From: an uncultured delta proteobacterium | GTDB taxonomy: Bacteria; Desulfobacterota; Syntrophorhabdia; Syntrophorhabdales; WCHB1-27 | NCBI GenBank assembly: GCA_963810935.1 | Contig: CAWEPK010000011.1 | Span: 32,001-96,000, forward strand | Length of the DNA: 64,000 nt | Direction of reading: 5' to 3' | Shown: one piece after another, positions 1-64,000 of the stretch | Layout: each line of letters opens with the position of its first letter | Position numbering within the stretch: the first letter of the stretch is position 1 | The notes under the pieces: generated by a model | Database searches by the model: none | What the model saw: only the letters and a program-made list of their open reading frames with translations | Told to the model about the DNA's origin: nothing | Position numbers and translations under genes: made by a program

Positions 1-171
1 GTGACGGCCCAGGCGGCGCTGCTTACGAACCAAAGGAGCGCAATAAGCATCGCGTACCGGCGCACGGCGGCAGCCGTCCTTCTCGTCCAGGCCCTGGGCG
101 GCGGCTGGAGCGACCGCGACCTGCCGCAGATAAAGCGCGGATCGGTCAAGAAAGGATCGCCTGCACCATAA
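1..171 (+). CDS. C-terminal fragment of an RND efflux outer-membrane factor (OprM/NodT family), truncated by window edge
   Basis: Frame 1 reads ...AAAVLLVQALGGGWSDRDLP...* (TAA 169-171); ALGGGW is the typical C-terminal motif of NodT/OprM lipoproteins. Confidence 0.75.
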   Translation: MTAQAALLTNQRSAISIAYRRTAAAVLLVQALGGGWSDRDLPQIKRGSVKKGSPAP

Positions 172-215
172 TTTGTGGAATGAAAATTAAAGGCGGAAAA
201 GCGAAAGACGCGGCG

Positions 216-1196
216 TCAGGTCCGCATCAGGCCGAGGGCGGCCCGCACCTCGTCCATGGTTTCGGCCGCCATCCGGCTGCATGCGACTGCGCCGTCGCGG
301 AGTGCGTCGATGACGTATTTCGGGTCGCTCTTGAGCTGTAAGGCTTTTTCCCTGATGGGGGTAAGCTCCGCCATCATATTTTTGAAGAGTACTTTTTTGC
401 AGTCTATGCAGCCGACGCCCGCGCTCCTGCAAGCCGCGTCCAGCTCCTTCAACTCAGTCTCAGACGAAAAGGCCCGGTGCATCGTAAAGATGTTGCAGAT
501 ATCCGGGTTTCCCACGTCCGAGCGGCGCACCCTTGCCACGTCCGTCACTGCGGTCCGGAGCTTCTCCCAGATTGCGCCCTCGTCTTCCAGGATGCCGATG
601 TAGTTGTTTAGGGTCTTCGACATCTTATTCTTACCTTCCATGCCCATGATCCTCGGCGCGCACGAAAGGACCGCCTTAGGCTCGGGGAAGATAGGCCCGT
701 ACCGGGCGTTGAACTTCCGGGCAACTTCGCGGGACAGTTCGACGTGCTGTACCTGGTCCTCGCCGACAGGCACGAAACCCGCCTTATAGACAAGGATGTC
801 GGCCGCCTGCAAAACGGGGTAGTCCATGAGGCCCATATTGAGGTTCGATCTGTGCTGGCGCGATTTATCTTTGAACTGGGTCATCCGTTCCAGGTCCCCG
901 ATGGGCGTCAGACAGTTGAATATCCAGCAGAGCTCCGTATGCTCCCTCACGTGGGACTGGACAATCACGTGGCACCTTGCAGGGTCGAGGCCGCAGGCGA
1001 TCAGGATGATCGCGGTGTCGAGGCACCTTCGGGCGAACTCCCCCGTCTCATACTCGATAGTTATGGCGTGGTAGTCGACCACTCCGTAGATGCACTCGTA
1101 CTCGTCCATGAGCGCTACCCATTGTCTGAGTGCACCCACGTAGTTGCCGATATGTATATCGCCGGTAGGCTGTATTCCGCTGAAAATCCTGTCCAT
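216..1196 (-). CDS. trpS: Tryptophanyl-tRNA synthetase
   Basis: FSGIQPTG, HIGN (HIGH-like), YPVLQAADIL, VPVGEDQ and KMSKT (KMSKS-like) motifs; start MDRIFSG with GGAG upstream. Confidence 0.97.
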   Translation of the reverse strand: MDRIFSGIQPTGDIHIGNYVGALRQWVALMDEYECIYGVVDYHAITIEYETGEFARRCLDTAIILIACGLDPARCHVIVQSHVREHTELCWIFNCLTPIGDLERMTQFKDKSRQHRSNLNMGLMDYPVLQAADILVYKAGFVPVGEDQVQHVELSREVARKFNARYGPIFPEPKAVLSCAPRIMGMEGKNKMSKTLNNYIGILEDEGAIWEKLRTAVTDVARVRRSDVGNPDICNIFTMHRAFSSETELKELDAACRSAGVGCIDCKKVLFKNMMAELTPIREKALQLKSDPKYVIDALRDGAVACSRMAAETMDEVRAALGLMRT

Positions 1197-1306
1197 GTAG
1201 GCTCCCGAAACTCGATAATCTACAATAAGCACGCGCCGAAATCAATACGAGGGCATCGGAAACCGGCATAACGCCCGGCTGAGGTTCGGCGTGCGCCGCA
1301 ATATAG

Positions 1307-1335
1307 TTGACAGAAAAAGTAGGAAAACTTAATCT
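1307..1335 (+). promoter_or_regulatory. sigma70 promoter of the Rrf2 gene
   Basis: TTGACA (1307-1312), 17 bp, TAATCT (1330-1335); ATG only 6 nt downstream. Confidence 0.6.
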
Positions 1336-1341
1336 AAATGC

Positions 1342-1809
1342 ATGAAGGTTTCGACACAGAGCAGATACGGAGTGCGGGCGGTCTTCGACATCGCGTACAA
1401 TTCTTCGGGCAAGCCGTGTCAGGTCAAAGAGATCGCGGAAAGACAAGCCCTTTCGCCCCGGTACATCGAGCAGATCTTCCAGAAGCTGAAGCGCGCCGGC
1501 ATCGTCAAAGGCGTGCGGGGCCCTTCGGGCGGCTATTGCCTTGCCAAAGAGCCGGAAAAGATCAGCGTGGGCGACATAGTGCGGGCGGCGGAAGGAGAGG
1601 TCGAGCTGGTTAGTTGCCTGCGTCCCGCAAAAGGCAGGAAAAAGGCGTGCGACCGCATCGATCGGTGCATGGTGCGCGACGTGTGGGCGGAAGGCACGGC
1701 GCGGCTTATGGCCTACCTGGATTCGGTCAGCATCGCGGAGCTTTGCAGGGAAGCCGGTTCAAAGGGGCCAGGCAGGCGGGCCGGCGACCGGGTCACCTAT
1801 TATATATAG
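1342..1809 (+). CDS. Rrf2-family transcriptional regulator (IscR/CymR-like, three C-terminal Cys)
   Basis: MKVSTQSRYGVRA, YIEQIF..LKRAGIV...RGPSGGY.LA; C-terminal SC...C.....C could ligate an Fe-S cluster. Confidence 0.92.
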   Translation: MKVSTQSRYGVRAVFDIAYNSSGKPCQVKEIAERQALSPRYIEQIFQKLKRAGIVKGVRGPSGGYCLAKEPEKISVGDIVRAAEGEVELVSCLRPAKGRKKACDRIDRCMVRDVWAEGTARLMAYLDSVSIAELCREAGSKGPGRRAGDRVTYYI

Positions 1810-1836
1810 AATGCATATACGCCGGGCAACTGCCTG

Positions 1837-2127
1837 TTATCCTCCGGAGCACATCATGAAACGGGGCGCTTCAAGAATGAGCACTTCCGTTTGCCCTTTT
1901 TCCATCTTGCTGTGGCATATCATAAGGAACTGCTGAAAGCTCGTCACCTGCCATCCGCTGACGATCCTCCAGAATTCCGGGTTGGCCCAATCCCATTTCT
2001 GCGCCTCATCGAGCGTGGCGTACCTTTCGAGGCCCGTTTCGCGATTGAGCACTTTCACCCTGATCTTGTACGTGACCTTTTCTTCTCCGCTGCCCGCTGC
2101 CTTCGCATCTTTTTGCTCTTCCGGCAT
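1837..2127 (-). CDS. Small protein ending in -CSGG; putative divergent ubiquitin-like/sulfur-carrier protein
   Basis: Strong RBS (AGGAGG) before ATG 2127; 96 aa; C-terminal GG; lies directly downstream of the E1-like gene. Confidence 0.6.
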   Translation of the reverse strand: MPEEQKDAKAAGSGEEKVTYKIRVKVLNRETGLERYATLDEAQKWDWANPEFWRIVSGWQVTSFQQFLMICHSKMEKGQTEVLILEAPRFMMCSGG

Positions 2128-2190
2128 GTCTGCTCCTCCTGCTGCTATCGTGAGGCTTTCGCTGTTAGTGCTCGCTTCACGCACGTACGA

Positions 2191-3397
2191 TCAATATCCC
2201 AGGTCGCATACGTTGATCTCATATTCCGCGCTGCCCTCTCCGGTCAGCGCCGTAATAGTCGGGCTTTCCCCGCACAGCGCGCACCCCGGCCGCCTGCCGA
2301 GATCGACGGTTGCCGTGCTTGCGTTGAGGGCGTTATATATATAGAACCTGCCGATCATCGGCGTGCCTATTCCGAGTATTATCTTGGCCGCTTCCGTCGC
2401 CTGCACGAGGCCTATGTGCCCTGGCACCATGCCGAGGACCCCGATCTGGCTGCAATTGGGGGTGAGGTTCTGGGCGGGCGGCACAGGGAAAATGCATCGC
2501 AGGCAGGGCCCGCTTTTCTTCGGCCAGAAGACGCACGCCTGGCCGTCGAAGCCGACGGCGCCGCCGAAGATATATGGCTTGCCCGCAAAATAACAGGCGT
2601 CGTGTATCAGGAACTTGGTGCCGATATTGTCTGCCGCGTCCAGCACGACGTCGAAGCCCTGAACGATCTCAAGGGCATTGCCGGGTGCGAAAAACTCCTG
2701 ATAAGTGACTACCTCGATTTCCGGGTTGATCCTCTCTAAGGCCGATTTGGCCGAATCGACCTTATACCTGCCTATATCTGCGGTCCCGTGGATTATCTGC
2801 CTGTTCAGGTTGGAGAGTGAGACCTTGTCAAAATCGATCAGGCCGATGGTACCCACGCCCGCCGCCGCGAGGTACGGCGCAGCAGACGAGGCGAGGCCGC
2901 CTGCGCCGACAAGGAGGACTTTGGAGTGCATGAGCCGGAGCTGGCCCTCCTGTCCGATTTCCTTGAGAAGCATGTTCCTGCTGTAGCGGTCGAGCTGGCG
3001 ACCGGGTGAACCCCGTATCCGATGCAACGGGCGCCCCGGACTCCATCCACGCCTTGTAGCCGCCTGCAACGGAGCGGGCGTTGGCATAGCCGATTTTCCG
3101 GAGCTTTTCTGCGGCCCGCAACGATATGTTGCCGCTGCCGCAGTAAAGCAGTATGGGCGCCTGTTTGTCTTGCGTGAGCTTGCCGATCTCTTCTTCGATG
3201 ACGCCCGGAGGGACCAAGTGCGCCCCCTCGATGCTGCCCATGCAAAGCTCGCCTTCGCCCCGCAAGTCGATAAGGACGACAGGGCTGCCGCCCGAAAGCA
3301 GGCTCACTGCCTTGTCCACGGGTATCTCGAGCGCACCCGGTCCGCCGGAGGACGCTTGCGGGCCATGCCCGGCTGATTGTTTGTCCTGCGTTGTCAT
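2191..3397 (-). CDS. moeB: Rhodanese-MoeB/ThiF (E1-like) fusion; one frameshift near 2997-3006
   Basis: N-part rhodanese (LYCGSGN, SVAGGYKAW); C-part RYSRN, VLLVGAGG, DFDKVSLSNLNRQ, CLRC, NCSQIGVLG, CALC. The two track ORFs join on removing one base. Confidence 0.88.
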
Positions 3398-3651
3398 GAC
3401 ATCACGTTCACGATAGTAAACTTATCTTGTCTGAATAATATATACTTTAGCGATTTACTAATCAATAACATTTACGAATTACCGGATAGATTTGAGGGAA
3501 CCTGCTTAAGGGCCACCGGCGCCGCCTATCGTGCTTCCTGCTTTGCGCGACCCCGCCGATTCAGGATAGAGAATACGCAATCGCCCCGAGGCCTTTGCTT
3601 ACAAACGCCATCAGGGCCTGAAACAAGGCTGTCTATACTTGAGTGGTTTGG

Positions 3652-3680
3652 TTGACAATAGAACGGGCCGGGCATATACT
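3652..3680 (+). promoter_or_regulatory. sigma70 promoter of the metal-efflux operon
   Basis: TTGACA (3652-3657), 17 bp, TATACT (3675-3680); ATG at 3689. Confidence 0.65.
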
Positions 3681-3688
3681 AGGGCACT

Positions 3689-4105
3689 ATGACAACGGTA
3701 TCAGGCTCGGGCAAGAGAGGCATTAACGTATCTGTTTTGCTGGCCGTTTGCCTTTCCTTCCTCTTGTCTCCGGCGCTGTCCGCGGCCGGCGGCGTCATAA
3801 GTCCGTGCAGCCTGCAACCGGCATCCGTTCACATGCAAGAACATGGGACAGGCGGCCACGCGTGCGCCTGCTGCAAGCATGAGAAAGGGGCGCGTAGTGC
3901 GCCGTGTGCATTGGAAGCCAAGTGCAGCCCCGCCAGGGGCCATGAGTTTTCCGTTGTCTCGAGTATGGGCGCGCAAATTCCCGTGCTCGGTGCCGGTCCC
4001 TCTCCCATGTCTCCGAACCGGTCGGCCGCTAAGGGCCGGGAGGCGCCGAAGAACGTCTGCGCGCGAGAAACGACCTACCTGATAAATCTCAAGCTCCTCT
4101 GCTGA
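3689..4105 (+). CDS. Cys/His-rich exported small protein heading the Cus operon (DUF2946-like position)
   Basis: Hydrophobic signal-like N-terminus, HMQEH..GGHACACCKH, first gene after the promoter. Confidence 0.5.
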   Translation: MTTVSGSGKRGINVSVLLAVCLSFLLSPALSAAGGVISPCSLQPASVHMQEHGTGGHACACCKHEKGARSAPCALEAKCSPARGHEFSVVSSMGAQIPVLGAGPSPMSPNRSAAKGREAPKNVCARETTYLINLKLLC

Positions 4106-4239
4106 TCTGTCCGCCCCGGCCCGTCTGACCGGGGGCCTTCGCATCTCATTCATCTCAAACCTAATTTTAAGCTGTGCGCCGCGGGTTCGCTTTCGCTTTT
4201 CAGCGCTGTCGCGCCCGGCGATCGCAGAAGGAGAAGACC

Positions 4240-4626
4240 ATGCGCAAGTTGACAATTATCCTTATGATGCTTCTGCTTACAGTAGGGGCAGTCTACGCCG
4301 CCAATACAATCACGAAAAAGGCGGGGGAGTATACCGTCGAGCTCACGATCGACAAGAACCCGCCTGTAGCCGGAAAGAACAACATAGATATCGCTGTAAA
4401 GGATAAGGCGGGTAAGCCCGTGACGGACGCCAAGGTCCTCGTCGAGTACTCCATGCCGGCGATGCCCGGCATGCCCGCGATGCATTATAAGGCCGAGGCC
4501 GTTCTGTCGGGCGACAGGTACAAGACCGTTATCGAGCCTTCCATGGGCGGCTCGTGGAGCCTGACGGCCAAAGTGAGCCGGGCCGGGAAAATGGATACTG
4601 CGCGATTTACCATTGACGTCAAGTAA
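4240..4626 (+). CDS. FixH/YtkA-like periplasmic Ig-fold protein, Met-rich metal chaperone
   Basis: Signal peptide, GKPVTDAKV.VEYSMPAMPGMPAM, GGSW; RBS AAGGAG. Confidence 0.8.
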   Translation: MRKLTIILMMLLLTVGAVYAANTITKKAGEYTVELTIDKNPPVAGKNNIDIAVKDKAGKPVTDAKVLVEYSMPAMPGMPAMHYKAEAVLSGDRYKTVIEPSMGGSWSLTAKVSRAGKMDTARFTIDVK

Positions 4627-4646
4627 GTCATGCGGGAGGCGTCATA

Positions 4647-5949
4647 ATGCTATCGCCTGCGAGAAACAATCGGAACGTCGGAAGATTGACTCTATCGCTT
4701 TTATTCCTTCTGGCCGCACTGGCGCTGCCTCCCGGACCGAGCTTTTGCCCTGGAAGGGACGCTCGTTCTGGACGAGCTTATCGCCGAGGGACTCAGGAAC
4801 AGCCCCGAGATCCAGGCTGCGAGATTACGGGCGGATGCGGCCGGCTACCGCATCCCCCAGGCCAAAAGCCTGCCCGACCCGATGGCGACGTTAGGCTACC
4901 AGAACGATGGCTTCAACCGCTTTACCCTCGGCGACAGCATCATGACCATGGGCATAGCGGGCGTGTCCCAGCAGTTTCCTTTCTGGGGGAAGCGGGCACT
5001 TAAGGGCGAGATGGCGACACGAGACGCAGAGAGCGAGGTGGCCCTGTCGGCCGCTTCGAGGCACCGGGTGGTGGCGCAGATAAAGCTCGTCTTTTACGAC
5101 CTCTTTCTTGCCTACAAAACGATGGACGTCCTGGAAGACAGGACGGCGCTCTTTTCGAAGATAGAAGATGCGGCGCAAAGCAGGTACGCGTCAGGGACCG
5201 GCATGCAGCAGGAGGTCGTCATGGCGCAGACGGAAAAGTATATGATCCTTGAAAAACAGGAGATGCAGCGCCAGCGTTTGCAGGCCCTCCAGGGCATGCT
5301 GAATGCTGCGGTGGGCAGGCAGGTGAGCGCGCCACTCGGCCGTCCTGCCCTGCCCGCCGCCACCCGGTTTCCCTTCACACTCGACGAGGCGGTGGGCATG
5401 GCGAAAGAGCATTCGCCCGATGTGAGATCGAAACAGAAAATGGTGGAGGGCGCCGAGGCAAAGGTCAAGCTGGCGAGGAAGGAGTATTATCCCGACGTGA
5501 CGGTCGGCGGCAACTATTTTTACAGGTCGGGGAACCTCGGAGATATGTGGGCCCTGACTTTCAGCTTCAACCTGCCGATCTTCTATAAAACGAAGCAGGA
5601 GCAGGCCCTGGCCGAGGCGCAGGTGTCGCTGAGCCAGGCTAAGCGTGAGCTGGCCGCAACGGAGCTGATGCTCGCATCGAGCGTGAAGGAAGGCTATTCA
5701 ATGGTGGAGGCGGCGGACAGGTTGATGAAACTTTACAAAGAGGGGCTTATCCCGAAGACGAACCAGGACGTCCAGCTTGCCTTTTCGAATTACGTGACCG
5801 GAAGGGTCGACGCCCTCACCGCCATAACGAGGATCAAGAACCTCCTCGATTACGACCTGCTTTATTGGGGCCAGTTGGTGGAAAGGGAGAAGGCCATAGC
5901 AAAACTCCATGCAGTCATGGGGATGGAGCAGATGGGAGAGACACGATGA
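4647..5949 (+). CDS. TolC-family outer-membrane protein (CusC-like); frameshift near 4743-4746
   Basis: Signal peptide from 4647; removing one T gives PSFALEGTLVLDELIAEGLRNSPEIQAAR...LPDP, continuous with ORF 4882-5949 (SQQFPFWGKR, LPIF). Confidence 0.85.
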
Positions 5950-7244
5950 AAAATCGAAAGAAAGTGATAGCGGTCGCGGCTCTCCTCGCCGTTCTTTCGT
6001 TGTTGTTCTATTTCTCGAAACCGGGCAAGCCCGGAACCGCTGCAGCCCAGGAGAAGATGGGTGCCATGCCCGGCATGCCGGCCGAAAAACCGTCAGCCGA
6101 AAACGTGCCTCCCCAAGGGGCTGCGGCAGAGGCGCCCAATTTCGAAATATCGCCCGAGAAGCAGCAACTCATCGGAGTGAAGGTCGCCGCCGCGCAACTC
6201 CTTCCCCTGATGAAAACCATACGTACGGTCGGCCTTGTTGAGTATGACCAGCGACGCCAACAGACGATCAACACGAAGGTCGAGGGCTGGGTCGAGAAGC
6301 TTTACGTGAACTTCGTGGGAGTCTACGTAAAGAAAGGGGACCCCGTCGCGGACATATACAGCCCGGAACTCTGGGCGAGCCAGCAGGAGTTCATCAATGT
6401 AGTGAGGTGGGCGAAACGCACCGATGCAAAGAAGGGCGGGCAGGCAACGGAGGCGGCCTCCCAGGCCGGCGCGCCTGACGTCAACGCGATGATCGAGGGG
6501 GACGCCCGGTCACTGGTCGAGGCAGCGCGGCAGCGCCTGAAGCTCTACGACATAAGCGACGCCCAGATAAAAAAGATCGAAGAGAGCGAAAAACCCATCC
6601 GTACGCTTACCATCTACAGCCCTTACAACGGATATGTCCTGCAAAAGAACGTGAACCAGGGCAGCCGCGTAATGCCGGGTGCCGACCTCCTGGATGTGGC
6701 GGACCTGTCGATGGTATGGATCACCGCCGACATTTACGAATACGAGATGCCGTTAATCAAAGTGGGAGACAGCGCAATCGTCAGCTTGAGCTACCTGCCG
6801 GGCAGGCAGTTCGCCACAAGGATCGACTACATCTACCCCACGCTTCAGGGAGAGACGAGGACACTGAAGGCCCGCTTCACGCTCCCTAACGAAGGGGGAA
6901 GGCTCAAGCCCCAGATGTTTACCAACGTAGAGATGAAGATAGGTCTCGGCAAAAGGCTCGCAGTCCCGGCCGATGCGGTCATTAATACGGGCATCAGGCA
7001 GGTCGTCTATATCGACAAGGGCGAGGGCATTTTCGAGCCCAGGGAGGTCTTGACGGGTGTGCAGACGGACGACCTCGTCGAGGTCACTGCGGGCCTCAAG
7101 GCAGGGGAGAAGGTTGCGTCGGCTGCCAATTTCCTCATCGACTCGGAGGCCAAGTTGAAAGGGGTCGAGCCGCTTCCGAGGCAGGCGCAGGGTCAGGCGA
7201 AGCCGCCGGGACAGGCGAGCGCACCGCCTGCCCATCATCATTAA
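5946..7244 (+). CDS. cusB: RND efflux periplasmic adaptor (CusB-like)
   Basis: KVEGWVEKLYVN, YSPEL..QQE, LKPQMF, GLKAGEKV...ANFLIDSE. Confidence 0.9.
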   Translation: MKNRKKVIAVAALLAVLSLLFYFSKPGKPGTAAAQEKMGAMPGMPAEKPSAENVPPQGAAAEAPNFEISPEKQQLIGVKVAAAQLLPLMKTIRTVGLVEYDQRRQQTINTKVEGWVEKLYVNFVGVYVKKGDPVADIYSPELWASQQEFINVVRWAKRTDAKKGGQATEAASQAGAPDVNAMIEGDARSLVEAARQRLKLYDISDAQIKKIEESEKPIRTLTIYSPYNGYVLQKNVNQGSRVMPGADLLDVADLSMVWITADIYEYEMPLIKVGDSAIVSLSYLPGRQFATRIDYIYPTLQGETRTLKARFTLPNEGGRLKPQMFTNVEMKIGLGKRLAVPADAVINTGIRQVVYIDKGEGIFEPREVLTGVQTDDLVEVTAGLKAGEKVASAANFLIDSEAKLKGVEPLPRQAQGQAKPPGQASAPPAHHH

Positions 7245-7258
7245 AGTGGGCCGCAGCC

Positions 7259-10200
7259 ATGATAGCTAAGATAATCGGATACAGCGCCCGCAACAAATTC
7301 ATCGTTTTCCTTTTCGTCTTTTTCGCCCTCGCCTGGGGCTGGTGGGCGATCAGGAACATTCCCCTCGACGCGATCCCCGACCTCTCCGATACGCAGGTCA
7401 TCATCTATACGGATTGGGCGGGCAGGAGCCCTGACCTCGTGGAGGACCAGATAACCTACCCCATTTCGTCGACGCTCCTCGCGGCCCCGCGCGTCCAGGC
7501 AGTGCGCGGCTTCTCGTATCTCGGAAGCTCCTTCATTTACGTGATTTTCAATGAGGGGACGGACATCTACTGGGCACGCAGCCGCGTCCTCGAATACCTT
7601 CAGGCCGTCCGCAACAAGCTCCCCGCGGACGTCAACCCCGTCCTCGGCCCCGACGCGACGAGCCTCGGCTGGGGCTTCGAATACGCGGTCGTCGATGAGA
7701 AGCACAACCTCGACCTTGCGCAGTTGCGCTCCCTCCAGGACTGGAACCTGAAGCTCGCGTTGGAAAGCGTTCCGGGCGTCGCGCAGGTTGCGAGCGTCGG
7801 CGGCTTCGTCAAGCAGTACCAGGTCACCGTCGACCCGAACCGCCTCCTCGGCTACAACATTCCCATAACGAAGGTGATGGAGGCCGTAAGGAGGAGCAAC
7901 CTCGACGTGGAAGGGCGCGTGCTCGACCTCTCCGGCTTCGAATACATGATAAGGGGGCGGGGATATATCAAGAGCGTGAGGGACATCGAGAACATCTCCG
8001 TCGGCGCGTCGGCCCAGGGCACCCCCATATACGTGAAGGACGTGGGCAACATCCAGCTCGGCCCCGAGATACGCAGGGGCGTAGCGGAGCTGGACGGCAG
8101 GGGCGAGGCGCCCGGCGGCATCGTCATCGTCCGTTTCGGCGAGAACGTACTCAACGTGATCGAGCGCGTTAAGGAGAAGATCAGGAGGGACGTTGGGCCT
8201 TCCCTGCCTCCCGGCGTAAAGATCGTACCGACATACGACCGGTCCGATCTCATCAACCGCTCCATTTCGACACTCAAGGACGAGATCGTCAAGCTCGCAA
8301 TCGCAGTCAGCGCGGTCTGCCTCATCTTCCTTTTCCACCTGCCTTCCGCGCTGGTTGTCATCCTCACGCTGCCTGTTGCCATCATAACGAGCTTTATCCT
8401 TATGTTCTACCTGGGGGTCACGTCGAACATCATGAGCCTATCCGGGATAGCCATCGCAATAGGGGCGATGGTAGACGCGTCCATCATCATGGTGGAGAAC
8501 GCCCACAAGAAGCTGGAGGAATGGGAAGAGGCGGGCCGCCCCGGAAACAGGACGGACGTCATCATTGAGGCGGCCAAAGAAGTAGGCCCGTCGCTCTTCT
8601 TCTCGCTGCTGGTCATTACCGTCGGGTTCCTCCCGGTCTTTACGCTCCAGGGGCAGGCGGGCAGGCTTTTCAAGCCCCTCGCATATACGAAGACGTTCGC
8701 CATGCTTTTTTCGTCTTTCCTCGCTGTGACCCTGACGCCTGTCCTCATGACGCTCTTCATCAGGGGGCGGATCAGGCCGGAAGAAAAAAATCCGATAAGC
8801 CGGTTCCTGCACTGGGCCTACGGGCCGGTCGCGAGTTTTGCCTTACAATTCAAGGTGCCCGTCATCGTAGGCGCGGCAATTATTTTGGTCGTCTCGATAT
8901 ACCCCTATACACGCCTCGGCTCTGAGTTCATGCCGCCGCTCTATGAGGGGACCCTGTTTTACATGCCGGTCACGGCCCCCGCCCCTTCCATATCGGTCGT
9001 CACCGACCTTCTTCAGTTGCAGAATAAGATCATCAAGCGCCTCCCGGAGGTGGAAAGCGTCTTCGGCAAGGCGGGAAGGGCGGAGACGGCCACAGACCCG
9101 GCGCCGATGGAGATGTTCGAGACCGTCATCAACCTGAAGCCGGAAAACAAATGGCGGCCCGGTATGACAGTTGCGAAGCTGACGGACGAGATGAACGACG
9201 CCCTGACGATCCCCGGTGTCTCGAACTCGTTCACCATGCCGATAAAGGCAAGGATAGACATGCTGGCGACAGGCATAAGGACGCCCGTAGGCATCAAGAT
9301 ACTGGGGCCGAACCTGGATGAGCTCGAGAAGATCGGCCTGGCGATAGAGCACCACATGAAATCGATCCCCGGCACAAGGAGCGTCTACGCCGAGAGGGTG
9401 ACCACGGGCTACTTCCTGGACATCACCGTGAAGCGTGAAGAGGCGGCCCGTTACGGCCTTGCCGTCCGGGACGTGCAGGACGTTATCGAGTCGGCCATCG
9501 GCGGCATGGACCTTACGACGACCATCGAGGGCAGGGAGCGCTACCCTGTGAACGTGCGCTATGCAAGGGACCTGCGGGGGAATATCGACCAGTTGAAAAG
9601 GGTGCTCGTGCCGATAGGGGCGATGGGGGGCGGCCGGGCGGTATCTCCGGAAGGCATGGGCGCGGCGGGCGCGCAGCCGCAGCCCGGCTACGCCAATCCG
9701 CAGGGCGGCCGTGTGCCGCTCACCCAGCTTGCGGATATAAAGGTCGTGCGTGGGCCGACGAACATAAAGAGCGAAGAGGGGCTTCTCGCAGAGTACGTCT
9801 ACGTCGATTTCTCCGGGCGTGATGTGGGCGGCTACGTGAACGAAGCGAAAAAAAGCGTCGCCTCCCTAAATATACCGGAAGGCTACAGGCTGGAGTGGAG
9901 CGGGGAGTACGAATACCTGGTAAAGACCCACGAGCGCCTCAAGCTCGTCATCCCCCTGACGCTCCTGGTTATCTTCATCCTCATCTTCTTCAATACGAAG
10001 TCGGTGACAAAGACGGTCATAGTGCTTCTGGCCGTGCCTTTTTCCCTGGTCGGGTCATTCTGGTTGCTTTATCTCCTCGGCTACAACATGAGCATCGCCG
10101 TCTGGGTGGGGATCATCGCCCTGGCAGGGCTCGACGCGGAGACTGGCGTCGTCATGCTCCTCTACCTGGAGCTTGCCCATGACGAATGGCGGAAAAAAGG

Positions 10201-10468
10201 CATGCTGAAAACGGCAGCCGACCTTAAGGGCGCGATCATGCAGGGCGCAGTCAAGAGGATACGCCCGAAGATCATGACGGTCGGGGTGATCCTCGCCGGT
10301 CTTATCCCCGTCATGTTCAGCCACGGGGCCGGCGCGGACGTGATGAAGCGGATCGCCGCGCCGATGGTCGGCGGCGTGATCACGTCAACTATGCTGGAGC
10401 TTGTCATCTATCCCGCCATCTATATGCTGTGGAAAGGCAGGGAGCTCAAACAGGCGCGCTCACGATGA
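7259..10468 (+). CDS. cusA: Heavy-metal RND permease CusA/CzcA family (Cu/Ag type)
   Basis: PLDAIPDLSDTQVII, GAMVDASIIMVEN, EFMPPLYEG, TDPAPMEMFET, RIDMLATG, MKRIAAPMVGG. Confidence 0.95.
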   Translation: MIAKIIGYSARNKFIVFLFVFFALAWGWWAIRNIPLDAIPDLSDTQVIIYTDWAGRSPDLVEDQITYPISSTLLAAPRVQAVRGFSYLGSSFIYVIFNEGTDIYWARSRVLEYLQAVRNKLPADVNPVLGPDATSLGWGFEYAVVDEKHNLDLAQLRSLQDWNLKLALESVPGVAQVASVGGFVKQYQVTVDPNRLLGYNIPITKVMEAVRRSNLDVEGRVLDLSGFEYMIRGRGYIKSVRDIENISVGASAQGTPIYVKDVGNIQLGPEIRRGVAELDGRGEAPGGIVIVRFGENVLNVIERVKEKIRRDVGPSLPPGVKIVPTYDRSDLINRSISTLKDEIVKLAIAVSAVCLIFLFHLPSALVVILTLPVAIITSFILMFYLGVTSNIMSLSGIAIAIGAMVDASIIMVENAHKKLEEWEEAGRPGNRTDVIIEAAKEVGPSLFFSLLVITVGFLPVFTLQGQAGRLFKPLAYTKTFAMLFSSFLAVTLTPVLMTLFIRGRIRPEEKNPISRFLHWAYGPVASFALQFKVPVIVGAAIILVVSIYPYTRLGSEFMPPLYEGTLFYMPVTAPAPSISVVTDLLQLQNKIIKRLPEVESVFGKAGRAETATDPAPMEMFETVINLKPENKWRPGMTVAKLTDEMNDALTIPGVSNSFTMPIKARIDMLATGIRTPVGIKILGPNLDELEKIGLAIEHHMKSIPGTRSVYAERVTTGYFLDITVKREEAARYGLAVRDVQDVIESAIGGMDLTTTIEGRERYPVNVRYARDLRGNIDQLKRVLVPIGAMGGGRAVSPEGMGAAGAQPQPGYANPQGGRVPLTQLADIKVVRGPTNIKSEEGLLAEYVYVDFSGRDVGGYVNEAKKSVASLNIPEGYRLEWSGEYEYLVKTHERLKLVIPLTLLVIFILIFFNTKSVTKTVIVLLAVPFSLVGSFWLLYLLGYNMSIAVWVGIIALAGLDAETGVVMLLYLELAHDEWRKKGMLKTAADLKGAIMQGAVKRIRPKIMTVGVILAGLIPVMFSHGAGADVMKRIAAPMVGGVITSTMLELVIYPAIYMLWKGRELKQARSR

Positions 10469-10490
10469 AAGGGCGATTTTCGCCCGGCCT

Positions 10491-11477
10491 TTAATCCTCG
10501 CCCACTGAGGGCTCGAGGCCCAGGTCCTTTATCATCTCCATATCGAGGCCCGGTTCCCTTCCCGAGTAAGTGAGGTATTCTCCTGTCATAAGGGAGTTGC
10601 AGCCTGCCACGATGCCGAGAGGCAGCAATTGGCGCAAGTTCGCCTCCTTCCCTCCGCAGAGCTTTATGTCCTTGTCAGGCAGGACAAACCGGAAGATCGC
10701 GATCGTGACCAGCAGCTCTAAGGGCCGAACGGAAGGTGTACCGAAAAGGGGCGTGCCGGGGAAAGCCTTGAGGATATTGACGGGCACCGAGTTCACGTCC
10801 AGCCCCTTCAGCGTAAAGGCAAACTCGATCCTCTGCTCCATCGATTCGCCCAAACCGATGATGCCGCCGCAGCAGGTGGTCAGCCCTGCCTTTTTCGCTG
10901 CCAGGATCGTGTCGATGTCTTCCTGGTAGTCGTGGGTCGTGCAGATGTTGTCGAAGTGGCTCCGCGCAGTCTCAAGGTTGTGGTGGTACCTGTACAGGCC
11001 GGCTTTCTTCAGGGCAGCGGCGCGATTTTCATCGATCATGCCCAAAGAAGCGCAGGGTCTTATGCCGAGGGCCCCGATCTCCCGCACTGCTTCGTAAATT
11101 ACTTTCCATTCCGCCTCACTGTCGATACAGGTGCCGCTCGTGACGATGCCGAACATGTGGGCGCCCGCGGCTTTGGCCCGACGGGCCGCTGCCACGATGT
11201 CGGCCTTCGGGAGGAGGTCGTAAACGGGGGAGGCCGTCTCGTAATGGACCGACTGGATGCAGAACCTGCAATTTTCCGGGCACTTTCCCGATTTTGCGTT
11301 TACGATCCCGCAGATGTTGACCCTTTTCCCCTTGAAAAACTCCCTGATCTCGGACGCAACCGCCATAAGCGCGAAAGGCCTTTGCGCGCCGATCTCGCAA
11401 AGCCCGGCTGCTTCCTCCTGCCGTATGTCCCTTCCCTTTATTGCCCGCTCTTTGAGTTCCTGAAGCAGATCGCCCAT
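10491..11477 (-). CDS. bioB: Biotin synthase (radical SAM)
   Basis: NAKSGKCPENCRFC.QS (CxxxCxxC), YHHNLET, CCGGIIGLGE, SVPVN, G.YLT..GR. Confidence 0.95.
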   Translation of the reverse strand: MGDLLQELKERAIKGRDIRQEEAAGLCEIGAQRPFALMAVASEIREFFKGKRVNICGIVNAKSGKCPENCRFCIQSVHYETASPVYDLLPKADIVAAARRAKAAGAHMFGIVTSGTCIDSEAEWKVIYEAVREIGALGIRPCASLGMIDENRAAALKKAGLYRYHHNLETARSHFDNICTTHDYQEDIDTILAAKKAGLTTCCGGIIGLGESMEQRIEFAFTLKGLDVNSVPVNILKAFPGTPLFGTPSVRPLELLVTIAIFRFVLPDKDIKLCGGKEANLRQLLPLGIVAGCNSLMTGEYLTYSGREPGLDMEMIKDLGLEPSVGED

Positions 11478-11604
11478 TTGCGTTCCTTCTCTTGTCGTGA
11501 TTGCCCGGCTTTGACCGCCCGACCGGCTGATAGAATAACACAATGTTCGGCAAAATTATCCCGGTTTAGGAACATAACGGGCACCGGCATCATTCGTTTT
11601 TTTA

Positions 11605-11673
11605 TTGACAGGGTGGGAGAGCCGTGATATTTTAGATCAGTTCACATACGTAACTTGTGTTTACATATGTGAA
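11605..11673 (+). promoter_or_regulatory. sigma70 promoter plus palindromic IclR-type operator
   Basis: TTGACA 11605-10, 17 bp, TATTTT 11628-33; inverted repeat TTCACATACGTAA (11641-53) / TTACATATGTGAA (11661-73). Confidence 0.65.
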
Positions 11674-11710
11674 GACAATAGAGACCCCGGCATGAAGGAG
11701 AGGCACCGGC

Positions 11711-12493
11711 ATGGCGGTAGTTAAATCGGCCGATAGGGTCGTGCTTATACTCGAGGCGATCGCCGAGAGTAAGACGGGCTTGAGTCACGGGGAGATTTCA
11801 AGAAATCTGCGTATCCCCGGTGGAAGCCTGTCATTGCTTCTATCCAACCTAGTCAACCGGGGCTACCTTTCGTACGAACCGCTCGGAAAACTTTATCTCC
11901 TCGGCCCAGGGCTGCTTGTCCTGACGGGCCGCTACCTGAAGAGCCTCGACATCGTTACGGCGGGCAGGCCCATCCTCCACAATCTGGTCGGCGAAATGAA
12001 CGAAGACGCCGAGATCGCCGTGAAAAGAGGCGACCAGGTCATCTTCCTGTATAAAGAGGAATCGCAGAGACCGGTCAAGTATTCCATCGCGCCGGGAGAG
12101 CTTGCGCCCCTTTTCGCCACGTCGGCAGGCAAGTGCATACTCGCATTCGAGGCGGAAGACGAGATCGCGGCCTACCTCGACAGGGTAGCCCTTTCCGCTA
12201 CAACGGAGAACACAATCACCGACAGGGCAGCGCTTCTGCGCGAACTCCACACCATACGCCAAAAAGGCATCGCATACGGCAAGGAAGAGTACCAGAAAGG
12301 CATCTGCGGCATCGCTACGCCCGTGTTCGACATTTACGGCGTCCTTGCCGGGGCCTTAGTGGCTACCTTGCAGGCCGATCGCTTCAACGCGAAGCACAGG
12401 GCCTTTATCGAGCCCAAGCTCCGCGAGGCGGCCCGGACGCTCTCCCGCAGGCTCGGCTTTGCCGGCAGCGAAGAGAGCGGGCCCGCACGTTGA
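11711..12493 (+). CDS. IclR-family transcriptional regulator
   Basis: VKSADRVVLILE HTH start, APLFATSAGKCILA, TENTITD, GIATPVFD. Confidence 0.93.
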   Translation: MAVVKSADRVVLILEAIAESKTGLSHGEISRNLRIPGGSLSLLLSNLVNRGYLSYEPLGKLYLLGPGLLVLTGRYLKSLDIVTAGRPILHNLVGEMNEDAEIAVKRGDQVIFLYKEESQRPVKYSIAPGELAPLFATSAGKCILAFEAEDEIAAYLDRVALSATTENTITDRAALLRELHTIRQKGIAYGKEEYQKGICGIATPVFDIYGVLAGALVATLQADRFNAKHRAFIEPKLREAARTLSRRLGFAGSEESGPAR

Positions 12494-12524
12494 GAGCGGA
12501 CTGGAGAAAGAGGCATTCACAGAC

Positions 12525-12806
12525 ATGACCATAACACTCGATTCTAACTTCATGCTCCTCGGAGACGCGGACCTGCGGACGATCGATTTCGACAGGGACG
12601 TCAGTCTGGCGGAACTTTTGAATGAGATCTCGAGCCGCTCGACCAACTCCGTGCAAATCCTCGTGACGAACGGGGCGGCGCTTGACGAGGGCTGGGAGGT
12701 CGAGGTGAATGGGTGCACCTTCTTCGGTCTGGTGGACGGGTTGGATACGCTCCTGCACGACGGAGACCGGGTGGCGATAAACCTGTCCCTCATTTGCGGC
12801 GGATAG
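12525..12806 (+). CDS. MoaD/ThiS-family (ubiquitin-like) protein
   Basis: 93 aa ending ..VEVNG...GLDTLLHDGDRVAINLSLICGG. Confidence 0.75.
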   Translation: MTITLDSNFMLLGDADLRTIDFDRDVSLAELLNEISSRSTNSVQILVTNGAALDEGWEVEVNGCTFFGLVDGLDTLLHDGDRVAINLSLICGG

Positions 12807-12850
12807 GCCAGGAGGGCTGCGTAGGTGCCAAAAATAGACTGGGAGGTATT

Positions 12851-15130
12851 ATGAAGAACTACAAGGTCGTAGGGAAGCCCGTCGAAAGAAAGGACGCCCG
12901 GGTGAAGGCTACGGGGGCAGCCCGTTATGCTGCCGACCTGACGGCCCCCGGCATGCTGCACGGTAAGATACTCCGCAGTCCTTTGGCCCACGCCCGCATC
13001 CTGAATATAGACACGAGCAGGGCAAGGGCGCTCCCCGGCGTAATGGGCGTGATCACGGGCAAGGACTTCCCCGGCATTCCCTTCGGGACCAGGCCCGACA
13101 TAAGGGACCAGCTCCCCATGCCTATAACGAAAGTCCATCACTTCGGCGAGGGCGTAGCGGCCGTAGCCGCCATCGACGAGGACACGGCGGAGGCGGCCCT
13201 TGAGCTCATCAAGGTAGATTACGAGGAGCTGCCGGTAGTGCTGACTGCTAAAGACGCCATGGCCCCGGACGCTCCATTGGTCAACGAGTTCAAGAAGACG
13301 AACATCGCCTATTTCACCGACTTCACCTTCGGCGATGTCGAGACGGGCTTCAAGGAGGCGGACTACATCAGGGAAGAGACCTTCACCTCCCAGCGCGTGA
13401 GCGTCGGCTTCATAGAGCCCCACGCCTGCCTTGCGGAAGTAGACCCTACGGGCAGGGTGCTCCTGCAGGGGTCGAAGCAGAGCCCCTATATCACGTGGCG
13501 GCACATGTGCAGGGCCATGGACATCCCCCTTGCGAAGATGAGGATCCTCAACCCCTTCGTGGGCGGCGGGTTTTCCGGAAAGCACGACCCCTTCGACGTC
13601 GATTTCGCCTCCGTGAAGCTCGCGCAGGTCACGGGCAAGGCCGTAAAGACCGTCCTCAACTACGACGAGGTCCTGGCCGCCTACAGGCAGAGGAACGCCA
13701 TGGACGCGAAGCTCAGGATCGGGGTCAAGAAGAACGGCGCCATCACGGCCCTCTATGCCGAGAACATCCTGGAAGGCGGCCCCATCTCAGGCATAGGCCC
13801 CTTCAACATCTATTACTTCGGCGCCTTCCTCAACATACCGTACAAGATACCGGCCATCGAGTATCACGGAAAGCTCGTCTACTCGAACAGGTCGCCCTGC
13901 GGCACGGTGAGGGGGCAGGAGATAGTCCTTGCCCAGTTCTGCATTGATTCGCTCCTCCATATGGTGGGCGAGGAGATCGGCGTGGACCCCGTCGAGCTGC
14001 GCGCCATCAACGCGGTGCCGAACAACTGGCACTGCGCCAACGGCATCGTCGTAGACGTCTCCGGCCTTTCAGAGTGCATTGCGCAGTCTTCGGAGAAGAT
14101 CGGCTGGAAGGAGTCCAGGAAGTCGCGGCCCGAAGGCCGGGGTATAGGCTTCAGTTGCGCGTCCCATCCGTCGGGACCGAGGCTCGGCGGCCACTTCGGC
14201 TCTTCCGTCATGATGAAGCTCCTCGAAGACGGCCAGGTGATCGTCACGCACGGCGCGACGGAGATCGGACAGGGCGCGAACACGGTCTTCTGCCAGATGG
14301 CGGCCGAGGAGCTGGGCCTGCCCTACGAGGACATCCTTCAGGGAGTGAGCGACTCGGACACGACGATCTTCGACTCGGGCATGTTCGGCGACCGCGCGAC
14401 CTTCTGGGACGGCAACGCTACGATAGCTGCGGCCAGAGACTTGAAGAAACAGCTTGCGGACATATGCGCGCCCTCCCTTAAAGCGGCGCCGGAGGAGATA
14501 GAGTTCGAAGACAAGCGCGTCTTCGTGAGGGGCGAGCCGGAGCGGGGGATCGACTGGCTCCAGGCTGTGCGGAAGGCGTACTACGAGAAAGGGGCGCCCC
14601 TTTACGGCCGCGGGACCTGGGCGGCCCTCGATATCGACATCGTTGACTGGAAGACGGGCAAAGGCAACCTCGTCCACGGCCTCGACTTCATCGCTACGGC
14701 GGTGGAAGTCGATGTGGATAAGGAGACGGGCAAGGTGAACCTTATCAAGGCAGTCCACGGCGACGACGCCGGGCAGCCCATCAACCCGGCGACGCTGGAA
14801 GGCCAGGTGAACGGCGGCAGCGCGCACATGTCCGGCCACGCACTCTACGAGGAATCGTTCTACGACGAGAAAGGGCGCGCTTTGAACTATAGTTGGCGCG
14901 ACTACAAGCAGCCGACGGCCCTCGACGTTCCCGAGTACCACGTGGAGCACGTGCACACGCACGACCCGTACGGTCCTTTCGGCGCGAAGGGCGCAGGCGA
15001 GGCAAGCTCATGCTCAACGATGGCCGCTATAGCCAACGGCATTTACGACGCAGTAGGAGTGCGCATCAAGGACCTGCCCATCACGCCGGAGAAGATTCTC
15101 GCGGCGCTCAAGGTAAAGGAGGGCAAGTGA
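12851..15130 (+). CDS. Xanthine dehydrogenase family molybdopterin-binding subunit (aroyl-CoA reductase/hydroxylase-like), copy 1
   Basis: KATGAARYAADL, RSPLAHARI, GGGFSGK, EIGQG, GPFGAKGAGE, LPITPEKIL; RBS GGAGG. Confidence 0.93.
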   Translation: MKNYKVVGKPVERKDARVKATGAARYAADLTAPGMLHGKILRSPLAHARILNIDTSRARALPGVMGVITGKDFPGIPFGTRPDIRDQLPMPITKVHHFGEGVAAVAAIDEDTAEAALELIKVDYEELPVVLTAKDAMAPDAPLVNEFKKTNIAYFTDFTFGDVETGFKEADYIREETFTSQRVSVGFIEPHACLAEVDPTGRVLLQGSKQSPYITWRHMCRAMDIPLAKMRILNPFVGGGFSGKHDPFDVDFASVKLAQVTGKAVKTVLNYDEVLAAYRQRNAMDAKLRIGVKKNGAITALYAENILEGGPISGIGPFNIYYFGAFLNIPYKIPAIEYHGKLVYSNRSPCGTVRGQEIVLAQFCIDSLLHMVGEEIGVDPVELRAINAVPNNWHCANGIVVDVSGLSECIAQSSEKIGWKESRKSRPEGRGIGFSCASHPSGPRLGGHFGSSVMMKLLEDGQVIVTHGATEIGQGANTVFCQMAAEELGLPYEDILQGVSDSDTTIFDSGMFGDRATFWDGNATIAAARDLKKQLADICAPSLKAAPEEIEFEDKRVFVRGEPERGIDWLQAVRKAYYEKGAPLYGRGTWAALDIDIVDWKTGKGNLVHGLDFIATAVEVDVDKETGKVNLIKAVHGDDAGQPINPATLEGQVNGGSAHMSGHALYEESFYDEKGRALNYSWRDYKQPTALDVPEYHVEHVHTHDPYGPFGAKGAGEASSCSTMAAIANGIYDAVGVRIKDLPITPEKILAALKVKEGK

Positions 15131-16014
15131 TGTTTATACGAAGATTATCCCCATTCGAATACCACACGCCGGCAAGCGTGAGTGAGGCCCTGGGCCTTAT
15201 GGGCCGGTTCGGACAGGCCGGACGGCTGATAGCGGGGGGCACGGACCTTCTGATCGCAATGAAGAAGCGCGAGGTCGCCGCCGGCCACCTTATCAGCCTG
15301 GCCGGAATCAACGCATTGAAGGGCATAAGCTTTGACGAGAAGTCGGGCCTTCGCATCGGCAGCCTTACGACGCTGGCCGAGATCGAGGCCTCCGACGCGA
15401 TAAAGAAAACCTACGCACCCCTATGGGACGCGGTCAACGTAATGGCCTCCGCCCAGGTTAGGACGATAGCCACTATCGGTGGGAACCTGTGCAGCGCCGC
15501 CCCGTCGGCCGATACCGCCGCTCCGCTCATCGCGCTCGGGGCGTCCGTTCAGGTTTCAGGGCCGAAAGGCGACAGGACGATACCGATAGAAGACTTCTTC
15601 ACCGGACCCAAGGCATGCGCCTGTGGAACGGAAGAGATAGTGACGGCCGTAATGGTGCCCAAGCCCGCTCCCCTTTCCGGGGGCTGCTACCTGAAACTGA
15701 TGCGCAGAAGCGCCATGGACCTCGCGCTGGTCGGCGCGGCCGCCTGTCTCACCGTGGACGACAAAGGCGTTTGCAAAGCAGCGAGGATTGCCCTGGCTGC
15801 CGTGGCCCCTACACCTATCCGGGTGCCTGAGGTGGAAGAGCGGCTCGTCGGGAAGGCCCTCGACGAAGCGGTGGCCGTTGCAGCCGGCAACATCGCGGGC
15901 GCGCAGTGCCGCCCCATCACGGACCTCAGGGCGTCGCTCGAATATCGCTGCGAAATGGTGGGGGTACTTACAAAAAGGGCCGTCATGGAAGCCACAAGAC
16001 GGATCGTTGGTTAA
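15130..16014 (+). CDS. XDH-family FAD-binding subunit (no HcrB Cys insert)
   Basis: IAGGTDL, QVRTIATIGGNLCSAAPSAD, DLRASLEYR; TGA/ATG overlap with upstream gene. Confidence 0.92.
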   Translation: MFIRRLSPFEYHTPASVSEALGLMGRFGQAGRLIAGGTDLLIAMKKREVAAGHLISLAGINALKGISFDEKSGLRIGSLTTLAEIEASDAIKKTYAPLWDAVNVMASAQVRTIATIGGNLCSAAPSADTAAPLIALGASVQVSGPKGDRTIPIEDFFTGPKACACGTEEIVTAVMVPKPAPLSGGCYLKLMRRSAMDLALVGAAACLTVDDKGVCKAARIALAAVAPTPIRVPEVEERLVGKALDEAVAVAAGNIAGAQCRPITDLRASLEYRCEMVGVLTKRAVMEATRRIVG

Positions 16015-16024
16015 TGGAGGCGAC

Positions 16025-16507
16025 ATGAAGCAGGATATAGTGCTGAAAGTAAACGGGGAGACTTATAACGTCAGCGTAGATACGCACAGGACACTCGTGG
16101 AGGTCCTCCGCGAAACGCTCGGTTTTACCGGGACCAAGAAATCTTGCAATGAAGGGGAATGCGGTGCCTGCACGGTGCTCATGGACGGAAAAGCCGTCGC
16201 CTCCTGCCTCATCCTGGCGGTTGCCGCACAGGGGAAGGAAATCACGACTATAGAGGGCCTCAACGAGGGAGAGAAACTCCATCCCATCCAGGAGGCATTT
16301 GTTAAGCACGCGGCTATCCAGTGCGGCTTCTGCACGCCGGGCATGGTGCTGGCGTCGAAGGCCCTGTTGGACCGGAACCCCGAGCCGACGACGGCCGAGG
16401 TGCGAAAGGCGATCTCGGGAAATCTCTGCCGGTGCACGGGATACCAGCAGATCGTCGATGCCGTAATGGCGGCTGCTGCTGCGATGAAGGCCGGTATGCC
16501 CGTCTAG
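16025..16507 (+). CDS. XDH-family (2Fe-2S) subunit
   Basis: GTKKSCNEGECGACTV, QCGFCTPG, GNLCRCTGY. Confidence 0.95.
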   Translation: MKQDIVLKVNGETYNVSVDTHRTLVEVLRETLGFTGTKKSCNEGECGACTVLMDGKAVASCLILAVAAQGKEITTIEGLNEGEKLHPIQEAFVKHAAIQCGFCTPGMVLASKALLDRNPEPTTAEVRKAISGNLCRCTGYQQIVDAVMAAAAAMKAGMPV

Positions 16508-16537
16508 AGGCCCGCTCAAAGAGAGAAGGAGGAGCAA

Positions 16538-18205
16538 ATGCTCGAAGGCTTCGTGTCTTATCCCGAGTCTTTTGTGAAACTGTACAGGGAGAGGGGCCTG
16601 TGGGTCGATAAGACCATGGGGGAGGAACTGGATGGGGCCGTCGCCCGCTACGGCGACAGGGTGGCGCTGGCCTGCAACGGCCGGCACGTCACATACAGGG
16701 AGCTCGGCGAGAAAGCGACCCGCCTCGCCCTCCACTTCATAGACAAGGGCCTTCGGACCTACGACCGCATTATCATGCAGCTCCCGAACGAGCTGGAGTT
16801 CGCATACTGTTTCTACGCGGCTGCCAAGATAGGGGCCATCCCCATCATGTCGCTGCCTGCCCACAGAAGTCCCGAGATAACGTTTTTTGCGCAGTTCACC
16901 GGCGCGCGGGCGCATTTCATGCCTGCCGGCTACAAGGACTTTTCCCATCAGGCCCTCTCGCGCGAGGTGCGGGAGAAGGCGCCCGGCATGACGCTCCAGT
17001 TCGTCTCCGGCGGCCCTGTAGAAGAGGGTTTCATCTCGATATCGGACCTGCTCGAAGACAGGATCGAAGAGCACGTGCCTGCAAGCCGGCTCGCCGACTT
17101 CCGCCCTGACCCCCTGGAACCGGGCATTTTCCAGCTTTCCGGCGGGACGACGGGTGTCCCCAAGATCATCCCGAGGACCCACAACGACTACAGCCTCAAC
17201 TTCAAGGCGGTCGCCGACATCTGCGCTGTCAACGAGCAGTCGGTCGTCGGTATCGCCATCCCGGTCAACCATAACTTTGCCCTTTCGTGCCCCGGCCTCT
17301 TAGGCGGCCTTTGCAGCGGGGCGAAGGTCGTCCTTATCGGGAGCCCGAGGACGGAGACCGTGCTGGACGCGATCCAGAAAGAGAAGATCACCATCATGCC
17401 TACGCCCCCCGCCCTTCTCATAAGGTGGATGGAGTTCCCCCGGCTTAGCGAGTATGACCTGTCTTCCCTGCGCTACGTAATTGCGGGCGGGGCCAGGCTC
17501 GTTGCGGAGGTGGCTAGGAAGATCCGCCCTGTGCTGGGCTGCGATTATTTCCAGAACCTCGGCATGGGCGAGGGCATGGGCTTCTGGAGCCGCATCGGAG
17601 ACGGGGAAGACCTGCTTCTCAACTCGCAGGGCGCGCCCATGTTTGAGGAGGACGAAGTCCGCGTGGTCGACGAGAACGAAAAGGATGTGCCTTACGGGGA
17701 GAGGGGGAGCTGCTCGTGCGCGGTCCGATAACGATCAGGGGCTACTACAACTCGCCCGAATACAACAAGAAGGCATTCACCGCAGACGGCTTCTACAGGA
17801 CCGGCGACGTAGTGCGGATGTACAAGGGGCGCTACCTCTCCGTCGATGGGAGGATCAAAGGATACGATAAACCGGGGCGCGGAGAAGATTAGCGCCGAGG
17901 AGGTGGAAAACCAGATCCTGGCGCACCCGGACGTCGAGAACTGCGCCTATGTCGCAATGCCCGACCGGGTGCTGGGCGAGAAGGCGTGCGCCTTCGTCCT
18001 CCCCAAGCCGGGAAAGACGCTTAACCTCCAGGGCCTTCAGGCGTTTCTCAAGGACGAGAGGAACGTCACAGTATTCAAGCTGCCGGAACGGTTGGAAATA
18101 GTCGATACCTTTCCTATGACGAACATAGGCAAGATCGACAAGAAGGAGTTTCGCCGCATTATAGCAGAAAAGATCGAGGCCGAAGAGAAGGGAGGTGGGC
18201 ATTAA
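16538..18205 (+). CDS. Aryl-acid adenylating enzyme, DhbE/EntE/salicylate-ligase-like; two compensating frameshifts (~17703 and ~17857)
   Basis: [35 protein letters not shown]; middle frame [20 protein letters not shown]; end [27 protein letters not shown]. Confidence 0.88.
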
Positions 18206-18465
18206 GCCTTGGGGGCAAGGCTGCAAATAAAAAATCACCGATCATAGGAGAAAAAGATACCTACGGCCTATCAGTATTAAGGGTCGTACGATATTAACAA
18301 GAGGACCGGGCGCGCCGGCTGTTTCATCGCGGCGCGCCCGATTATTACCCCACCCATCCGACCGCACATTCCTTCTGTTGACAACGAGTGCGGGGCCGTG
18401 TGATCATAGCTGGTGCAGCCCATCTGCCCTACATCCGCGACCGGCAAAAGGACAAACGATCCATC

Positions 18466-19660
18466 ATGACCGAGCACATCGAGCTTACGCCGAAAGAAGA
18501 GATATTTAGCCGCATCGGCCGCCTCAGGCAAAGCATGGGAGACGCCGGCATCGATTTCTGCGTCATCATGCAAAACGTGGACATGTACTATTTCACGGGG
18601 ACCGTCCAGAAGGGGACGCTCGTGGTGTCTGTCGAGGGCGACCCCATCTTCTTCGTGGAAAAAAGCGCGGAGCGGGCCGTATCCGAGACGCCGCTCGCAA
18701 TCACCGCGATAAAACGCGACAGGGATATAAAGGACGTCCTTCTCAGCAGGAAGGTACTCAGGGGGAGAGGGGCGATGGAGCTCGATGTCATCCCCGTTTC
18801 CGTTTTCGAGAGGTTCAAGGGCATTGTCGGCTTCGAGAGCTTTCGTCAATGCGACGCCCCTCGTGAAGGGGCTGCGGGAGACAAAGAGCGCATTCGAGCT
18901 CGACCAGGTCAGGAAATCGGGCGCGATAATGCGTCACGTCTTTGCGAAGGCGAGGGAGGTGATCGCCGAAGACCTGCGCGAGCTCGACATCGACGCGGAG
19001 CTGATCGCCGAAGGCAGAAGGCGGGGCCACCAGGGGTTTTTGCGGATGAGGGGCTTCAACCTGGAAATGACGACCATTACCGTCGCCAACGGCCTCACTG
19101 CCGCCCTGCCGTCTCCCTCCGATGTCCCCGTCGGCGGCCGCGGGGTAACGCCCGCCATACCCATGGGGTCGTCGCAAAAAAAGATCGAGAAAGGCATACC
19201 GATCTGCATCGATTACGGCGGAGGATACAACGGATACGTGACGGACGAGACATACGTCTTCGTCATCGGGAAGATGGAAGAGAAGTACAGGCTGCCGTAC
19301 GAGACGTCAAGGCGGATCCTCGATGACGCGATGGCTTTCGGCAGGGAAGGGGTCGATGCGGTCGAGCTTTACGAGAGGGCGGCCGCAATAGCGAAAAAGG
19401 CGGGCCTTACAGACAATTTCATGGGCTTCGGCGAGGGCAAGGTTTCTTTTGTCGGACACGGCCTGGGCCTTGAGATCAACGAGCTGCCCGTAATCACGGC
19501 GAGGCACCACACGGCGCTTCGCGAAGGGATGGTCTTCGCCTTCGAGCCTAAATTCGTGCTCCCCAATCAGGGGTCGATAGGGGTGGAGCTCGATTTTATA
19601 GTCCGAAAAAACGGTCTTGAGCGGGTGACGGACATCACCCCCAACATAGTATATCTGTAA
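18466..19660 (+). CDS. M24 (Xaa-Pro aminopeptidase/creatinase fold) family protein; frameshift ~18842
   Basis: N-terminal creatinase-like domain, then DYGGGYNGYVTD.T, GHGLGLEINE.P, EPK; removing one T joins the frames (FESFVNATP). Confidence 0.85.
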
Positions 19661-19741
19661 TGTCGTATCACGCGCATTCCGACGTATTTACCGTGCAAAA
19701 AGCGTTCTTGCAAATGTCCGTCGATGTCTGTACAATCAAAC

Positions 19742-21265
19742 ATGGCCATTGCTTCTATTCTAAAAAAGCATCAGGCCGACATCGTAGACGAGTGGGTCCG
19801 CCGGCTCCACGAATCGGAAAGCCCCAGGTACCACGGCCGCCCGTTCGATGAACTTTACCTAACCGTCTCCAGGGCCAACGCAGGTAACTACGCCGTCCTC
19901 GTACACGACGACTATTCGGCCATAAACAGCCATATCGAGTGGATCAGCAAGCTGCGCCTGGAGGGCGGGTTCTCCCTTTCGGATGTCCAGCACGCCTACG
20001 AGCTTTACCGCTCGATCCTCACGCCTACCCTCCTTGCGCAGCTTTCCGGCAAAGAGCTTTCCGCGACGATAGACAAGCTCAACGCATGTCTCTTCTACAC
20101 GATAACGAGGTTCAGCGACTACTTCCAGTCCCTCCATGAAGCGCGCATACGGGAGCACGCGCGCGAGCTGGAGCACAAGGTGGATGAGCGGACGAAGGAG
20201 CTTGCCGAATCGGAGTCGAAGTACCGCGTCCTCGTCGAAGAGATCAACGACGGCTATTTCGTTGTGCAGGACGGCCTGATCGTCTTTGCGAACCCGGCCT
20301 ACTGCGAGCTTCACGGGTATACCGCAGGCGAGATCATCGGCAAGCCGTACACCGAGCTTATCGCACCCCGGTCCCTGCCTGCTGTTTCGAGGTTCTATCA
20401 GAAAAGGGTGGCCGGGGCGGAGAGCAAAGACCTCTATGCGTACCTGCGGCGCGACAAGAGCGGTATGAGTCGCCCGACGGAGAATAAGGTTAAGCGCATA
20501 ACTTACGACGGCCGTCCGGCGGTGGCAGGCATCTGCCGCGACATAACGGAGCGCATAGAGACGGAAAAGCGGATAAGGGAGGCGGAGCGCTTTGCCTATA
20601 TCGGCAAACTGACAACATCCCTGGCCCACGAGATAAGGAACCCCCTGTGCTCCGTCAAGCTCAACAGCCAGATCCTCCTCAAGAACACGCCCTTCGGCGG
20701 CAACGACAAAAGACGCATGGAGATCGTGGTGCATGAGATATCGAGGCTCGAGCGGATACTCGACGAGATGCTTGACTACGCGAAGCCCTTGAGTCTCAAG
20801 ATGCAGATGGGCTCTCTCAAGAAAATCATCGATTCCTGCCTGGAGACAATAGACGTGCGGATAAGGGAAAAAGGGATCGAGGTGAAGAAACGGTACTCCG
20901 ACCGCCGCATGGGCCGGCTGCTCTTCGACGGGGAAAAGATGGAGCAGGCCATGATCAACATACTCATCAACGCGGTAGACGCCATCCAGAAGGGCGGCGT
21001 TATCGAGATTACGTCGAAAACAGCGCCCGGGAACGGTGCGTCGCTCAGGGTCGAGATATGCGACAACGGGCAGGGTATACCCGCGGAGGACCTGCCCTTC
21101 GTCTTCGACCCTTTTTTCAGCCGTAAGAAAGGCGGCACGGGCCTGGGCCTCGTGAACGTCAAGAAGATCGTCGAGGCGCACGGGGGCCGTGTAGACCTCG
21201 TATCCAGGAAACCCAAAGGCACGATTCTCGGCTTCACCTTGCCGGTTAAGGAGGAATTGCCTTGA
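19742..21265 (+). CDS. Cytoplasmic sensor histidine kinase (N-terminal RsbR-N-like helical domain, PAS, HisKA, HATPase)
   Basis: LAHEIRNPL, NILINAVDA, DNGQGI, FDPFFS, GGTGLGL; PAS segment ESESKYR..FANPA..RDITE; no TM helix seen. Confidence 0.92.
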   Translation: MAIASILKKHQADIVDEWVRRLHESESPRYHGRPFDELYLTVSRANAGNYAVLVHDDYSAINSHIEWISKLRLEGGFSLSDVQHAYELYRSILTPTLLAQLSGKELSATIDKLNACLFYTITRFSDYFQSLHEARIREHARELEHKVDERTKELAESESKYRVLVEEINDGYFVVQDGLIVFANPAYCELHGYTAGEIIGKPYTELIAPRSLPAVSRFYQKRVAGAESKDLYAYLRRDKSGMSRPTENKVKRITYDGRPAVAGICRDITERIETEKRIREAERFAYIGKLTTSLAHEIRNPLCSVKLNSQILLKNTPFGGNDKRRMEIVVHEISRLERILDEMLDYAKPLSLKMQMGSLKKIIDSCLETIDVRIREKGIEVKKRYSDRRMGRLLFDGEKMEQAMINILINAVDAIQKGGVIEITSKTAPGNGASLRVEICDNGQGIPAEDLPFVFDPFFSRKKGGTGLGLVNVKKIVEAHGGRVDLVSRKPKGTILGFTLPVKEELP

Positions 21266-22624
21266 AAAGGAGAAGCATACTCGTAATTGACGACGAGAAG
21301 ATCATCCTCGAATCGCTCAAGATGTTCCTCACGGAAAAGGGTTACGAGGTGGAAACGGCTGCCTCGGTGGCAGAAGGCAGGCGCAAATTCGAAACGTGCA
21401 GTCCCGACGCAGCCATAATGGATATACGCCTGCCCGACGGGGACGGCCTGGATCTGCTCGGGGAGTTGAAAAGCAACGACAGCAAGGTCCCGGTCATTAT
21501 GATTACCGCCTTCCACGACATGGACGCGACCGTGAAGGCCATAAAGCTGGGCGCAACGGAATATATCACGAAACCGATCGACGTAGACGAGCTGGAAAAG
21601 GCGGTTTCGCGGGCCATGAAGCTCAGCGGCGCAAAAAAAGAGGATCGCCTGCCTCCGGACGACGGCGTGGCCTACCGGAAAGGGAAGATCGTCGGAAACA
21701 GCAAGGATATGAAGGAGGTTTACAAGGCGATAGGCGCCCTTTCCGAGAACCGGGTGACCGTCTTGATAGAGGGGGAGACGGGCACGGGCAAAGAGCTGAT
21801 CGCGCGGGCGATCCATGGCAACAGCCATTACCGGGAGCAGCCGTTCATCGCCATAAACTGTTCTGCCATAGTGCCGACGCTGCTCGAAAGCGAGTCTGTT
21901 CGGCCATGAGAAGGGGGCCTTTACAGGCGCGCTCGCGCAGAAAAAGGGGAGGTTCGAGCTTGCGGGCGGCGGCACGATCTTTCTCGACGAGGTGGGTGAT
22001 ATCCCCGTGGCCCTGCAGGCGAAGCTTCTTCGCTTCCTTCAGGAAAAAGAATTCGAGCGCGTCGGCGGCGAGTCCACCCTCCATTCGGACGCGAGGGTCA
22101 TTGCAGCCACGAACAGGGAACTGTGGCAGATGGTGCAGCAGGACCTTTTCCGGGAAGACCTCTATTATCGCCTCAGCGTCGCCACCTTAAGGGTGTCGCC
22201 GCTCCGGGCGAGACGGGAAGATATCGCGCCGCTCGTCTCCTATCTTTTAAAAAAGATTAACCGCGAGCTTCACAAGAACGTGAGGACCGTCGAGGAAAAG
22301 GCATTCCGCATGCTTGGCGACTACGACTGGCCGGGGAACGTCAGGGAGCTCGAGAACGTACTGACGAAGGCGGCCCTCGACACGCAGGGGGACGTTATAT
22401 ATGAAGAGTCGGTCGGCCGCCTGCTCGTGGGGTCGAAGAAGCCGGGCGGAAGGGAGGCGTCCCCGCAGGGCGCCCGGAGCCTCGACGCGGTCGAGCGCGA
22501 CCATATAATAGCGGTCCTGAAGGAAACCGGGTGGCACCTGGGAAAGACGTGCTCCATCCTAGGCATCTCCCGGCCCACGCTGCGGCAGAAGCTAAAAGGT
22601 TACAACCTGGCCGACCATCCCTAG
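21262..22624 (+). CDS. sigma54-dependent response regulator (NtrC family); frameshift ~21896
   Basis: Receiver (IDDE, DIRLPD, KP), GETGTGKE, ESELFGHEKGAFTGA after removing one T, FLDEVG, FREDLYYRL, WPGNVRELEN, Fis-HTH. Confidence 0.92.
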
Positions 22625-22644
22625 GCCGGAAGCTACGCAGGCAT

Positions 22645-22794
22645 AAAGCGAGCGTATGCGAAGCGCTTACCCGCCCGACGTAAGGAGGGAAGGGTCGAGC
22701 TTCGCGGGTATTGAATACCTGCTGCTTGCAGCAGGTAAAAGCGAGCGCATGCGAAGCGCCGAGCCGGGAGGCTCGCCGGGCTTTGCCCGGCGAG
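22645..22794. repeat. Intergenic element with a 22-bp direct repeat and two perfect hairpins
   Basis: AAAGCGAGCG(T/C)ATGCGAAGCGC at 22645-66 and 22738-59; 10-bp stems at 22716-37 and 22772-94. Confidence 0.7.
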
Positions 22795-22814
22795 GGGGTG
22801 CTGAACCCCAATAT

Positions 22815-22955
22815 TGAAATAAGTTTTCACAGGGAAAAGAAACTTTCAAACATGGAAGAACGGTGCGTCAGGGGGGGTAAGGGGCTTTTTGCCCTGTATT
22901 TGCTTCGCCGCCGCCTTTGTGCGGCACTGTTCCGTCGAGTGGCACGTTTGTTGCT
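22815..22955 (+). promoter_or_regulatory. sigma54 (-24/-12) promoter with candidate upstream activator sites
   Basis: TGGCAC-GTTTG-TTGCT at 22940-55 (GG-N10-GC); TGAAA-N5-TTTCA at 22815-29 and a similar GAAA..TTTCA at 22834-48. Confidence 0.8.
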
Positions 22956-22998
22956 CAATGTAAACGGGGCTGATTGAAAAATCAGACAAGGGGGGGTT

Positions 22999-24261
22999 AT
23001 GAGAGGGGGCTTTCGCTCTATTCTGGTCGCGGTACTCTTTCTTTTCGCAGTTCCGGCACTGTTCGTAAGTGCTGCAGAAAAACCGATAATCATCGGCGCG
23101 CCGCTCGCAACGGCCTTTCTTTACGGCTGGGACGCCGAGCGGGGGATTAAGCTTGCCGCCGAAGAGATCAATGCAGCAGGCGGAGTGAGCGTCGGGGGCA
23201 AGAAAAGACCCATCAGCGTGGAGGTTATCGACACGCGGGACCTGGAGCCGGGCGTGCCCGTAAGCGACGCGCTTCTCGGTGTCGAGAAACTGATACTCGA
23301 AAAGAGGGTCGATTTCATCGTGGGCGGCCCTGTCCGCTCGGAGGCGGCGCTCGCCGCAATGGACCTCCTGAGCAAGCACAAGAAGGTGAGCATCCTGACG
23401 ACAGGCGCCCTGTCGCCCGCCTACACGAAAAGGGTCGCGGAGAACTACGCGAAATATAAATACTGCTTCAGGAACACGAGCCACGTGGGCGTGATGATGG
23501 AAGAGTTCGTCACCCTCCTGGAGGATATCAGGAAGACCCACAACTTCAACAAGGCGTACGTCATGGTGCAGGACGTGGCGCATGCCCGCGCAGGCGGTGA
23601 GGCGATGCAGAAGGCGCTTACCGCAAAGGGGTGGAGCGTCATCGACATGAAGGTCTATCCCACCGGGACCGTCGATTACTCCGTGGGCCTTATAGACGCG
23701 GGCAAGAAAGGCGCCCAGGTCCTTTTCCTGTGGATGGATATGCCTGAAAGCGCCGTGCTCCTCAAACAGTGGAGCGACCTGAAGCTGAAATCTCTGCCCG
23801 TAGGGTTCGTCAACGCGGCCGAGCAGCCCGGCTTCGCGAAGGCCACCGGGGGCAAGGGCGAATACCTCATCGTCAACCTCGTCAACGGGGGCAACGCCCC
23901 TGCCAGGATTACCCCCTGGACCATGAAATTCGTCGAGGCGTACAAGAAGAAATGGGGGCTTGAGCCGGAAGGCTACGGGTCGTCGTCGAGCTACATGGCC
24001 GTCTACCAGATCAAGGACGCCGTGGAAAGGGCACAGAGCACCGACCCGGATAAGGTCGTGCCCGCCCTGGAGTCTTCCGATATCATGGGCGTCTACGGCA
24101 GGATGCGCTTTGACAAAAAATCGCACCAGATAATCCCGTCCTTCGACCCGAAGGAAGGCGCCGTGACAGGTATAGTGCAGTGGCAGAACAACAAGCGCGT
24201 CCAGATTTTCCCGGCGAAGGTAGCGGAGGCAAAAGTCCTGCTTCCACCGTGGATGAAGTAG
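22999..24261 (+). CDS. ABC transporter substrate-binding protein (branched-chain amino acid/aromatic acid family)
   Basis: Signal peptide, GIKLAAEEINAAGG, LivK-like layout. Confidence 0.9.
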   Translation: MRGGFRSILVAVLFLFAVPALFVSAAEKPIIIGAPLATAFLYGWDAERGIKLAAEEINAAGGVSVGGKKRPISVEVIDTRDLEPGVPVSDALLGVEKLILEKRVDFIVGGPVRSEAALAAMDLLSKHKKVSILTTGALSPAYTKRVAENYAKYKYCFRNTSHVGVMMEEFVTLLEDIRKTHNFNKAYVMVQDVAHARAGGEAMQKALTAKGWSVIDMKVYPTGTVDYSVGLIDAGKKGAQVLFLWMDMPESAVLLKQWSDLKLKSLPVGFVNAAEQPGFAKATGGKGEYLIVNLVNGGNAPARITPWTMKFVEAYKKKWGLEPEGYGSSSSYMAVYQIKDAVERAQSTDPDKVVPALESSDIMGVYGRMRFDKKSHQIIPSFDPKEGAVTGIVQWQNNKRVQIFPAKVAEAKVLLPPWMK

Positions 24262-24291
24262 GCCAAGAAGAAGGACGATAAGGGGGCGGGC

Positions 24292-25158
24292 TTGGAGATC
24301 ATCGTCTACGGAATCATCAACAGCATTATTCTTGCGCTCCTGTCCCTCGGTTTCGCCCTCGTATACAGCATCAGCAGGGTGCCGAACTTCGCCCACGGGG
24401 CGCTTTACATCGGGGCGGGCTATATCGTCTGGCTGCTCCTCAACGCAGTCGGCCTGCCTTACGCGCTTGCCATACCACTCGGGATCCTCAGCACCAGCCT
24501 GATAGGCGCGCTTATTTACCGGTTCATCATCATCAGGATCAGGGGTATGGAGATCTCGGAGATTATCGGCACGTACGCGGTAGGGCTTGCCATAATAGAA
24601 GGTCTGCGGTGGGGCGGCCTGCGGGGCATGACGTACACGCTTCCCGTCTTCATACAAGGCTCGACCACGATACTGGGCGTGGCCGTAGACTACCAGAGGC
24701 TCCTTATAGTTGTAGCGGGCGTCAGCACCTTCGTCTTTCTCTTCCTGTTCACCAGGTACAGCAAGATCGGGCTCGCCCTGCGGGGCATTGCCCAGGACGA
24801 GCGGGCGGCGATGATGCTGGGCATCGACTCCGACATGACAGCCATCATCTCGCTCGCAATAGGCTCCGGGCTGGCAGCCTTCGCCGCCGTTTTACTTTTG
24901 CCCCTCGGCAACATAGTCGTCGAGCAGGGGTATAACGTGCTCATCTTCGCGGTAGCGGTTTGCATCATAGGCGGCCTGGGCAGCTGGGGGGGCACGATCG
25001 TAGCGTCGTTCATCATCGGCTTTGCCCAGATCCTGACGGAGACGCTCATATCGAGCCATTTTGTCATGGTAGTGGCCCTGCTCGCCATTATCGTCACGCT
25101 CCTGGTCAAGCCTTCGGGCATATTCGGTAAGCAGAAACAGCTTGAGGAGAGAGTATGA
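24292..25158 (+). CDS. ABC transporter permease (LivH-like)
   Basis: LGFALVY...NFAHG, IGLALRGIAQD..AA, IIGGLGS, KPSGIFG. Confidence 0.92.
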   Translation: MEIIVYGIINSIILALLSLGFALVYSISRVPNFAHGALYIGAGYIVWLLLNAVGLPYALAIPLGILSTSLIGALIYRFIIIRIRGMEISEIIGTYAVGLAIIEGLRWGGLRGMTYTLPVFIQGSTTILGVAVDYQRLLIVVAGVSTFVFLFLFTRYSKIGLALRGIAQDERAAMMLGIDSDMTAIISLAIGSGLAAFAAVLLLPLGNIVVEQGYNVLIFAVAVCIIGGLGSWGGTIVASFIIGFAQILTETLISSHFVMVVALLAIIVTLLVKPSGIFGKQKQLEERV

Positions 25159-26174
25159 CGACGATGGAGATGACGAGAAAGGAGCGCATCGACAGGGGGC
25201 TGAAGGTAAGGACGGAGGGGATCTACGCCATCTCTTCATACGAGGAGATCCTCTACCTTATCGGGCCGAGGCTGCTCCTGATCGTGGGCGTGCTCCTCCT
25301 GCCGCTGGTCCTGGAGCTTGCGCCCTACTGGAAGAGGGTCGTAAACATCATGTGCGTTTACGCGATTCTTGCCCTCGCCTTCGACTTCCTGGCGAACTAC
25401 GTGGGCCTCGTCTGTCTCGGGGGCGCCCTCTTCATCGGCGTGGGCGGTTACCTCTCGGCCATTCTCAATGTCTATCTCCATGTGCCGATCTACCTTTCCA
25501 TCCCGCTGGCGACGGTCTTCGGGGCCGCCCTCTGCACGGCGATCATCATGCCGTGCCTGCCACTGCGCGGCGTCTATTTCGCGATCGTAACGCTTATGTA
25601 TCCCATTCTTCTTTCGCGGATCATAGAGGCGTTCAACATACTGGGCGGCACGAACGGCATCACCGGGCTGGACAGCTTCCCCCACGAGTACGTCGAGCAG
25701 TATACGATCATCATAGTCATGCTTCTCGCCCTTTTCGGCATGAGGAGGCTGGTGAGCCAGGACGTGGGGCTCGTGCTCCGGGGAGTCAAGGACAACGACC
25801 AGTCGATAAGGGCCTCGGGCATCAACGTGACCGTAATGAAGTCGCTCGCCGTCTTCATCGCAGCGCTGATGGGGTGTTTCGGAGGGGCCTATATAGCGCA
25901 CCTGTATATGTGGGCTGGCCTTTCGCTCTTTGCCCTGGATTTCTCCATCATCCCCATCGCGTCCGTTGTCATGGGCGGCGGCGGGACGCTCATCGGCGCA
26001 GTGATCGGTTGCTTCATCCTCGTCCCCCTGAGCGAGTTCCTAAGGTTCTTCGGCACCTTCAGAGTCGTCATTTACTGTGCCATCCTGACCGGCTTCATTG
26101 TCTTCAAAAGCGAGGGACTGATGGTCTATCTTCAGAGGAAATATCATCAGTTTGAACGTCTGGTGAAAATATGA
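25155..26174 (+). CDS. ABC transporter permease (LivM-like)
   Basis: LRGVYFAIVTL, GG.NG, GLVLRGVKDN, MGGGGTL.G. Confidence 0.92.
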   Translation: MTTMEMTRKERIDRGLKVRTEGIYAISSYEEILYLIGPRLLLIVGVLLLPLVLELAPYWKRVVNIMCVYAILALAFDFLANYVGLVCLGGALFIGVGGYLSAILNVYLHVPIYLSIPLATVFGAALCTAIIMPCLPLRGVYFAIVTLMYPILLSRIIEAFNILGGTNGITGLDSFPHEYVEQYTIIIVMLLALFGMRRLVSQDVGLVLRGVKDNDQSIRASGINVTVMKSLAVFIAALMGCFGGAYIAHLYMWAGLSLFALDFSIIPIASVVMGGGGTLIGAVIGCFILVPLSEFLRFFGTFRVVIYCAILTGFIVFKSEGLMVYLQRKYHQFERLVKI

Positions 26175-26938
26175 GCGACACCGTTATTCTCTCCATGCGG
26201 GGCATAAGCAAGTCTTTCGGCGGCCTCAAGGCGCTCTCTGACGTCAGCTTCGACGTGCGCCAGGGGGAGATCTACGGCATTATAGGACCGAACGGCTCCG
26301 GCAAGACGACGCTCATCAACTGCGTCACAGGGTTCGTTAAGCCGGACGGCGGGCGCGTCTTCTTCCGTGACGACGAGATCACCAGGTGGCCCCCGCACAA
26401 GGTTGCCCACGTCGGCATCGCCCGGACCTTCCAGATCATGAGGCCCTATTACACGCTGCCTGCTTACAAGAACCTGATCATACCTCTCTGGTCGCCGAGG
26501 GCGAAGAAATTGGGGGGCTGGCGCGGGGGCGGGAGGCACGGCGACAGGGACACGGTGGCAGTCGATATCCTCGAGGAGATCGGTTTCGAGAGGGATTCGA
26601 AGGTGCCTTACAAGCTTGCGGCCACTCTGCCGACGGGCTACCAGAAAAGGCTGGAGCTTGCGCGCTGCATGGCGCTGCGGCCCGACGTCATTTTCTGCGA
26701 CGAGGTGTTCTCGGGCCTCTCCATGAGTGAGATCGCGGGCATGATACCGCTTATCGAGAAGCTGAGAATGGACGGGGTTACACTCATCATGGTCGAGCAC
26801 AGGCTGCGGGAGCTTTTCAGGGTGGCCGACAGGGTAATGGCCCTCAACTTCGGCGAGAAGATCGCGGAAGGGGAGTATACCAAGGTGATCGAGGACAAGC
26901 GGGTCAGAGAGGCCTATCTCGGGAAAGAGGGTGTATAG
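26171..26938 (+). CDS. ABC transporter ATP-binding protein (LivG-like)
   Basis: GPNGSGKT, GIARTFQ, VEH, VREAYLG. Confidence 0.93.
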   Translation: MSDTVILSMRGISKSFGGLKALSDVSFDVRQGEIYGIIGPNGSGKTTLINCVTGFVKPDGGRVFFRDDEITRWPPHKVAHVGIARTFQIMRPYYTLPAYKNLIIPLWSPRAKKLGGWRGGGRHGDRDTVAVDILEEIGFERDSKVPYKLAATLPTGYQKRLELARCMALRPDVIFCDEVFSGLSMSEIAGMIPLIEKLRMDGVTLIMVEHRLRELFRVADRVMALNFGEKIAEGEYTKVIEDKRVREAYLGKEGV

Positions 26939-26940
26939 AG

Positions 26941-27687
26941 ATGCTTGAGGGACGAGAACTGATGGTCTTCTACGAGAATATGCTGGCCCTCAACAACGTC
27001 AGCCTTACGTGCGAGGACCGCGCCATCATCGGCATCTTCGGGCCTAACAGCGCAGGCAAGAGCACCCTGATGTACGCGTTGTCGGGCATCATGCTCGACA
27101 TCAAGAAGAAGGAGATCATGCGCGGCGGAGAGCGCATATCCTTATTCGGCAGCATTCTGTTCGATGGCCGGGAGATCACGCAGATTCCCCCGCACCAGCG
27201 CGCGCGCCTGGGCATTGTCCTTTGCCCCGAGCGCAGGAGGATCTTCCCGGAGAGCTCGGTGCTCGAAAACCTGAAGATCGGCGCCTACCTGTCTACGAAA
27301 CAGGAGGCGAAGGAGAACATCGAGTACGTCCTCGACCTCTTCCCACGCCTGAAAGACCACCTGAAGCGGCAGGGCGGGTTCTTATCCGGCGGCGAGCAGC
27401 AGATGCTGGCCATCGGCAGGGCCCTCATGGCAAAGCCTAAGCTCCTGCTCCTTGACGAGCCGCTTTTGGGCCTCAGCCCCGCATACCAGGAGATTGTTGT
27501 AACGGGGACAAAGGCCATACGCGACACGAAGGGCATCTCCATCATAGTGACCGAGCAGTACGCCCGGCCCGTCATCCCTATAATCGACAGGGGCTATATC
27601 CTCGAGAACGGATCGAACGTTCTGTCCGGAACGAAGGAGGAGCTGATAGATAACCCGGACGTAAAATCCGCCTACTTTGGGGTTTAA
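26941..27687 (+). CDS. ABC transporter ATP-binding protein (LivF-like)
   Basis: GPNSAGKS, LSGGEQQMLAIGRALM, LLLDEP. Confidence 0.93.
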   Translation: MLEGRELMVFYENMLALNNVSLTCEDRAIIGIFGPNSAGKSTLMYALSGIMLDIKKKEIMRGGERISLFGSILFDGREITQIPPHQRARLGIVLCPERRRIFPESSVLENLKIGAYLSTKQEAKENIEYVLDLFPRLKDHLKRQGGFLSGGEQQMLAIGRALMAKPKLLLLDEPLLGLSPAYQEIVVTGTKAIRDTKGISIIVTEQYARPVIPIIDRGYILENGSNVLSGTKEELIDNPDVKSAYFGV

Positions 27688-27712
27688 GACCGTGCAAGGA
27701 GCGACAACGCCG

Positions 27713-29362
27713 ATGGAACCGAGCTTCACCTTCTCCCGCTTTGACGAGATGTGCGCGAAGGAACCGGGCAATACGGCCCTCTATTACCTCGGCGAGCGTT
27801 ACAGCTACGGCAGGCTGGCAATGCTCATAGACAGGTTCGCCGCCGGACTGGTCAAGATAGGCGTCAAGCCGCAGGATCGGGTAATGCTCTACATCCCGAA
27901 CTGTCCCCAGTGGATCGTAGCGAACTTCGCGATCAACAAGATAGGCGCGGTTACGGTCCCCGTCTCTCCTATATACACGGCCTACGAGATCGAGTATATG
28001 ATCGAGGACGCCAACATAAAGACCGTGATATGCCTCGATACCAACTTCGTTTATGTCCGCGAGGTCCTGAAGAAGACCGGCCTTGAGCGCGTTATCGTCA
28101 CCGACCTCGTGGAGTCGATGCCCCCGTGGAAGCGCGTCATAGGCCGTCTCTTCGACAAGATCCCGACGGGCAAGATAGAGAGAGGCAAAGAGATCTATTC
28201 CTTCCGGAAGCTCATCAAGGAAAACTGGCCCAGGCCGCCGAAGGTGGAGATCGACCCTTACGCCGACCTTTCGTACGTTATGTATACGGGCGGCACGACC
28301 GGCTTCCCGAAGGGCGTGCCCGGGAACCACATGGGCGAGGTCTCTTATATAAAAGACATTATGGACGACGTCGTCGGCGACCGCATGACGGAGTCGAAAG
28401 AGACCGTGCTGATGGTGAACCCGCTGTTTCACATCATGGCCAAGGGCTTCATGATAGCATTCGGGTTCAATTTCGGGAATACCGTCATCCTTATGCCGCA
28501 GCCCGACGTAGACGCAACCCTCAAGGCGATAGAACGGTACAAGGTGGGCTGGATGCTCGGCGTCCCCGCCCTCTACAGGATGATGCTCGAGAACGACCGC
28601 CTCGACCAGTACGACTTAAGCTCCCTGAAATACTGTTACTGCGGCGGCGACGTGCTGCCCGCCGAGGTATTCAAGTCATGGAAGGGGCGCTACTCCATTC
28701 CTATCTATCAGGTTTACGGATCGACCGAGGCCGGGCACGTAGCTTACAGTCTCCTCGACAGGGAGCCGAAGCCGACCGTCGTGGGCACGCCGCTGCGGTC
28801 GCGCAGGTGCATGCTCGCAGACGCGGAATCGCTCTCTCCCGTCGCCTCGGGCGAGGTAGGGGAGTTGCTCGTCACATCCGAGCATACGATAAAGAGCTAC
28901 TGGAACAAGCCGGACGAGACTACCCGCTCCTTCGTACAGATGAACGGCGACATGTACTACCGGATGGGCGACTTCATGCGCATGAACGAGGACGGCGAGC
29001 TCGAGTTCATGGAGCGTACCGCAGACACGATAAAATACAAGGCATACCGCATATCGGCTTCCGAGATCGAGGCGGTCTTGCAGGACCATCCTACAGTGAT
29101 AGGCGCGTGCTGCGTGGGCATCCCCGACCCGAGGGTGGGGGAGAGGATCAAGGCCATAGTCGTGCTCAAGGAAGACGCAAAAGGCGTCGGGAGCAGCGAG
29201 CTGACGAAGTGGTGCAGGGACCGGCTCACGTCCTACAAGATACCCCATTATATCGAGTTCCGCGATATGCTGCCGAAATCGAAGGTGGGCAAGCTCTTGA
29301 GAAGAGAGATCAGGGACGAGGAAAAAAGGAAGCTCGACAAAGAGAAGCGAAAAGTAACGTAA
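27713..29362 (+). CDS. Acyl-CoA synthetase (long-chain fatty acid-CoA ligase family)
   Basis: YTGGTTGFPKG, YGSTE, YRMGD, LPKSKVGKLLRR. Confidence 0.9.
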   Translation: MEPSFTFSRFDEMCAKEPGNTALYYLGERYSYGRLAMLIDRFAAGLVKIGVKPQDRVMLYIPNCPQWIVANFAINKIGAVTVPVSPIYTAYEIEYMIEDANIKTVICLDTNFVYVREVLKKTGLERVIVTDLVESMPPWKRVIGRLFDKIPTGKIERGKEIYSFRKLIKENWPRPPKVEIDPYADLSYVMYTGGTTGFPKGVPGNHMGEVSYIKDIMDDVVGDRMTESKETVLMVNPLFHIMAKGFMIAFGFNFGNTVILMPQPDVDATLKAIERYKVGWMLGVPALYRMMLENDRLDQYDLSSLKYCYCGGDVLPAEVFKSWKGRYSIPIYQVYGSTEAGHVAYSLLDREPKPTVVGTPLRSRRCMLADAESLSPVASGEVGELLVTSEHTIKSYWNKPDETTRSFVQMNGDMYYRMGDFMRMNEDGELEFMERTADTIKYKAYRISASEIEAVLQDHPTVIGACCVGIPDPRVGERIKAIVVLKEDAKGVGSSELTKWCRDRLTSYKIPHYIEFRDMLPKSKVGKLLRREIRDEEKRKLDKEKRKVT

Positions 29363-29368
29363 AGTCTT

Positions 29369-29698
29369 TTACCGGTAAAGGTCTTCCGGGCTGCCCGCGC
29401 AGCTCTTTTCCGTAAAACGCTGCGTCTCTTTCAGGACGGCGTCGGTGAGCGTATCGACGGACAGCTTCCCGCCTGCGCATCCCGTGGCTTCTTTGCCGTT
29501 GATCTTGATCGTGCCGGGCAAGTCCGATTCACCTCCGGTCAGCTCTTGCCGCCTCACGTCGAGCTGTATCTGCATCGTACTTAAGAAAGGGCGCATCGCC
29601 TCTACGGCGCCCGCAATGACCGCCTCGATTTCGGCGTGAGGGCGGTCGAAACCCGATTTCCCGTCACAATGAAGCCATTCGATAAGTATCCTTTTCAT
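29369..29698 (-). CDS. Small hypothetical protein, DUF2703-like layout
   Basis: MKRILIEWL..DG...; IKING; resembles the thioredoxin-like DUF2703 layout but lacks its CxRC. Confidence 0.5.
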   Translation of the reverse strand: MKRILIEWLHCDGKSGFDRPHAEIEAVIAGAVEAMRPFLSTMQIQLDVRRQELTGGESDLPGTIKINGKEATGCAGGKLSVDTLTDAVLKETQRFTEKSCAGSPEDLYR

Positions 29699-29877
29699 GA
29701 CACCGCGCAAATAGTTCTATACCGCGCACGTCTTTCATGTCAACCCGCGGCGGCCTGAGGACGTTAAACAACGGGGATGTGATTTCAACCAGCCGGTTTT
29801 GCGATATACGGGCGGACCATCTTCGCCGGATCGACGATGCGATCATGGGCGAGGGTCAGCGAATGTTCACGTTGATC

Positions 29878-31254
29878 TTACCCATTCCTCCTGTCGATCA
29901 ATTGATCTTTAATCTTGTCTGTGTCTGTTCTTTCAAGCGATCCGAAAGGGACTAACTGAACATGAAACTTGACCGCGCCCATTTCGACCTTCGCATAGAT
30001 TTCATGGGAGGCCTTTTCCAACATTTCTGCTATAGCTATCGCCTCGCTCTCTTCCAGCGTGCTTCCGGCGGCACATTCAATTTTAAAGCAGGCATGTTCT
30101 GCATTGAGGCGTTTTTCCAGAATAACCTGGTACCAGGCTGTTGCATTTGAGAAATGGGAAAGAACTTCGTTAATTTCATGCGCCTCAAACTTTGTACCCC
30201 CAAAGAAGAGAGTTAGAGACGACCTCCCCTTTAGAAACACTCTCGGGAACGACAGTCCACACTCGCAGGTCTCATACGATATCACGCCGAGGTCACCGAT
30301 TCGATACCTTAGCAGAGGAGTGCCCAGGTTAGTGAAATTTGTGATTACAATTTCACCGATGGTCTTATTATCGGTAATCGGTAAGAGAGTTTCCGGATCG
30401 ACAACCTCAACATAGCCTGTACCCGGCGGGACGTGCATTCCATTATGTTCTTCACATTCTGCGCCGATAATGCCAATCTCATTCGCGCCGTAGTGATCGT
30501 AATATTCGGCCCCCCATTCCGCTTCAAGTGCTTTTTTGGAGCTATCCGATATGGCCAACGCGCAGCCGAGAAGGTATTTGACTCTGAAGTCGGCTTTGAG
30601 ATCATATCCTAATCGCTTGGCCCTCTCCGTCACTGTCTGCAATCTGGAAGCGCTCCCTTTAATGTGCGTAGCCCCCAAAGAAGACATGCGACGAATTGCG
30701 TTGTCCAAATCGACATCATTTGTGATCATGCCGAATGGCATACAAAACGAACCTACCGTCCGGCTCGCACCGAAGCAGGAAAGGCAAATCGACAATTGCA
30801 AGGGCATAAAAAGGCCCACTCTCGACATTTTATCCATCTTCATCAGAACATATCCTAAAGCCAGCGACTTCTCAAAACCCGCCAATGCCGCTTCTGTCCA
30901 TAGTATGACCTTACTGGGCCCCGTACTTCCGCTCGACGTAGTCACGGAGACGATATCCTCCCAATCGGCTGCACGGATGTCGTCAATCGGTGTTAGTCGG
31001 AGGTCGTCCTTGCCGAGGAACGGCAATTTGGCGAACGCCTCGTAGCCATTGATGTACCCGATACCGGCTAATTTGTCGCGATAATACTTGGAAGCTGATT
31101 GTATTTCTTCCAGAAAGTATTGAAGCTGCCTGAATTGGTAATGCCGGTATTCGTCAGGTGAAAACGCAAGGTACTTCCTGAAATCGCCAGGTCCATCGCC
31201 GAGGTGAACCGTTTCAGGGAGCTGTTTTTCGGACGCTGCAAGAATCTTTCCCAT
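29878..31254 (-). CDS. Phenylacetate-CoA ligase (PaaK)-family protein
   Basis: LPFLGKDDLR, TSSGSTG, YGANE, GEIVITN, PLLRYRIGD, C.CG, GR. Confidence 0.85.
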   Translation of the reverse strand: MGKILAASEKQLPETVHLGDGPGDFRKYLAFSPDEYRHYQFRQLQYFLEEIQSASKYYRDKLAGIGYINGYEAFAKLPFLGKDDLRLTPIDDIRAADWEDIVSVTTSSGSTGPSKVILWTEAALAGFEKSLALGYVLMKMDKMSRVGLFMPLQLSICLSCFGASRTVGSFCMPFGMITNDVDLDNAIRRMSSLGATHIKGSASRLQTVTERAKRLGYDLKADFRVKYLLGCALAISDSSKKALEAEWGAEYYDHYGANEIGIIGAECEEHNGMHVPPGTGYVEVVDPETLLPITDNKTIGEIVITNFTNLGTPLLRYRIGDLGVISYETCECGLSFPRVFLKGRSSLTLFFGGTKFEAHEINEVLSHFSNATAWYQVILEKRLNAEHACFKIECAAGSTLEESEAIAIAEMLEKASHEIYAKVEMGAVKFHVQLVPFGSLERTDTDKIKDQLIDRRNG

Positions 31255-31523
31255 ACTTCACCTCCCGGCAATGATGTTTCGTCTCCACACGTCTTGATCG
31301 TAATCGCTGTGATCCTGCATTTCACAGGAAACGTTCAGCCGCTTCATTTTAATGCGACATCGCGGACGTGGCTGACCAACGGGTGACTTTGGGACGTGCT
31401 TGACCAATTTGATGCCGAATAGTTGCTTTTTAGCAATCGGAGGTGGAGGTCACGCCTCACTTTTCAAAGCGCGCAACGGACTTATATTTTAAAAGATCGA
31501 AGTCTTGAAGGAGAGGACAGCCC

Positions 31524-31694
31524 ATGGAGACAAAGATGCTTGTGTGCAACGACTGCGGATGCAAGTTTGAGCTGAAAGATGCGAAGACGCCTGCAAAGGA
31601 GACGCCCCGGCCGGCGCCGCCGCCGAAGGACAGGTGGACCCAGGCGGACGTCGCCTGCCCGGAGTGCAGGAGCTACAACGTGACCACTGCCTGA
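31524..31694 (+). CDS. 56-aa zinc-ribbon protein (not in ORF track)
   Basis: METKMLVCNDCGCKFE...VACPECRSYNVTTA*; two CxxC; GGAGAGG RBS upstream. Confidence 0.7.
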   Translation: METKMLVCNDCGCKFELKDAKTPAKETPRPAPPPKDRWTQADVACPECRSYNVTTA

Positions 31695-31761
31695 GGCTTG
31701 CTGCGAAAAAAGTCCTTCCTGACCGCGCGCCTTGCTGGTAAAATACGGTAAGGAGGACCAA

Positions 31762-32922
31762 ATGCTCTACAGAAACCTTAAAGAGATGCGCGTTTCCATC
31801 CTCGGGTTCGGCGCAATGCGCCTTCCCCTTATAGGAGGGACGGAAAACCCGACCGATTCCTTCGACCCGCAGCGCACAATCGACGAGGAAGAGACGGCCT
31901 GCATGGTCGAATACGCCATCGCCCACGGCGTCAATTATTTCGACACGGCGTACGTCTACCACGGCGGGAAAAGCGAGGTGGTCATGGGGAAGCTCCTGAA
32001 ACCCCACCGCGACCGCGTCACTATAGTAAGCAAGCTGCCCGTATTCATGGCCGCCGAGAGCGGCGATTTCGACAAATTCCTTGACGAGCAGCTTGAACGA
32101 CTCCAGACATCGTACCTGGACGTCTACCTCCTCCACGGGTTGAACGCACATACCTGGGAGAACTCGAAACGCTTACGCGTGCTTCAATTCCTCGAGCGTG
32201 CCATATCGGACGGCAGGGTCCGCCACGCCGGCTTCTCCTTCCACGACACCCTTACCGTGTTCAAGGATATAGTCGATGCCTGGGACTGGACGATGTGCCT
32301 GATGCAGTATAACTACCTGGACGAGCAGTACCAGGGCGGGACCGAGGGCCTGAAGTATGCCGCGTCCAGGGGCCTGGGCGTGGCGGTCATGGAGCCGCTG
32401 CGCGGAGGGAAACTCGCGCGGGTGCCGGAAGAAGTGCAGGCTATCTTCGACTCATCGCCCGTGAAAAGGCCCCCCGCAGAATGGGCGTTGCGCTGGGTTT
32501 GGGACCATCCAGAGATTGGGGTCGTCCTATCCGGCATGAGCACTTTCGACCAGGTTCGGGCTAATGTCGCCTTTGCGGAGCAAGGCACGGCAGCCTCGCT
32601 GTCGCCTTCGGAGCTTGCCGTAATCGGGCAGGCACGCAAGGCGTTTCGGGGCCTGCTCCACATCGACTGCACGGGCTGCGCCTACTGCATGCCGTGTCCG
32701 ACAGGCGTCAATATCCCTATGAATTTCTCATTCTACAATGATGTCATGACATTCAGGGACCCGACAGGCGTGATGGTCTACAACACCTTCATGACGCCCG
32801 AGCAGAGGGCGTCTGCCTGCGCGGACTGCGGCGAGTGCGAGGAAAAATGCCCCCAGCACATACCTATACGCGACGAGCTGAAAAAAGTCCACGAGACGCT
32901 TTACAGGGAGCCGCCCCCTTAA
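31762..32922 (+). CDS. Aldo/keto reductase with C-terminal Fe-S binding domain
   Basis: LGFGAMRLP, NYFDTAYVYH, MEPLRGG, CTGCAYCMPCP, CADCGECEEKCPQ. Confidence 0.92.
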   Translation: MLYRNLKEMRVSILGFGAMRLPLIGGTENPTDSFDPQRTIDEEETACMVEYAIAHGVNYFDTAYVYHGGKSEVVMGKLLKPHRDRVTIVSKLPVFMAAESGDFDKFLDEQLERLQTSYLDVYLLHGLNAHTWENSKRLRVLQFLERAISDGRVRHAGFSFHDTLTVFKDIVDAWDWTMCLMQYNYLDEQYQGGTEGLKYAASRGLGVAVMEPLRGGKLARVPEEVQAIFDSSPVKRPPAEWALRWVWDHPEIGVVLSGMSTFDQVRANVAFAEQGTAASLSPSELAVIGQARKAFRGLLHIDCTGCAYCMPCPTGVNIPMNFSFYNDVMTFRDPTGVMVYNTFMTPEQRASACADCGECEEKCPQHIPIRDELKKVHETLYREPPP

Positions 32923-32950
32923 AGCGCATTGAACATAGACCGGTGGACCT

Positions 32951-33394
32951 TCAGCGGTCGGCGCTTTCCAGAAGCTCGCGCAGCAATGCCAGCCGCTCCA
33001 CCCTCTGTTTCACTATGCGCTCCATGACCCTCGGTACGTCCGCCATGAGTCCCTTGGCTTGTCTGGCAGCGTCCGCGTAGAACTTTGCGATCCCCTCCTC
33101 CAGTTTCAGGCTTTCCGCAAGGTCCGTCGCGTAGTCGCCCGTAAGCGCGGGATCGGGGAGCGCATATTCGTCCGGGTCGATGTCGAAGGCGAAGCAGCCT
33201 TCGAGGGCGTCCGTGATTATGCTGAAATACGTCCTCTGTACGTTACCGATGTTCTTCGTGTTCTCTTTCGCGATGCCCGCAAAAAACGCCTCCTGCCCGG
33301 CGTATTTGCCTGCCAGGGACTGGTAGAAGGAGGCGGATCGCGTCTCCAGCTCACGCAAAAAACTGATCGTTTCTGAAGCGGTCTGAAGTCTCAT
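32951..33394 (-). CDS. Ferritin/rubrerythrin-like four-helix protein
   Basis: Repeated LE....FY helices (LETRSASFY; LEEGIAKFY); 13 bp downstream of mmsA. Confidence 0.6.
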   Translation of the reverse strand: MRLQTASETISFLRELETRSASFYQSLAGKYAGQEAFFAGIAKENTKNIGNVQRTYFSIITDALEGCFAFDIDPDEYALPDPALTGDYATDLAESLKLEEGIAKFYADAARQAKGLMADVPRVMERIVKQRVERLALLRELLESADR

Positions 33395-33407
33395 GCACCC
33401 TCCGCCC

Positions 33408-34899
33408 TCACAGCCATCTCTGGATGACTACCTTGCTCTCAGTGAAGAACCTGACCGCTTCCTGGCCCTGCGTGTGGAGGACGCCGAAGAAAGAGTCCTT
33501 CATCCCGCTGAAAGGGAACAGGGCGACAGGGGCCGTAATGCCGATGTTTATGCCCACGTTGCCGGTCGCGATGTTGTACTGGAATTCCCTGCCGCTGCCG
33601 CCGTTCGATGTAAAGATGGCGTTGCCGTTGCCGAAGGGGTTGTCGTTGCAGACCTCGATCGCCTCATGGAGGGTCTTCACCCTCATCGCGCTCATGACGG
33701 GCCCGAAGATCTCTTCCCGGCCTATCGTGCATTTGGGGTCGACATCTTCAAAAACCGTCGGCCCGAGGAAGCAATCTTCAGGATATCCGCCCAGGATGTT
33801 CGGCTTCCTGCCGTCGAGACGGAGCTTTGAGCCCTCTTTTATGCCTGTCTCGATATACGACAATACCCGCAGCTTCTTTTCCTTGTCGCGCAGCGGGCCC
33901 ATCTGGACCGATTCGTCGAGGCCGTAGCCTATCCTGATGTTTGCCGCCGCTTCCACGGCCTTATCCATGAAATTCTTGTAGAAGTTGTCGTCATCCCCTA
34001 CGACGACGAGGTTCGCCCCGGCCAGGCAGCGCTGCCCCGTGTTGCCGAAAAAGGACGTCATCAATGCGGCTATGGTCTTCTGCACATTGCAATCGGGCAT
34101 AACGACCATGAAGTTCTTCGCCCCGCATTGAGCGATGACCCGTTTGCCCGTCTCGCCGCATTTCCTGTATATGACGTCTCGCCCCGTCGGGGTGGAGCCG
34201 ACAAAGGTGACACCGACGATGTCGCGGTGCTCGAGCATCGTGTTTACGACGGTCCTGCCGCCATTCACGACGTTCCAGACGCCCGGCGGAAAACCTGCCT
34301 CGTCGGCAAGCTCCGTAAGCCTCATCTGCGAAAGAGGGACCTCGCTCGAAGGCTTAAGGACTACCGTGTTGCCCGTGGCCACTGCGTAGGGCACGGACCA
34401 GAGAGGTATCATGAAGGGAAAATTGTATGGGCCGATGACGCCGAAGACTCCCAGCGGCGTGGGGATCAACCATTCATCGATGCCTGTCGCGATGTCTTCG
34501 GAGTAGTAACCCTGCTGCAGCGTGGGGATGCCGCAGGCGACCTCGACGTTCTCGATACCCCGCCTCGTCTCACCCCTCGACTCATCTATGCATTTGCCGT
34601 GCTCCTGGGTCTGGATCCTTGACAGACTCTTCGAAGTTTTCCTCAAGCAATTCTTTCAGACGAAAAAGGATCCTTGCGCGCGACAGGGGAGGTGTCCTTC
34701 TCCATTCCGGGAAGGCTTCCTTCGCGGCCGCTATGGCTTCATCGATCTCCTTTTCCGTGGAAACGCCTACTTTTGCAATGACCTCACCCTTCGCCGGGTT
34801 TACTACATCGACCGTGCCGCCCTTCGATTCGACCCACTCGCCTGCGATGAAGTTCTTTACCAGCGGGACCCCTTTTATGGGCTCGTCCAATACAGCCAT
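33408..34899 (-). CDS. mmsA: CoA-acylating methylmalonate/malonate-semialdehyde dehydrogenase; frameshift ~34627
   Basis: PYNFPFMIP, FVGSTP, GAKNF, GNTGQRCLA, EEIFGPV, FPFSG.K.SFFG; removing one base gives FEELSRIQTQEHGK. Confidence 0.88.
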
Positions 34900-35128
34900 C
34901 TCGTGACTCCTTTTTTCATGGTTTTGTGCCCGGCCGGCGCCCGGCCGGGCACGTTTCGTTTGGCGCCGCTTTCGTAAGCGGTACTTTCGCCACGGCTTCT
35001 ATATATTATAATGATTCAATAGTTTGCAATATATTGTCAAGAAAAAAAAGGCTTTAATTACGGGTAAACCCGCCCATCCGGTTGAGCGGCTTGCCGCCGG
35101 GTGGAAGTTTCGGCCGGTAATACGAGAA

Positions 35129-35152
35129 GCAGCCGCCCGGGTGGGCGGCTGC
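35129..35152 (-). terminator. Probable intrinsic terminator downstream of the aminotransferase
   Basis: 10-bp stem GCAGCCGCCC/GGGCGGCTGC; only a short U-tract (TTCTC) on the - strand. Confidence 0.45.
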
Positions 35153-35186
35153 GGTTGTTTGCTGCGATACTATCCTGATTTTAAGG

Positions 35187-36293
35187 CTAGAGGATTTTCC
35201 CGAGCGCTTCGAGAAGCTTTTCGACATTCTCGACCCTTGCCGAATGGCCCAGGAGGCCGACGCGCCAACTGCGTCCCGCCAGGGGCCCGAGGCTGCCGCT
35301 GATCTCGATCTTGAACTCGTTCCTCAGACGCTTGCGGACAGCCAGCTCATCAACGCCGTCGGGCACGCAGACGACATTGAGCGTCGGCAGGCGATAAGGT
35401 TTTTCAACGAGCATTTTCAGGCCCAGCTTCTCCAGCCCGTCGACCAGCGCCTTATGCGACTGCATATGCCTTTCGTGCACCTTCTCCGGTCCCTCGTCGA
35501 AGAACATATGGAGCGACTGGTAAAGGCCGTAGATCATATTAATCGGGGCTGTGTGGTGGTAGACCCTGTTGCGGCCCCAGTAGTCAGAGATCAGCCCCAG
35601 GTCGAGGTACCAGTTAGGCACCTTCGTCTTCCTGCTCTTCAGTTTCTGCATTGCCTTCGGAGAGAACGCGAGGGGTGAAAGACCGGGCGGGCAGGAGACG
35701 CATTTCTGGGTGCAACTGTAAATGGCGTCGCAGTTCCAGTCGTCCATGGAGACTTTGATGCCCCCCAGCGTCGTAACTGTATCGACGATATAGAGCGTAT
35801 CGCTTCCTTTGAGCATCGCGCCGATCTCGGCGACCTGGTTCTGCACGCCCGTTGCAGTCTCGCCGTGGACAACGGCGACAACGCTGTAATGCTCGCTGCT
35901 GAGCTTTTTCTGCACTTCGTCGAGGAGGATGGGCGTCCCCCAGGCGAATTCGAGCTTATCGACGCTGCCGCCGAGCCTGCCGGCCACTTCGGCCATGCGC
36001 ACGCCGAAGAGTCCGTTGATTATTACCAAGACCTTGTCTCCCGGCTCTACCAGGTTCGCGAACGACGCCTCCATGCCTGCGGAGCCCGTCCCGGATACTG
36101 CGATGGCAAACTCGTTCTCCGTATTCATGATACGGCGGATCAGGGTTTTAAGCTCGTCCGCTATGGCGAGAAAGTAAGGGTCGAGATGGCCCAGCGTCCT
36201 TTTTGAAAGTGCCGCGTAGACCTCAGGCGGAACGCACGAGGGACCTGCCCCCATAAGCAATACATTCTCAATATTGTCCAACAGATTTCCCAT
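35187..36293 (-). CDS. Class V aminotransferase (alanine-glyoxylate/serine-pyruvate family)
   Basis: LLMGAGPS, SGTGSAGMEA, VHGETATGV, SCTQKC...PPG (PLP Lys), YHHTAP. Confidence 0.93.
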   Translation of the reverse strand: MGNLLDNIENVLLMGAGPSCVPPEVYAALSKRTLGHLDPYFLAIADELKTLIRRIMNTENEFAIAVSGTGSAGMEASFANLVEPGDKVLVIINGLFGVRMAEVAGRLGGSVDKLEFAWGTPILLDEVQKKLSSEHYSVVAVVHGETATGVQNQVAEIGAMLKGSDTLYIVDTVTTLGGIKVSMDDWNCDAIYSCTQKCVSCPPGLSPLAFSPKAMQKLKSRKTKVPNWYLDLGLISDYWGRNRVYHHTAPINMIYGLYQSLHMFFDEGPEKVHERHMQSHKALVDGLEKLGLKMLVEKPYRLPTLNVVCVPDGVDELAVRKRLRNEFKIEISGSLGPLAGRSWRVGLLGHSARVENVEKLLEALGKIL

Positions 36294-36513
36294 GCGCCCT
36301 TTCTCCTCCTTTAGTTGTATGCAGGTGGGTGAGGCAATACTATCCCACGGATGAAAAGAATATTCAAGGTATTATCGCAGCTTTACTCCGAGTCAGCCCT
36401 TTCGAAAACTGCGCGACGCCTGCCTTGCCTGCCCCCGACTTGTCATAAATTAATACCACATTAACGGCGGAAAAGACATTCGTAAAAACACCGGCGGCAG
36501 GCGGCCGCCCGGC

Positions 36514-36756
36514 TTGAAATTCGGGCGCCCTGTACTAGCCGTAGACCCCGAAGGCAAGGCAATAGTCATAACTGTGGGGAAAGGGGAGAGCGCGCTCGAC
36601 GTAGGGACAATCGTGGATTCAAACACGAAGCTGATAGTCGACGGCAAGAGCGCGCCGATCGGGGACCTCACCAAGGAGGTGAAGCCCGGCGATACGGTCG
36701 TGCTCAATTATGTAATGACCGGCGATCTTTATGCGAAGAAGATCATCAAGAAATAA
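36514..36756 (+). CDS. Small beta-barrel (OB-like) hypothetical protein; start uncertain, possibly truncated
   Basis: Coding-like sequence (VDSNTKLIVDGK..DL..VKPGDTV.L.Y); TTG start without RBS; followed by a terminator. Confidence 0.45.
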   Translation: MKFGRPVLAVDPEGKAIVITVGKGESALDVGTIVDSNTKLIVDGKSAPIGDLTKEVKPGDTVVLNYVMTGDLYAKKIIKK

Positions 36757-36776
36757 TAGCGGCGTAAATCTGCCTG

Positions 36777-36826
36777 ACCAGCCCGGCCGGCCCGAGGAGG
36801 GGATGCGGCCGGGCTGGTACTTTTTC
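36777..36826 (+). terminator. Intrinsic terminator
   Basis: 13-bp stem ACCAGCCCGGCCG/CGGCCGGGCTGGT followed by ACTTTTTC. Confidence 0.6.
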
Positions 36827-36996
36827 GGGGGCCGCATCAATCCCACCGTCGAGTGAAGGTAATTCATTTTGCTGCTTCCACTTATAGATAAACGCGCGAC
36901 CTTGCTGAAGTGTATCGATTCTGTCATTGTTATTGCTTAATAATACTATTTTGTAGGAATCGCGGAAATTAGACCCTTACGGCCGCAAATATTCAC

Positions 36997-37037
36997 TTGA
37001 CATAACCCATCGTAAGGGAGTAAATGAATATAATTCA
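36997..37037 (+). promoter_or_regulatory. sigma70 promoter overlapped by a TGAAT-N3-ATTCA operator
   Basis: TTGACA 36997-37002, 17 bp, GTAAAT; palindrome TGAATATAATTCA 37025-37037. Confidence 0.6.
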
Positions 37038-37174
37038 GGCAACAAGACCGGCACATGCCCGCCGGTTTTGTGGACTTAGCCGCAACTATACGGTCCTTTC
37101 CTGACGTGGGTCGTGCTGGGGGGCAACGACCCGTTCTCAGTAACTAATCACGGGTGATACAAATAAGGGGAGGC

Positions 37175-38808
37175 ATGATGCGCAAGCTCGGCGCTATAAC
37201 CACCTACAAAGACGTGGAGTCCCTGTCGATCGGCCAGGCCCTGGAAAGGAGCCGGTACATTGCGCCGCGGAAGACGTGCGTCTTCTTCAAGGAAGAGGGG
37301 CTTACATATAAGCAACTGGACGATCAATCGACCGCGCTGGCCGCCGGGCCTCCAGGAGATGGGCATAAAGAAAGGCGACCGGGTGGGCATATATATGTTC
37401 AACCGCCCGGAGCTGTACATAGCATTTTACGCGCTTCAAAAGCTGGGGGCCGTTGTCGCATGGATAAACGCAGGTTACAGGTCCCATGAGGTGACGTTTA
37501 TTCTCGAGAACTCTCAGGCCGTTGCCGTCCTTGCCGAGAAACGGGAAGAGGGCTTTGACAACCTGGACCTCGTCCGCGAGCTGCGTCATAACCTGCCCCG
37601 CCTCGCACACGTTGTCTCCGTAGGGGGTGGAGAGGGATATGACGTCGTCTCCTTCGAAGAGCTCATTGCCAGAGGGAAGAAAGGGAGATTCGTCAGGACC
37701 GCCATCAACGTGCGCCGCGACCTCTCCATGCTGATCTATACATCGGGGACAACCGGGGTGCCGAAAGGCTCGATGATAACCCATTTCCAGGCCGTGCGGG
37801 GAGGATACTCTCACGTGCGCGGTATGGCCGCAACAGCCGACGACGTGTTTATGGGCATACTTCCCCTGGGCCACTCCTACGGGTGCGGGACGACCCTCAT
37901 ACAGCCGGTCCTCATCCAGGCCTCCGTCATCCTCCTGGAGACGTTCAACGCGGATTTGGCGCTGAAGACCATCGACGCCCGGAAGCCTACGCTTCAGCAC
38001 GGTTCTCCCTCTCACTACCTCATGGAGATGAACCATCCGAGCGCGGACAGGTACGACCTTTCTTCCCTTCGGGCCGGCTACCTCGCGGGGCAGATATGCC
38101 CGGAAGAAATCATCCAATGGGGAGAAGACAGGAATATATACCTCTCGTCTTCATGGGGGAATTCGGAGGTCGGCCCAGGGGCGGGGACGATCTGCCCCTT
38201 CGGCACGCCCCTCGCGATACGCAAAAAAAGCGTGGGCAGGCCTGTCCCCGGGATGCGGATAAAGGTGGTTGACCCGGCGACGGGCGGGCATCTCGATGCG
38301 GGCGGAATCGGCGAATTGATGGTGAAGGGACCGAACGTTTTGAAGGGCTACTGGCAAAATCCGCAGGAAACCGGCAAGCAATTGGAAAAAGACGGCTGGC
38401 TCCATACCGGGGACCTGGTGTCGGTCGATAAGAAGGGTTTCGTCACGATTTACGGCAGGAGCAAGGATCTGATAAACAGGGGCGGGCTGAAGATCTACCC
38501 GTCCGAGGCTGGAGGCTTTGATCCTGCAGCACCCGGACGTTGCCCAGGCGTGTATCGTCGGCACGCCGAACCCGATCCTGGGTGAGAGCATCTGCGCGTG
38601 CGTAGTGCCGAAGGTCGATGCGGCCGTTTCCCTGAAGGGGATTCGTACGTTCCTTAAAGACAGGGTGGCGAACAACAAACTGCCGGATGAGCTTTGCGTG
38701 ATGCCCGATTTTCCCAGGATGCCGGGCGGCGTGAAGGTAAAGAAATTCGGCTCAGGAGGAGTACAGGAGCAGGCGTTGAATGATGGAAACCGGGAAAAGA
38801 TCAGATAG
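37175..38808 (+). CDS. Acyl/aroyl-CoA ligase; frameshifts ~37347 and ~38507
   Basis: YTSGTTGVPKG, WGNSE, GWLHTGD, RSKDLINRGGLKIYPSELEALILQHP after correction, KLPD. Confidence 0.85.
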
Positions 38809-38879
38809 GCCTGGTTAAGAGTGGATTCGAGTCGTGCTTGACGCTTGGTGTGGTTCTATGACGCTAAAGGGGGGCAATT

Positions 38880-39944
38880 ATGGTACGAAAGGTAATGGTG
38901 TTTGTGTGTGCTGTTTTTCTAGTTGTCTCGGTCTGCTCCGTATGCGGCGCGGCAGAGACGATCAAGCTTAAGTTCGCGAACTATTTCCCGCCGGTCCACA
39001 AGAACTCGACCCTTTTTGCCGAGTTCTGCCAGGAGATAAACAAGAAATCCGGCGGCAAGGTCGAAATCTCCTATTATCCCGGAGGCACACTGCTGACCGC
39101 CCCGAAGATGGCGGCCGGTGTGCTCACGGGCATCGCAGACATCGGCCTGTCCCATTTCGCTTATACGAGGGGGCGCTTCCCCGTGATGGAAGCGATGGAG
39201 CTTCCGGTGGGGTTCCCCAGTGCATGGGTCGGAGCGGGGGTGGCAAACGACTTCTTCGACAAGTTCAAGCCGAAGGAGTGGGACCAGTTTCATCCTCTCG
39301 CTTTCTGCGCCTCGACGCCGGCCGTCTTCGGCACCATCTCCAAGCCCATCCGGAAGATCGAGGACCTGAAAGGGTTGAAGATCAGGGGGACCGGGCGGAT
39401 CGGCGATGTTGTGAAGGCCCTCGGCGGGACACCGATGCCTGTCGAGATCGTCGACACCTATGAGGCGCTCAGAAGAAACGTTGTTGACGGCAACCTGGGG
39501 TCGGCCGAGCAGCTCCAGGGCTTTAAGATAGGCGAGATACTCAGGTACGTGACCGCGTCGTGGAAGGCCGGGGTCTGCTTCGGGTTCTACACGGCGATGA
39601 ACAAGCGCAAATGGGACTCACTGCCTCCCGATATGCAGAAGCTCTTCACTGAGGTCGCGAATGAGTATAAGGACAAGTGGGGCATAGCCTTTAACAGCAT
39701 CGATATCGGCGGAATAGATTTTCTGAAGAAGAACGGCGGGCAGGTCATTACACTTAGTGCTGCCGAGACGGAGAGGTGGGTAAAGGCAGTACAGCCGTTG
39801 ATTGCGGAGTTCAAGAAGGAGATGGTGGCAAAGGGTCATAAGGAACAGGACGTGGATGCATGGTTCAGTTTCATCAGGGAGCGGACGGAGTACTGGAAGG
39901 CGCAGGAGAAGGCGAGGAAGATACCGAGCATCTACGAGTATTAG
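38880..39944 (+). CDS. TRAP transporter substrate-binding protein (DctP family)
   Basis: Signal peptide, LKFANYFP, GRFPVME..ELP, DLKGLKIR, YEALRRNVVDG, MNKRKWDSLPPD. Confidence 0.9.
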   Translation: MVRKVMVFVCAVFLVVSVCSVCGAAETIKLKFANYFPPVHKNSTLFAEFCQEINKKSGGKVEISYYPGGTLLTAPKMAAGVLTGIADIGLSHFAYTRGRFPVMEAMELPVGFPSAWVGAGVANDFFDKFKPKEWDQFHPLAFCASTPAVFGTISKPIRKIEDLKGLKIRGTGRIGDVVKALGGTPMPVEIVDTYEALRRNVVDGNLGSAEQLQGFKIGEILRYVTASWKAGVCFGFYTAMNKRKWDSLPPDMQKLFTEVANEYKDKWGIAFNSIDIGGIDFLKKNGGQVITLSAAETERWVKAVQPLIAEFKKEMVAKGHKEQDVDAWFSFIRERTEYWKAQEKARKIPSIYEY

Positions 39945-39953
39945 AGAGTCAGT

Positions 39954-42347
39954 TTAAAGAAAGCAAAGGATATGTTCGCCCGAGCATATCCTTTGCTTGT
40001 AATCCTTTTTCCCTTCTTCCATCCGTTCGAGGGCGTCGAGTATCCTTTGCGGATAAAACGGCGTCCTGTCGAGGCGCACGCCGGTTGCATTGTAGAGAGC
40101 GTTTGCGACTGCGGCGACAGTACCCGCCACGTAGCCTTCCCCCACTTCCTTCGTGTCGTAATGGCGGCCTTTCTTATACTCTTCCGTGATCACGTCAACG
40201 TAATCGGTCTTCACCATGTCGAGTGCGCACGGGATCCTGTATTCCAGGAATGACGGGTTGATCACTGCGCCTTTGTCGGCGAGCACCTCCTCGTAAAGGG
40301 CGTGCCCCTGCGCCATGGAGACCTGGCCGTCGATCTGGCCTTCCACGAGCATTGGGTTGAACGGGAAGCCGCAGTCGTGGGCGGTCGTCACCTTTACAAC
40401 CTTCATCATGCCCGTTTCCGTATCGACCTCGACTTCGGCCACCTGTGCATAAGAAGAGTAATTCTCGGTCCACCTGCCGCGCGTGGTCGCAAGGCTCGGG
40501 TGGGCAGGCTCGTCCTTCATCGTCCTGAAATGGCCTTCGCCTATGATGGTGTCTCCCTGGTTCCTGGTGATGCTTGCGCCGATCGCGTCCCTGTAAGAAA
40601 GTTTCCTCTCGGGCTGCCGCTTGACGTAGATCTCTTTATTTCTGGCCTCAAGCTCGCTCACGTCCGTATCGAGCTCCTCGGCCGCTGCCGCGAGGAGCTT
40701 CTTCATCGCGTTCTCGGCTGCCTGCTTCGCCGCGTTTCCGGTAACCCAGGTAAGCCCGCTGATCCAGGAGCCGATATCGACAGTCGTCGTCTCCGTGTCC
40801 GCAGCATATACCTGGATGTCCTCCATGGGGACGGACATCTCCTCGGCAACGATCTGGCTGAGCACCGTCTCCGCCCCCTGGCCCATATCGACTGCGCCGG
40901 TGATGAGTGAGACCCCGCCGTCGTCATTCAGCTTCACGATCACCGAAGAGCTGTTCGGGTAGATCAGGGAGCCGCCGAAATAGGCGCACGTCCCTATGCC
41001 CACCCCGCGTTTGATCTTCGAGCCGTCCTTCTGCGCCTTTTGTGCTTTCCTGTGCTTCTCGGAAAAGCCGCTGGACCTGGCTACCTCTTCGAGGCATTGG
41101 GCGAGCCCGAAGTTCTTAAGGGCATCGCCGTTCGGCAGCGTCTCGCCCGGCCGCCTGGCGTTCCGCAGACGCATCTCAAGTGGGTCTATGTGCAGGTCGT
41201 TTGCGATGGCGTCGAACTGCGATTCTACTGCGAAGCGCATCGCCGGCGCGCCGTGGCCGCGCTGCGGGCAGCGGACCAGGTTGTTCGTATAGACGGAGTA
41301 GCCCTCGTATTCCAGGTTCGGTATCCTGTAAGGCGCCATGAGGAAGCCCCATGCGAGGAAGATGACTACTACACCGCTCCCCCGGTACGCCCCTGCGTCG
41401 TTTATCGTGCGCACCTTTTGCGCGAGGATCGTCCCGTCGCGGTCAACGCCTGTCTTCAACTCCACGATGAGCGGCTGGCCGTGGCGCGCTCCCTTGAAGA
41501 CCTCCTCCCGGCTGTAAACGATCCTGACGGGCAGGCGGCATTTCATCGACAAGAGGGAGGCGATATACTCGTGGCCGAAGAGGTCTATCTTTCCGCCGAA
41601 GGCCCCGCCTACGTATGTCCTGTGGACCCGCACGCTCCCGTGGGAGAGGCCGAGGGTGTCCGCCAGCTTCGCGCGTTTCAGGAAAGTCCCCATGCTGGAG
41701 AGCCACACGTTGAGCTTACCGGAATGGTCGAAGGAAGCGACGATTGCCTGGGGTTCCATATATGCGTGCGTCCGCATGTGGGTGACGAACCGGTCTTCGC
41801 GTACCAGGTACGACTCCCTGAACGCCTTTTCCACGTCGCCCCACGACGTCTGGGTCTTCCCGCCGATGTTGCGATAAGGCTCCTTCACTTTTTCATGGGA
41901 CGGGTGTATCTCCGGCGCGTCCGGCAGCATCGCATCTTCCGGGTCGAATACCGCTGGCAGCAGCTCGTAATCGACTTTTATAAGCGAAAGGGCCTCTTCC
42001 GCAGTCGATTCGTCTATAGCCGCTACGCCGGCCACCTCCTCTCCCACGTGGCGCACCCTGTCGACTGCGATGGGGTACTGGTCCGCAGGGTATCGTCCCG
42101 TCTGAACGAAGCCGTGCTTGATCAAAAGGGAATCTTTCGCCGTGACGACCGCCTTCACGCCGGGGAGCCGCTCCGCCCTGCTCGTATCGATATATACTAT
42201 GCGTGCGTGGGGAAAAGGGCTTCTCAGGACCTTCCCGCAAAGCATGCCTGGAAGGGAGACGTCGACCGTATATTCGGCGCTTCCTGTGACCTTCGCGGCG
42301 CCGTCAATTCTCGGGACCGATTTCCCGACGTAGAAGAGCCCGTCCAT
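39954..42347 (-). CDS. XDH-family molybdopterin subunit, 4-hydroxybenzoyl-CoA reductase alpha-like (copy 2)
   Basis: KVTGSAEY, GGAFGGK, QRGHG, DMGQG, AHDCG, KEVGEG; operonic with the HcrB-type gene. Confidence 0.88.
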   Translation of the reverse strand: MDGLFYVGKSVPRIDGAAKVTGSAEYTVDVSLPGMLCGKVLRSPFPHARIVYIDTSRAERLPGVKAVVTAKDSLLIKHGFVQTGRYPADQYPIAVDRVRHVGEEVAGVAAIDESTAEEALSLIKVDYELLPAVFDPEDAMLPDAPEIHPSHEKVKEPYRNIGGKTQTSWGDVEKAFRESYLVREDRFVTHMRTHAYMEPQAIVASFDHSGKLNVWLSSMGTFLKRAKLADTLGLSHGSVRVHRTYVGGAFGGKIDLFGHEYIASLLSMKCRLPVRIVYSREEVFKGARHGQPLIVELKTGVDRDGTILAQKVRTINDAGAYRGSGVVVIFLAWGFLMAPYRIPNLEYEGYSVYTNNLVRCPQRGHGAPAMRFAVESQFDAIANDLHIDPLEMRLRNARRPGETLPNGDALKNFGLAQCLEEVARSSGFSEKHRKAQKAQKDGSKIKRGVGIGTCAYFGGSLIYPNSSSVIVKLNDDGGVSLITGAVDMGQGAETVLSQIVAEEMSVPMEDIQVYAADTETTTVDIGSWISGLTWVTGNAAKQAAENAMKKLLAAAAEELDTDVSELEARNKEIYVKRQPERKLSYRDAIGASITRNQGDTIIGEGHFRTMKDEPAHPSLATTRGRWTENYSSYAQVAEVEVDTETGMMKVVKVTTAHDCGFPFNPMLVEGQIDGQVSMAQGHALYEEVLADKGAVINPSFLEYRIPCALDMVKTDYVDVITEEYKKGRHYDTKEVGEGYVAGTVAAVANALYNATGVRLDRTPFYPQRILDALERMEEGKKDYKQRICSGEHILCFL

Positions 42348-42834
42348 TAATGGCCTCCTTTCGCGCCGTATGCGGCGGAGGCTATCGCTTGCAGTATCTT
42401 GTTGTACCCGGTGCACCGGCAGAAGTTGCCGGAGATCGCGACGAGTATCTCCTCATCGGACGGCTTCGGGTTGGCGTCGAGGAGCGCCTTGGCAGTAAGC
42501 ACCATGCCGGGCGTGCAATACCCGCACTGGACTGCCCCATGGTCGAGAAACGCCTGCTGGATGGGGTGCAGCCCTTCCCCTGAAGAAAGGCCCTCTATGG
42601 TCGTGATCTTCCTGCCCTGCGCCTCGACTGCGAGGATAAGGCAGGAGCGGACGGGCAGACCGTCCATGAGGACCGTGCAGGCCCCGCATACTCCGTCGTC
42701 GCACGCCTGCCTGGCGCCTTTCATCGACAGGTCCTCACGCAGCACTTCGAGGAGCGTCCGGTTGGGATGCGCGGCAATCTCGTAGTCCAGGCTGTTCACC
42801 GCGAGGGAGATGAGGCGCTTCGTTTTTTTTCCAT
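42347..42834 (-). CDS. XDH-family (2Fe-2S) subunit (HcrC-like); indel in the A8 run just after the start
   Basis: CDDGVCGACTV, QCGYCTPG, GNFCRCTGY; ATG 42834 has RBS GAGGAG, and one extra A in 42823-30 restores MEKKTKRLISLAVN. Confidence 0.88.
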
Positions 42835-42845
42835 TGCTCTCCTCT

Positions 42846-43823
42846 TTAGAGGCGCTCCAGCGCTGCTTTCATCGCCCTTACGGCGAAGACGGCCAGCATC
42901 TTACGCCTGTAAGACGCAGGCAGGACCTGGTTATCGACGAGGGGCAGGTTTTTGGGGATGGACCGGCCGATTGCATCCAGGTCGATGTCAGAAGGCGCCT
43001 TGCCTTCGACAAGCCCGTCGAGGGGGACGACTACAGGGGCGGGACCGGCCGCTGTCAGAACGAGTCTGGCCGACTGTATCGTTTTCCCGGCTACTGTGAC
43101 GAAGGCTGCCGCGCCCGCCATGGGGTAATCTACTGCGGAGCGGAGGCGGAATTTTTCGTACGCTGCGCCCGCGTGACGGAAGAGAGGCACAACGACCTCC
43201 GTCGCAAGCTCGCCCGGCCTTAGTCGCAAAGGCGCAAGTCCCTGCCCGGTAAAAAGCTCCTCGACAGGGACTTCGCGGGGCTTCGCCCTTTTTCTCTCGA
43301 TCCTGACGCTTACGCCCGATGCGATCAGCGCCGGGGCGATATCTCCCTGGTAGAGGCTGAAGCATTTCCTGCCGTTCGGCACTGCGAGGCAATGCCTGCC
43401 TCCAGCCTTGAGGCACGGCTCGCGCTCCATCCTCCAGACTGCCGACTGGTTGTAGAAAAGGCAGCGGGACCCCTGGAACAGGTTTCCGCCTATCGTCGCC
43501 GTATTGCGTATCGGAGGGGCCGCGACTGAAAGTGCGGCGTGATAAAGCGCGGGCGCGTGCTTCATTACTTCCGGGGATGCCGCTATCTCGGAAAGGGTGG
43601 TCATTGCGCCGATCCGGAGCGCCTGCCTGCCCCGGACGATCCGGCTAAGCCCGGCCACGTCCTTGAGGCCGACTACCAGAGAGGGCCGCACCAGGCCGAG
43701 CCGTATCAACGGTATCAGGTCGGTCCCTCCCGCCTGGGGCCTTGCCTCTCCGTGGTGCTCCATGACCGCCAGGGCCTCTTTCACCGTCTCCGGTCCCAGG
43801 AAGTCAAAGTAAGGCAGTCGCAT
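42846..43823 (-). CDS. hcrB: FAD-binding subunit with [4Fe-4S] Cys insert, 4-hydroxybenzoyl-CoA reductase beta-like
   Basis: AGGTDL; GGNLFQ followed by RCLFYNQS..WR....CLK.GG..C.......C; EKFRLRSAVDYP. Confidence 0.8.
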   Translation of the reverse strand: MRLPYFDFLGPETVKEALAVMEHHGEARPQAGGTDLIPLIRLGLVRPSLVVGLKDVAGLSRIVRGRQALRIGAMTTLSEIAASPEVMKHAPALYHAALSVAAPPIRNTATIGGNLFQGSRCLFYNQSAVWRMEREPCLKAGGRHCLAVPNGRKCFSLYQGDIAPALIASGVSVRIERKRAKPREVPVEELFTGQGLAPLRLRPGELATEVVVPLFRHAGAAYEKFRLRSAVDYPMAGAAAFVTVAGKTIQSARLVLTAAGPAPVVVPLDGLVEGKAPSDIDLDAIGRSIPKNLPLVDNQVLPASYRRKMLAVFAVRAMKAALERL

Positions 43824-43858
43824 AGATGCGCCCCCTTGCGCTTGGTCGTGATAAGCTT

Positions 43859-44638
43859 TCAGGAAGCGGCTGCGAACAGGGCCGCACCGAGGGCCACGGT
43901 CATTGCCGGGTCCCATCCGGGTTTTTGCGGCAGGCCGCTCACCTGCAGGATGCCCTCGACCCGGCCTATCAACGCCGCGTTGTTTGCCAGCCCGCCTATA
44001 ACCACGAAGTCTTTCTTCATGCCCGATCTGGCCACTAGCGTTGCGATCCTTTCCGCCATCGCCTGCATGTAGCCTGCGATGACATGTTCGGCAGGCACGT
44101 TGTGGCGGATGAGGTCGAGTGCCTCGGACTGCGCGTATACTGCGCAGAAGTTGCCTATTTTCGCCGCTTTTTCCGACCGCGAGGCGGCATCGTTGATTCC
44201 GGCCGTATCCTCTCCCGCAAGCGCGGCAAAGGTCTCAAGGGAGCGGCCGATGCCTGACGCGCATTTGTCGTTCCATAGGAAATCTAGTGCCCTGCCCTTT
44301 TCAGTGCAATGGACTACCCGGCAGCTTATGCCGCCTGCGTCGAGCACAGTGCGGACGGACGGCCCCCATGTGCGGACTGCGCCCGCAGCAGCGCATGCGA
44401 CCTCGGTCACGCTCTTTTGGGCGAAGGCGACCTGCGCCCTGCCCCTGCCCGTCGCAACGATGCAGCCGACCTTGTCTATCTTCAAACCGGCCGCCGCCAG
44501 GGCCTCGTCGATCGCGGCTAAGGCCGACTCGGCCGGCGTCCGGGTAGTGACGAGAGAACATCCGGCAAGCTCTCCGTCCACCAGTATCACGGCCTTCGAG
44601 GTTGAGGCGCCTATATCTATTCCCGCTGCTGTTTTCAT
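43859..44638 (-). CDS. bzdQ: ASKHA-type activase subunit, benzoyl-CoA reductase BzdQ-like
   Basis: GIDIG, TEVAC, NDKCASGIG, FCAVYAQSE, AGYMQAMAER, ALGAALF. Confidence 0.7.
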   Translation of the reverse strand: MKTAAGIDIGASTSKAVILVDGELAGCSLVTTRTPAESALAAIDEALAAAGLKIDKVGCIVATGRGRAQVAFAQKSVTEVACAAAGAVRTWGPSVRTVLDAGGISCRVVHCTEKGRALDFLWNDKCASGIGRSLETFAALAGEDTAGINDAASRSEKAAKIGNFCAVYAQSEALDLIRHNVPAEHVIAGYMQAMAERIATLVARSGMKKDFVVIGGLANNAALIGRVEGILQVSGLPQKPGWDPAMTVALGAALFAAAS

Positions 44639-45411
44639 CTTCCACCCTCGATTGCTGCGCCTATGGCGCACACGTATTCCGGCATCTCCGACAGGGATGC
44701 GTCCTGTCCTATGACGGCAGGCAGGCGCCCGGCGAGCGCTTTTGCCAGGCCGCCCGCGACGACGACCTCCCTGGTCAGCGTGATGCATGTGCTCATGGCG
44801 CCTACACGGTCGGCCATGAACTTCAGGACTGCGTTCGCCGCGTCAGGGGTTTCCGTGCCCCTGCACATCAGGTCGATGACCTCAGACTCGGCACAGAGCG
44901 CGCACTGGACGGCGACTGAGGCGTCGACCTTCGATTTCGCCGCGAGCGTGCACATCTCATCCTCGCTCAACCCCAGTGACCGCGCCATGGCTGTGTAGAA
45001 GATGCCGAGGCCGTCGGCGCACTTGTCGTTCTGGATGACGTCGATGACGTCGCCGCTTGCGTCGTACCGGACCGCCTGGTGTACGTTCCCGCCGATATCA
45101 ATGACCGTCCTCGACGCCCTGTTGAGGAAGAAGGCGCCTCGTGCGGCTGCCACGTAGTCGGGGATGGCGCCCGAACCTTCCGCCGCCGCTCCCAACGCCC
45201 GCTCCCTGTATATGCCCGTAGTAACGACAGCAGCAGGCGCGCCTGCGCCCGCGCTTTCCAGGCACCGGGCGAGGACCGCCCGGGCTGCGCCGGCCGGGTC
45301 GAACCCGGTCGGCACCGTGCAGGAGGCGAGGACCTCCCGGCCTCTCATTACTACCGCTTTCGTATTGACGTGGCCCGCATCAATTCCTGCCAGGATCTTT
45401 TCGTTATTCAT
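44635..45411 (-). CDS. bzdP: ASKHA-type activase subunit, BzdP-like
   Basis: AGIDAG..NTKAV, AARGAFFL, NDKCA.G.G, QCALCAESEV, AIGAA. Confidence 0.6.
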   Translation of the reverse strand: MNNEKILAGIDAGHVNTKAVVMRGREVLASCTVPTGFDPAGAARAVLARCLESAGAGAPAAVVTTGIYRERALGAAAEGSGAIPDYVAAARGAFFLNRASRTVIDIGGNVHQAVRYDASGDVIDVIQNDKCADGLGIFYTAMARSLGLSEDEMCTLAAKSKVDASVAVQCALCAESEVIDLMCRGTETPDAANAVLKFMADRVGAMSTCITLTREVVVAGGLAKALAGRLPAVIGQDASLSEMPEYVCAIGAAIEGGR

Positions 45412-46553
45412 GGCGCCACCCGCGTAATCGTTTCTATGAGGGCCTCAAGCTGAGTCCCGAACTGGTTCATCGGCACGGTCGTATCGAGCTCCAGCTCAAC
45501 CGAAGGGATGCCGAGCTGCTCCAAAATGGGCTTCAATGCAACGATGTCGTTAGGCTGGGGGCTGCAAAACCGCTGATATAAAAATATCACGCCGTCCGGC
45601 CTGTAGTCCTCTATGAACTGCCTGACGAACCTGAACCTTTTCCGCTCGCCCGTGCCCGGCACGTTGTCTTTTGCGGGGCAGGGGAGCCTGCCCGTGTAGC
45701 CTTCCGCAAGCGCAGCGAGCTTATCGGCCCTGCCTTCCGGCACCTCGAACCAGAAGTACCTGGCCGCAGTGCAGGAATCGGCGAACACAAGGCTCGCCTT
45801 GTAACCCAGGTGCTCGATCAGGTCGAAGACCGCGAGGTCGTCGCACGCGCCTCCCGTCACCATGAGCCTTACTCCCGGCGGCTTGCCCGCATCGCCGTCA
45901 AGGCTGCCGATCAATTCTTCGAGCATCTCATTGCACTCCTGCTTATCCATGACCTGGGCGGCAAGCGTCACCGCCGCAGCTTCCGGCCCGGTTACGGGCG
46001 GCCTGTCGCTCCTCAGGAACTCCCACAGCCGTTTGAGCAGTCTTCTGTTGCGGTTGTAAACCTTGATTGCCTCTTCCAGTTTTGCGTCCGTTATGCTCTT
46101 TGTCGAGAATTTCTCTACGAACTGCCTGAATTGTCCGAAGGACTCGGCGACAAAGGCCGGGGCGGGTTTGGTTTCCATGATGTGTGGGAATGGTATGAGG
46201 TAGCTTTTCTCCCCGAACCCGGCGAACCGGACCCAGACATTGAACGCCTCGGACATATGGATGCAACTGCTGCTCGTGACGAGCAGGTCGAGGTAGTCGT
46301 AATTGTGCTGCAAGCCTTGATAGGCGCAGTCGTGCGAGAAGGAGCAGTACGTCTCATGGATGTAGCTCCTCGTCATCGCTTGCGACACGTGGTTGGTTAG
46401 GACCCTGACCGGGACGATGCCGGCCGCATAAAGGATCTCCTCGGGGACGTGGGTGCACATGTACCCCGCAATCGGGCGGCCCAGTGCCTTTGCATATGCG
46501 TGCGGCTCCTCGCTTATCCGGCGGAAGCGTTCGACGATCGCGGCTTTTTCCAT
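45408..46553 (-). CDS. bzdN: Benzoyl-CoA reductase BzdN-like subunit (2-hydroxyacyl-CoA dehydratase family)
   Basis: GYMCTHVPEEILYAAG, YCSFSHDC, SCIH, DSCT..RYFW, RLPCPAKD, QRFCSP. Confidence 0.75.
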   Translation of the reverse strand: MEKAAIVERFRRISEEPHAYAKALGRPIAGYMCTHVPEEILYAAGIVPVRVLTNHVSQAMTRSYIHETYCSFSHDCAYQGLQHNYDYLDLLVTSSSCIHMSEAFNVWVRFAGFGEKSYLIPFPHIMETKPAPAFVAESFGQFRQFVEKFSTKSITDAKLEEAIKVYNRNRRLLKRLWEFLRSDRPPVTGPEAAAVTLAAQVMDKQECNEMLEELIGSLDGDAGKPPGVRLMVTGGACDDLAVFDLIEHLGYKASLVFADSCTAARYFWFEVPEGRADKLAALAEGYTGRLPCPAKDNVPGTGERKRFRFVRQFIEDYRPDGVIFLYQRFCSPQPNDIVALKPILEQLGIPSVELELDTTVPMNQFGTQLEALIETITRVAP

Positions 46554-47869
46554 TATCGCACCCCTTTCCTGCGGGCTTCCATCAGGTGGACTAACAACTC
46601 CGTTTTCCGCTGGGCGCCCGGCAGGTCCATCTTACGGACGTCAACCTGGTCGGTGTCGTATTCCACGGTGGGAATCTCGCCCTTGAAAATGCGCTGCATG
46701 CCGATGTAGCCGTTCCTGAAGTCCGTCTCGCAGCTACGGGAAGGTGCGAGCAGGAGTCCGTCCGCCTTATATTCATCCACCATCGCCCTTGCCATCTTTT
46801 CCAGGGCCCAGTAGGAGCGCACACCCTGCCAGGTGGGCCAGCCGAGGACTATCTTGGCAAGCTCGGTGATCGCCTTTCTTCTCGTTGACACGTCGAGCTC
46901 GTCCACCCATTGAGGGTCTATAGGCTCCCAGGTCCACTTGCCGTCCACCAGCCCCTTGAAGTTGCCGCAGGTGCCGAAAGTGTAGACCGAGGCAACGATC
47001 TCGGCCCCGACGTCCCGGAGGATGCGCGCCATTTCCGGGTGGCCGTAAGTGTGGGCGATTCCGAAGTAGACTATCCTGTAGCGCTGGTCGGGGGCGACGC
47101 TCTCGCCGTTTGCGACCATGCTCTTCACTTCCTCGAGCAGCGTCTCATACAGCCTGACGCTTTCATCGGTCGTCCTGTCAACGATCGCAGGGGGGAAAAG
47201 GGCAATGAGACGCCGCTCGTCGAGGGGCGCGGGCGAGCGCATGTTGAGGGCGCAGATATTGCCCCACAGGACGAGTACCTTGATCTCGTTCCTGGCGGCC
47301 TTGATGAACAGCTCGTCCGAGTACCCCCTGCCGGTCACCCTTTCGAGCCAGTTTATTCCGCCTTCTATCTGGTCGGAGACGTACTTTACGATCTTGGGGT
47401 CTTTCTCGGCGTTGCCGCCACCGATCATATCTATCGCGTACATGGGGATGCCGCCGAGGCGCCTTGAGACCTCCTGATACCATTTGGAGTGCTGGCTGCA
47501 CAGGTGCGTTGTCCAGATCACGTCCGGCTTGGGATACCCGTCCCTGATCGTACCGTCGGTAATGGCGATCTTGTCCCGGACGACCTCTCCTACAAAGAGC
47601 TTCAGGTAGCTGCAAGCGTGGAAGCCCAGACCTGCGGCCTCTGCCGCCGCAATGTCCAAACGGCTTTCCTCCGGGAAGGTGCCTGCCGTCGAAGCGGCAT
47701 GCGGCTCGCCGCCTATCAGGTGCACGTCCTCCCCCAGCCCCTTCAGCGGGGCCAGCACGCTCCATGTGGAGCCCATGCAGCGCAAACCGCCGGAAGCCTC
47801 CACGTAGTCCTTGTAACATCCGCTCTGGTAGCTCTTGATCTCGGGCCAGGTCTTCAGGTTATACGGCAC
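46553..47869 (-). CDS. bzdO: Benzoyl-CoA reductase BzdO-like subunit
   Basis: LKTW, GGLR, GLGEDV...GEP.AA, CSY, PKPD, C..HSKWYQ, SRSCE; recalled BzdO-type N-terminal pattern; GTG start with GGAGG. Confidence 0.75.
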   Translation of the reverse strand: MPYNLKTWPEIKSYQSGCYKDYVEASGGLRCMGSTWSVLAPLKGLGEDVHLIGGEPHAASTAGTFPEESRLDIAAAEAAGLGFHACSYLKLFVGEVVRDKIAITDGTIRDGYPKPDVIWTTHLCSQHSKWYQEVSRRLGGIPMYAIDMIGGGNAEKDPKIVKYVSDQIEGGINWLERVTGRGYSDELFIKAARNEIKVLVLWGNICALNMRSPAPLDERRLIALFPPAIVDRTTDESVRLYETLLEEVKSMVANGESVAPDQRYRIVYFGIAHTYGHPEMARILRDVGAEIVASVYTFGTCGNFKGLVDGKWTWEPIDPQWVDELDVSTRRKAITELAKIVLGWPTWQGVRSYWALEKMARAMVDEYKADGLLLAPSRSCETDFRNGYIGMQRIFKGEIPTVEYDTDQVDVRKMDLPGAQRKTELLVHLMEARRKGVR

Positions 47870-47905
47870 TTCAGCCTCCTATCTCATGCCTGCCGGCTCT
47901 ATTAT

Positions 47906-47996
47906 TGAATACGATTCATTATTATCCATCCGTCACTGCTTGTCAAGTAATTTTAATCCTGTAAAATCACATAACTAATGATATTAATGATATTCA
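47906..47996. promoter_or_regulatory. Leftward sigma70 promoter with TGAAT-N3-ATTCA operators
   Basis: TTGACA on - strand 47946-41, 17 bp, AATAAT; TGAATACGATTCA 47906-18; weaker TTAATGATATTCA 47984-96. Confidence 0.6.
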
Positions 47997-48094
47997 ATAT
48001 TTAAGTCACGGCTGGCCGTGTTTCCGTCCGGCAGGGGCAATCGCCTTCTTGACAAAAACAGCGGGCAATAGTAAAACCAAAGGAACGAGGCACT

Positions 48095-48784
48095 ATGAAA
48101 GGCAAAGACGAGACGCTGAAAAAAAGTTTCAAGAGAAAGGCGATCATACAGGCGGCCATCGAAGTCTTCGGCAAGAAGGACTTCCAGAGCGCGGCCATAT
48201 CGGAGATAGCCCAGAGCGCGGGCGTCGCCGACGGCACCATTTACCAGTATTTCAAGAACAAGGAAGACCTCTTCTTTTCGATCCCCGTCGAGAAGACGAA
48301 AGAATTCCGCGACGAGCTTAACCTCCACCTCCAGGGCATCCACGGCGCACTGAATAAGATTCGGAAATTCGTCTGGTACTTCCTTTATTTCTTCAAGACG
48401 AACCCCGAGTACGGAAGGATACTGATGCTCGAGATGCGGGTGAGCAGGAGTTTCGTCGCAACGGCGACGTACGATTTCCTGAAGAAATCGGTCAGCCAGG
48501 TGATGGAGATCATCGCCGAAGGGCAGAAAGAAAGGGTTATCAGGGCCGACATCGACCCATACGTCATGCGCCACCTTATCCTCGGCGTCTTAGAGCACAT
48601 GGCGACGCGCTGGCTGCTCAAAGGCGCGAAATACGACCTGCTCGCGCATCATGAGGAAGTCAGCCGGCTGTTGATCGACGCGTTGAGCAGCGAGTCCGCC
48701 CGCATGGGAAAACCCACCGATAAACGCAGCGCAAGGAAGGCGCAGCCGGGGACGCCGCCCGCCAAACGCAAACCGACTCAATAA
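48095..48784 (+). CDS. TetR-family regulator (FadR/YsiA-like)
   Basis: IIQAAIEVF...ISEIAQSAGVADGTIYQYFKNKEDL; divergent from the Bzd operon. Confidence 0.92.
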   Translation: MKGKDETLKKSFKRKAIIQAAIEVFGKKDFQSAAISEIAQSAGVADGTIYQYFKNKEDLFFSIPVEKTKEFRDELNLHLQGIHGALNKIRKFVWYFLYFFKTNPEYGRILMLEMRVSRSFVATATYDFLKKSVSQVMEIIAEGQKERVIRADIDPYVMRHLILGVLEHMATRWLLKGAKYDLLAHHEEVSRLLIDALSSESARMGKPTDKRSARKAQPGTPPAKRKPTQ

Positions 48785-48886
48785 CAAAATTGCCCGCCTC
48801 GCAGACGGCCCCGGCCCTACGGTATTCTACCTGGTCTTCCGGCGACTCATCACGGTGCCTTGCGATAAAGTACGTTGGTCAGGCGA

Positions 48887-49924
48887 TCAAAAGATGGATC
48901 CGGAAACGGCCCCGGCCCCGGCCGATATACCTGGGGCTACGTACGAGAATGAGTCGAGGATGTGCGGCGCGCCGCTGTCGAGGAGGGCCTTCCAGGCGAC
49001 GGTGACCGTCGGCCCCTCTACCGTCACGAGCACGTAGCCGTGGTAATCCGAGTTGCTGTATTCGCCGATTATCCTTGGCCCCTCCGGGTAGACGCCGGGC
49101 CAATGAGCCGGCCTCGGGCCTCCGGTGCCTGCGGTGACTTGCCGCATGGGATTGCCGGCAACATCTGGGATCATGGCCCGGTTGTAGGGGTGGTCATGGC
49201 CGCAGAGATAGACCCTCGCCCCCGCCCGGCCGATCAGGTCCCAGAAGGCGTCCCGGTCCTTCGGGTAGAAGGCAAGGCAGTCGAGGTGCCTCAATTGAAA
49301 AGCAGGCTCATGCCCGAAGACGAAAACGTGGGGCATCGTGTTGGATGCAAGCTGCCCTTCGAGCCATCTATAGTTCATCCTGTGGGGGCGCTCGAATTGG
49401 TCCAGGCCGACGACGAACGCGTTCTTGTGCGTAAAGCTGTAAGTGATCCCTTCTTCGCCCGGCGGGCCGTTTGCCGGTATATACGGCTCCGAAAAGACCT
49501 TTCTGAAGGCGTCACCGAGAAGGGCCAGGCTGCCGGGCGGCGGCTCGAACCGGGCCGGAAGGGGCGGCAGGGCGATGCGTTCGGGCCCGCTGTCGTGATT
49601 GCCCCTGACGGGAAAGACCTTGATCCCCGCCCCGTATACGGGCTCCATCGTCTTTTTCCAGTTCAGGTATTGGTCGACATAGGACGTTCCGCCATTCCTG
49701 AACCACCCGTTCACCAGGTCGCCCGCGGCGAGCACAAAGTCCGGCTTATCGCAGGCGATCGCGTGCGCGACCTTCCCAAGCACCGCATCGTCCACGCATG
49801 ACTTTCCGGGGGCTTCCCAGTTGTCGCCCTGCGTATCGCTTATTAGGGCAAACTTCCAGCCGGCCCCGTTCCGGGGCCCGCGCAGCACGTAGCCCTTTCC
49901 ATTCATAGGGCCGTCCGCCGTCAT
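48887..49924 (-). CDS. Calcineurin-like metallophosphoesterase
   Basis: SDTQ, GDLV, GNHD, GHEP, GHDH. Confidence 0.87.
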   Translation of the reverse strand: MTADGPMNGKGYVLRGPRNGAGWKFALISDTQGDNWEAPGKSCVDDAVLGKVAHAIACDKPDFVLAAGDLVNGWFRNGGTSYVDQYLNWKKTMEPVYGAGIKVFPVRGNHDSGPERIALPPLPARFEPPPGSLALLGDAFRKVFSEPYIPANGPPGEEGITYSFTHKNAFVVGLDQFERPHRMNYRWLEGQLASNTMPHVFVFGHEPAFQLRHLDCLAFYPKDRDAFWDLIGRAGARVYLCGHDHPYNRAMIPDVAGNPMRQVTAGTGGPRPAHWPGVYPEGPRIIGEYSNSDYHGYVLVTVEGPTVTVAWKALLDSGAPHILDSFSYVAPGISAGAGAVSGSIF

Positions 49925-49956
49925 GCCTTCATAACCTCTCTCTCCGAAGGTTGAGT

Positions 49957-50319
49957 TCACGCCGAGAGCCCGGCCTGCCCTAGCCTGCGCATCTCGTATG
50001 TGCCGGGCGGCATCAACCCGGGCTTTGCCCAAGCCACGAGGTGGAGCGAAACGCCTGCCCTCTTCGCCTGGAGATAATTTACCACGTCAGGCGAAAAATC
50101 GGCTTCATTATAATCAGCGAGCACCGTCTCCACCGGGTCCTGCGCCGGGCTTTTAAACGCCCATTCGTATCGTGAGATGTAATGCTTCGCCCGCTGCATC
50201 GCAAGCTCGGGAGATCTGTCCTCCACCCAGAAGTGCGCCAATCCTCCTTCGAGCCTTTCGGCATCGGGGTTTCCGGAGGTCGGCAAAGCGTTGAAAACAA
50301 GGTAGTAAATCCTTTTCAT
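49957..50319 (-). CDS. Hypothetical protein
   Basis: 120 aa with AAGGAG RBS; no family recognised. Confidence 0.6.
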   Translation of the reverse strand: MKRIYYLVFNALPTSGNPDAERLEGGLAHFWVEDRSPELAMQRAKHYISRYEWAFKSPAQDPVETVLADYNEADFSPDVVNYLQAKRAGVSLHLVAWAKPGLMPPGTYEMRRLGQAGLSA

Positions 50320-50454
50320 GAGAGTCTCCTTTCGCTAAAAGGGAAAGCGCCCGTTCCTTCTCATTTACCTGGCGATGGACCTTGTGCCTGCCTCGCGCCC
50401 GGCAGGCCCTGACTCTCCTTTTACCCTGCCCCCTGGCTGGTCTAAGTGATAATG

Positions 50455-50478
50455 CGTTATATTATGTTGGATATAACG
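50455..50478. promoter_or_regulatory. ModE-type box 1
   Basis: CGTTATAT-N8-ATATAACG; overlaps the -10 of a leftward promoter (TTGACA 50487-82). Confidence 0.8.
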
Positions 50479-50719
50479 ACTTGTCAAGATAATTTTTACC
50501 GTCGGGAAGCGTCAAAAAAGAGGGATTTTACCTTACAGCTTATCTTCCCTGTGGATGACGGCCATCGTGCCCTGGTTATAGAGGTTCCGGGCGAAGCACT
50601 CTATGGAGATGTCGGCACCGGTTACCATGTGCATGAACATGCTGCTGTTCCCGACAGCGATGCTCCTTCCGGGGATCCCGCAAAACTCATCCTCATGTCC
50701 GCTGCGCCCGGGCGTTAAG

Positions 50720-50772
50720 CGTTATATTCGCAACTATATAACAGTATTCGTTATATACGACGCGCCATAACG
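50720..50772. promoter_or_regulatory. Tandem ModE-type boxes 2 and 3
   Basis: CGTTATAT-N8-ATATAACA (50720-43) and CGTTATAT-N8-CCATAACG (50749-72). Confidence 0.75.
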
Positions 50773-50815
50773 TCCCTCGATCATTTTCGGAACAGAGACA
50801 TGACGAACAAAATCC

Positions 50816-50848
50816 TTGACAATTCGTTATGCTACATCATATATAACG
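50816..50848 (+). promoter_or_regulatory. ModE-type box 4 inside a sigma70 promoter
   Basis: TTGACA 50816-21; CGTTATGC-N8-ATATAACG 50825-48. Confidence 0.75.
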
Positions 50849-50891
50849 CATGATCGCACACACCCAATCCCGATAATTTCAAGGAGCGATA

Positions 50892-52643
50892 ATGAAGAGA
50901 TCGTTTATTCTATGCTGCGCCGGGCTTGCCCTTGCCCTGGCAGTCTGTGCAGCACCGGCAGGGGCGCTTACCATAGGCGGACTCGTCAGGCAGCCGCTCA
51001 ACCTCGGCGCATCGGAGCTTGCGGCCCACTTCGAGAATACGACAGTCCGTGCGACCGAGGTCGGCAGCGACAGGCAGTTCCACGGGGCGTTCGTTTACCG
51101 GGGCGTTCCCCTCAAGACACTCTTGTCCCTCGCTTCCGTCCGCAAGGAAGACTCAAATTACCAGAAGCCGTTCGACCTCGCCGTGGTAGTTAAGAACAGA
51201 GAAGGCAAGACCGCCGTGCTGTCGGTGGGGGAGATCTTCTATCGGAACGGCGGTGAGATACTGGTCGCGTTCGCCGCCGAGCCGTTGATGCCCGGCCACA
51301 CGAATTGCGGCGCCTGCCACGGCCCGAGCGTCTACCAGCCGGCCCTCGACCAGTTGACGCGAAAAATAGCCTTTCCGAAGCTTGTCGTAACAGGCGACTT
51401 TTTCACCGACCGCAACCTTGAGGAGGTCATAAGCATCGATGTCATAGAGATGCCGGCGAGGGCAGACAAGAAGCAGATGAAAGGACTCCTCTCCTCGCCG
51501 AAATTCAGTGTCTCGGACGGCAGGGGAAAGGCCGTTGAGATCACCGACCTTGCCGGCTATCGCCGGGTCGAGATAGACCTGAAGTATATGAGCGAAGGGA
51601 ACGGATACCACGGCGTGAAGCGAGTGAGCGGGGTGCCGCTCAAAGACATCCTGGACAAAAACGGCATGGGCCGGGACGCCCACGCTGTGGTCCTCGCCTC
51701 GTCGGTCGATGACTACAGGATTCTCATCTCCGATGGCGAGCTTCGTCTAAACCCGGCCGGCGAGCGCATACTGGTAGCCGACAGTGTTGACGGGGTGCCC
51801 ATCAAGGAGGGGAAATTCACCCTGTTCTTTCCGGACGACATTGCCTACGACAGGACCGCCAAGGCCCTGAGCAAGATCGAGGTAGTGCGGCTGGAGCAGA
51901 AGGCGAGGCTCTTTGTAATCGGCGTCGGCTGCGCGGACACGAGTCTCGTCACCTTAAAGGCTGTCTCGTACATGGGCAGGTCGGATGTCTTTGTCGCATC
52001 CGACGATGTAAAGAGCCGGTTTTCGCGGTATATCGGCGACAAGCCGGTGCTCTTCGATCCGTTCAAGAGCATGGCCCACCTCATGAAAAAGGACAACGCG
52101 GGGCTTACGGAGGAGCAGGTTAAAGAGAAGGCCGAGGCGCAGCTCGTAAAGAACAACAGGTCGATCGGCGACGCCCTGAAGGCAGGCAAGAACGTCGCCA
52201 TCCTCGAATACGGCGACCCGACCGTCTATCCGCCCTGGCCGGGCTGGCTCGACCCCGAACTGAAAGACCGCGTGGAGGTAGTGCCGGGGTTGAGTGCTTT
52301 CAATGCGTCCAACGCGATGCTCGACGGCAGCCTCACGTGCAGGGGCGGCTCCATCGTGCTCACTACGCCGAGGGCCATCATCGAGAACGTCGAGCTTGCT
52401 AAGGCCGTCTCAAACTACGGCGATACCCTCGCAGTCTTCATGGGGGTCAGGGAGATTGCATCGCTCGTACCGGCGCTGCGCCGCCACTATCCGCCGGGTA
52501 CGCCAGTCTATATCGTTTACAAGGCGGGTTATTCGAATAGCGCGCACGTGGTAAAGACAACACTCGGCGAGGCAGTTGAGACTGCGGCTAAGGAGAAAGA
52601 AACTCACCTGGCGATGATCTACATAGTGCCGTGCCTCAAATAG
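50892..52643 (+). CDS. Exported fusion protein: two sulfite-oxidase/molybdopterin-oxidoreductase-like domains + CxxCH + tetrapyrrole methylase domain
   Basis: Sec signal (..AAPAGA); GVPLKTLL and GVPLKDIL repeats; CGACH (nt 51306-20); LFVIGVGCAD..VTLKA, GDPTVY, EVVPGLSAFNA. Confidence 0.75.
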   Translation: MKRSFILCCAGLALALAVCAAPAGALTIGGLVRQPLNLGASELAAHFENTTVRATEVGSDRQFHGAFVYRGVPLKTLLSLASVRKEDSNYQKPFDLAVVVKNREGKTAVLSVGEIFYRNGGEILVAFAAEPLMPGHTNCGACHGPSVYQPALDQLTRKIAFPKLVVTGDFFTDRNLEEVISIDVIEMPARADKKQMKGLLSSPKFSVSDGRGKAVEITDLAGYRRVEIDLKYMSEGNGYHGVKRVSGVPLKDILDKNGMGRDAHAVVLASSVDDYRILISDGELRLNPAGERILVADSVDGVPIKEGKFTLFFPDDIAYDRTAKALSKIEVVRLEQKARLFVIGVGCADTSLVTLKAVSYMGRSDVFVASDDVKSRFSRYIGDKPVLFDPFKSMAHLMKKDNAGLTEEQVKEKAEAQLVKNNRSIGDALKAGKNVAILEYGDPTVYPPWPGWLDPELKDRVEVVPGLSAFNASNAMLDGSLTCRGGSIVLTTPRAIIENVELAKAVSNYGDTLAVFMGVREIASLVPALRRHYPPGTPVYIVYKAGYSNSAHVVKTTLGEAVETAAKEKETHLAMIYIVPCLK

Positions 52644-52720
52644 GCAGGCAGGCCGGCTCCGGGCGGATGTTAAGCATCCACCCGGAGCGCTCGCGCCGCG
52701 AACCATGTCGGCAATCAGCC

Positions 52721-53104
52721 TTACGACGGTATAACGACGAGGCCGTCAGTGTACATCTTCGGGGTGCTGATCGAGCAAACGGATATCGTGACCCGGACGG
52801 CCTCGCGCGAGCCGGCATCTACCCTCAGGCTCGCCCATACCTGATAGACTCCGTCCGTCGCGGGGACGATGCCGAAGCCTTGCTCGTTCCTCACCGTCGG
52901 CACTACTTCACCGTCCGCCCTCCTGAGGGACAGCTCGATCCCTCCCGCACCGTTCCGGCTCGTCCACCAGACCAGATATTCCTGGCCCTTCTTCAGGGAA
53001 ATCTCGCATGCGGGCGTCCCTGTCTTTCCCACCTCCTTTTCAACCTCCCGAAGAAGCCTTTGATGCATCAACGAATGAAACAACGAATCAGATAACCAGC
53101 CCAT
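52721..53104 (-). CDS. Hypothetical protein
   Basis: 127 aa with AAGGAG RBS; downstream of ModE box 5. Confidence 0.55.
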   Translation of the reverse strand: MGWLSDSLFHSLMHQRLLREVEKEVGKTGTPACEISLKKGQEYLVWWTSRNGAGGIELSLRRADGEVVPTVRNEQGFGIVPATDGVYQVWASLRVDAGSREAVRVTISVCSISTPKMYTDGLVVIPS

Positions 53105-53218
53105 GACTCTTCTCCTTTTCCGCTTGCTGCCCTTTCAAATCGGCTGGGGCGGCCCGCCCGAAATCTCATGTGTGCTGAAGGGCCATCCCGAAGCTTTTTC
53201 CCGCGCGATCATGCGATA

Positions 53219-53242
53219 CGTTATATACGTACCAATATAACG
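53219..53242. promoter_or_regulatory. ModE-type box 5
   Basis: Perfect CGTTATAT-N8-ATATAACG between the hypothetical gene and modE. Confidence 0.8.
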
Positions 53243-53356
53243 CCTTAGTTTAATTGAAGGACGCGGTGCTTGTCAAGGCACCGGCCTATATCCCTTGTTT
53301 GCATGGAAATCCAAAAGAACATTGCATGGGAACGAATTATGCGTTAAAATGCACCC

Positions 53357-53683
53357 ATGCGGGTCGCTTGCAGGGTTTGGCTCGATAACGATGGTAAGGC
53401 GTTCGGGGAAGGTCCTTACAGGTTGCTGAAGGGAATAGAGAAAACAGGCTCCCTTCGCCAGACGGCCGCCGAACAGGGCATGTCCTACCGTAAGGCGTGG
53501 ATGGTCCTGAAGACCGTCGAGAAAAGGCTCGGCTTCCGCCTCCTCGATCGAAAGATAGGCGGGGCCTCCGGCGGGGGTTCTACCGTTACACCCTCGGGAA
53601 AGACCTTCATCTCAAAATACGAGCGGTTCAGGGCGGATGCCAACAAGTTGGTCGAGCAAGCCTACCGCAAGCACTTCAAATAG
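53357..53683 (+). CDS. modE: ModE-family regulator, winged-helix domain only (no TOBE domains)
   Basis: FGEGPYRLL..IEKTGSL..AA..GMSYRKAW, GGASGGGS.VT; 108 aa. Confidence 0.88.
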   Translation: MRVACRVWLDNDGKAFGEGPYRLLKGIEKTGSLRQTAAEQGMSYRKAWMVLKTVEKRLGFRLLDRKIGGASGGGSTVTPSGKTFISKYERFRADANKLVEQAYRKHFK

Positions 53684-53713
53684 CGGAAGTTTGCCTCTCT
53701 TCCATGCGCCTTT

Positions 53714-55240
53714 TTAGAACGTCCTGTTCTTATCTTCGGCGATCCATTCAGGGAACCAATGGTAGTATTCCGTCGGGTGGGCATGATCCAACCCGTCGTA
53801 AGTGGCCTTCGCCAACTCGATACCTTTCTTTGTCCTGACAAGCTTGATGAATCCCTTCTTTTCGAGCTCTACAAGCAGCGCGTCCAGCCTGTCCTCGCCG
53901 ACATCCAGGGCCTCCGTTATATCACTGCGGGTCATATAGAGGCCCGGGTTTACCCGGTAGTCCTCTGCAAGAAGGTTCAGAAGTTTGTCCCCATCCACAT
54001 CCTTCTCTTTGTCCGGAGGTGCAGAAATGGGCACGGGGATACCGAGGACCGGATCGATCGTACGCCGCCGCATTTTAAGCTCATCGGCCATAGACCGAAG
54101 GGCAGCCCTGAATACGACCAACCGGCATGCTTCCATAGTCCCGCCGGCGATATTTTCAACTTTGGCCTGGTCCATAATCTCCTCAAGAGGATAGAACGGG
54201 GTGACGCCGTCGCCGCCCATCACCTGGATGGCGTCCAGGCTGCCCTGTAGGGCCGATTCGCAGTTATAGATCTTCGCGAGGTTCGACTCTATAGTAATAT
54301 CCTTTCCGAGGTCCCAAAGGTAGGCGTCGTAATAGGTAAGGAGTCTCGCGGTTTTTGCCTTCATCACAAGGTCCGCGATCCTGAACTGGTTGACGGGGAT
54401 GTCGATGGTCGGCTTACCGAACTGCACTCTCCGCTGCGCATATGGAACGACATTACGAAGAAGCTCCCGGAGCCACCCGGTCGCCGTGGCCGATATCAGG
54501 GTCCTCTCGAAATTAAGGCCGGCCGTCATTACGCGCCAGCCGTCACCCTCATTTCCGATGCGATTGGCTGCCGGGACACGGACATTGTTGAAGTCGAGCA
54601 CCCCGTTTTGGATATTGCGGAACCCCATAATCTCGTTGACCTTCTCGACGGTAAATCCGGGTGTCCCCTTTTCGACGATAAAAGCGGTCAGGTGACGATA
54701 ACTGCGTATCGCTTCCGGGTCGTTGCTCGTTCGGGCATAGACCATATGGCGCGTGGCAACGCCGGCCGACACTATGAACCGCTTCTTCCCCCGAATTACA
54801 TAAACGTCGTCTTCCGGCCTTGCGGTCGTCTCTATGGCCGCAGCGTCGGTCCCGGCAAAGGACTCGGTAATAACAATCGCCCCGATCTCTCCCCCCGCAA
54901 TCCGCGGTAGTATCTCTCTCTTCTGCTGTTCCGTTCCGAACTCCATGACCTGCCGTAGGCCGCCCAACATATTTCCGACGAAGGCACGCCCCGGTCCGGG
55001 CATGCAACCCATCGCTTCAGCAGCAATACAGGCGCCTGTCGCGCCGAGACCAAGACCCCCGTATTGCTTAGGGATGGCCGCACCTGAGTAACCCTTCTCT
55101 CCTATTTTTTGAAAAATGTCCCACGGGAATTCGCGGGTCCATCGCGTCTGTGCGTCCCTGGGCAGTATCTCTTTTACAAAGGCGGCCATGTCCGCCGAAA
55201 ATCTTATCTGTTCTTCAGTCCACCACGGATAACTTTCCAC
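53714..55240 (-). CDS. Acyl-CoA dehydrogenase with C-terminal winged-helix-like extension
   Basis: IPKQYGGLG, ITESFAGTD, GKKRFI, LNFER, RVQFGKP, IQVMGGDG, IAGGT; GTG 55240 follows an AAGGGG RBS. Confidence 0.88.
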   Translation of the reverse strand: MESYPWWTEEQIRFSADMAAFVKEILPRDAQTRWTREFPWDIFQKIGEKGYSGAAIPKQYGGLGLGATGACIAAEAMGCMPGPGRAFVGNMLGGLRQVMEFGTEQQKREILPRIAGGEIGAIVITESFAGTDAAAIETTARPEDDVYVIRGKKRFIVSAGVATRHMVYARTSNDPEAIRSYRHLTAFIVEKGTPGFTVEKVNEIMGFRNIQNGVLDFNNVRVPAANRIGNEGDGWRVMTAGLNFERTLISATATGWLRELLRNVVPYAQRRVQFGKPTIDIPVNQFRIADLVMKAKTARLLTYYDAYLWDLGKDITIESNLAKIYNCESALQGSLDAIQVMGGDGVTPFYPLEEIMDQAKVENIAGGTMEACRLVVFRAALRSMADELKMRRRTIDPVLGIPVPISAPPDKEKDVDGDKLLNLLAEDYRVNPGLYMTRSDITEALDVGEDRLDALLVELEKKGFIKLVRTKKGIELAKATYDGLDHAHPTEYYHWFPEWIAEDKNRTF

Positions 55241-55322
55241 AATCCCCCCCCTTGCAGTCTCGTTGCTTATAGCCGCCACACACCGGCGTTCTAAAAGTCG
55301 TTAACGTCCTGTGGCTTATTGC

Positions 55323-57641
55323 TCACTTCTTTAAAGGCCAATTCCCCGCTTTCTTCAGCCCCGTTACAATCTTCTCCGGTGTTACCGGCAGTTCCTTGAA
55401 CCAGACTCCGGTCGCATCGTGAATCGCGCTTACTACCGAAGGAGGCGCGCTCACGTGGCTTCCCTCGGATGCTTCTTTTGCTCCATAGGGACCGTCGGGA
55501 TCATCGGTAATGATATCGATCACCTTGATATCGGGCACATCGGTCGAACGGGGCATTTTGTAATCGAGGAAGCTGCTGTTGAGCGTTTCGCCGTCCACCA
55601 TGATGAACTCCTCATAGATGGCCTGGCCGAGCCCCTGCACTGCACCGCCTTCGTTCTGCCCTTCGACGCTCACCGGGTGAAGCGGTCGTCCGCAATCATG
55701 TCCTATGGTAAAATCGGTGACCTTCACCTTGCCCGTTTCCATGTCCACGCCCACCCTGGTCGTCTGGGCGGTGAAACTGTAAGAGGTGCCGCCGTTGCCC
55801 GTACCTGTCATGAAATCCAACGGCTCGACCCCGTAGCCCGAATAGCCCCGCCCGAGGATGACGGCGCCCGACCCTTCGTAACTGGCTATCTTTGCGACCT
55901 TTTCAAAGGACATTTTCTTGTCGGGATTCGATTTCGTGTATGCGACGCTGTTCGAGATTTCGATTTCCTCCGGAGGTACTCCCCAGACCTTCGCAACGGC
56001 TTCGACGAGTTGCTTCCTGGCATCGAGCGCGGCCCGCTGGGTCGCCTGGCCGGCAAGGGCGGTCACCCTGCTCCCGTAACTGCCCGGGTCTACAGGCGTG
56101 TATGCCGTATCGACCCTCTTTATGCTCACGTCCTCATACCGCACGCCAAGGGACTCGGCAGCTATCATCGCAAGGACCGTGTCGGACCCCTGGCCGCAGT
56201 CTGTTGCCCCGGTGAGCAGGTTGACCGTCCCGTCTTCGCAGATACGGACTATTGCGCCGCACGATTGATGCCCCAATTGGCGGGCGCCGCCCAGGTAGGA
56301 AGTGGAGGAAATGCCTACCCCGTAAGAGAGAGCGCCGCTTCGTTTCGGCCCCTTATCTTTTTCCTTCCATACGCTCTCCTCCGCAACCGCCTCTATGGCT
56401 TCCTTGATGCCGCACGTCTTCAGGGTAATGCCGTTTATCGTACTGTACGTCTCCCCCTTAGCGGGGTTGTCGATGGCATTGCGCATGCGGACGTCTACGA
56501 AATCTATGCCCAGCTCTTCGGCCATCATCTCCATCTGGATCTCACATGCGAAGCGCGTGTGGGTGATGCCGTGCCCCCGCATCGCGGCAGACACGGGATG
56601 GTTCGTAAAAGCCCTCCGGCAATCATATTTATAGTTGGGCAGCTTGTAGGGAAGGGTAGTGGCAAAGCCGGTCAGGTACATGGTGAGGGGGCTTATCGCC
56701 GTATAGGCCCCACCGTCCCCGACGACACGGGTCTGGACTGCGGTAATGAGTCCGTCCTTCGTCATTCCCATCTTATTGTAAACGATCATGGAGTGCCTGC
56801 GACGGCAGGTTGTGAGCACTTCCTCCATGTTATAGATGAATTTCACGGGCCTGCCCGTCTTCTTGGACAGCATGACCGCACAGAAGTCGCCAGCCACGGA
56901 ATCGTTCTTCGTGCCCCCGAAACCGCCGCCTATAAACGGCTGAATCACCCTTACCTTGTTCAGGGGAAGGCCGAAGCAGGCCGCCAGGTGGCGGTAGTGG
57001 AAGTACGGGCTCTGCTTGGCGGGCCACACCGTGATGCCGGCTGCCGGGTCATAGACGGCAAGAGAGGCAGGGGGCTCGAGGAAGCCCACTATGACGCGGC
57101 CTGTCTTGAATCTGTCTTCCCTTACCAGATAGGAATCGGAAAAGGCCTTTTCTACGTCTCCGAAGTTCCAATGGTATTCTACGGCCACATTGTTCGGCCT
57201 GTAATCGTGAATGACCGGCGCGCCCTGGAGCAGCGCCTCCTCCGGGTCATAGACGGCCGGCAGCTCCTCGTAATCGACTTTGATAAGATCGCATGCCTCT
57301 TCGGCAGTCTCCTCGTCGATAGCCGCCACTGCGGCCAGCCCTTCGTTGAGGTAGCGCACCTTGTCAACGGCCAGCGGCGGCTCGTCACGGGTGGTGGCCA
57401 TGAAGCCCCACGTCCAACCGCCGAAATCCTTGCCTGTTATTACCGCCTTGACCCCTTTGAGCTTTTCGGCCCGGCTCGTATCGATATTAAGGATCCGGCC
57501 GTGGGGCACGGAAGCCCTGGCCACCTTTGCCCAAAGCATGTTCGGGAGTGAATAATCGGCTGCGTACCTGGCCTGGCCCGTCACCTTGTCCTTGCCGTCG
57601 ATCCTGGGCACCCGTTTTCCTATGACGTTATACTCTTCCAT
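55323..57641 (-). CDS. XDH-family molybdopterin subunit, HcrA-like (copy 3)
   Basis: KVTGQARY, GGGFGG, AMRGHG, DCGQGSDT, DPGSYGSRVT, GPYGAKEASEG. Confidence 0.9.
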   Translation of the reverse strand: MEEYNVIGKRVPRIDGKDKVTGQARYAADYSLPNMLWAKVARASVPHGRILNIDTSRAEKLKGVKAVITGKDFGGWTWGFMATTRDEPPLAVDKVRYLNEGLAAVAAIDEETAEEACDLIKVDYEELPAVYDPEEALLQGAPVIHDYRPNNVAVEYHWNFGDVEKAFSDSYLVREDRFKTGRVIVGFLEPPASLAVYDPAAGITVWPAKQSPYFHYRHLAACFGLPLNKVRVIQPFIGGGFGGTKNDSVAGDFCAVMLSKKTGRPVKFIYNMEEVLTTCRRRHSMIVYNKMGMTKDGLITAVQTRVVGDGGAYTAISPLTMYLTGFATTLPYKLPNYKYDCRRAFTNHPVSAAMRGHGITHTRFACEIQMEMMAEELGIDFVDVRMRNAIDNPAKGETYSTINGITLKTCGIKEAIEAVAEESVWKEKDKGPKRSGALSYGVGISSTSYLGGARQLGHQSCGAIVRICEDGTVNLLTGATDCGQGSDTVLAMIAAESLGVRYEDVSIKRVDTAYTPVDPGSYGSRVTALAGQATQRAALDARKQLVEAVAKVWGVPPEEIEISNSVAYTKSNPDKKMSFEKVAKIASYEGSGAVILGRGYSGYGVEPLDFMTGTGNGGTSYSFTAQTTRVGVDMETGKVKVTDFTIGHDCGRPLHPVSVEGQNEGGAVQGLGQAIYEEFIMVDGETLNSSFLDYKMPRSTDVPDIKVIDIITDDPDGPYGAKEASEGSHVSAPPSVVSAIHDATGVWFKELPVTPEKIVTGLKKAGNWPLKK

Positions 57642-57646
57642 GGCGC

Positions 57647-58114
57647 CTACTCCTTCATCATTTGTGCGGCGGCTCTTACCGATGCAAAAATCTTCGTATA
57701 TCCCGTGCACCGGCAGAAGTTCCCGGACAGTCCCTGGCGTATCTCCTCATCACTGGGGTCCTTGTTCTTATCAAGGAGGACTTTCGTAGAGAGGATCATC
57801 CCCGGCGTACAAAACCCGCATTGCAGCCCTCCGACGTCTACGAAAGCCTGTTGAATCGGGTGGAGCTTCTCGCCATCCGCCAGCCCTTCGATAGTCGTGA
57901 TCTCCTTTCCGTCGGCTTCCATCGCAAGCATTATGCAGGCATTGACCGCCTGGTTATCCATGATCACGGTGCAAGCCCCGCATTCACCGAGACCGCACCC
58001 CTCTTTTGTTCCCGTCAGCCCCAGGTCTTCCCGGAGGACGTCGAGCAGCATGGCTGACGGCTTCACCTTTACCGTATATGGTTTGTTGTTGACCTTCAGT
58101 TTTAAGGTTTTCAC
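57647..58114 (-). CDS. XDH-family (2Fe-2S) subunit
   Basis: GTKEGCGLGECGACTV, QCGFCTPG, GNFCRCTGY; GTG start. Confidence 0.93.
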   Translation of the reverse strand: MKTLKLKVNNKPYTVKVKPSAMLLDVLREDLGLTGTKEGCGLGECGACTVIMDNQAVNACIMLAMEADGKEITTIEGLADGEKLHPIQQAFVDVGGLQCGFCTPGMILSTKVLLDKNKDPSDEEIRQGLSGNFCRCTGYTKIFASVRAAAQMMKE

Positions 58115-59001
58115 AATTGATCTCCCTCCAGGAGGACCTGCCGGAGCGCTCTTCTCGTCATCACGTAGACCATGTCGCAGCGGTATTCCCTTGACGCCCT
58201 GTGATCGTCGATGGGGCTGCATTGCGTTATGGCGTTGTTTGCAGCCTCGTCGATAAGACCGGACGTGATTTTTTGACCGCGGAGGATCGATTCCGCCATC
58301 GGCGCACGGACAGGCGTCGGCGCCACCGCTCCGAGGGCGATCCTGATCTCTTTACAGACGCCTTTATCGCAGGCCGCCACCACCGAGACCCCCACAACGG
58401 CAAGGTCCATGGAATGGCGGGGTGAGAGCTTGAAGTAGACGCCTTTGCTTCCGGACGGCGTATTCGGCACCTTGATGGCTGTTACAATCTCTTCCCTGCC
58501 TACGACCGTTTGCCTGGGACCGGTAAAGAACTTGTCAAGCGGAACCAGGCGTTCGCCTCCGGGGCCCCTCAAACGAACCGTGGCGTCGAGGGCCAGCAGA
58601 GCGGGAGCACTGTCGGCCGACGGAACGGCAGAACAGATATTGCCGACAAAGGTCGCGCGGTTGCGGACCTGGGGCGATGCCATACTTGCCGCTGCCTGGG
58701 CGAGGACCGGGAAAAGTGCTCGTACCTGCCCGGAGCCTTCGATTGCCGCAGCCGTCGTCAGCGCACCTATGGTCAGGCCTCCGGCCTCGCTGCACGCGAA
58801 ACGCTCCAGCTCCCGCAATCCCTTGAGATCGATTACGCAGCTCACTGCCGTTTTTTCACGCTTCTTCAGCCAGGGAATCAGGTCGGTTCCGCCTGCCATG
58901 ACCTGTGCCTTCTCTCCACGCTTTACGAGAAGCGCGATTGTCTCTTCGATAGTCTTGGGTTTTAAGTAGTCAAATTGCGGTAGTCTTCGGTAAAAGGTCA
59001 T
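58111..59001 (-). CDS. XDH-family FAD-binding subunit (no Cys insert)
   Basis: AGGTDL, QVRNRATFVGNICSAVPSAD, DHRASREYR. Confidence 0.92.
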   Translation of the reverse strand: MTFYRRLPQFDYLKPKTIEETIALLVKRGEKAQVMAGGTDLIPWLKKREKTAVSCVIDLKGLRELERFACSEAGGLTIGALTTAAAIEGSGQVRALFPVLAQAAASMASPQVRNRATFVGNICSAVPSADSAPALLALDATVRLRGPGGERLVPLDKFFTGPRQTVVGREEIVTAIKVPNTPSGSKGVYFKLSPRHSMDLAVVGVSVVAACDKGVCKEIRIALGAVAPTPVRAPMAESILRGQKITSGLIDEAANNAITQCSPIDDHRASREYRCDMVYVMTRRALRQVLLEGDQL

Positions 59002-59049
59002 GGTGCCCCTCCTTATGCCACTCTCGATGACCGGCCTGTCATCTTAAAC

Positions 59050-59083
59050 TGTACAGGTGTGTCTAAATATACATACTTGTCTA
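59050..59083. promoter_or_regulatory. Tandem candidate TetR operators
   Basis: TGTACA-N4-TGTCTA (59050-65) and TATACA-N4-TGTCTA (59068-83), both close to the palindrome TAGACA-N4-TGTCTA. Confidence 0.5.
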
Positions 59084-59171
59084 TTGTAGTAAAGTCATAA
59101 AACCGTTGTCAAGCCTTTTTTTATGAGACTTTTGTTTACTCACAGTTGTGATCTCTCTCTTCAGTCTGTTG

Positions 59172-59200
59172 TTGACACGCGTCTGAGTGCTTGCTATACT
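59172..59200 (+). promoter_or_regulatory. sigma70 promoter of the TetR gene
   Basis: TTGACA, 17 bp, TG-n-TATACT. Confidence 0.7.
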
Positions 59201-59210
59201 AGCCGACACA

Positions 59211-59835
59211 ATGGAGAAGAAGGAGAGAGTAAAAAGCCGGGAGGCCAAGGAGAAGATACTTCGGACCACCACGCGGCTTTTGCTGAAGAAGGGCAGCTTC
59301 ATGGCGGTATCGACCACGGATATCTGCAAGGCTGCGAAGATTGCGCGGCCGAGCCTCTATAACTATTTCGGCAGCAAAAGGAACCTTCTCTATTCCCTTC
59401 ACCTGGACCACATGGAGAAGGTGCTGAGACCATACCTCGATGAAGCTTCGTCGATCGACGATCCCCTTACACGCCTCACCTTCATGGTCCGCACATTTAC
59501 GGGCGATGTGATCGGACGCTACCCTGAGCCTGAGGTTCCTTATCCATGATACCCTGGCCATTAAAGACCGGTATTTCAAGGACGTCAGGAAGGAGTGGAA
59601 GCGCCACTACCTTCTTTTGCGCTCAACTATTTCCCAGTTGCAGGATCAGGGGAAGGCGCGCAAGGACATGAGCGCATCGTACGCTGCCCTCTTCATGCTC
59701 GGCATGATGACGTGGGGAACTTTCTGGTTCGACTTCGACCGCAGGGACCGCATCGATGAGATAGCAAAGGGGGCAGTCGATTTCGTTCTCGAAGGGCTCC
59801 AGGCGGGCCCATTCTGCGAACAAAACTCACCTTAG
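59211..59835 (+). CDS. TetR-family regulator; frameshift ~59530
   Basis: DICKAAKIARPSLYNYFGSK; removing one C gives PELRFLIHD...LLRSTISQLQ..GMMTW..FWF. Confidence 0.85.
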
Positions 59836-59968
59836 CAGCCGGCGCTTCCCCAAATACCTTCCCTGATACCGCATATTGCGGCTATATAAGCGATCCCATA
59901 GATTTTCTGTTACCCCCCTTCACAACCAGCCCCGGATGTCTTATTTTTTCCATAGGGAGGAGAAGGCT

Positions 59969-60556
59969 ATGGAAGATAAAGAATACACACGGACGATCTG
60001 CGAGATACTCGGTTCCGTTATTCCGATACTCGAACAGGCTAGGAGGTGCATCTTCGCTGAGGACAGGGGTTGCCTCGATAAGGCCAACGCGGCACTGAAA
60101 GAAGCACTGAAGTCCTATCTCCCGCTTGCAGAAGAGCTTATGCGCAAGAAGGAGAAGAGCGCGGCCGAGCTCAGGTTCCTGACCGTCCTGCCTTGCATCC
60201 AGAAGCTCGGTATCAACATCGGCGACCTCCTGAGAGCGTCGACAACCAAGCTAGACTGCGGCGTACCCTTCACCGACAAAGGTCTCAATGAGATCAAGGA
60301 CGTCATAGCCGGGGCCCAGGGCCTCGCAATGGACACAAAGGATGTCTTCATAACGAAGAACCGCCACTTGGGCCAGCGCGTGCAGTCCGACGTCGAACGG
60401 CTTTACGAGATGGTCGACGCTTTCTCCCTGGAACACCAGGACAGGCTTATAAAGGGCTCCTGCTCCGCGAAGGCCTCTTATCTCTATCTGGATATGATGG
60501 AGGCCCTGAAGAGGACGGTGCTCCAGCTCGCTGCCCTTTCCAAGGAGGCCTTGTAG
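59969..60556 (+). CDS. Stand-alone PhoU-like helical protein (resembles Na/Pi cotransporter C-terminal domain)
   Basis: PFTDKGLNEI, EHQDRLIKGSC..KAS..YLDM; RBS GGAGG. Confidence 0.65.
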   Translation: MEDKEYTRTICEILGSVIPILEQARRCIFAEDRGCLDKANAALKEALKSYLPLAEELMRKKEKSAAELRFLTVLPCIQKLGINIGDLLRASTTKLDCGVPFTDKGLNEIKDVIAGAQGLAMDTKDVFITKNRHLGQRVQSDVERLYEMVDAFSLEHQDRLIKGSCSAKASYLYLDMMEALKRTVLQLAALSKEAL

Positions 60557-61068
60557 CGGCGAGGCCGATAAGATTGTAAGGTTGTATGAAATGTTCACAG
60601 GAAAATTATTAGACACGTTGGGTGACTGCCAATGTGACGATGACGACTACCCAGCCTCTCAATCTCGCCATCGACTTCAACGCGGGCGAGGACATAGTGG
60701 ACAACACGAGGAACGGCCACCTTGAATATTATCTCAAGCCCAGGCTTGCCAATTTCGACATGGACCACGCGGGCGCCATACTGGGCACCATCGACCCGAT
60801 TTCTGCGGGCAACGCCTCCACCGCCATTTTCGTGTTCAAGGCCGAGCAAGTAAATTTATAAGATAGTACGAGCCGTACCGCTGCCAAACCGACATATGAC
60901 AATTTGAGAGCCGGATAGGGGCAGCCTTCATTTTCTGCCCCTTGCGGGGAACTGCCGGGAGAGCATGACAGGCCGTTGGCTATGGTCATAGAAGTGTCCC
61001 GTTTGACGCCGGCAACCCCATCCATAATGGCTTCTAAAAATGCCCCTGCACGGCGTCCAGCTTTTCTC

Positions 61069-61137
61069 TTGACAAGAGGATGCCAGTCTAATATCATCAT
61101 GGGATACAAGTGCAAACAGACGTTTGCATATGTGAAC
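61069..61137 (+). promoter_or_regulatory. sigma70 promoter plus IclR-type operator
   Basis: TTGACA 61069-74, 17 bp, TATCAT; GTTTGCATATGTGAAC 61122-37 shares CATATGTGAA with the 11660 box. Confidence 0.65.
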
Positions 61138-61156
61138 AATTGAAAGGTGCAGCACG

Positions 61157-61991
61157 ATGGCTATTGTGAAGTCCGCAGATAGGGTCATTCTCATACTGGA
61201 GACTATCTCTGTCAGGGATAACGGCATCACCCATGGCGAGCTTTCGAGGATCTCCGGCATTCCAAAGGGGAGTCTCTCGCCCCTGCTGTCGAACCTCGTT
61301 GACCGCGATTACCTGATATTCGACGCATCGAGCAAGCGGTACGCGCTCGGCCCGAAACTTATGGCCCTCAGCTCCACGTTACCTCTCGACGTATCATCTG
61401 GTGCGCATCAGCCGGCCGATCATGCAGGATCTCGTTGGGGAGATTAATGAGGATGCCGAGCTTGCCGTAATGAAAGATAGCGAAATTCTTTTTCTCTATG
61501 GAGTGGACAGCTCTAGGCCGCTGAGACACGTCATTGCTGTCGGCGACCGCGCCCCCGCCTACCCGATAGCGGCCGGAAAAGCGATCCTCGCGTATCTCCC
61601 GGACGGTGAGATCGCCGATTATCTTTCCACGGTAACGCTGACGCCCTTTACCGAGAACACCATAACCGATCCGGATGCGCTGAGGCGCGAGCTGCACAAA
61701 GTTCGCTCGGAAGGAGTTGCCTCCGGTTACGGGGAATATTACGAGGATATCAACTCGATCGCCGCCCCTATTTTCAACATGTACGGCCGTGTGGCCGGGT
61801 CTCTCGTCGTGCCCCTGCTGAGTATCCGCCTCGATCCCGAGCGGTACCGGTTTATCGACACACGGTTGCGGAGCGCTGCGGCAAGGATATCGCGCCAGCT
61901 CGGTTTCGAGGCGGATACTAAAAGAGAACGGGTGGCCGGAAGAAGAAAAGAAGAGGGGTGGAAAGGCGCGGGTAAAGACAAAATCCAATGA
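61157..61991 (+). CDS. IclR-family regulator, paralog of 11711; frameshift ~61375
   Basis: MAIVKSADRVILILE, HGELSR, NEDAELAV, AGKAILA, TENTITD. Confidence 0.88.
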
Positions 61992-62005
61992 AAGGAGGCA
62001 ACGTT

Positions 62006-63664
62006 ATGCCAATACAAGGTTGTGCACCCTATGCGAGCGCCGATATCGAGAAGTATGCCGCGATGAGGTGGTGGCTCGGCATGACATGGGGGGATTTCTT
62101 CGACAAACATACCGATATATATCCCGATAAAATCGGCCTGGTGGACGACGCGGGCCGATGGACCAACCGGGAACTCCGCCGGGCCGTCGACAAGCTGGCT
62201 GTCGGCCTCATGGAGCTGGGCATCAAGGAAAAAGACCGTGTCCTTTTGCAGCTTCCGAACTGGCACGAATTTATGTTTTCCTGGCTCGCCATCCAGAAGA
62301 TTGGGGCTATCGTCGTCGTTTTGATTCCACGGCACAGCGCGATGGAAATCAGCCATCTCGCCAGGCAGACGAAGCCCGTCGCCTGGATCCTTCCACAGCA
62401 GTACGGCAAGATCGCATACCAGCCGGTCATCGATGCGGTATGCAAGGAAAACCCCGGGATAAAGCACGTAATCCAGGCAAGGACATCCGGAGAGACACCG
62501 CATCATACCCTCGACAAGCTGATGGCGCGCATGGAGCCGACCCGTCAGGAGCTAAAGGTCCTGGATGAGAGACGTCCCGACCCGGACGAGGTCTCCCAGA
62601 TCCTCCCCACCGGCGGCACCACGGGAATGCCGAAACTAAGCCCGCGCACGCACAATTGCTATTGGAATAATGTCGAGTATCATACTTACCGGTGGGAATT
62701 GACGAGCCGGGACACCTTGATGGTCATCACGCCCCTGGGCCACAACCTGAGCGTCCACTGGGGCATGGCCGCATCCCTTTTTTGCCATGCCAAGCTCGTA
62801 TTGCTCGATTCAACCAAGCCGGACGACATATGCGCGTGGGTCCAGCAAGAGAAAGTAACGGCGATTCCGACTGTTCCCGCTTTGATAGCACGGGTCGTGC
62901 AGATGGAAAACCTCGGCGCCTATGACCTGAGCTCGCTCAAGAAGATATCGGTCGGCGGCGCCCCGAGCACTTACGAGCTGGTCAAGACCGTCGGTGAGAA
63001 GATCGGCGCACTTTTTGTCAACGGGTTCGGCTCGGTGGAGGGCACATGCTCTAGCACGATGCTGGGCGACAGCATCGACCTGATATGCGGCAGCGTGGGC
63101 AAGCCGATATGTCCTTACGACGAGCTGAAAATCGTCGACCAGGAAGACAGGGAAGTTCCCACCAACGTGGACGGTGAGCTCGTGTCGAAGGGTCCCGGCA
63201 TTTTTACCGGTTATTTCGACTCTTCTGAGGAGGATAGGGCAAGAGTCTTTACAAAGGACGGATTTTTCAGGACCGGCGACCAGGCAAAGAAAGACGAGGC
63301 CGGCAATATCTGGGTCACGGGCCGCATCAAGGACATCATTATCCGGGGTGGTGAGAATATCAGCGCCGTGGAGATCGAGAATATGATGAGCACGCATCCG
63401 GCCGTCGCCGATTCCGCCGTAGTCGGCATGCCAGACAAGATCCTCGGCGAGAGGACGTGCGCCTTTATAGTTCCGAAACCCGGCTCTACGCCCACGCTCG
63501 AAGGCATCGTCTCCTTTCTTAAGGAGCAAGGGGCCTCGGTCCTGCAGCTCCCCGAAAGGATAGAGGTCGTGGAAGACCTGCCCATGACGAAGGTGGGCAA
63601 GGTGGATAAGAAGGGCCTCAGGGAAGTGATCAAGAAGAAGATGGAGGCAGAAGGAAAGATATAG
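62006..63664 (+). CDS. Aryl-acid adenylating enzyme/CoA ligase (DhbE-like)
   Basis: TGGTTGMPKLSPRTHN, PLGHN, FGSVEG, GFFRTGD, IIRGGENIS, LPERIE, GKVDKK. Confidence 0.9.
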   Translation: MPIQGCAPYASADIEKYAAMRWWLGMTWGDFFDKHTDIYPDKIGLVDDAGRWTNRELRRAVDKLAVGLMELGIKEKDRVLLQLPNWHEFMFSWLAIQKIGAIVVVLIPRHSAMEISHLARQTKPVAWILPQQYGKIAYQPVIDAVCKENPGIKHVIQARTSGETPHHTLDKLMARMEPTRQELKVLDERRPDPDEVSQILPTGGTTGMPKLSPRTHNCYWNNVEYHTYRWELTSRDTLMVITPLGHNLSVHWGMAASLFCHAKLVLLDSTKPDDICAWVQQEKVTAIPTVPALIARVVQMENLGAYDLSSLKKISVGGAPSTYELVKTVGEKIGALFVNGFGSVEGTCSSTMLGDSIDLICGSVGKPICPYDELKIVDQEDREVPTNVDGELVSKGPGIFTGYFDSSEEDRARVFTKDGFFRTGDQAKKDEAGNIWVTGRIKDIIIRGGENISAVEIENMMSTHPAVADSAVVGMPDKILGERTCAFIVPKPGSTPTLEGIVSFLKEQGASVLQLPERIEVVEDLPMTKVGKVDKKGLREVIKKKMEAEGKI

Positions 63665-63697
63665 CTGCGCGTAAATTTCTACAAGGAGGGGCAAAGC

Positions 63698-64000
63698 ATG
63701 CAGAAGGAAGAGTATCAGGTAGTAGGCAAGCCCGTTGAGAGAACGGACGGAAGGGTCAAAGCGACGGGCAAGGCGCGTTATGCCGGGGACCTCATTGCGC
63801 CGGGTATGATTTACGGCAAGATACTGCGGAGCACCGTAGCCCATGCAAATATACTGAACATCGATACGAGCGCCGCAAAAAAGCTTCCCGGGGTGATGGC
63901 CGTCATCACGGGAAAGGATTTCCCCGGCATCCCTTTCGGTACCAGGCCCGACACGAGGGACCAGACACCCATGCCCATCACCAAGGTGCACCATTTCGGC
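63698..64000 (+). CDS. XDH-family molybdopterin subunit N-terminus (copy 4), truncated by window edge
   Basis: MQKEEYQVVGKPVER.DGRVKATGKARYA...GKDFPGIPFGTRPDTRDQ.PMPITKVHHFG, nearly identical to copy 1 in this part. Confidence 0.9.
   Translation, partial: MQKEEYQVVGKPVERTDGRVKATGKARYAGDLIAPGMIYGKILRSTVAHANILNIDTSAAKKLPGVMAVITGKDFPGIPFGTRPDTRDQTPMPITKVHHFG

Follow-up and report, generated by a model that had tools for sequence, protein, structure and literature searches.

The O-N-P-Q genes examined here, which lie in a stretch of 64,000 nucleotides (the window), belong to a clade that represents a second, unstudied ATP-type ring reductase beside the standard class II enzyme. The two classes of benzoyl-CoA reductase, I and II, are regarded as alternatives to each other. 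The clade breaks this exclusion: its members sit beside BamB in 27 of 32 genomes, whereas canonical class I and BamB co-occur in none of seven. The clade proteins carry no annotation beyond "benzoyl-CoA reductase subunit B" or "dehydratase", and marker surveys would therefore miscount them as benzoate dearomatisation. The explanation tentatively favored, for which the case is nearly balanced, is that O-N-P-Q may be an accessory reductase that frees a benzoyl-CoA of a hydroxyl or amino substituent and feeds the existing pathway, with a lineage-specific Hcr-like add-on under the same promoter. The most likely candidate substrate would be a hydroxy- or amino-benzoate.

The operon consists of seven tightly coupled minus-strand genes, and the order given in the initial annotation, O-N-P-Q-hcrB-C-A, was confirmed from the coordinates. 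It comprises the BzdO-derived O subunit with the catalytic [4Fe-4S]-aqua cluster (46553..47869; 438 aa, GTG start), the N subunit, a predicted double-cubane [8Fe-9S] carrier (45408..46553; 381 aa), the ASKHA activators P (44635..45411; PF01869) and Q (43859..44638; TIGR03192, TIGR00241), an HcrB-like FAD subunit (hcrB, 42846..43823; TIGR03195, best PDB match 1RM6_B), an HcrC-like 2x[2Fe-2S] subunit of about 160 aa (hcrC, 42347..42834; Fer2_2) and an HcrA-like Mo-MCD subunit of 797 aa (hcrA, 39954..42347; TIGR03194, best PDB match 1RM6_A). O and N overlap by 1 nt (TAATG), N/P and P/Q by 4 nt each (ATGA) and hcrC/hcrA by 1 nt; Q and hcrB are 35 nt apart, and hcrB and hcrC 11 nt. The divergent TetR gene (48095..48784, plus strand; FadR/YsiA-like, NF053878 139 vs 200 bits) and the convergent ligase and TRAP genes are also present as described. 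The latter encode an AMP-forming CoA ligase of about 543 aa (37175..38808, plus strand) and the solute-binding protein DctP (38880..39944, plus strand; PF03480), the stop codon of which is 9 nt from that of hcrA; no dctQM lies beside the DctP gene. The open reading frames of the window include no crotonase and no ferredoxin, in line with the earlier statement that ferredoxin and dienoyl-CoA hydratase genes are absent, and the sole CxxCxxCxxxC motif in the window is that of an aldo-keto reductase at 32818. As assembled, the ligase appears broken twice, its three frames sharing 75-82% identity with an intact ortholog, and hcrC lacks a start codon. Since short-read contigs (four runs of one study, possibly the source samples) omit the surplus letters at 37344/37349, 38507 and 42823 (5 nt), these defects are assembly errors. 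Read contigs X2 (42990-44346) and X3 (43616-44700) bridge Q and hcrB, and this junction is therefore real.

O-N-P-Q belongs to the BCR I/HAD radical enzyme family, as indicated by an HGD-D catalytic heterodimer (PF06050 in two subunits), two ASKHA [4Fe-4S] activators (PF01869) and a fold search. The best PDB match of O is BzdO (8S02, E 5.8e-60), and the predicted O model (pLDDT 92) gives Z scores of 50.3 to BzdO, 40.8 to HadB and 38.9 to MbdO. The tree took its row labels from the best-scoring HMM and included no HadB or BcrB sequence named by experiment. The clade is nested within the BzdO radiation, separated by a long stem of 1.25-1.53 changes per column. Support was 97 in a quick tree; in a further analysis the wider BzdO-like group received 100/98 and the inner set 84/93, the bootstrap not being settled. 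The clade is tight (77-99% O identity), and its members are strict anaerobes from several phyla, with labels that include Syntrophorhabdales, Dethiobacter, Dehalococcoidales and Desulfobacteraceae. The O-N-P-Q proteins were rejected as benzoyl-CoA reductase equivalogs, their scores being about half of the curated cut-offs: 211 bits vs 448.6 for O (TIGR03191), 240 vs 453.8 for N (TIGR03190) and 187 vs 380.2 for Q (TIGR03192), the last exceeding the cut-off of TIGR00241. The original assignment as a Bzd-type class I aryl-CoA reductase is thus upheld for descent but not for equivalence to Bzd.

The data support the conclusion that O-N-P-Q is not the benzoyl-CoA reductase of the cell. The bamB-I and had-oah-dch genes of this genome are located away from the O-N-P-Q locus. 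BamB is also found in all 11 family members that lack a close match to O, and it is family-wide, so its co-occurrence shows that O-N-P-Q is accessory but says nothing of the reaction. The initial annotation regarded class I as unusual in strict anaerobes. That view did not hold: canonical bzdO is above the cut-off in 7 of 301 genomes of the phylum and is not itself rare, and canonical class I has been reported in strict anaerobes (PMC5736913). This occurrence, the Bzd ancestry and four loci of one lineage in which O-N-P-Q directly precedes bamBCD, with bamB two to three genes downstream of Q, would agree with a plain second benzoyl-CoA reductase for times of tungsten or selenium shortage at BamB. 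Such a role is very improbable given the equivalog scores, an invariant Asp and Thr in place of hydrophobic ring-lining leucines, the retention of BamB in clade genomes but not in those with canonical bzdO, and the fact that 11 of 22 family members, about half, have no close match to O.

The catalytic apparatus of BzdO is retained, whereas the pocket is not. Cys95, Cys128, Cys380, Glu65 and His131 of BzdO, for which functional roles have been described (PMC11971306), correspond to C86, C124, C380, E55 and H127 of O. S34, E55, C86, Y88, H127, Y296, C380 and E381 are invariant in 120 of 120 O homologs, and W36 and C124 are found in 119. The motif THLCSQHSKW is present as first noted, but its contrast with CCSH carries little meaning: only the non-ligand Cys129 is changed, and the divergence is harmless because every cluster ligand and catalytic residue is retained. 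In canonical BzdO, Trp46, Tyr97, Leu302 and Leu383 form the pocket, and Tyr97, Tyr298 and Gln274 the oxyanion site; Leu383 is listed only within the hydrophobic lining (PMC11971306). O keeps Trp46, Tyr97 and Tyr298, but Leu302 is replaced by Thr, Leu383 by Asp and the Gln274 region is replaced, all invariantly in the clade. T300, T382, D383, F384, R385 and H57 likewise occur in 120 of 120 homologs, where canonical BzdO has Leu, Gly or hydrophobic residues. As judged from these substitutions, the rebuilt pocket points to a polar-substituted substrate, which favors the substituted acid originally proposed.

The electron-delivering subunits combine conserved and altered features. All six double-cubane cysteines of BzdN align in N and are invariant in 15 of 15 clade loci, as is an extra Cys in GGACDD. 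P retains the cluster motifs NDKC and QC, but its phosphate-2 motif is DIGGNV (clade form GGN(I/V)) vs canonical DVGAEE. Q has DAGGIS in the window and GG(Q/E)S in most clade members vs canonical DMGGQD, with the Glu base kept. The acidic residues of GGQD and GAEE are lost in both activators. Subunit conservation in the clade is 85% for O, 77% for N, 73% for Q and 70% for P (15 loci), an order inverted relative to canonical loci (Q 69, N 58, P 57 and O 55%; four loci). The missing acidic residues (in DCCP-R, D94 and E69 have been proposed as the bases; PMC9351452), the shift of O from least to most conserved subunit and an O motif, RSCE, that resembles the HadB-like RSCK could mean that O-N-P-Q now carries out a radical reaction on a CoA ester in which no ring is dearomatised (dehydration, deamination or a less demanding reduction), needs ATP only catalytically or in smaller amounts, and has converged on HAD-type chemistry. 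This is improbable. Grouping of the clade with HadB-like dehydratases is rejected by the AU test (p=0.0004), which removes the relationship to amino-acid-fermentation dehydratases that the initial annotation had named as one possible refutation, and O scores 82 vs 750 bits on the 2-hydroxyacyl-CoA dehydratase profile NF052455. Moreover, O-N-P-Q shares Trp46, His131, Glu65 and the double cubane with BCR-type enzymes, Q and most P retain the Glu base, and the neighbors are aroyl-CoA ligases, TRAP and bam genes.

It is also possible, although unlikely, that O-N-P-Q only dearomatises a substituted or heteroaromatic aroyl-CoA (e.g. 3-hydroxy- or pyridine-carboxyl-CoA) to a stable dienoyl-CoA, which unlinked promiscuous Dch/Had/Oah or other beta-oxidation enzymes would process, like MBR with methylbenzoyl-CoA. 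O retains the complete Birch machinery, its Asp could bind a ring nitrogen, and Oah matches occur in 26 of 32 clade genomes (21 above the cut-off). Furthermore, Dch and Oah accept fluorinated dienoyl-CoAs (PMC5742626), and 3-hydroxybenzoyl-CoA is dearomatised by EbN1 (PMC9765128). However, dch, had and oah are found in none of the 32 clade loci, whereas they adjoin bzdNOPQ in canonical loci L100, L101, L102 and L104. Genes for a hydratase, dehydrogenase or hydrolase do not recur in the 32 clade loci, and none was reached through operator matches in ten other genomes. Distant partner genes may be missed, since the loci are only 1-21 kb long, and counts of neighbors lack independence, the genomes being related. 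Neighbors acting on aryl-OH/NH2 or amides, which favor the loss of a ring substituent, include a Pps-like kinase pair (3/32), a creatininase-family amidohydrolase (4/32) and Amidohydro_3 (2/32).

The ligases of the clade loci fall into four families and therefore name no single substrate. Orthologs of the window ligase (at least 67%) occur in 6 of 32 loci, and DctP homologs (at least 54%) in five of 32 as well as beside three hcr-type modules. PDB matches of the window ligase are weak (best, a salicylate-AMP ligase, 217 bits); the operator-linked ligase of locus L064 is closest to anthranilate-CoA ligase 4WV3 (447 vs 389 bits). A sigma70-like promoter, TTGACA-17-AATAAT (47918..47946, minus strand; 11/12, a consensus match only), lies upstream of O, and the palindrome TGAAT-N3-ATTCA (47906..47918), a putative TetR operator, touches its -10 box. 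A second exact copy (37025..37037) precedes the ligase-DctP unit and is kept in the closest relative (L050:17208). The 4.06 Mb genome holds only these two copies (0.83 expected), and TGAAY-N3-RTTCA occurs upstream of O in 18 of 27 cases, against 0.1 after shuffling. The common palindrome bears out the proposal that the ligase and DctP form a unit with O. TetR homologs occur in 17 of 32 clade loci, and FadR/YsiA-like family membership suggests an acyl-CoA ligand.

The Hcr-like genes are a separate, detachable, lineage-specific module and not a fixed partner of O-N-P-Q. The dedicated Hcr and BCR operon of the initial annotation was not borne out: the 32 clade loci contain no hcrA ortholog, the best match having 49% identity, and elsewhere the module is accompanied by a ligase and transporter of its own. 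It lies about 10 kb from O-N-P-Q in one congener and is deleted in another, the closest relative (G002). The designation as an Hcr-type molybdo-reductase survives as Hcr-like only, with HcrC, HcrA and HcrB profiles (TIGR03193, TIGR03194 and TIGR03195) scoring 160/257.8, 639/994.55 and 252/404.55. A four-Cys [4Fe-4S] insertion is a mark of Hcr and is also present in PaoB. The HcrB-like subunit carries it (C121, C137, C145 and C154, aligned to 1RM6_B). The HcrA-like subunit forms a distinct conserved subfamily whose own motifs, SSMG, GSWISGLT and KEVGEG, are kept in orthologs. That the molybdo-enzyme is instead an oxidative hydroxylase, an aldehyde dehydrogenase or a passenger whose substrate is an unrelated acid, with no reductive dehydroxylation ahead of O-N-P-Q, is a serious possibility, if not the expected one. 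Three other xanthine-oxidase-family paralogs of the genome outscore HcrA-like on TIGR03194 (686, 657 and 655 vs 639), its active-site motifs deviate from HcrA, orthologous large subunits (67-70%) in L135-L137 pair with FAD subunits of 286-287 aa, too short for the insertion, and the module is deleted in G002. Against this, Hcr 1RM6 is the best PDB match of A and B by a wide margin (424 vs 298 and 184 vs 106 bits), the insertion cysteines are retained, orthologs are accompanied by their own CoA ligase, and an ortholog (at least 57%) occurs somewhere in 16 of 32 clade genomes. Hcr paralogs are induced on 4-aminobenzoate in Desulfatiglans anilini (PMC7500099).

The favored explanation, removal of a ring substituent, places two modules under one promoter: a conserved core of TetR and O-N-P-Q with variable ligase and transporter, plus the Hcr-like add-on. 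It draws on the retained catalytic residues and the rebuilt pocket, the nesting in the BzdO radiation, the coexisting BamB (with bamB soon after Q in four loci), the absence of had, oah and dch from the clade loci, the neighbors that act on aryl-OH/NH2 or amides, the ligase of L064 and the Hcr paralogs induced on 4-aminobenzoate. A polar-substituted benzoate would be imported and ligated to CoA. The Hcr-like molybdo-flavoprotein would probably remove a para OH or NH2 first, allowing this genus to use a doubly substituted benzoate. The conserved residues show the machinery with which PQ would deliver electrons to the [8Fe-9S] cluster of N and from there to the aqua-[4Fe-4S] cluster of O; the ring may be reduced at C3/C4 as in BzdNO. 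The Asp383/Thr300/His pocket could bind or protonate the substituent, which is then lost. It might leave the reduced ring, rearomatising it to benzoyl-CoA for BamB, or, for ortho OH/NH2, a dienol or dienamine might collapse to 6-oxocyclohex-1-enoyl-CoA for Oah; by either route no own Dch or Had would be required. Hydroxyl and amino groups are poorer leaving groups than chloride, and ATP expenditure is costly to a syntroph-like cell, which counts against this explanation. Elimination from a reduced ring has precedent with 3-Cl and 4-F benzoyl-CoA (PMC4992971). Direct ortho elimination by BCR has been called unlikely (PMC5742626), and the ortho route therefore needs the tautomer shunt, for which no precedent was found. 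A bolder version, in which a former class I Birch reductase would now serve as a dedicated reductive deaminase/dehydroxylase for ortho-/meta-substituted benzoyl-CoA (e.g. anthraniloyl-, salicyloyl- or 3-hydroxybenzoyl-CoA), is doubtful. Such an enzyme would operate in strict anaerobes alongside class II BCR and, its ATPase sites being weakened, would spend <1 ATP per electron.

An anthranilate/salicylate-to-benzoate step has been reported in methanogenic consortia. If the deaminase/dehydroxylase reading is true, O-N-P-Q would be a gene-level candidate for this step, and an Hcr-like enzyme working in tandem would let this genus strip two groups off one ring. It could name the enzyme with which strict anaerobes rid plant- and tryptophan-derived aromatics of hydroxyl or amino groups in the ortho or meta position, and could show the retuning of a Birch reductase pocket. 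BzdNO has been produced in E. coli and its structure determined, and the ON dimer can therefore be tested directly.

Among known systems, BzdNO of CIB (PDB 8S02, 8S1T, 8S2R; PMC11971306) shares the four-subunit layout, the fold (Z 50.3, rmsd 2.1 over 425 residues), the site of three Cys and an aqua ligand with Glu65, His131, Ser44 and Trp46, and the six double-cubane Cys; most clade Q subunits also have the N-terminal extension of BzdQ. Unlike CIB Bzd, with which identity is only about 30-33% (O) to 47% (Q), the clade has the order O-N-P-Q instead of N-O-P-Q, the O changes L383D, L302T, G382T and QPPW to AHTY, altered ATPase motifs, no nearby dch/had/oah and a coexisting BamB. The 3-methylbenzoyl-CoA reductase MbdONPQ (MBR; titles of PDB entries 9GAI and 9G87) is similarly class I, acts on a substituted benzoyl-CoA and shares the O-N-P-Q name order, but its O is more distant (Z 38.9, 20% identity), MbdQ retains GGQD and EISCH, and its substituent is non-polar. 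The Hcr-like module resembles HcrCAB of Thauera aromatica (PDB 1RM6) as a xanthine-oxidase-family heterotrimer with a [4Fe-4S] insertion in the FAD subunit and the catalytic Glu kept, but all three subunits are below cut-off and TTQV and GSYSSRVT are replaced by SSMG and GSWISGLT. The (R)-2-hydroxyisocaproyl-CoA dehydratase HadBC/HadI (PDB 3O3M, 4EHT) has the same fold family (Z 40.8) and activator family as O-N-P-Q, but HadI is a single homodimeric activator, HadBC lacks the double cubane, and the AU test separates it from the clade.

The four genes at 43859-47869 (-), encoding the catalytic subunits O and N and the activators P and Q (ONPQ), appear to specify a novel variant of class I aryl-CoA reductase that is widespread in strict anaerobes. 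As the initial annotation stated, they belong to a run of seven minus-strand genes. Start and stop codons overlap at four of its junctions, and 35 and 11 nt separate the genes at the other two. The Hcr-like molybdo-enzyme genes hcrB-C-A (39954-43823, -) directly follow Q, and a ligase and a DctP gene lie at about 37175-39944 (+). The best NCBIfam matches, in gene order, are BzdO, BzdN, activase, BzdQ and HcrB, with HcrA for the large subunit; the small Hcr-like subunit best matches general xanthine-oxidase-family models, and all scores to the BCR and Hcr equivalog models fall below the cut-off. Surplus letters disrupting the ligase, hcrC and an adjacent dehydrogenase gene are absent from short-read contigs (four runs of one study, possibly the source samples), so a broken ligase or hcrC is ruled out; the apparent breaks are assembly errors. 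Short-read contigs also span the Q-hcrB junction, which rules out misassembly there. The gene cluster is intact and correctly assembled. Elsewhere in the window, a class V aminotransferase gene and a methylmalonate-semialdehyde dehydrogenase-like gene occupy 33411-36293 (an assembly error accounts for the frameshift at 34626), and at 50892-52643 a molybdopterin-binding-like N-terminal part (weak PF00174) is fused to a tetrapyrrole methyltransferase, an arrangement absent at that place in the closest relative, G002. The window holds no tRNA.

O is nearest to BzdO both by sequence (E 5.8e-60 versus 5.5e-16 for HadB) and in a fold search with its predicted model (Z 50.3 versus 40.8 for HadB and 38.9 for MbdO). 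In a quick tree of 82 rows, the clade of close ONPQ relatives (32 loci examined overall) has support 100 and falls within the BzdO radiation on a stem of 1.53. A 30-row LG+G4 tree gives the same placement and a long stem, and rejects union of the clade with HadB-like rows (AU p 0.0004), the reference rows being labelled by HMM score. The fold search and the AU test rule out a dehydratase identity, and the proposed descent of O from a BCR stands.

O retains Cys95, Cys128, Cys380, Glu65, His131, Ser44, Trp46, Tyr97, Tyr298 and Glu381 (BzdO numbering; roles as given in the available part of PMC11971306). These residues rule out lost function as the meaning of the divergent CCSH motif, to which the initial annotation had attached weight; the motif alters only Cys129, which is not a ligand. 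The real change in O, to judge from the alignment, is probably in the pocket, with the motif harmless to the ligands. Relative to BzdO, the pocket has Leu383 replaced by Asp, Leu302 by Thr, Gly382 by Thr, Tyr67 by His and QPPW by AHTY, and nearly all of these replacements hold without exception across 120 of 120 homologs. N retains all six cysteines of the double cubane. Its GGACDD motif (gene at 45411-46553) adds a seventh Cys close to the channel leading to the double cubane; the residue is present in all of 15 clade loci, and canonical BzdN reads GSENDD at this position. Both activators retain the Glu base and the cysteines of their cluster; Q carries GG(Q/E)S in place of GGQD, and P carries GGN(I/V) in place of GAEE. 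D94 and E69 have been proposed to act as bases in DCCP-R, where an E69Q exchange cuts ATPase activity about tenfold (PMC9351452, available part); we infer that D94 would be equivalent to the Asp of GGQD. With these motif changes, ATP use by the activators may be slower or different rather than demonstrably lost. Other radical chemistry is an improbable alternative for ONPQ; the activator changes leave room for it, and the retained residues of O and N speak for a reductase. In the congener G001, P and Q share a single 519-codon frame (L026:10900-12456), either because the two genes are fused or because of a spurious indel.

Matches to O of at least 77% occur in 13 of 41 relatives, this genome included, and likewise at 31 GTDB loci, whose labels are Syntrophorhabdales, Dethiobacter, Dehalococcoidales, Desulfobacteraceae, Thermodesulfobacteriota, Deltaproteobacteria and one Bacteroidetes bin. 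Against 1.84 billion representatives, O matches one full-length cluster at 83%, the next being at 35%. Gene order is O-N-P-Q in all 30 of the 32 clade loci that are long enough, and N-O-P-Q in six canonical (ordinary bzdNOPQ) loci. Of the four subunits, O is best conserved within the clade (85%) and least conserved in canonical loci (55%), a pattern indicative of rapid change and then strong constraint. No cultured or studied member was found among the matches listed (best 120 of 149; up to 15 per cluster; best 120 of 2538), whose names are automatic; the ESM Atlas gave only HGD-D clusters without names, and the open literature searched showed no paper on the clade. Dozens more BzdO-like clusters below the cut-off (P0127-P0275; L107, L108, L111 and L113), some of them N-O pairs without activators nearby, form a large, so far unstudied radiation of class I-like enzymes. 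Two tandem activators lie at C18:30099-31725 of this genome, with no catalytic pair within the stretch seen.

ONPQ is not the housekeeping benzoyl-CoA reductase. This genome encodes the class II enzyme BamB (1115 bits to 4Z3W), with genes after it whose N-termini read as bamC-I; it also has a further bamBC copy that is frameshifted, and had-oah-dch on a different contig. BamB is present in 27 of 32 clade genomes and in all 11 family members that lack a close match to O, and in none of seven genomes with canonical bzdO (90-99% complete). In four loci of one lineage, Q is followed by TetR and SDR genes and then bamB. In canonical loci had and dch are present, joined by an oah-like gene in three of the four; none of the three occurs in the 32 clade loci (1-21 kb). 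It is thus very improbable that ONPQ, for all its kinship with BzdO, is a second benzoyl-CoA reductase. Plain dearomatisation of a substituted ring is a better candidate, still an unlikely one: it is consistent with the residues kept by O and the replaced pocket, and less so with loci lacking had, oah and dch. The reading we tentatively favour is that ONPQ is a substituent-removing reductase.

The molybdo-enzyme is a lineage-specific Hcr-like add-on. Hcr is its nearest solved structure and the four-Cys insertion is present; its active-site motifs differ from those of Hcr, and three paralogs in the same genome outscore the operon's large subunit against the HcrA model. Orthologs of at least 57% occur in 16 of 32 clade genomes and in none of the 32 clade loci. 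Eight of these loci hold other members of the family (29-49%), which in two of them come directly after Q. In G001 the ortholog lies about 10 kb beyond Q. In G002 (93-96% DNA identity), all that is left is roughly the first 34 nt of hcrB together with two hcrA fragments. This deletion scar indicates that the Q-hcr coupling predates the split from G002 and was then lost there. A conserved Hcr and BCR operon, the fixed unit first proposed, is ruled out by the absence from clade loci and by this deletion. The P, Q and ligase genes of G002 contain indels, which may be decay or sequencing error. Orthologs elsewhere are accompanied by their own PaaK-like ligase and a TRAP or ABC system. Besides hcrA, the window holds three xanthine-oxidase-family large subunits (12713-15127, 55326-59001 and 63698-64000), and the genome has 17 matches (C8, C10 and C7 included); several of them neighbour ligases of the aryl-acid type and IclR/TetR regulators. 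HcrA-like motifs (GSYGSRVT, KEASEG) are more numerous in the subunit at 55326-57710 than in that of the operon.

The suggested link of uptake, activation and reduction is borne out as a predicted TetR regulon through shared placement of a palindrome. O is preceded by a promoter that matches the consensus strongly, and TGAAT-N3-ATTCA abuts its -10 box; the only other exact copy in the genome precedes the ligase. Since 0.83 copies are expected, the count alone is unremarkable; placement and conservation are remarkable. A relaxed form occurs in 18 of 27 O-upstream regions, versus 0.1 in shuffles. It also precedes transporter-ligase units in L064 and L078 and, in G001, a two-component pair that lies before hcr-type genes. 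Operator scans of ten genomes returned mostly the same locus, two units of TetR and a Mo/W-bisPGD oxidoreductase (L171:12938-15706 and L172:7181-9979, from two other genomes) and unrelated matches, none indicating a substrate. A 686-aa Mo/W-bisPGD oxidoreductase, the kind found in those two palindrome-bearing units, is encoded directly ahead of O in L058, L068, L074 and L080, and homologs (59%) lie at C10:122185 and C7:43057 of this genome.

Substrate clues are indirect. Clade loci include creatininase-family amidohydrolases (4/32) and Amidohydro_3 enzymes (2/32); one operator-linked ligase is closest to anthranilate-CoA ligase, and the window-type ligase has salicylate-AMP ligase as a weak best match. 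Three of the 32 loci carry a two-subunit phenylphosphate-synthase-like kinase pair co-oriented with ligase and ONPQ (L059:1267-4326, L070:17302-20406 and L031:2225-5286), of which the one tested scores over the cut-off for PRK08296 and also has PPDK_N; these loci hold no carboxylase, and the kinase may phosphorylate a ring OH or NH2. A distant pair (26% and 42%) lies beside SDR and FAD oxidoreductases at C8:532540-535288 of this genome. A branched-chain-type ABC transporter and CoA ligase module occupies 22999-29359 of the window; homologs flank ONPQ in G001 and L078 (with the operator in L078) and come after hcr-type genes in L135-L137.

Known systems offer a comparison for substituent removal, within the parts of the sources available (see also PMC10936416, PMC4539516, PMC9765128 and PMC5736913). 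Class I BCR eliminates chloride and fluoride with benzoyl-CoA as product (PMC4992971), and direct ortho elimination is judged unlikely (PMC5742626). When tryptophan is fermented under methanogenic conditions, anthranilate and salicylate are reported en route to benzoate (PMC6221969). Hcr-like proteins of D. anilini, beta subunits included, are induced on 4-aminobenzoate, and the two BcrC/BadD/HgdB-like proteins among the proteome entries listed (425 and 413 aa) are not (PMC7500099). If these two belong to the ONPQ clade, they would argue against a para-amino substrate; the Hcr-like induction suggests that para groups fall to molybdo-enzymes, leaving ortho or meta groups for ONPQ.

Follow-up and report, generated by a model that had tools for sequence, protein, structure and literature searches.

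The known route of molybdenum and tungsten uptake is through ABC transporters for the oxyanions, whereas iron-siderophore uptake through TonB-dependent systems combines a receptor, ExbBD-TonB, a periplasmic release protein, an inner-membrane transporter and a metal-sensing regulator. Transporters of the LAT family are exchangers. To our knowledge, S-adenosylmethionine (SAM) chemistry in bacteria is taken to be cytoplasmic, and SAM is not thought to occur outside the cytoplasm. PruR, a periplasmic protein with a cysteine-less sulfite-oxidase (SUOX) fold, binds pterins by clamping them with a tyrosine on one side and a tryptophan on the other, in a pocket described as shorter than the molybdenum cofactor (Moco) cleft (PMC11194511, PMC13259868). 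According to PMC11194511, this pocket probably lacks the length to take up Moco. In humans, the breakdown of Moco to urothione requires an S-methyltransferase (PMC9607355). The ModE regulon, which includes modABC, is described with a consensus box ATCGNTATATA-N6-TATATANCGAT (PMC545781).

The window analysed here, the whole 64,000-nucleotide stretch of DNA from an uncultured delta proteobacterium, carries on its + strand a gene (50892..52643) for a protein of 583 residues in which a signal peptide, two Moco-fold (SUOX/PruR-like) domains, a CxxCH insert and a class III methyltransferase are joined. The open reading frame is real, and AAGGAG, 5 nucleotides ahead of the ATG, is its ribosome-binding site. 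Each of the parts has a known fold; in the portions of the literature that were available, no known system combines them or supplies SAM outside the cytoplasm. The same portions describe neither the fusion family nor any class III methyltransferase of the periplasm, nor do they report an APC permease that exports SAM from bacteria, and the available part of PMC2996986 contains nothing on the fusion family. A family search reduced 8000 candidates to 187 relatives; in the best 120 of 187 (the query and 119 listed relatives, on which all counts out of 120 for the fusion family are based), nearly all proteins are full length with 42-67% identity, the gene's own cluster excepted. The few named relatives among the matches listed belong to Syntrophorhabdus and other deltaproteobacteria, and the family is one of anaerobic deltaproteobacteria. 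When 50% representatives were searched with a profile, 219 matches reached E 1e-30 or better, and a scan of genome contigs for related loci with the single protein gave one locus only. No NCBIfam model scored above its own cut-off for the 583-residue protein, the top model being CobM/CbiF. Source annotations label genes of this family 'precorrin-4 methylase', which can inflate counts of the cobalamin pathway.

Residues 1-25 (50892..50966, + strand) form a predicted Sec signal peptide composed of MKR, a hydrophobic core and AGA followed by L at residue 25/26, with cleavage probably after AGA. The Sec-type signal proposed by the first-pass annotation is borne out by its relatives: 109 of the 120 listed fusion proteins passed a signal rule, a crude charge/hydrophobicity test other than SignalP, versus 3 of 120 when the rule was applied at residue 336 as a null. 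A separate family of standalone methylases passed the same rule in 108 of 120 cases. A Tat (twin-arginine) motif, sought by regular expression, was found in none of the 120 listed members. Identity as a lipoprotein was rejected, LAVC at residues 16-19 being unconserved and, by the usual rule, not a lipobox. The sequence evidence suggests a periplasmic location for the fusion protein.

In the N-terminal half, Pfam PF00174 matches two stretches above its cut-off (E 3.9e-7). Repeat 1 (residues 26-187; 50967..51452, + strand) and repeat 2 (residues 195-334; 51474..51893, + strand) have the cores GVPLKTLL and GVPLKDIL; because BLASTP finds the two repeats near noise (E 0.007, 17 residues), the duplication of the Moco fold is deduced from Pfam and structure. 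The AlphaFold model has a pLDDT of 90.5 for the whole protein and 93 for the N-terminal half alone, which matches SorA (Z 16.3, rmsd 2.0, 132 residues aligned), SoxC (Z 15.4), MsrP (YedY; Z 12.2) and the PruR structures 7rkb (aligned to repeat 2; Z 13.9, rmsd 2.1, 119 residues aligned) and 7kp2 (Z 13.7). ESM Atlas features in residues 25-335 are PF00174-type or unnamed clusters only. Both the two sulfite-oxidase-type repeats and the lack of the Mo-ligating cysteine had been noticed earlier from the sequence, and both hold: the SorA cysteine falls opposite N55/E56 in a weak HMM alignment, where there is no cysteine, and the only cysteines of the mature N-terminal half are 139 and 142. Besides E56, close to where a Mo-ligand cysteine would stand, repeat 1 has a conserved D173-R174, and repeat 2 has a conserved GxGxGYHG hairpin, D273-x-Y275 and D320-R321-x-x-K324. 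The protein resembles SorAB, SoxCD and MsrP in its Moco-domain fold and its association with heme c, but differs from them in lacking the Mo-ligand cysteine and a Tat signal, in the duplication of the domain and in the fused methylase. Like PruR, it has an exported-type SUOX fold without the Mo-ligand cysteine. Of the pterin clamp N102/Y104/W160 of PruR, N102 and Y104 may, judging by eye, have counterparts in D273 and Y275, present in 119 and 120 of the 120 listed members, while the place of W160 is apparently taken by K324 of repeat 2. PruR is a single domain of ~170 residues with a PW motif where the cysteine would be; the fusion protein contains the fold twice, adds a heme motif and a methylase to it, and lacks PW in both of its hairpins. 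A pterin or cofactor may be bound in the Moco folds.

The CGACH motif that the first-pass annotation placed within the first repeat lies at residues 139-143 (51306..51320, + strand), in a short loop insert. CxxCH occurs in 104 of the 120 listed members and is cleanly deleted in the other 16. This genome has a CcsA-like match on contig C1, and 9 of 21 related loci include a CcsA-like gene. This conserved motif in a predicted-exported protein, along with maturation-type genes, is characteristic of c-type heme proteins, and heme is predicted to be attached at CGACH.

The C-terminal class III domain of tetrapyrrole-methylase fold (51897..52640, + strand) matches Pfam PF00590 at residues 340-561 (E 9.6e-34), in agreement with the CobM/CbiF-like methylase described at first pass, and its GPGD loop does read GCAD (GC[AG]D in the family). 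In the model, residues 336-583 superimpose on CbiF (2cbf; Z 21.2, rmsd 2.7, 223 residues aligned). The SAM-site motifs GDP (residues 441-443, invariant in 120 of 120 listed members, within a GDPxxY that is kept), PGxS and an F-x-G strand align with CbiF, and the TR-x-x-GR segment of CbiF is not kept. Three cysteines are conserved among the 120 listed members: Cys347 of the GCAD loop in 118, Cys483 in 115 and Cys581 in 112. Because the peptide methyltransferases of borosin pathways also match residues 336-583 (Z 17.5), the fold leaves the substrate unfixed. With the CbiF/CobM model TIGR01465, the fusion protein scores 74.3 bits against a cut-off of 259.65, and the genome's own CbiF, which scores 329.7 bits, is found among four clustered cytoplasmic tetrapyrrole methylases on contig C9. 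Identity with a characterised cytoplasmic methylase, which the first-pass annotation had considered, was looked at on this basis, and a mis-annotated CbiF was rejected. The domain is therefore like CbiF/CobM and other class III enzymes in its fold and its GDP and PGxS motifs, and unlike CbiF/CobM in its score, its predicted export, its GC[AG]D loop and its three conserved cysteines. Its gene lies outside the cobalamin-type cluster. The domain also stands on a separate branch: in a tree of 44 class III domains, made by a quick method with unstarred branch support and with exported or cytoplasmic labels assigned by hand, a branch with SH-aLRT 87 separates 17 exported domains from 27 cytoplasmic ones.

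The window contains five matches to ModE-type boxes versus 0.01 expected. One of these (50825..50848) is next to the fusion gene and overlaps both the spacer and the -10 element of a TTGACA(50816)-N18-TATATA site, read by eye, 44 nucleotides before the start, which is the geometry of a repressor site; a promoter scan listed no rightward promoter upstream of the gene. Two tandem boxes (50720-50743 and 50749-50772; 50720..50772) likely belong to a divergent operon, and another (50455..50478) overlaps a leftward promoter-like site. The first-pass annotation had counted three boxes directly upstream; the boxes are indeed of ModE type, but there are four (at 50455, 50720, 50749 and 50825), and 50825 alone is adjacent. 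Probably only this one of the four serves the fusion gene, and those at 50455, 50720 and 50749 probably serve leftward genes. The boxes at 50720 and 50749 face a 47-codon 3' remnant (50536..50676, - strand), with 87% identity, of a gene for 379 residues; in another genome (G299) this gene is complete and belongs to a radical-SAM/FecCD operon with a ModE-type box. In a close relative (L001) a box equal to the one at 50749 faces divergent exbB-exbD genes. The fifth box (53219..53242) lies between modE (53357..53683, + strand) and a gene for a 127-residue protein without a Pfam family (52721..53104, - strand); ModE-type boxes stand ahead of this gene and of each of its two paralogues. The motif is also found before modD-modA (contig C15), mop (contig C7) and modE, and when a matrix was made from the modA, mop and modE boxes only, the four upstream boxes scored 20.1-27.8, which places all of them among the genome's 11 best sites. 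Sites scoring at least 17 numbered 16 in the real genome and 1, 3 and 3 in three shuffled genomes. The boxes of the window fit the published ModE consensus and are shared with modD-modA, mop and modE as in the ModE regulon, but in its available part PMC545781 does not have the fusion gene among its listed targets. The local ModE has 108 residues and is a DNA-binding domain only (TIGR00637, E 1.7e-18, below cut-off). Since it is without a molybdate-binding domain, Mo and W are both candidates for the metal that it senses, and it may act as a repressor of the fusion gene when the metal is plentiful. Eight AFOR matches and 16 MoCoBD_1 (xanthine-oxidase-family) matches mark the host as rich in Mo/W, in line with the many Mo enzymes that had been supposed.

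A profile run on 401 genomes of the phylum gave 50 matching genomes, sorted by hand into 18 with whole fusions, 3 with split or cut copies, 13 with the N-terminal half only and 16 with the methylase part only. Since the N-terminal half often occurs alone and 16 of the 120 listed members lack CxxCH, neither the heme nor the methylase is essential. A neighbourhood survey for TonB receptors and transporters covered 21 fetched loci, 17 with the fusion and four with the N-terminal half: a TonB receptor is present at 16, ExbB at 11, an APC permease at 12 (all fusion loci) and ModA/TupA at eight. One family of TonB receptors occurs in 32 of 34 genomes with the N-terminal half versus 24 of 367 others; its profile was built on 13 neighbours of the fusion gene, and without those rows the count is 19 of 21. 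The present genome, which is 93% complete, is one of the two exceptions, since no member of the partner receptor family was found in it. In the close relative mentioned above, a neighbouring, more distant receptor is broken into two open reading frames. As the receptor was not found in this genome, the substrate would need another entry route, or the cassette may be decaying. Receptor operons with the N-terminal half are boxed also in three other genomes (G285, G415 and G422), and in the first of these (L049) the N-terminal half is fused to a TupA-like domain and lies between the receptor and a boxed modE-tupABC operon. FecCD transporters are found near loci of the fusion family. At 11 of the 21 loci, both an Mo/W binding protein and a box are missing, which, like the missing receptor of the present genome, counts against a role in Mo/W uptake. 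Heme and B12 receptor models match the receptor with scores under their cut-offs. Unlike PruR, which has a DcpA or kinase partner downstream, the fusion gene has receptors and Mo/W transporters as neighbours; no such partner is encoded on the same strand at any of the 21 loci, and one kinase (L050) is on the opposite strand. The receptor, ExbBD-TonB, periplasmic processing protein, metal transporter and metal-sensing regulator recall TonB-dependent siderophore systems, but these serve iron rather than Mo/W, and no counterpart was found in them for the SAM-fold enzyme or the LAT-type permease. Two modules are evident: the N-terminal half travels with one family of TonB receptors, and the methylase with an APC permease of LAT type.

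This permease is closest to LAT-family structures. A profile made from 11 neighbouring permeases found 64 places, 43 of them close (at least 460 bits, a cut chosen after the scores were seen) and 21 distant; related genomes among them are dependent observations. A close copy is present in 13 of the 18 genomes with a whole fusion, a 14th being interrupted where its contig stops, and in none of nine genomes that have the N-terminal half without an exported methylase; the permease is missing in four of the 18. An exported methyltransferase is encoded within 5 kb of 31 of the 43 close copies (26 of class III and five of class I), or 21 of 32 without the training rows, and none was found by script near the remaining 12 of 43. 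The corresponding count for distant copies is 0 of 9 (the nine best of the 21 were fetched), to be read as 0 of 8 or 1 of 9 because one of them (L040) is a truncated copy beside a fusion gene that was not scored as exported. Three or more kinds of class I enzyme (Methyltransf_31-type, Methyltransf_11-type and LCM) occur as partners. In the present genome, on another contig than the fusion gene (contig C5, 328832-330193), the permease immediately follows an exported class I methyltransferase, one of only two among 30 PF13649 matches whose signal is convincing; another passed the signal rule from internal GTG starts only. Other exported class III members occur without the N-terminal half in receptor-methylase-DUF4198-permease cassettes, and related exported methylases are also cassetted with DUF4198, FmdE or nucleoside-hydrolase genes, so the methylase-permease module is not specific to Mo/W: it is a general unit that in the fusion family is attached to a Mo/W module. 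In two cassettes (L096 and L097) the nucleoside hydrolases are exported and could remove S-adenosylhomocysteine (SAH). As SAM is what its methyltransferase partners share, the permease may move SAM or SAH, and an exchange of SAM out for SAH in is conceivable. Because the exported methyltransferases that accompany the permease have two unrelated folds, periplasmic SAM chemistry is plausible; the first-pass annotation was right about the export signal, but export is less at odds with methylase chemistry than it had supposed.

The predicted export signal, together with the outer-membrane importer and the amino-acid transporter that usually neighbour its relatives, suggests that the protein methylates an imported Mo/W complex outside the cytoplasm. 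From the architecture, folds, conservation, boxes and two genomic couplings observed, we propose tentatively, as something quite possible though not probable, that periplasmic SAM-dependent methylation frees imported Mo or W from its pterin or sulfur ligand while the permease swaps SAM for SAH. Shortage of Mo/W would release the ModE-type box; the TonB receptor would import a pterin- or sulfur-bound metal complex, which the tandem Moco folds would hold; and the methylase, fed SAM by the LAT-type permease, would methylate a ligand atom. The optional heme c may oxidise the metal complex, S-methylation would be the metal-releasing step, and the freed oxyanion would pass to ModA/TupA transporters.

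The main rival, which we consider doubtful, is a non-catalytic periplasmic binding protein, in which the Moco folds would hold a pterin or cofactor, the methylase fold would hold SAM, SAH or a ring ligand, and the permease would import, amounting to organic cofactor salvage under Mo/W control. PruR binds without reacting (PMC13259868), methylase-fold genes lie between receptor and permease as binding proteins do, the GPGD loop and the TR-x-x-GR segment are altered, and a search of the literature, as far as its available portions go, gave no periplasmic SAM supply. Against these points, the SAM-site motifs are invariant, the permease also pairs with at least three kinds of class I enzyme that share the use of SAM, and the exported nucleoside hydrolases are potential removers of SAH. 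That the protein is an enzyme for periplasmic salvage and remodelling of an imported porphyrinoid, tetrapyrrole or corrinoid, appears improbable: control through ModE-type boxes, a score of 74 bits against 260 with a true CbiF (330 bits) in a cytoplasmic methylase cluster elsewhere, and a fold that acts on peptides too all speak against it, despite top fold and sequence matches to CbiF, CbiL and CysG, the below-cut-off scores of the receptor with heme and B12 receptor models, and the FecCD transporters and CcsA-like genes nearby. The suggestion of a periplasmic cofactor processor under Mo control made at first pass agrees with the export signal, CxxCH, boxes, Mo/W-rich host and transporters, while its tetrapyrrole option is weak.

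Two further readings have very little probability. Enzymes that already carry their cofactor leave the cytoplasm in folded form, through Tat, and the absence of a Tat signal from all 120 listed members, together with a ligand position without cysteine and neighbours that are uptake genes, weighs against a redox enzyme with Mo/W-pterin in an unusual set of ligands, in which heme c would carry electrons as in SorAB and the methylase would be accessory; its case consists of the top matches of the N-terminal half to SorA and SoxC, the heme motif, and the conserved E56, H240, R174 and R321, which could ligate metal or phosphate. Hardly more credible is an N-terminus that serves as a membrane anchor, or a methylase half that is cleaved off or faces the cytoplasm, with ordinary cytoplasmic methylation of an imported substrate. 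The signal rule is crude and one homologous gene (G312) is spread over two frames, but cleavage sites are of A-x-A type by eye, CxxCH is of the periplasmic kind with CcsA-like neighbours, the model has no second hydrophobic segment, and standalone methylases carry their signal immediately ahead of the domain.

The proposal of metal release by periplasmic methylation may be extended to a complete account, unlikely to hold in every part, according to which anaerobes run periplasmic SAM methylation by means of a LAT-type SAM/SAH exchanger and so salvage Mo/W from the spent Moco or tungsten cofactor (Wco) of other cells or from thiometallates, through TonB import, holding in a pterin pocket, oxidation by heme c and release by S-methylation. 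The permease subfamily, which keeps company with exported methyltransferases of two folds unrelated to each other, is a concrete candidate for a SAM exporter. Syntrophs and sulfate reducers of sulfidic habitats depend on many Mo/W enzymes, and in such habitats a TonB receptor under ModE control, working with a pterin-pocket partner, would offer a way of taking up Mo/W that is bound to organic molecules or to sulfur, and possibly of exchanging cofactor between cells.

Upstream of the fusion gene, the perfect ModE-type box at 50455 and a leftward promoter-like site that it overlaps precede genes for a 120-aa protein of unknown function and a metallophosphoesterase (48887-50319, minus strand). 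Between this box and the fusion gene lies a 47-codon remnant (50536-50676, minus strand) of a 379-aa gene that matches no Pfam family and is whole in ModE-boxed radical-SAM/FecCD operons at fetched locus L037 and also at L039; the remnant marks a deletion in the region ahead of the fusion gene.

Relatives of the fusion gene are adjoined in several loci (L033:9734-11271, L051:9716-11231 and others) by a short CcsA-like gene and a ResB-like gene of approximately 255 codons. Pfam gave no match to the latter, whose ResB likeness was judged by eye; together the two make up a compact pair of the heme-attachment type. The pair is also found in L038, where the neighbouring protein has no CxxCH motif. 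Two receptor-methylase-permease cassettes include exported proteins of the nucleoside hydrolase family (L096:5372-6487 and L097:8079-9569), one of them fused to FmdE, that could remove SAH. In the cassettes of L075, L088 and L092, a double class III methylase occurs with DUF4198, the permease and a further SAM-fold gene, for a fused MFS/spermidine-synthase/TPR protein. Genome G406 possesses two whole fusion genes in tandem (L162:2103-5680), with the receptor on one side and the permease on the other.

The source genome has three genes, each preceded by a ModE-type box, for a 127-aa protein that matches no Pfam family and was found in three of the 31 genomes searched: one divergent from modE (window 52721-53104, minus strand), one divergent from mop (C7:178365-178724) and one near an AFOR gene (C12:14044-14388). 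The modA copy on C7 (178808-179506; L104:1309-2007) has an apparent frameshift near its 5' end; the intact modD-modA genes are on C15. Another perfect box (C1:95170) is located between a TetR/RND efflux operon and genes for a membrane protein and a class I methyltransferase, none with an obvious link to molybdenum.

In the source genome, ModE-type boxes (C7:181310; C12:350529; C17:60536 and 60568) also precede exoprotein genes of two-partner secretion (TPS/YDG), which occur in three sets (L104, L106 and L107); several of the ORFs appear frameshifted. At the end of the C7 set, adjoining mop and modA, are a ShlB-type transporter and exbB-exbD-tonB, an arrangement that hints at secreted scavengers of molybdenum or tungsten.
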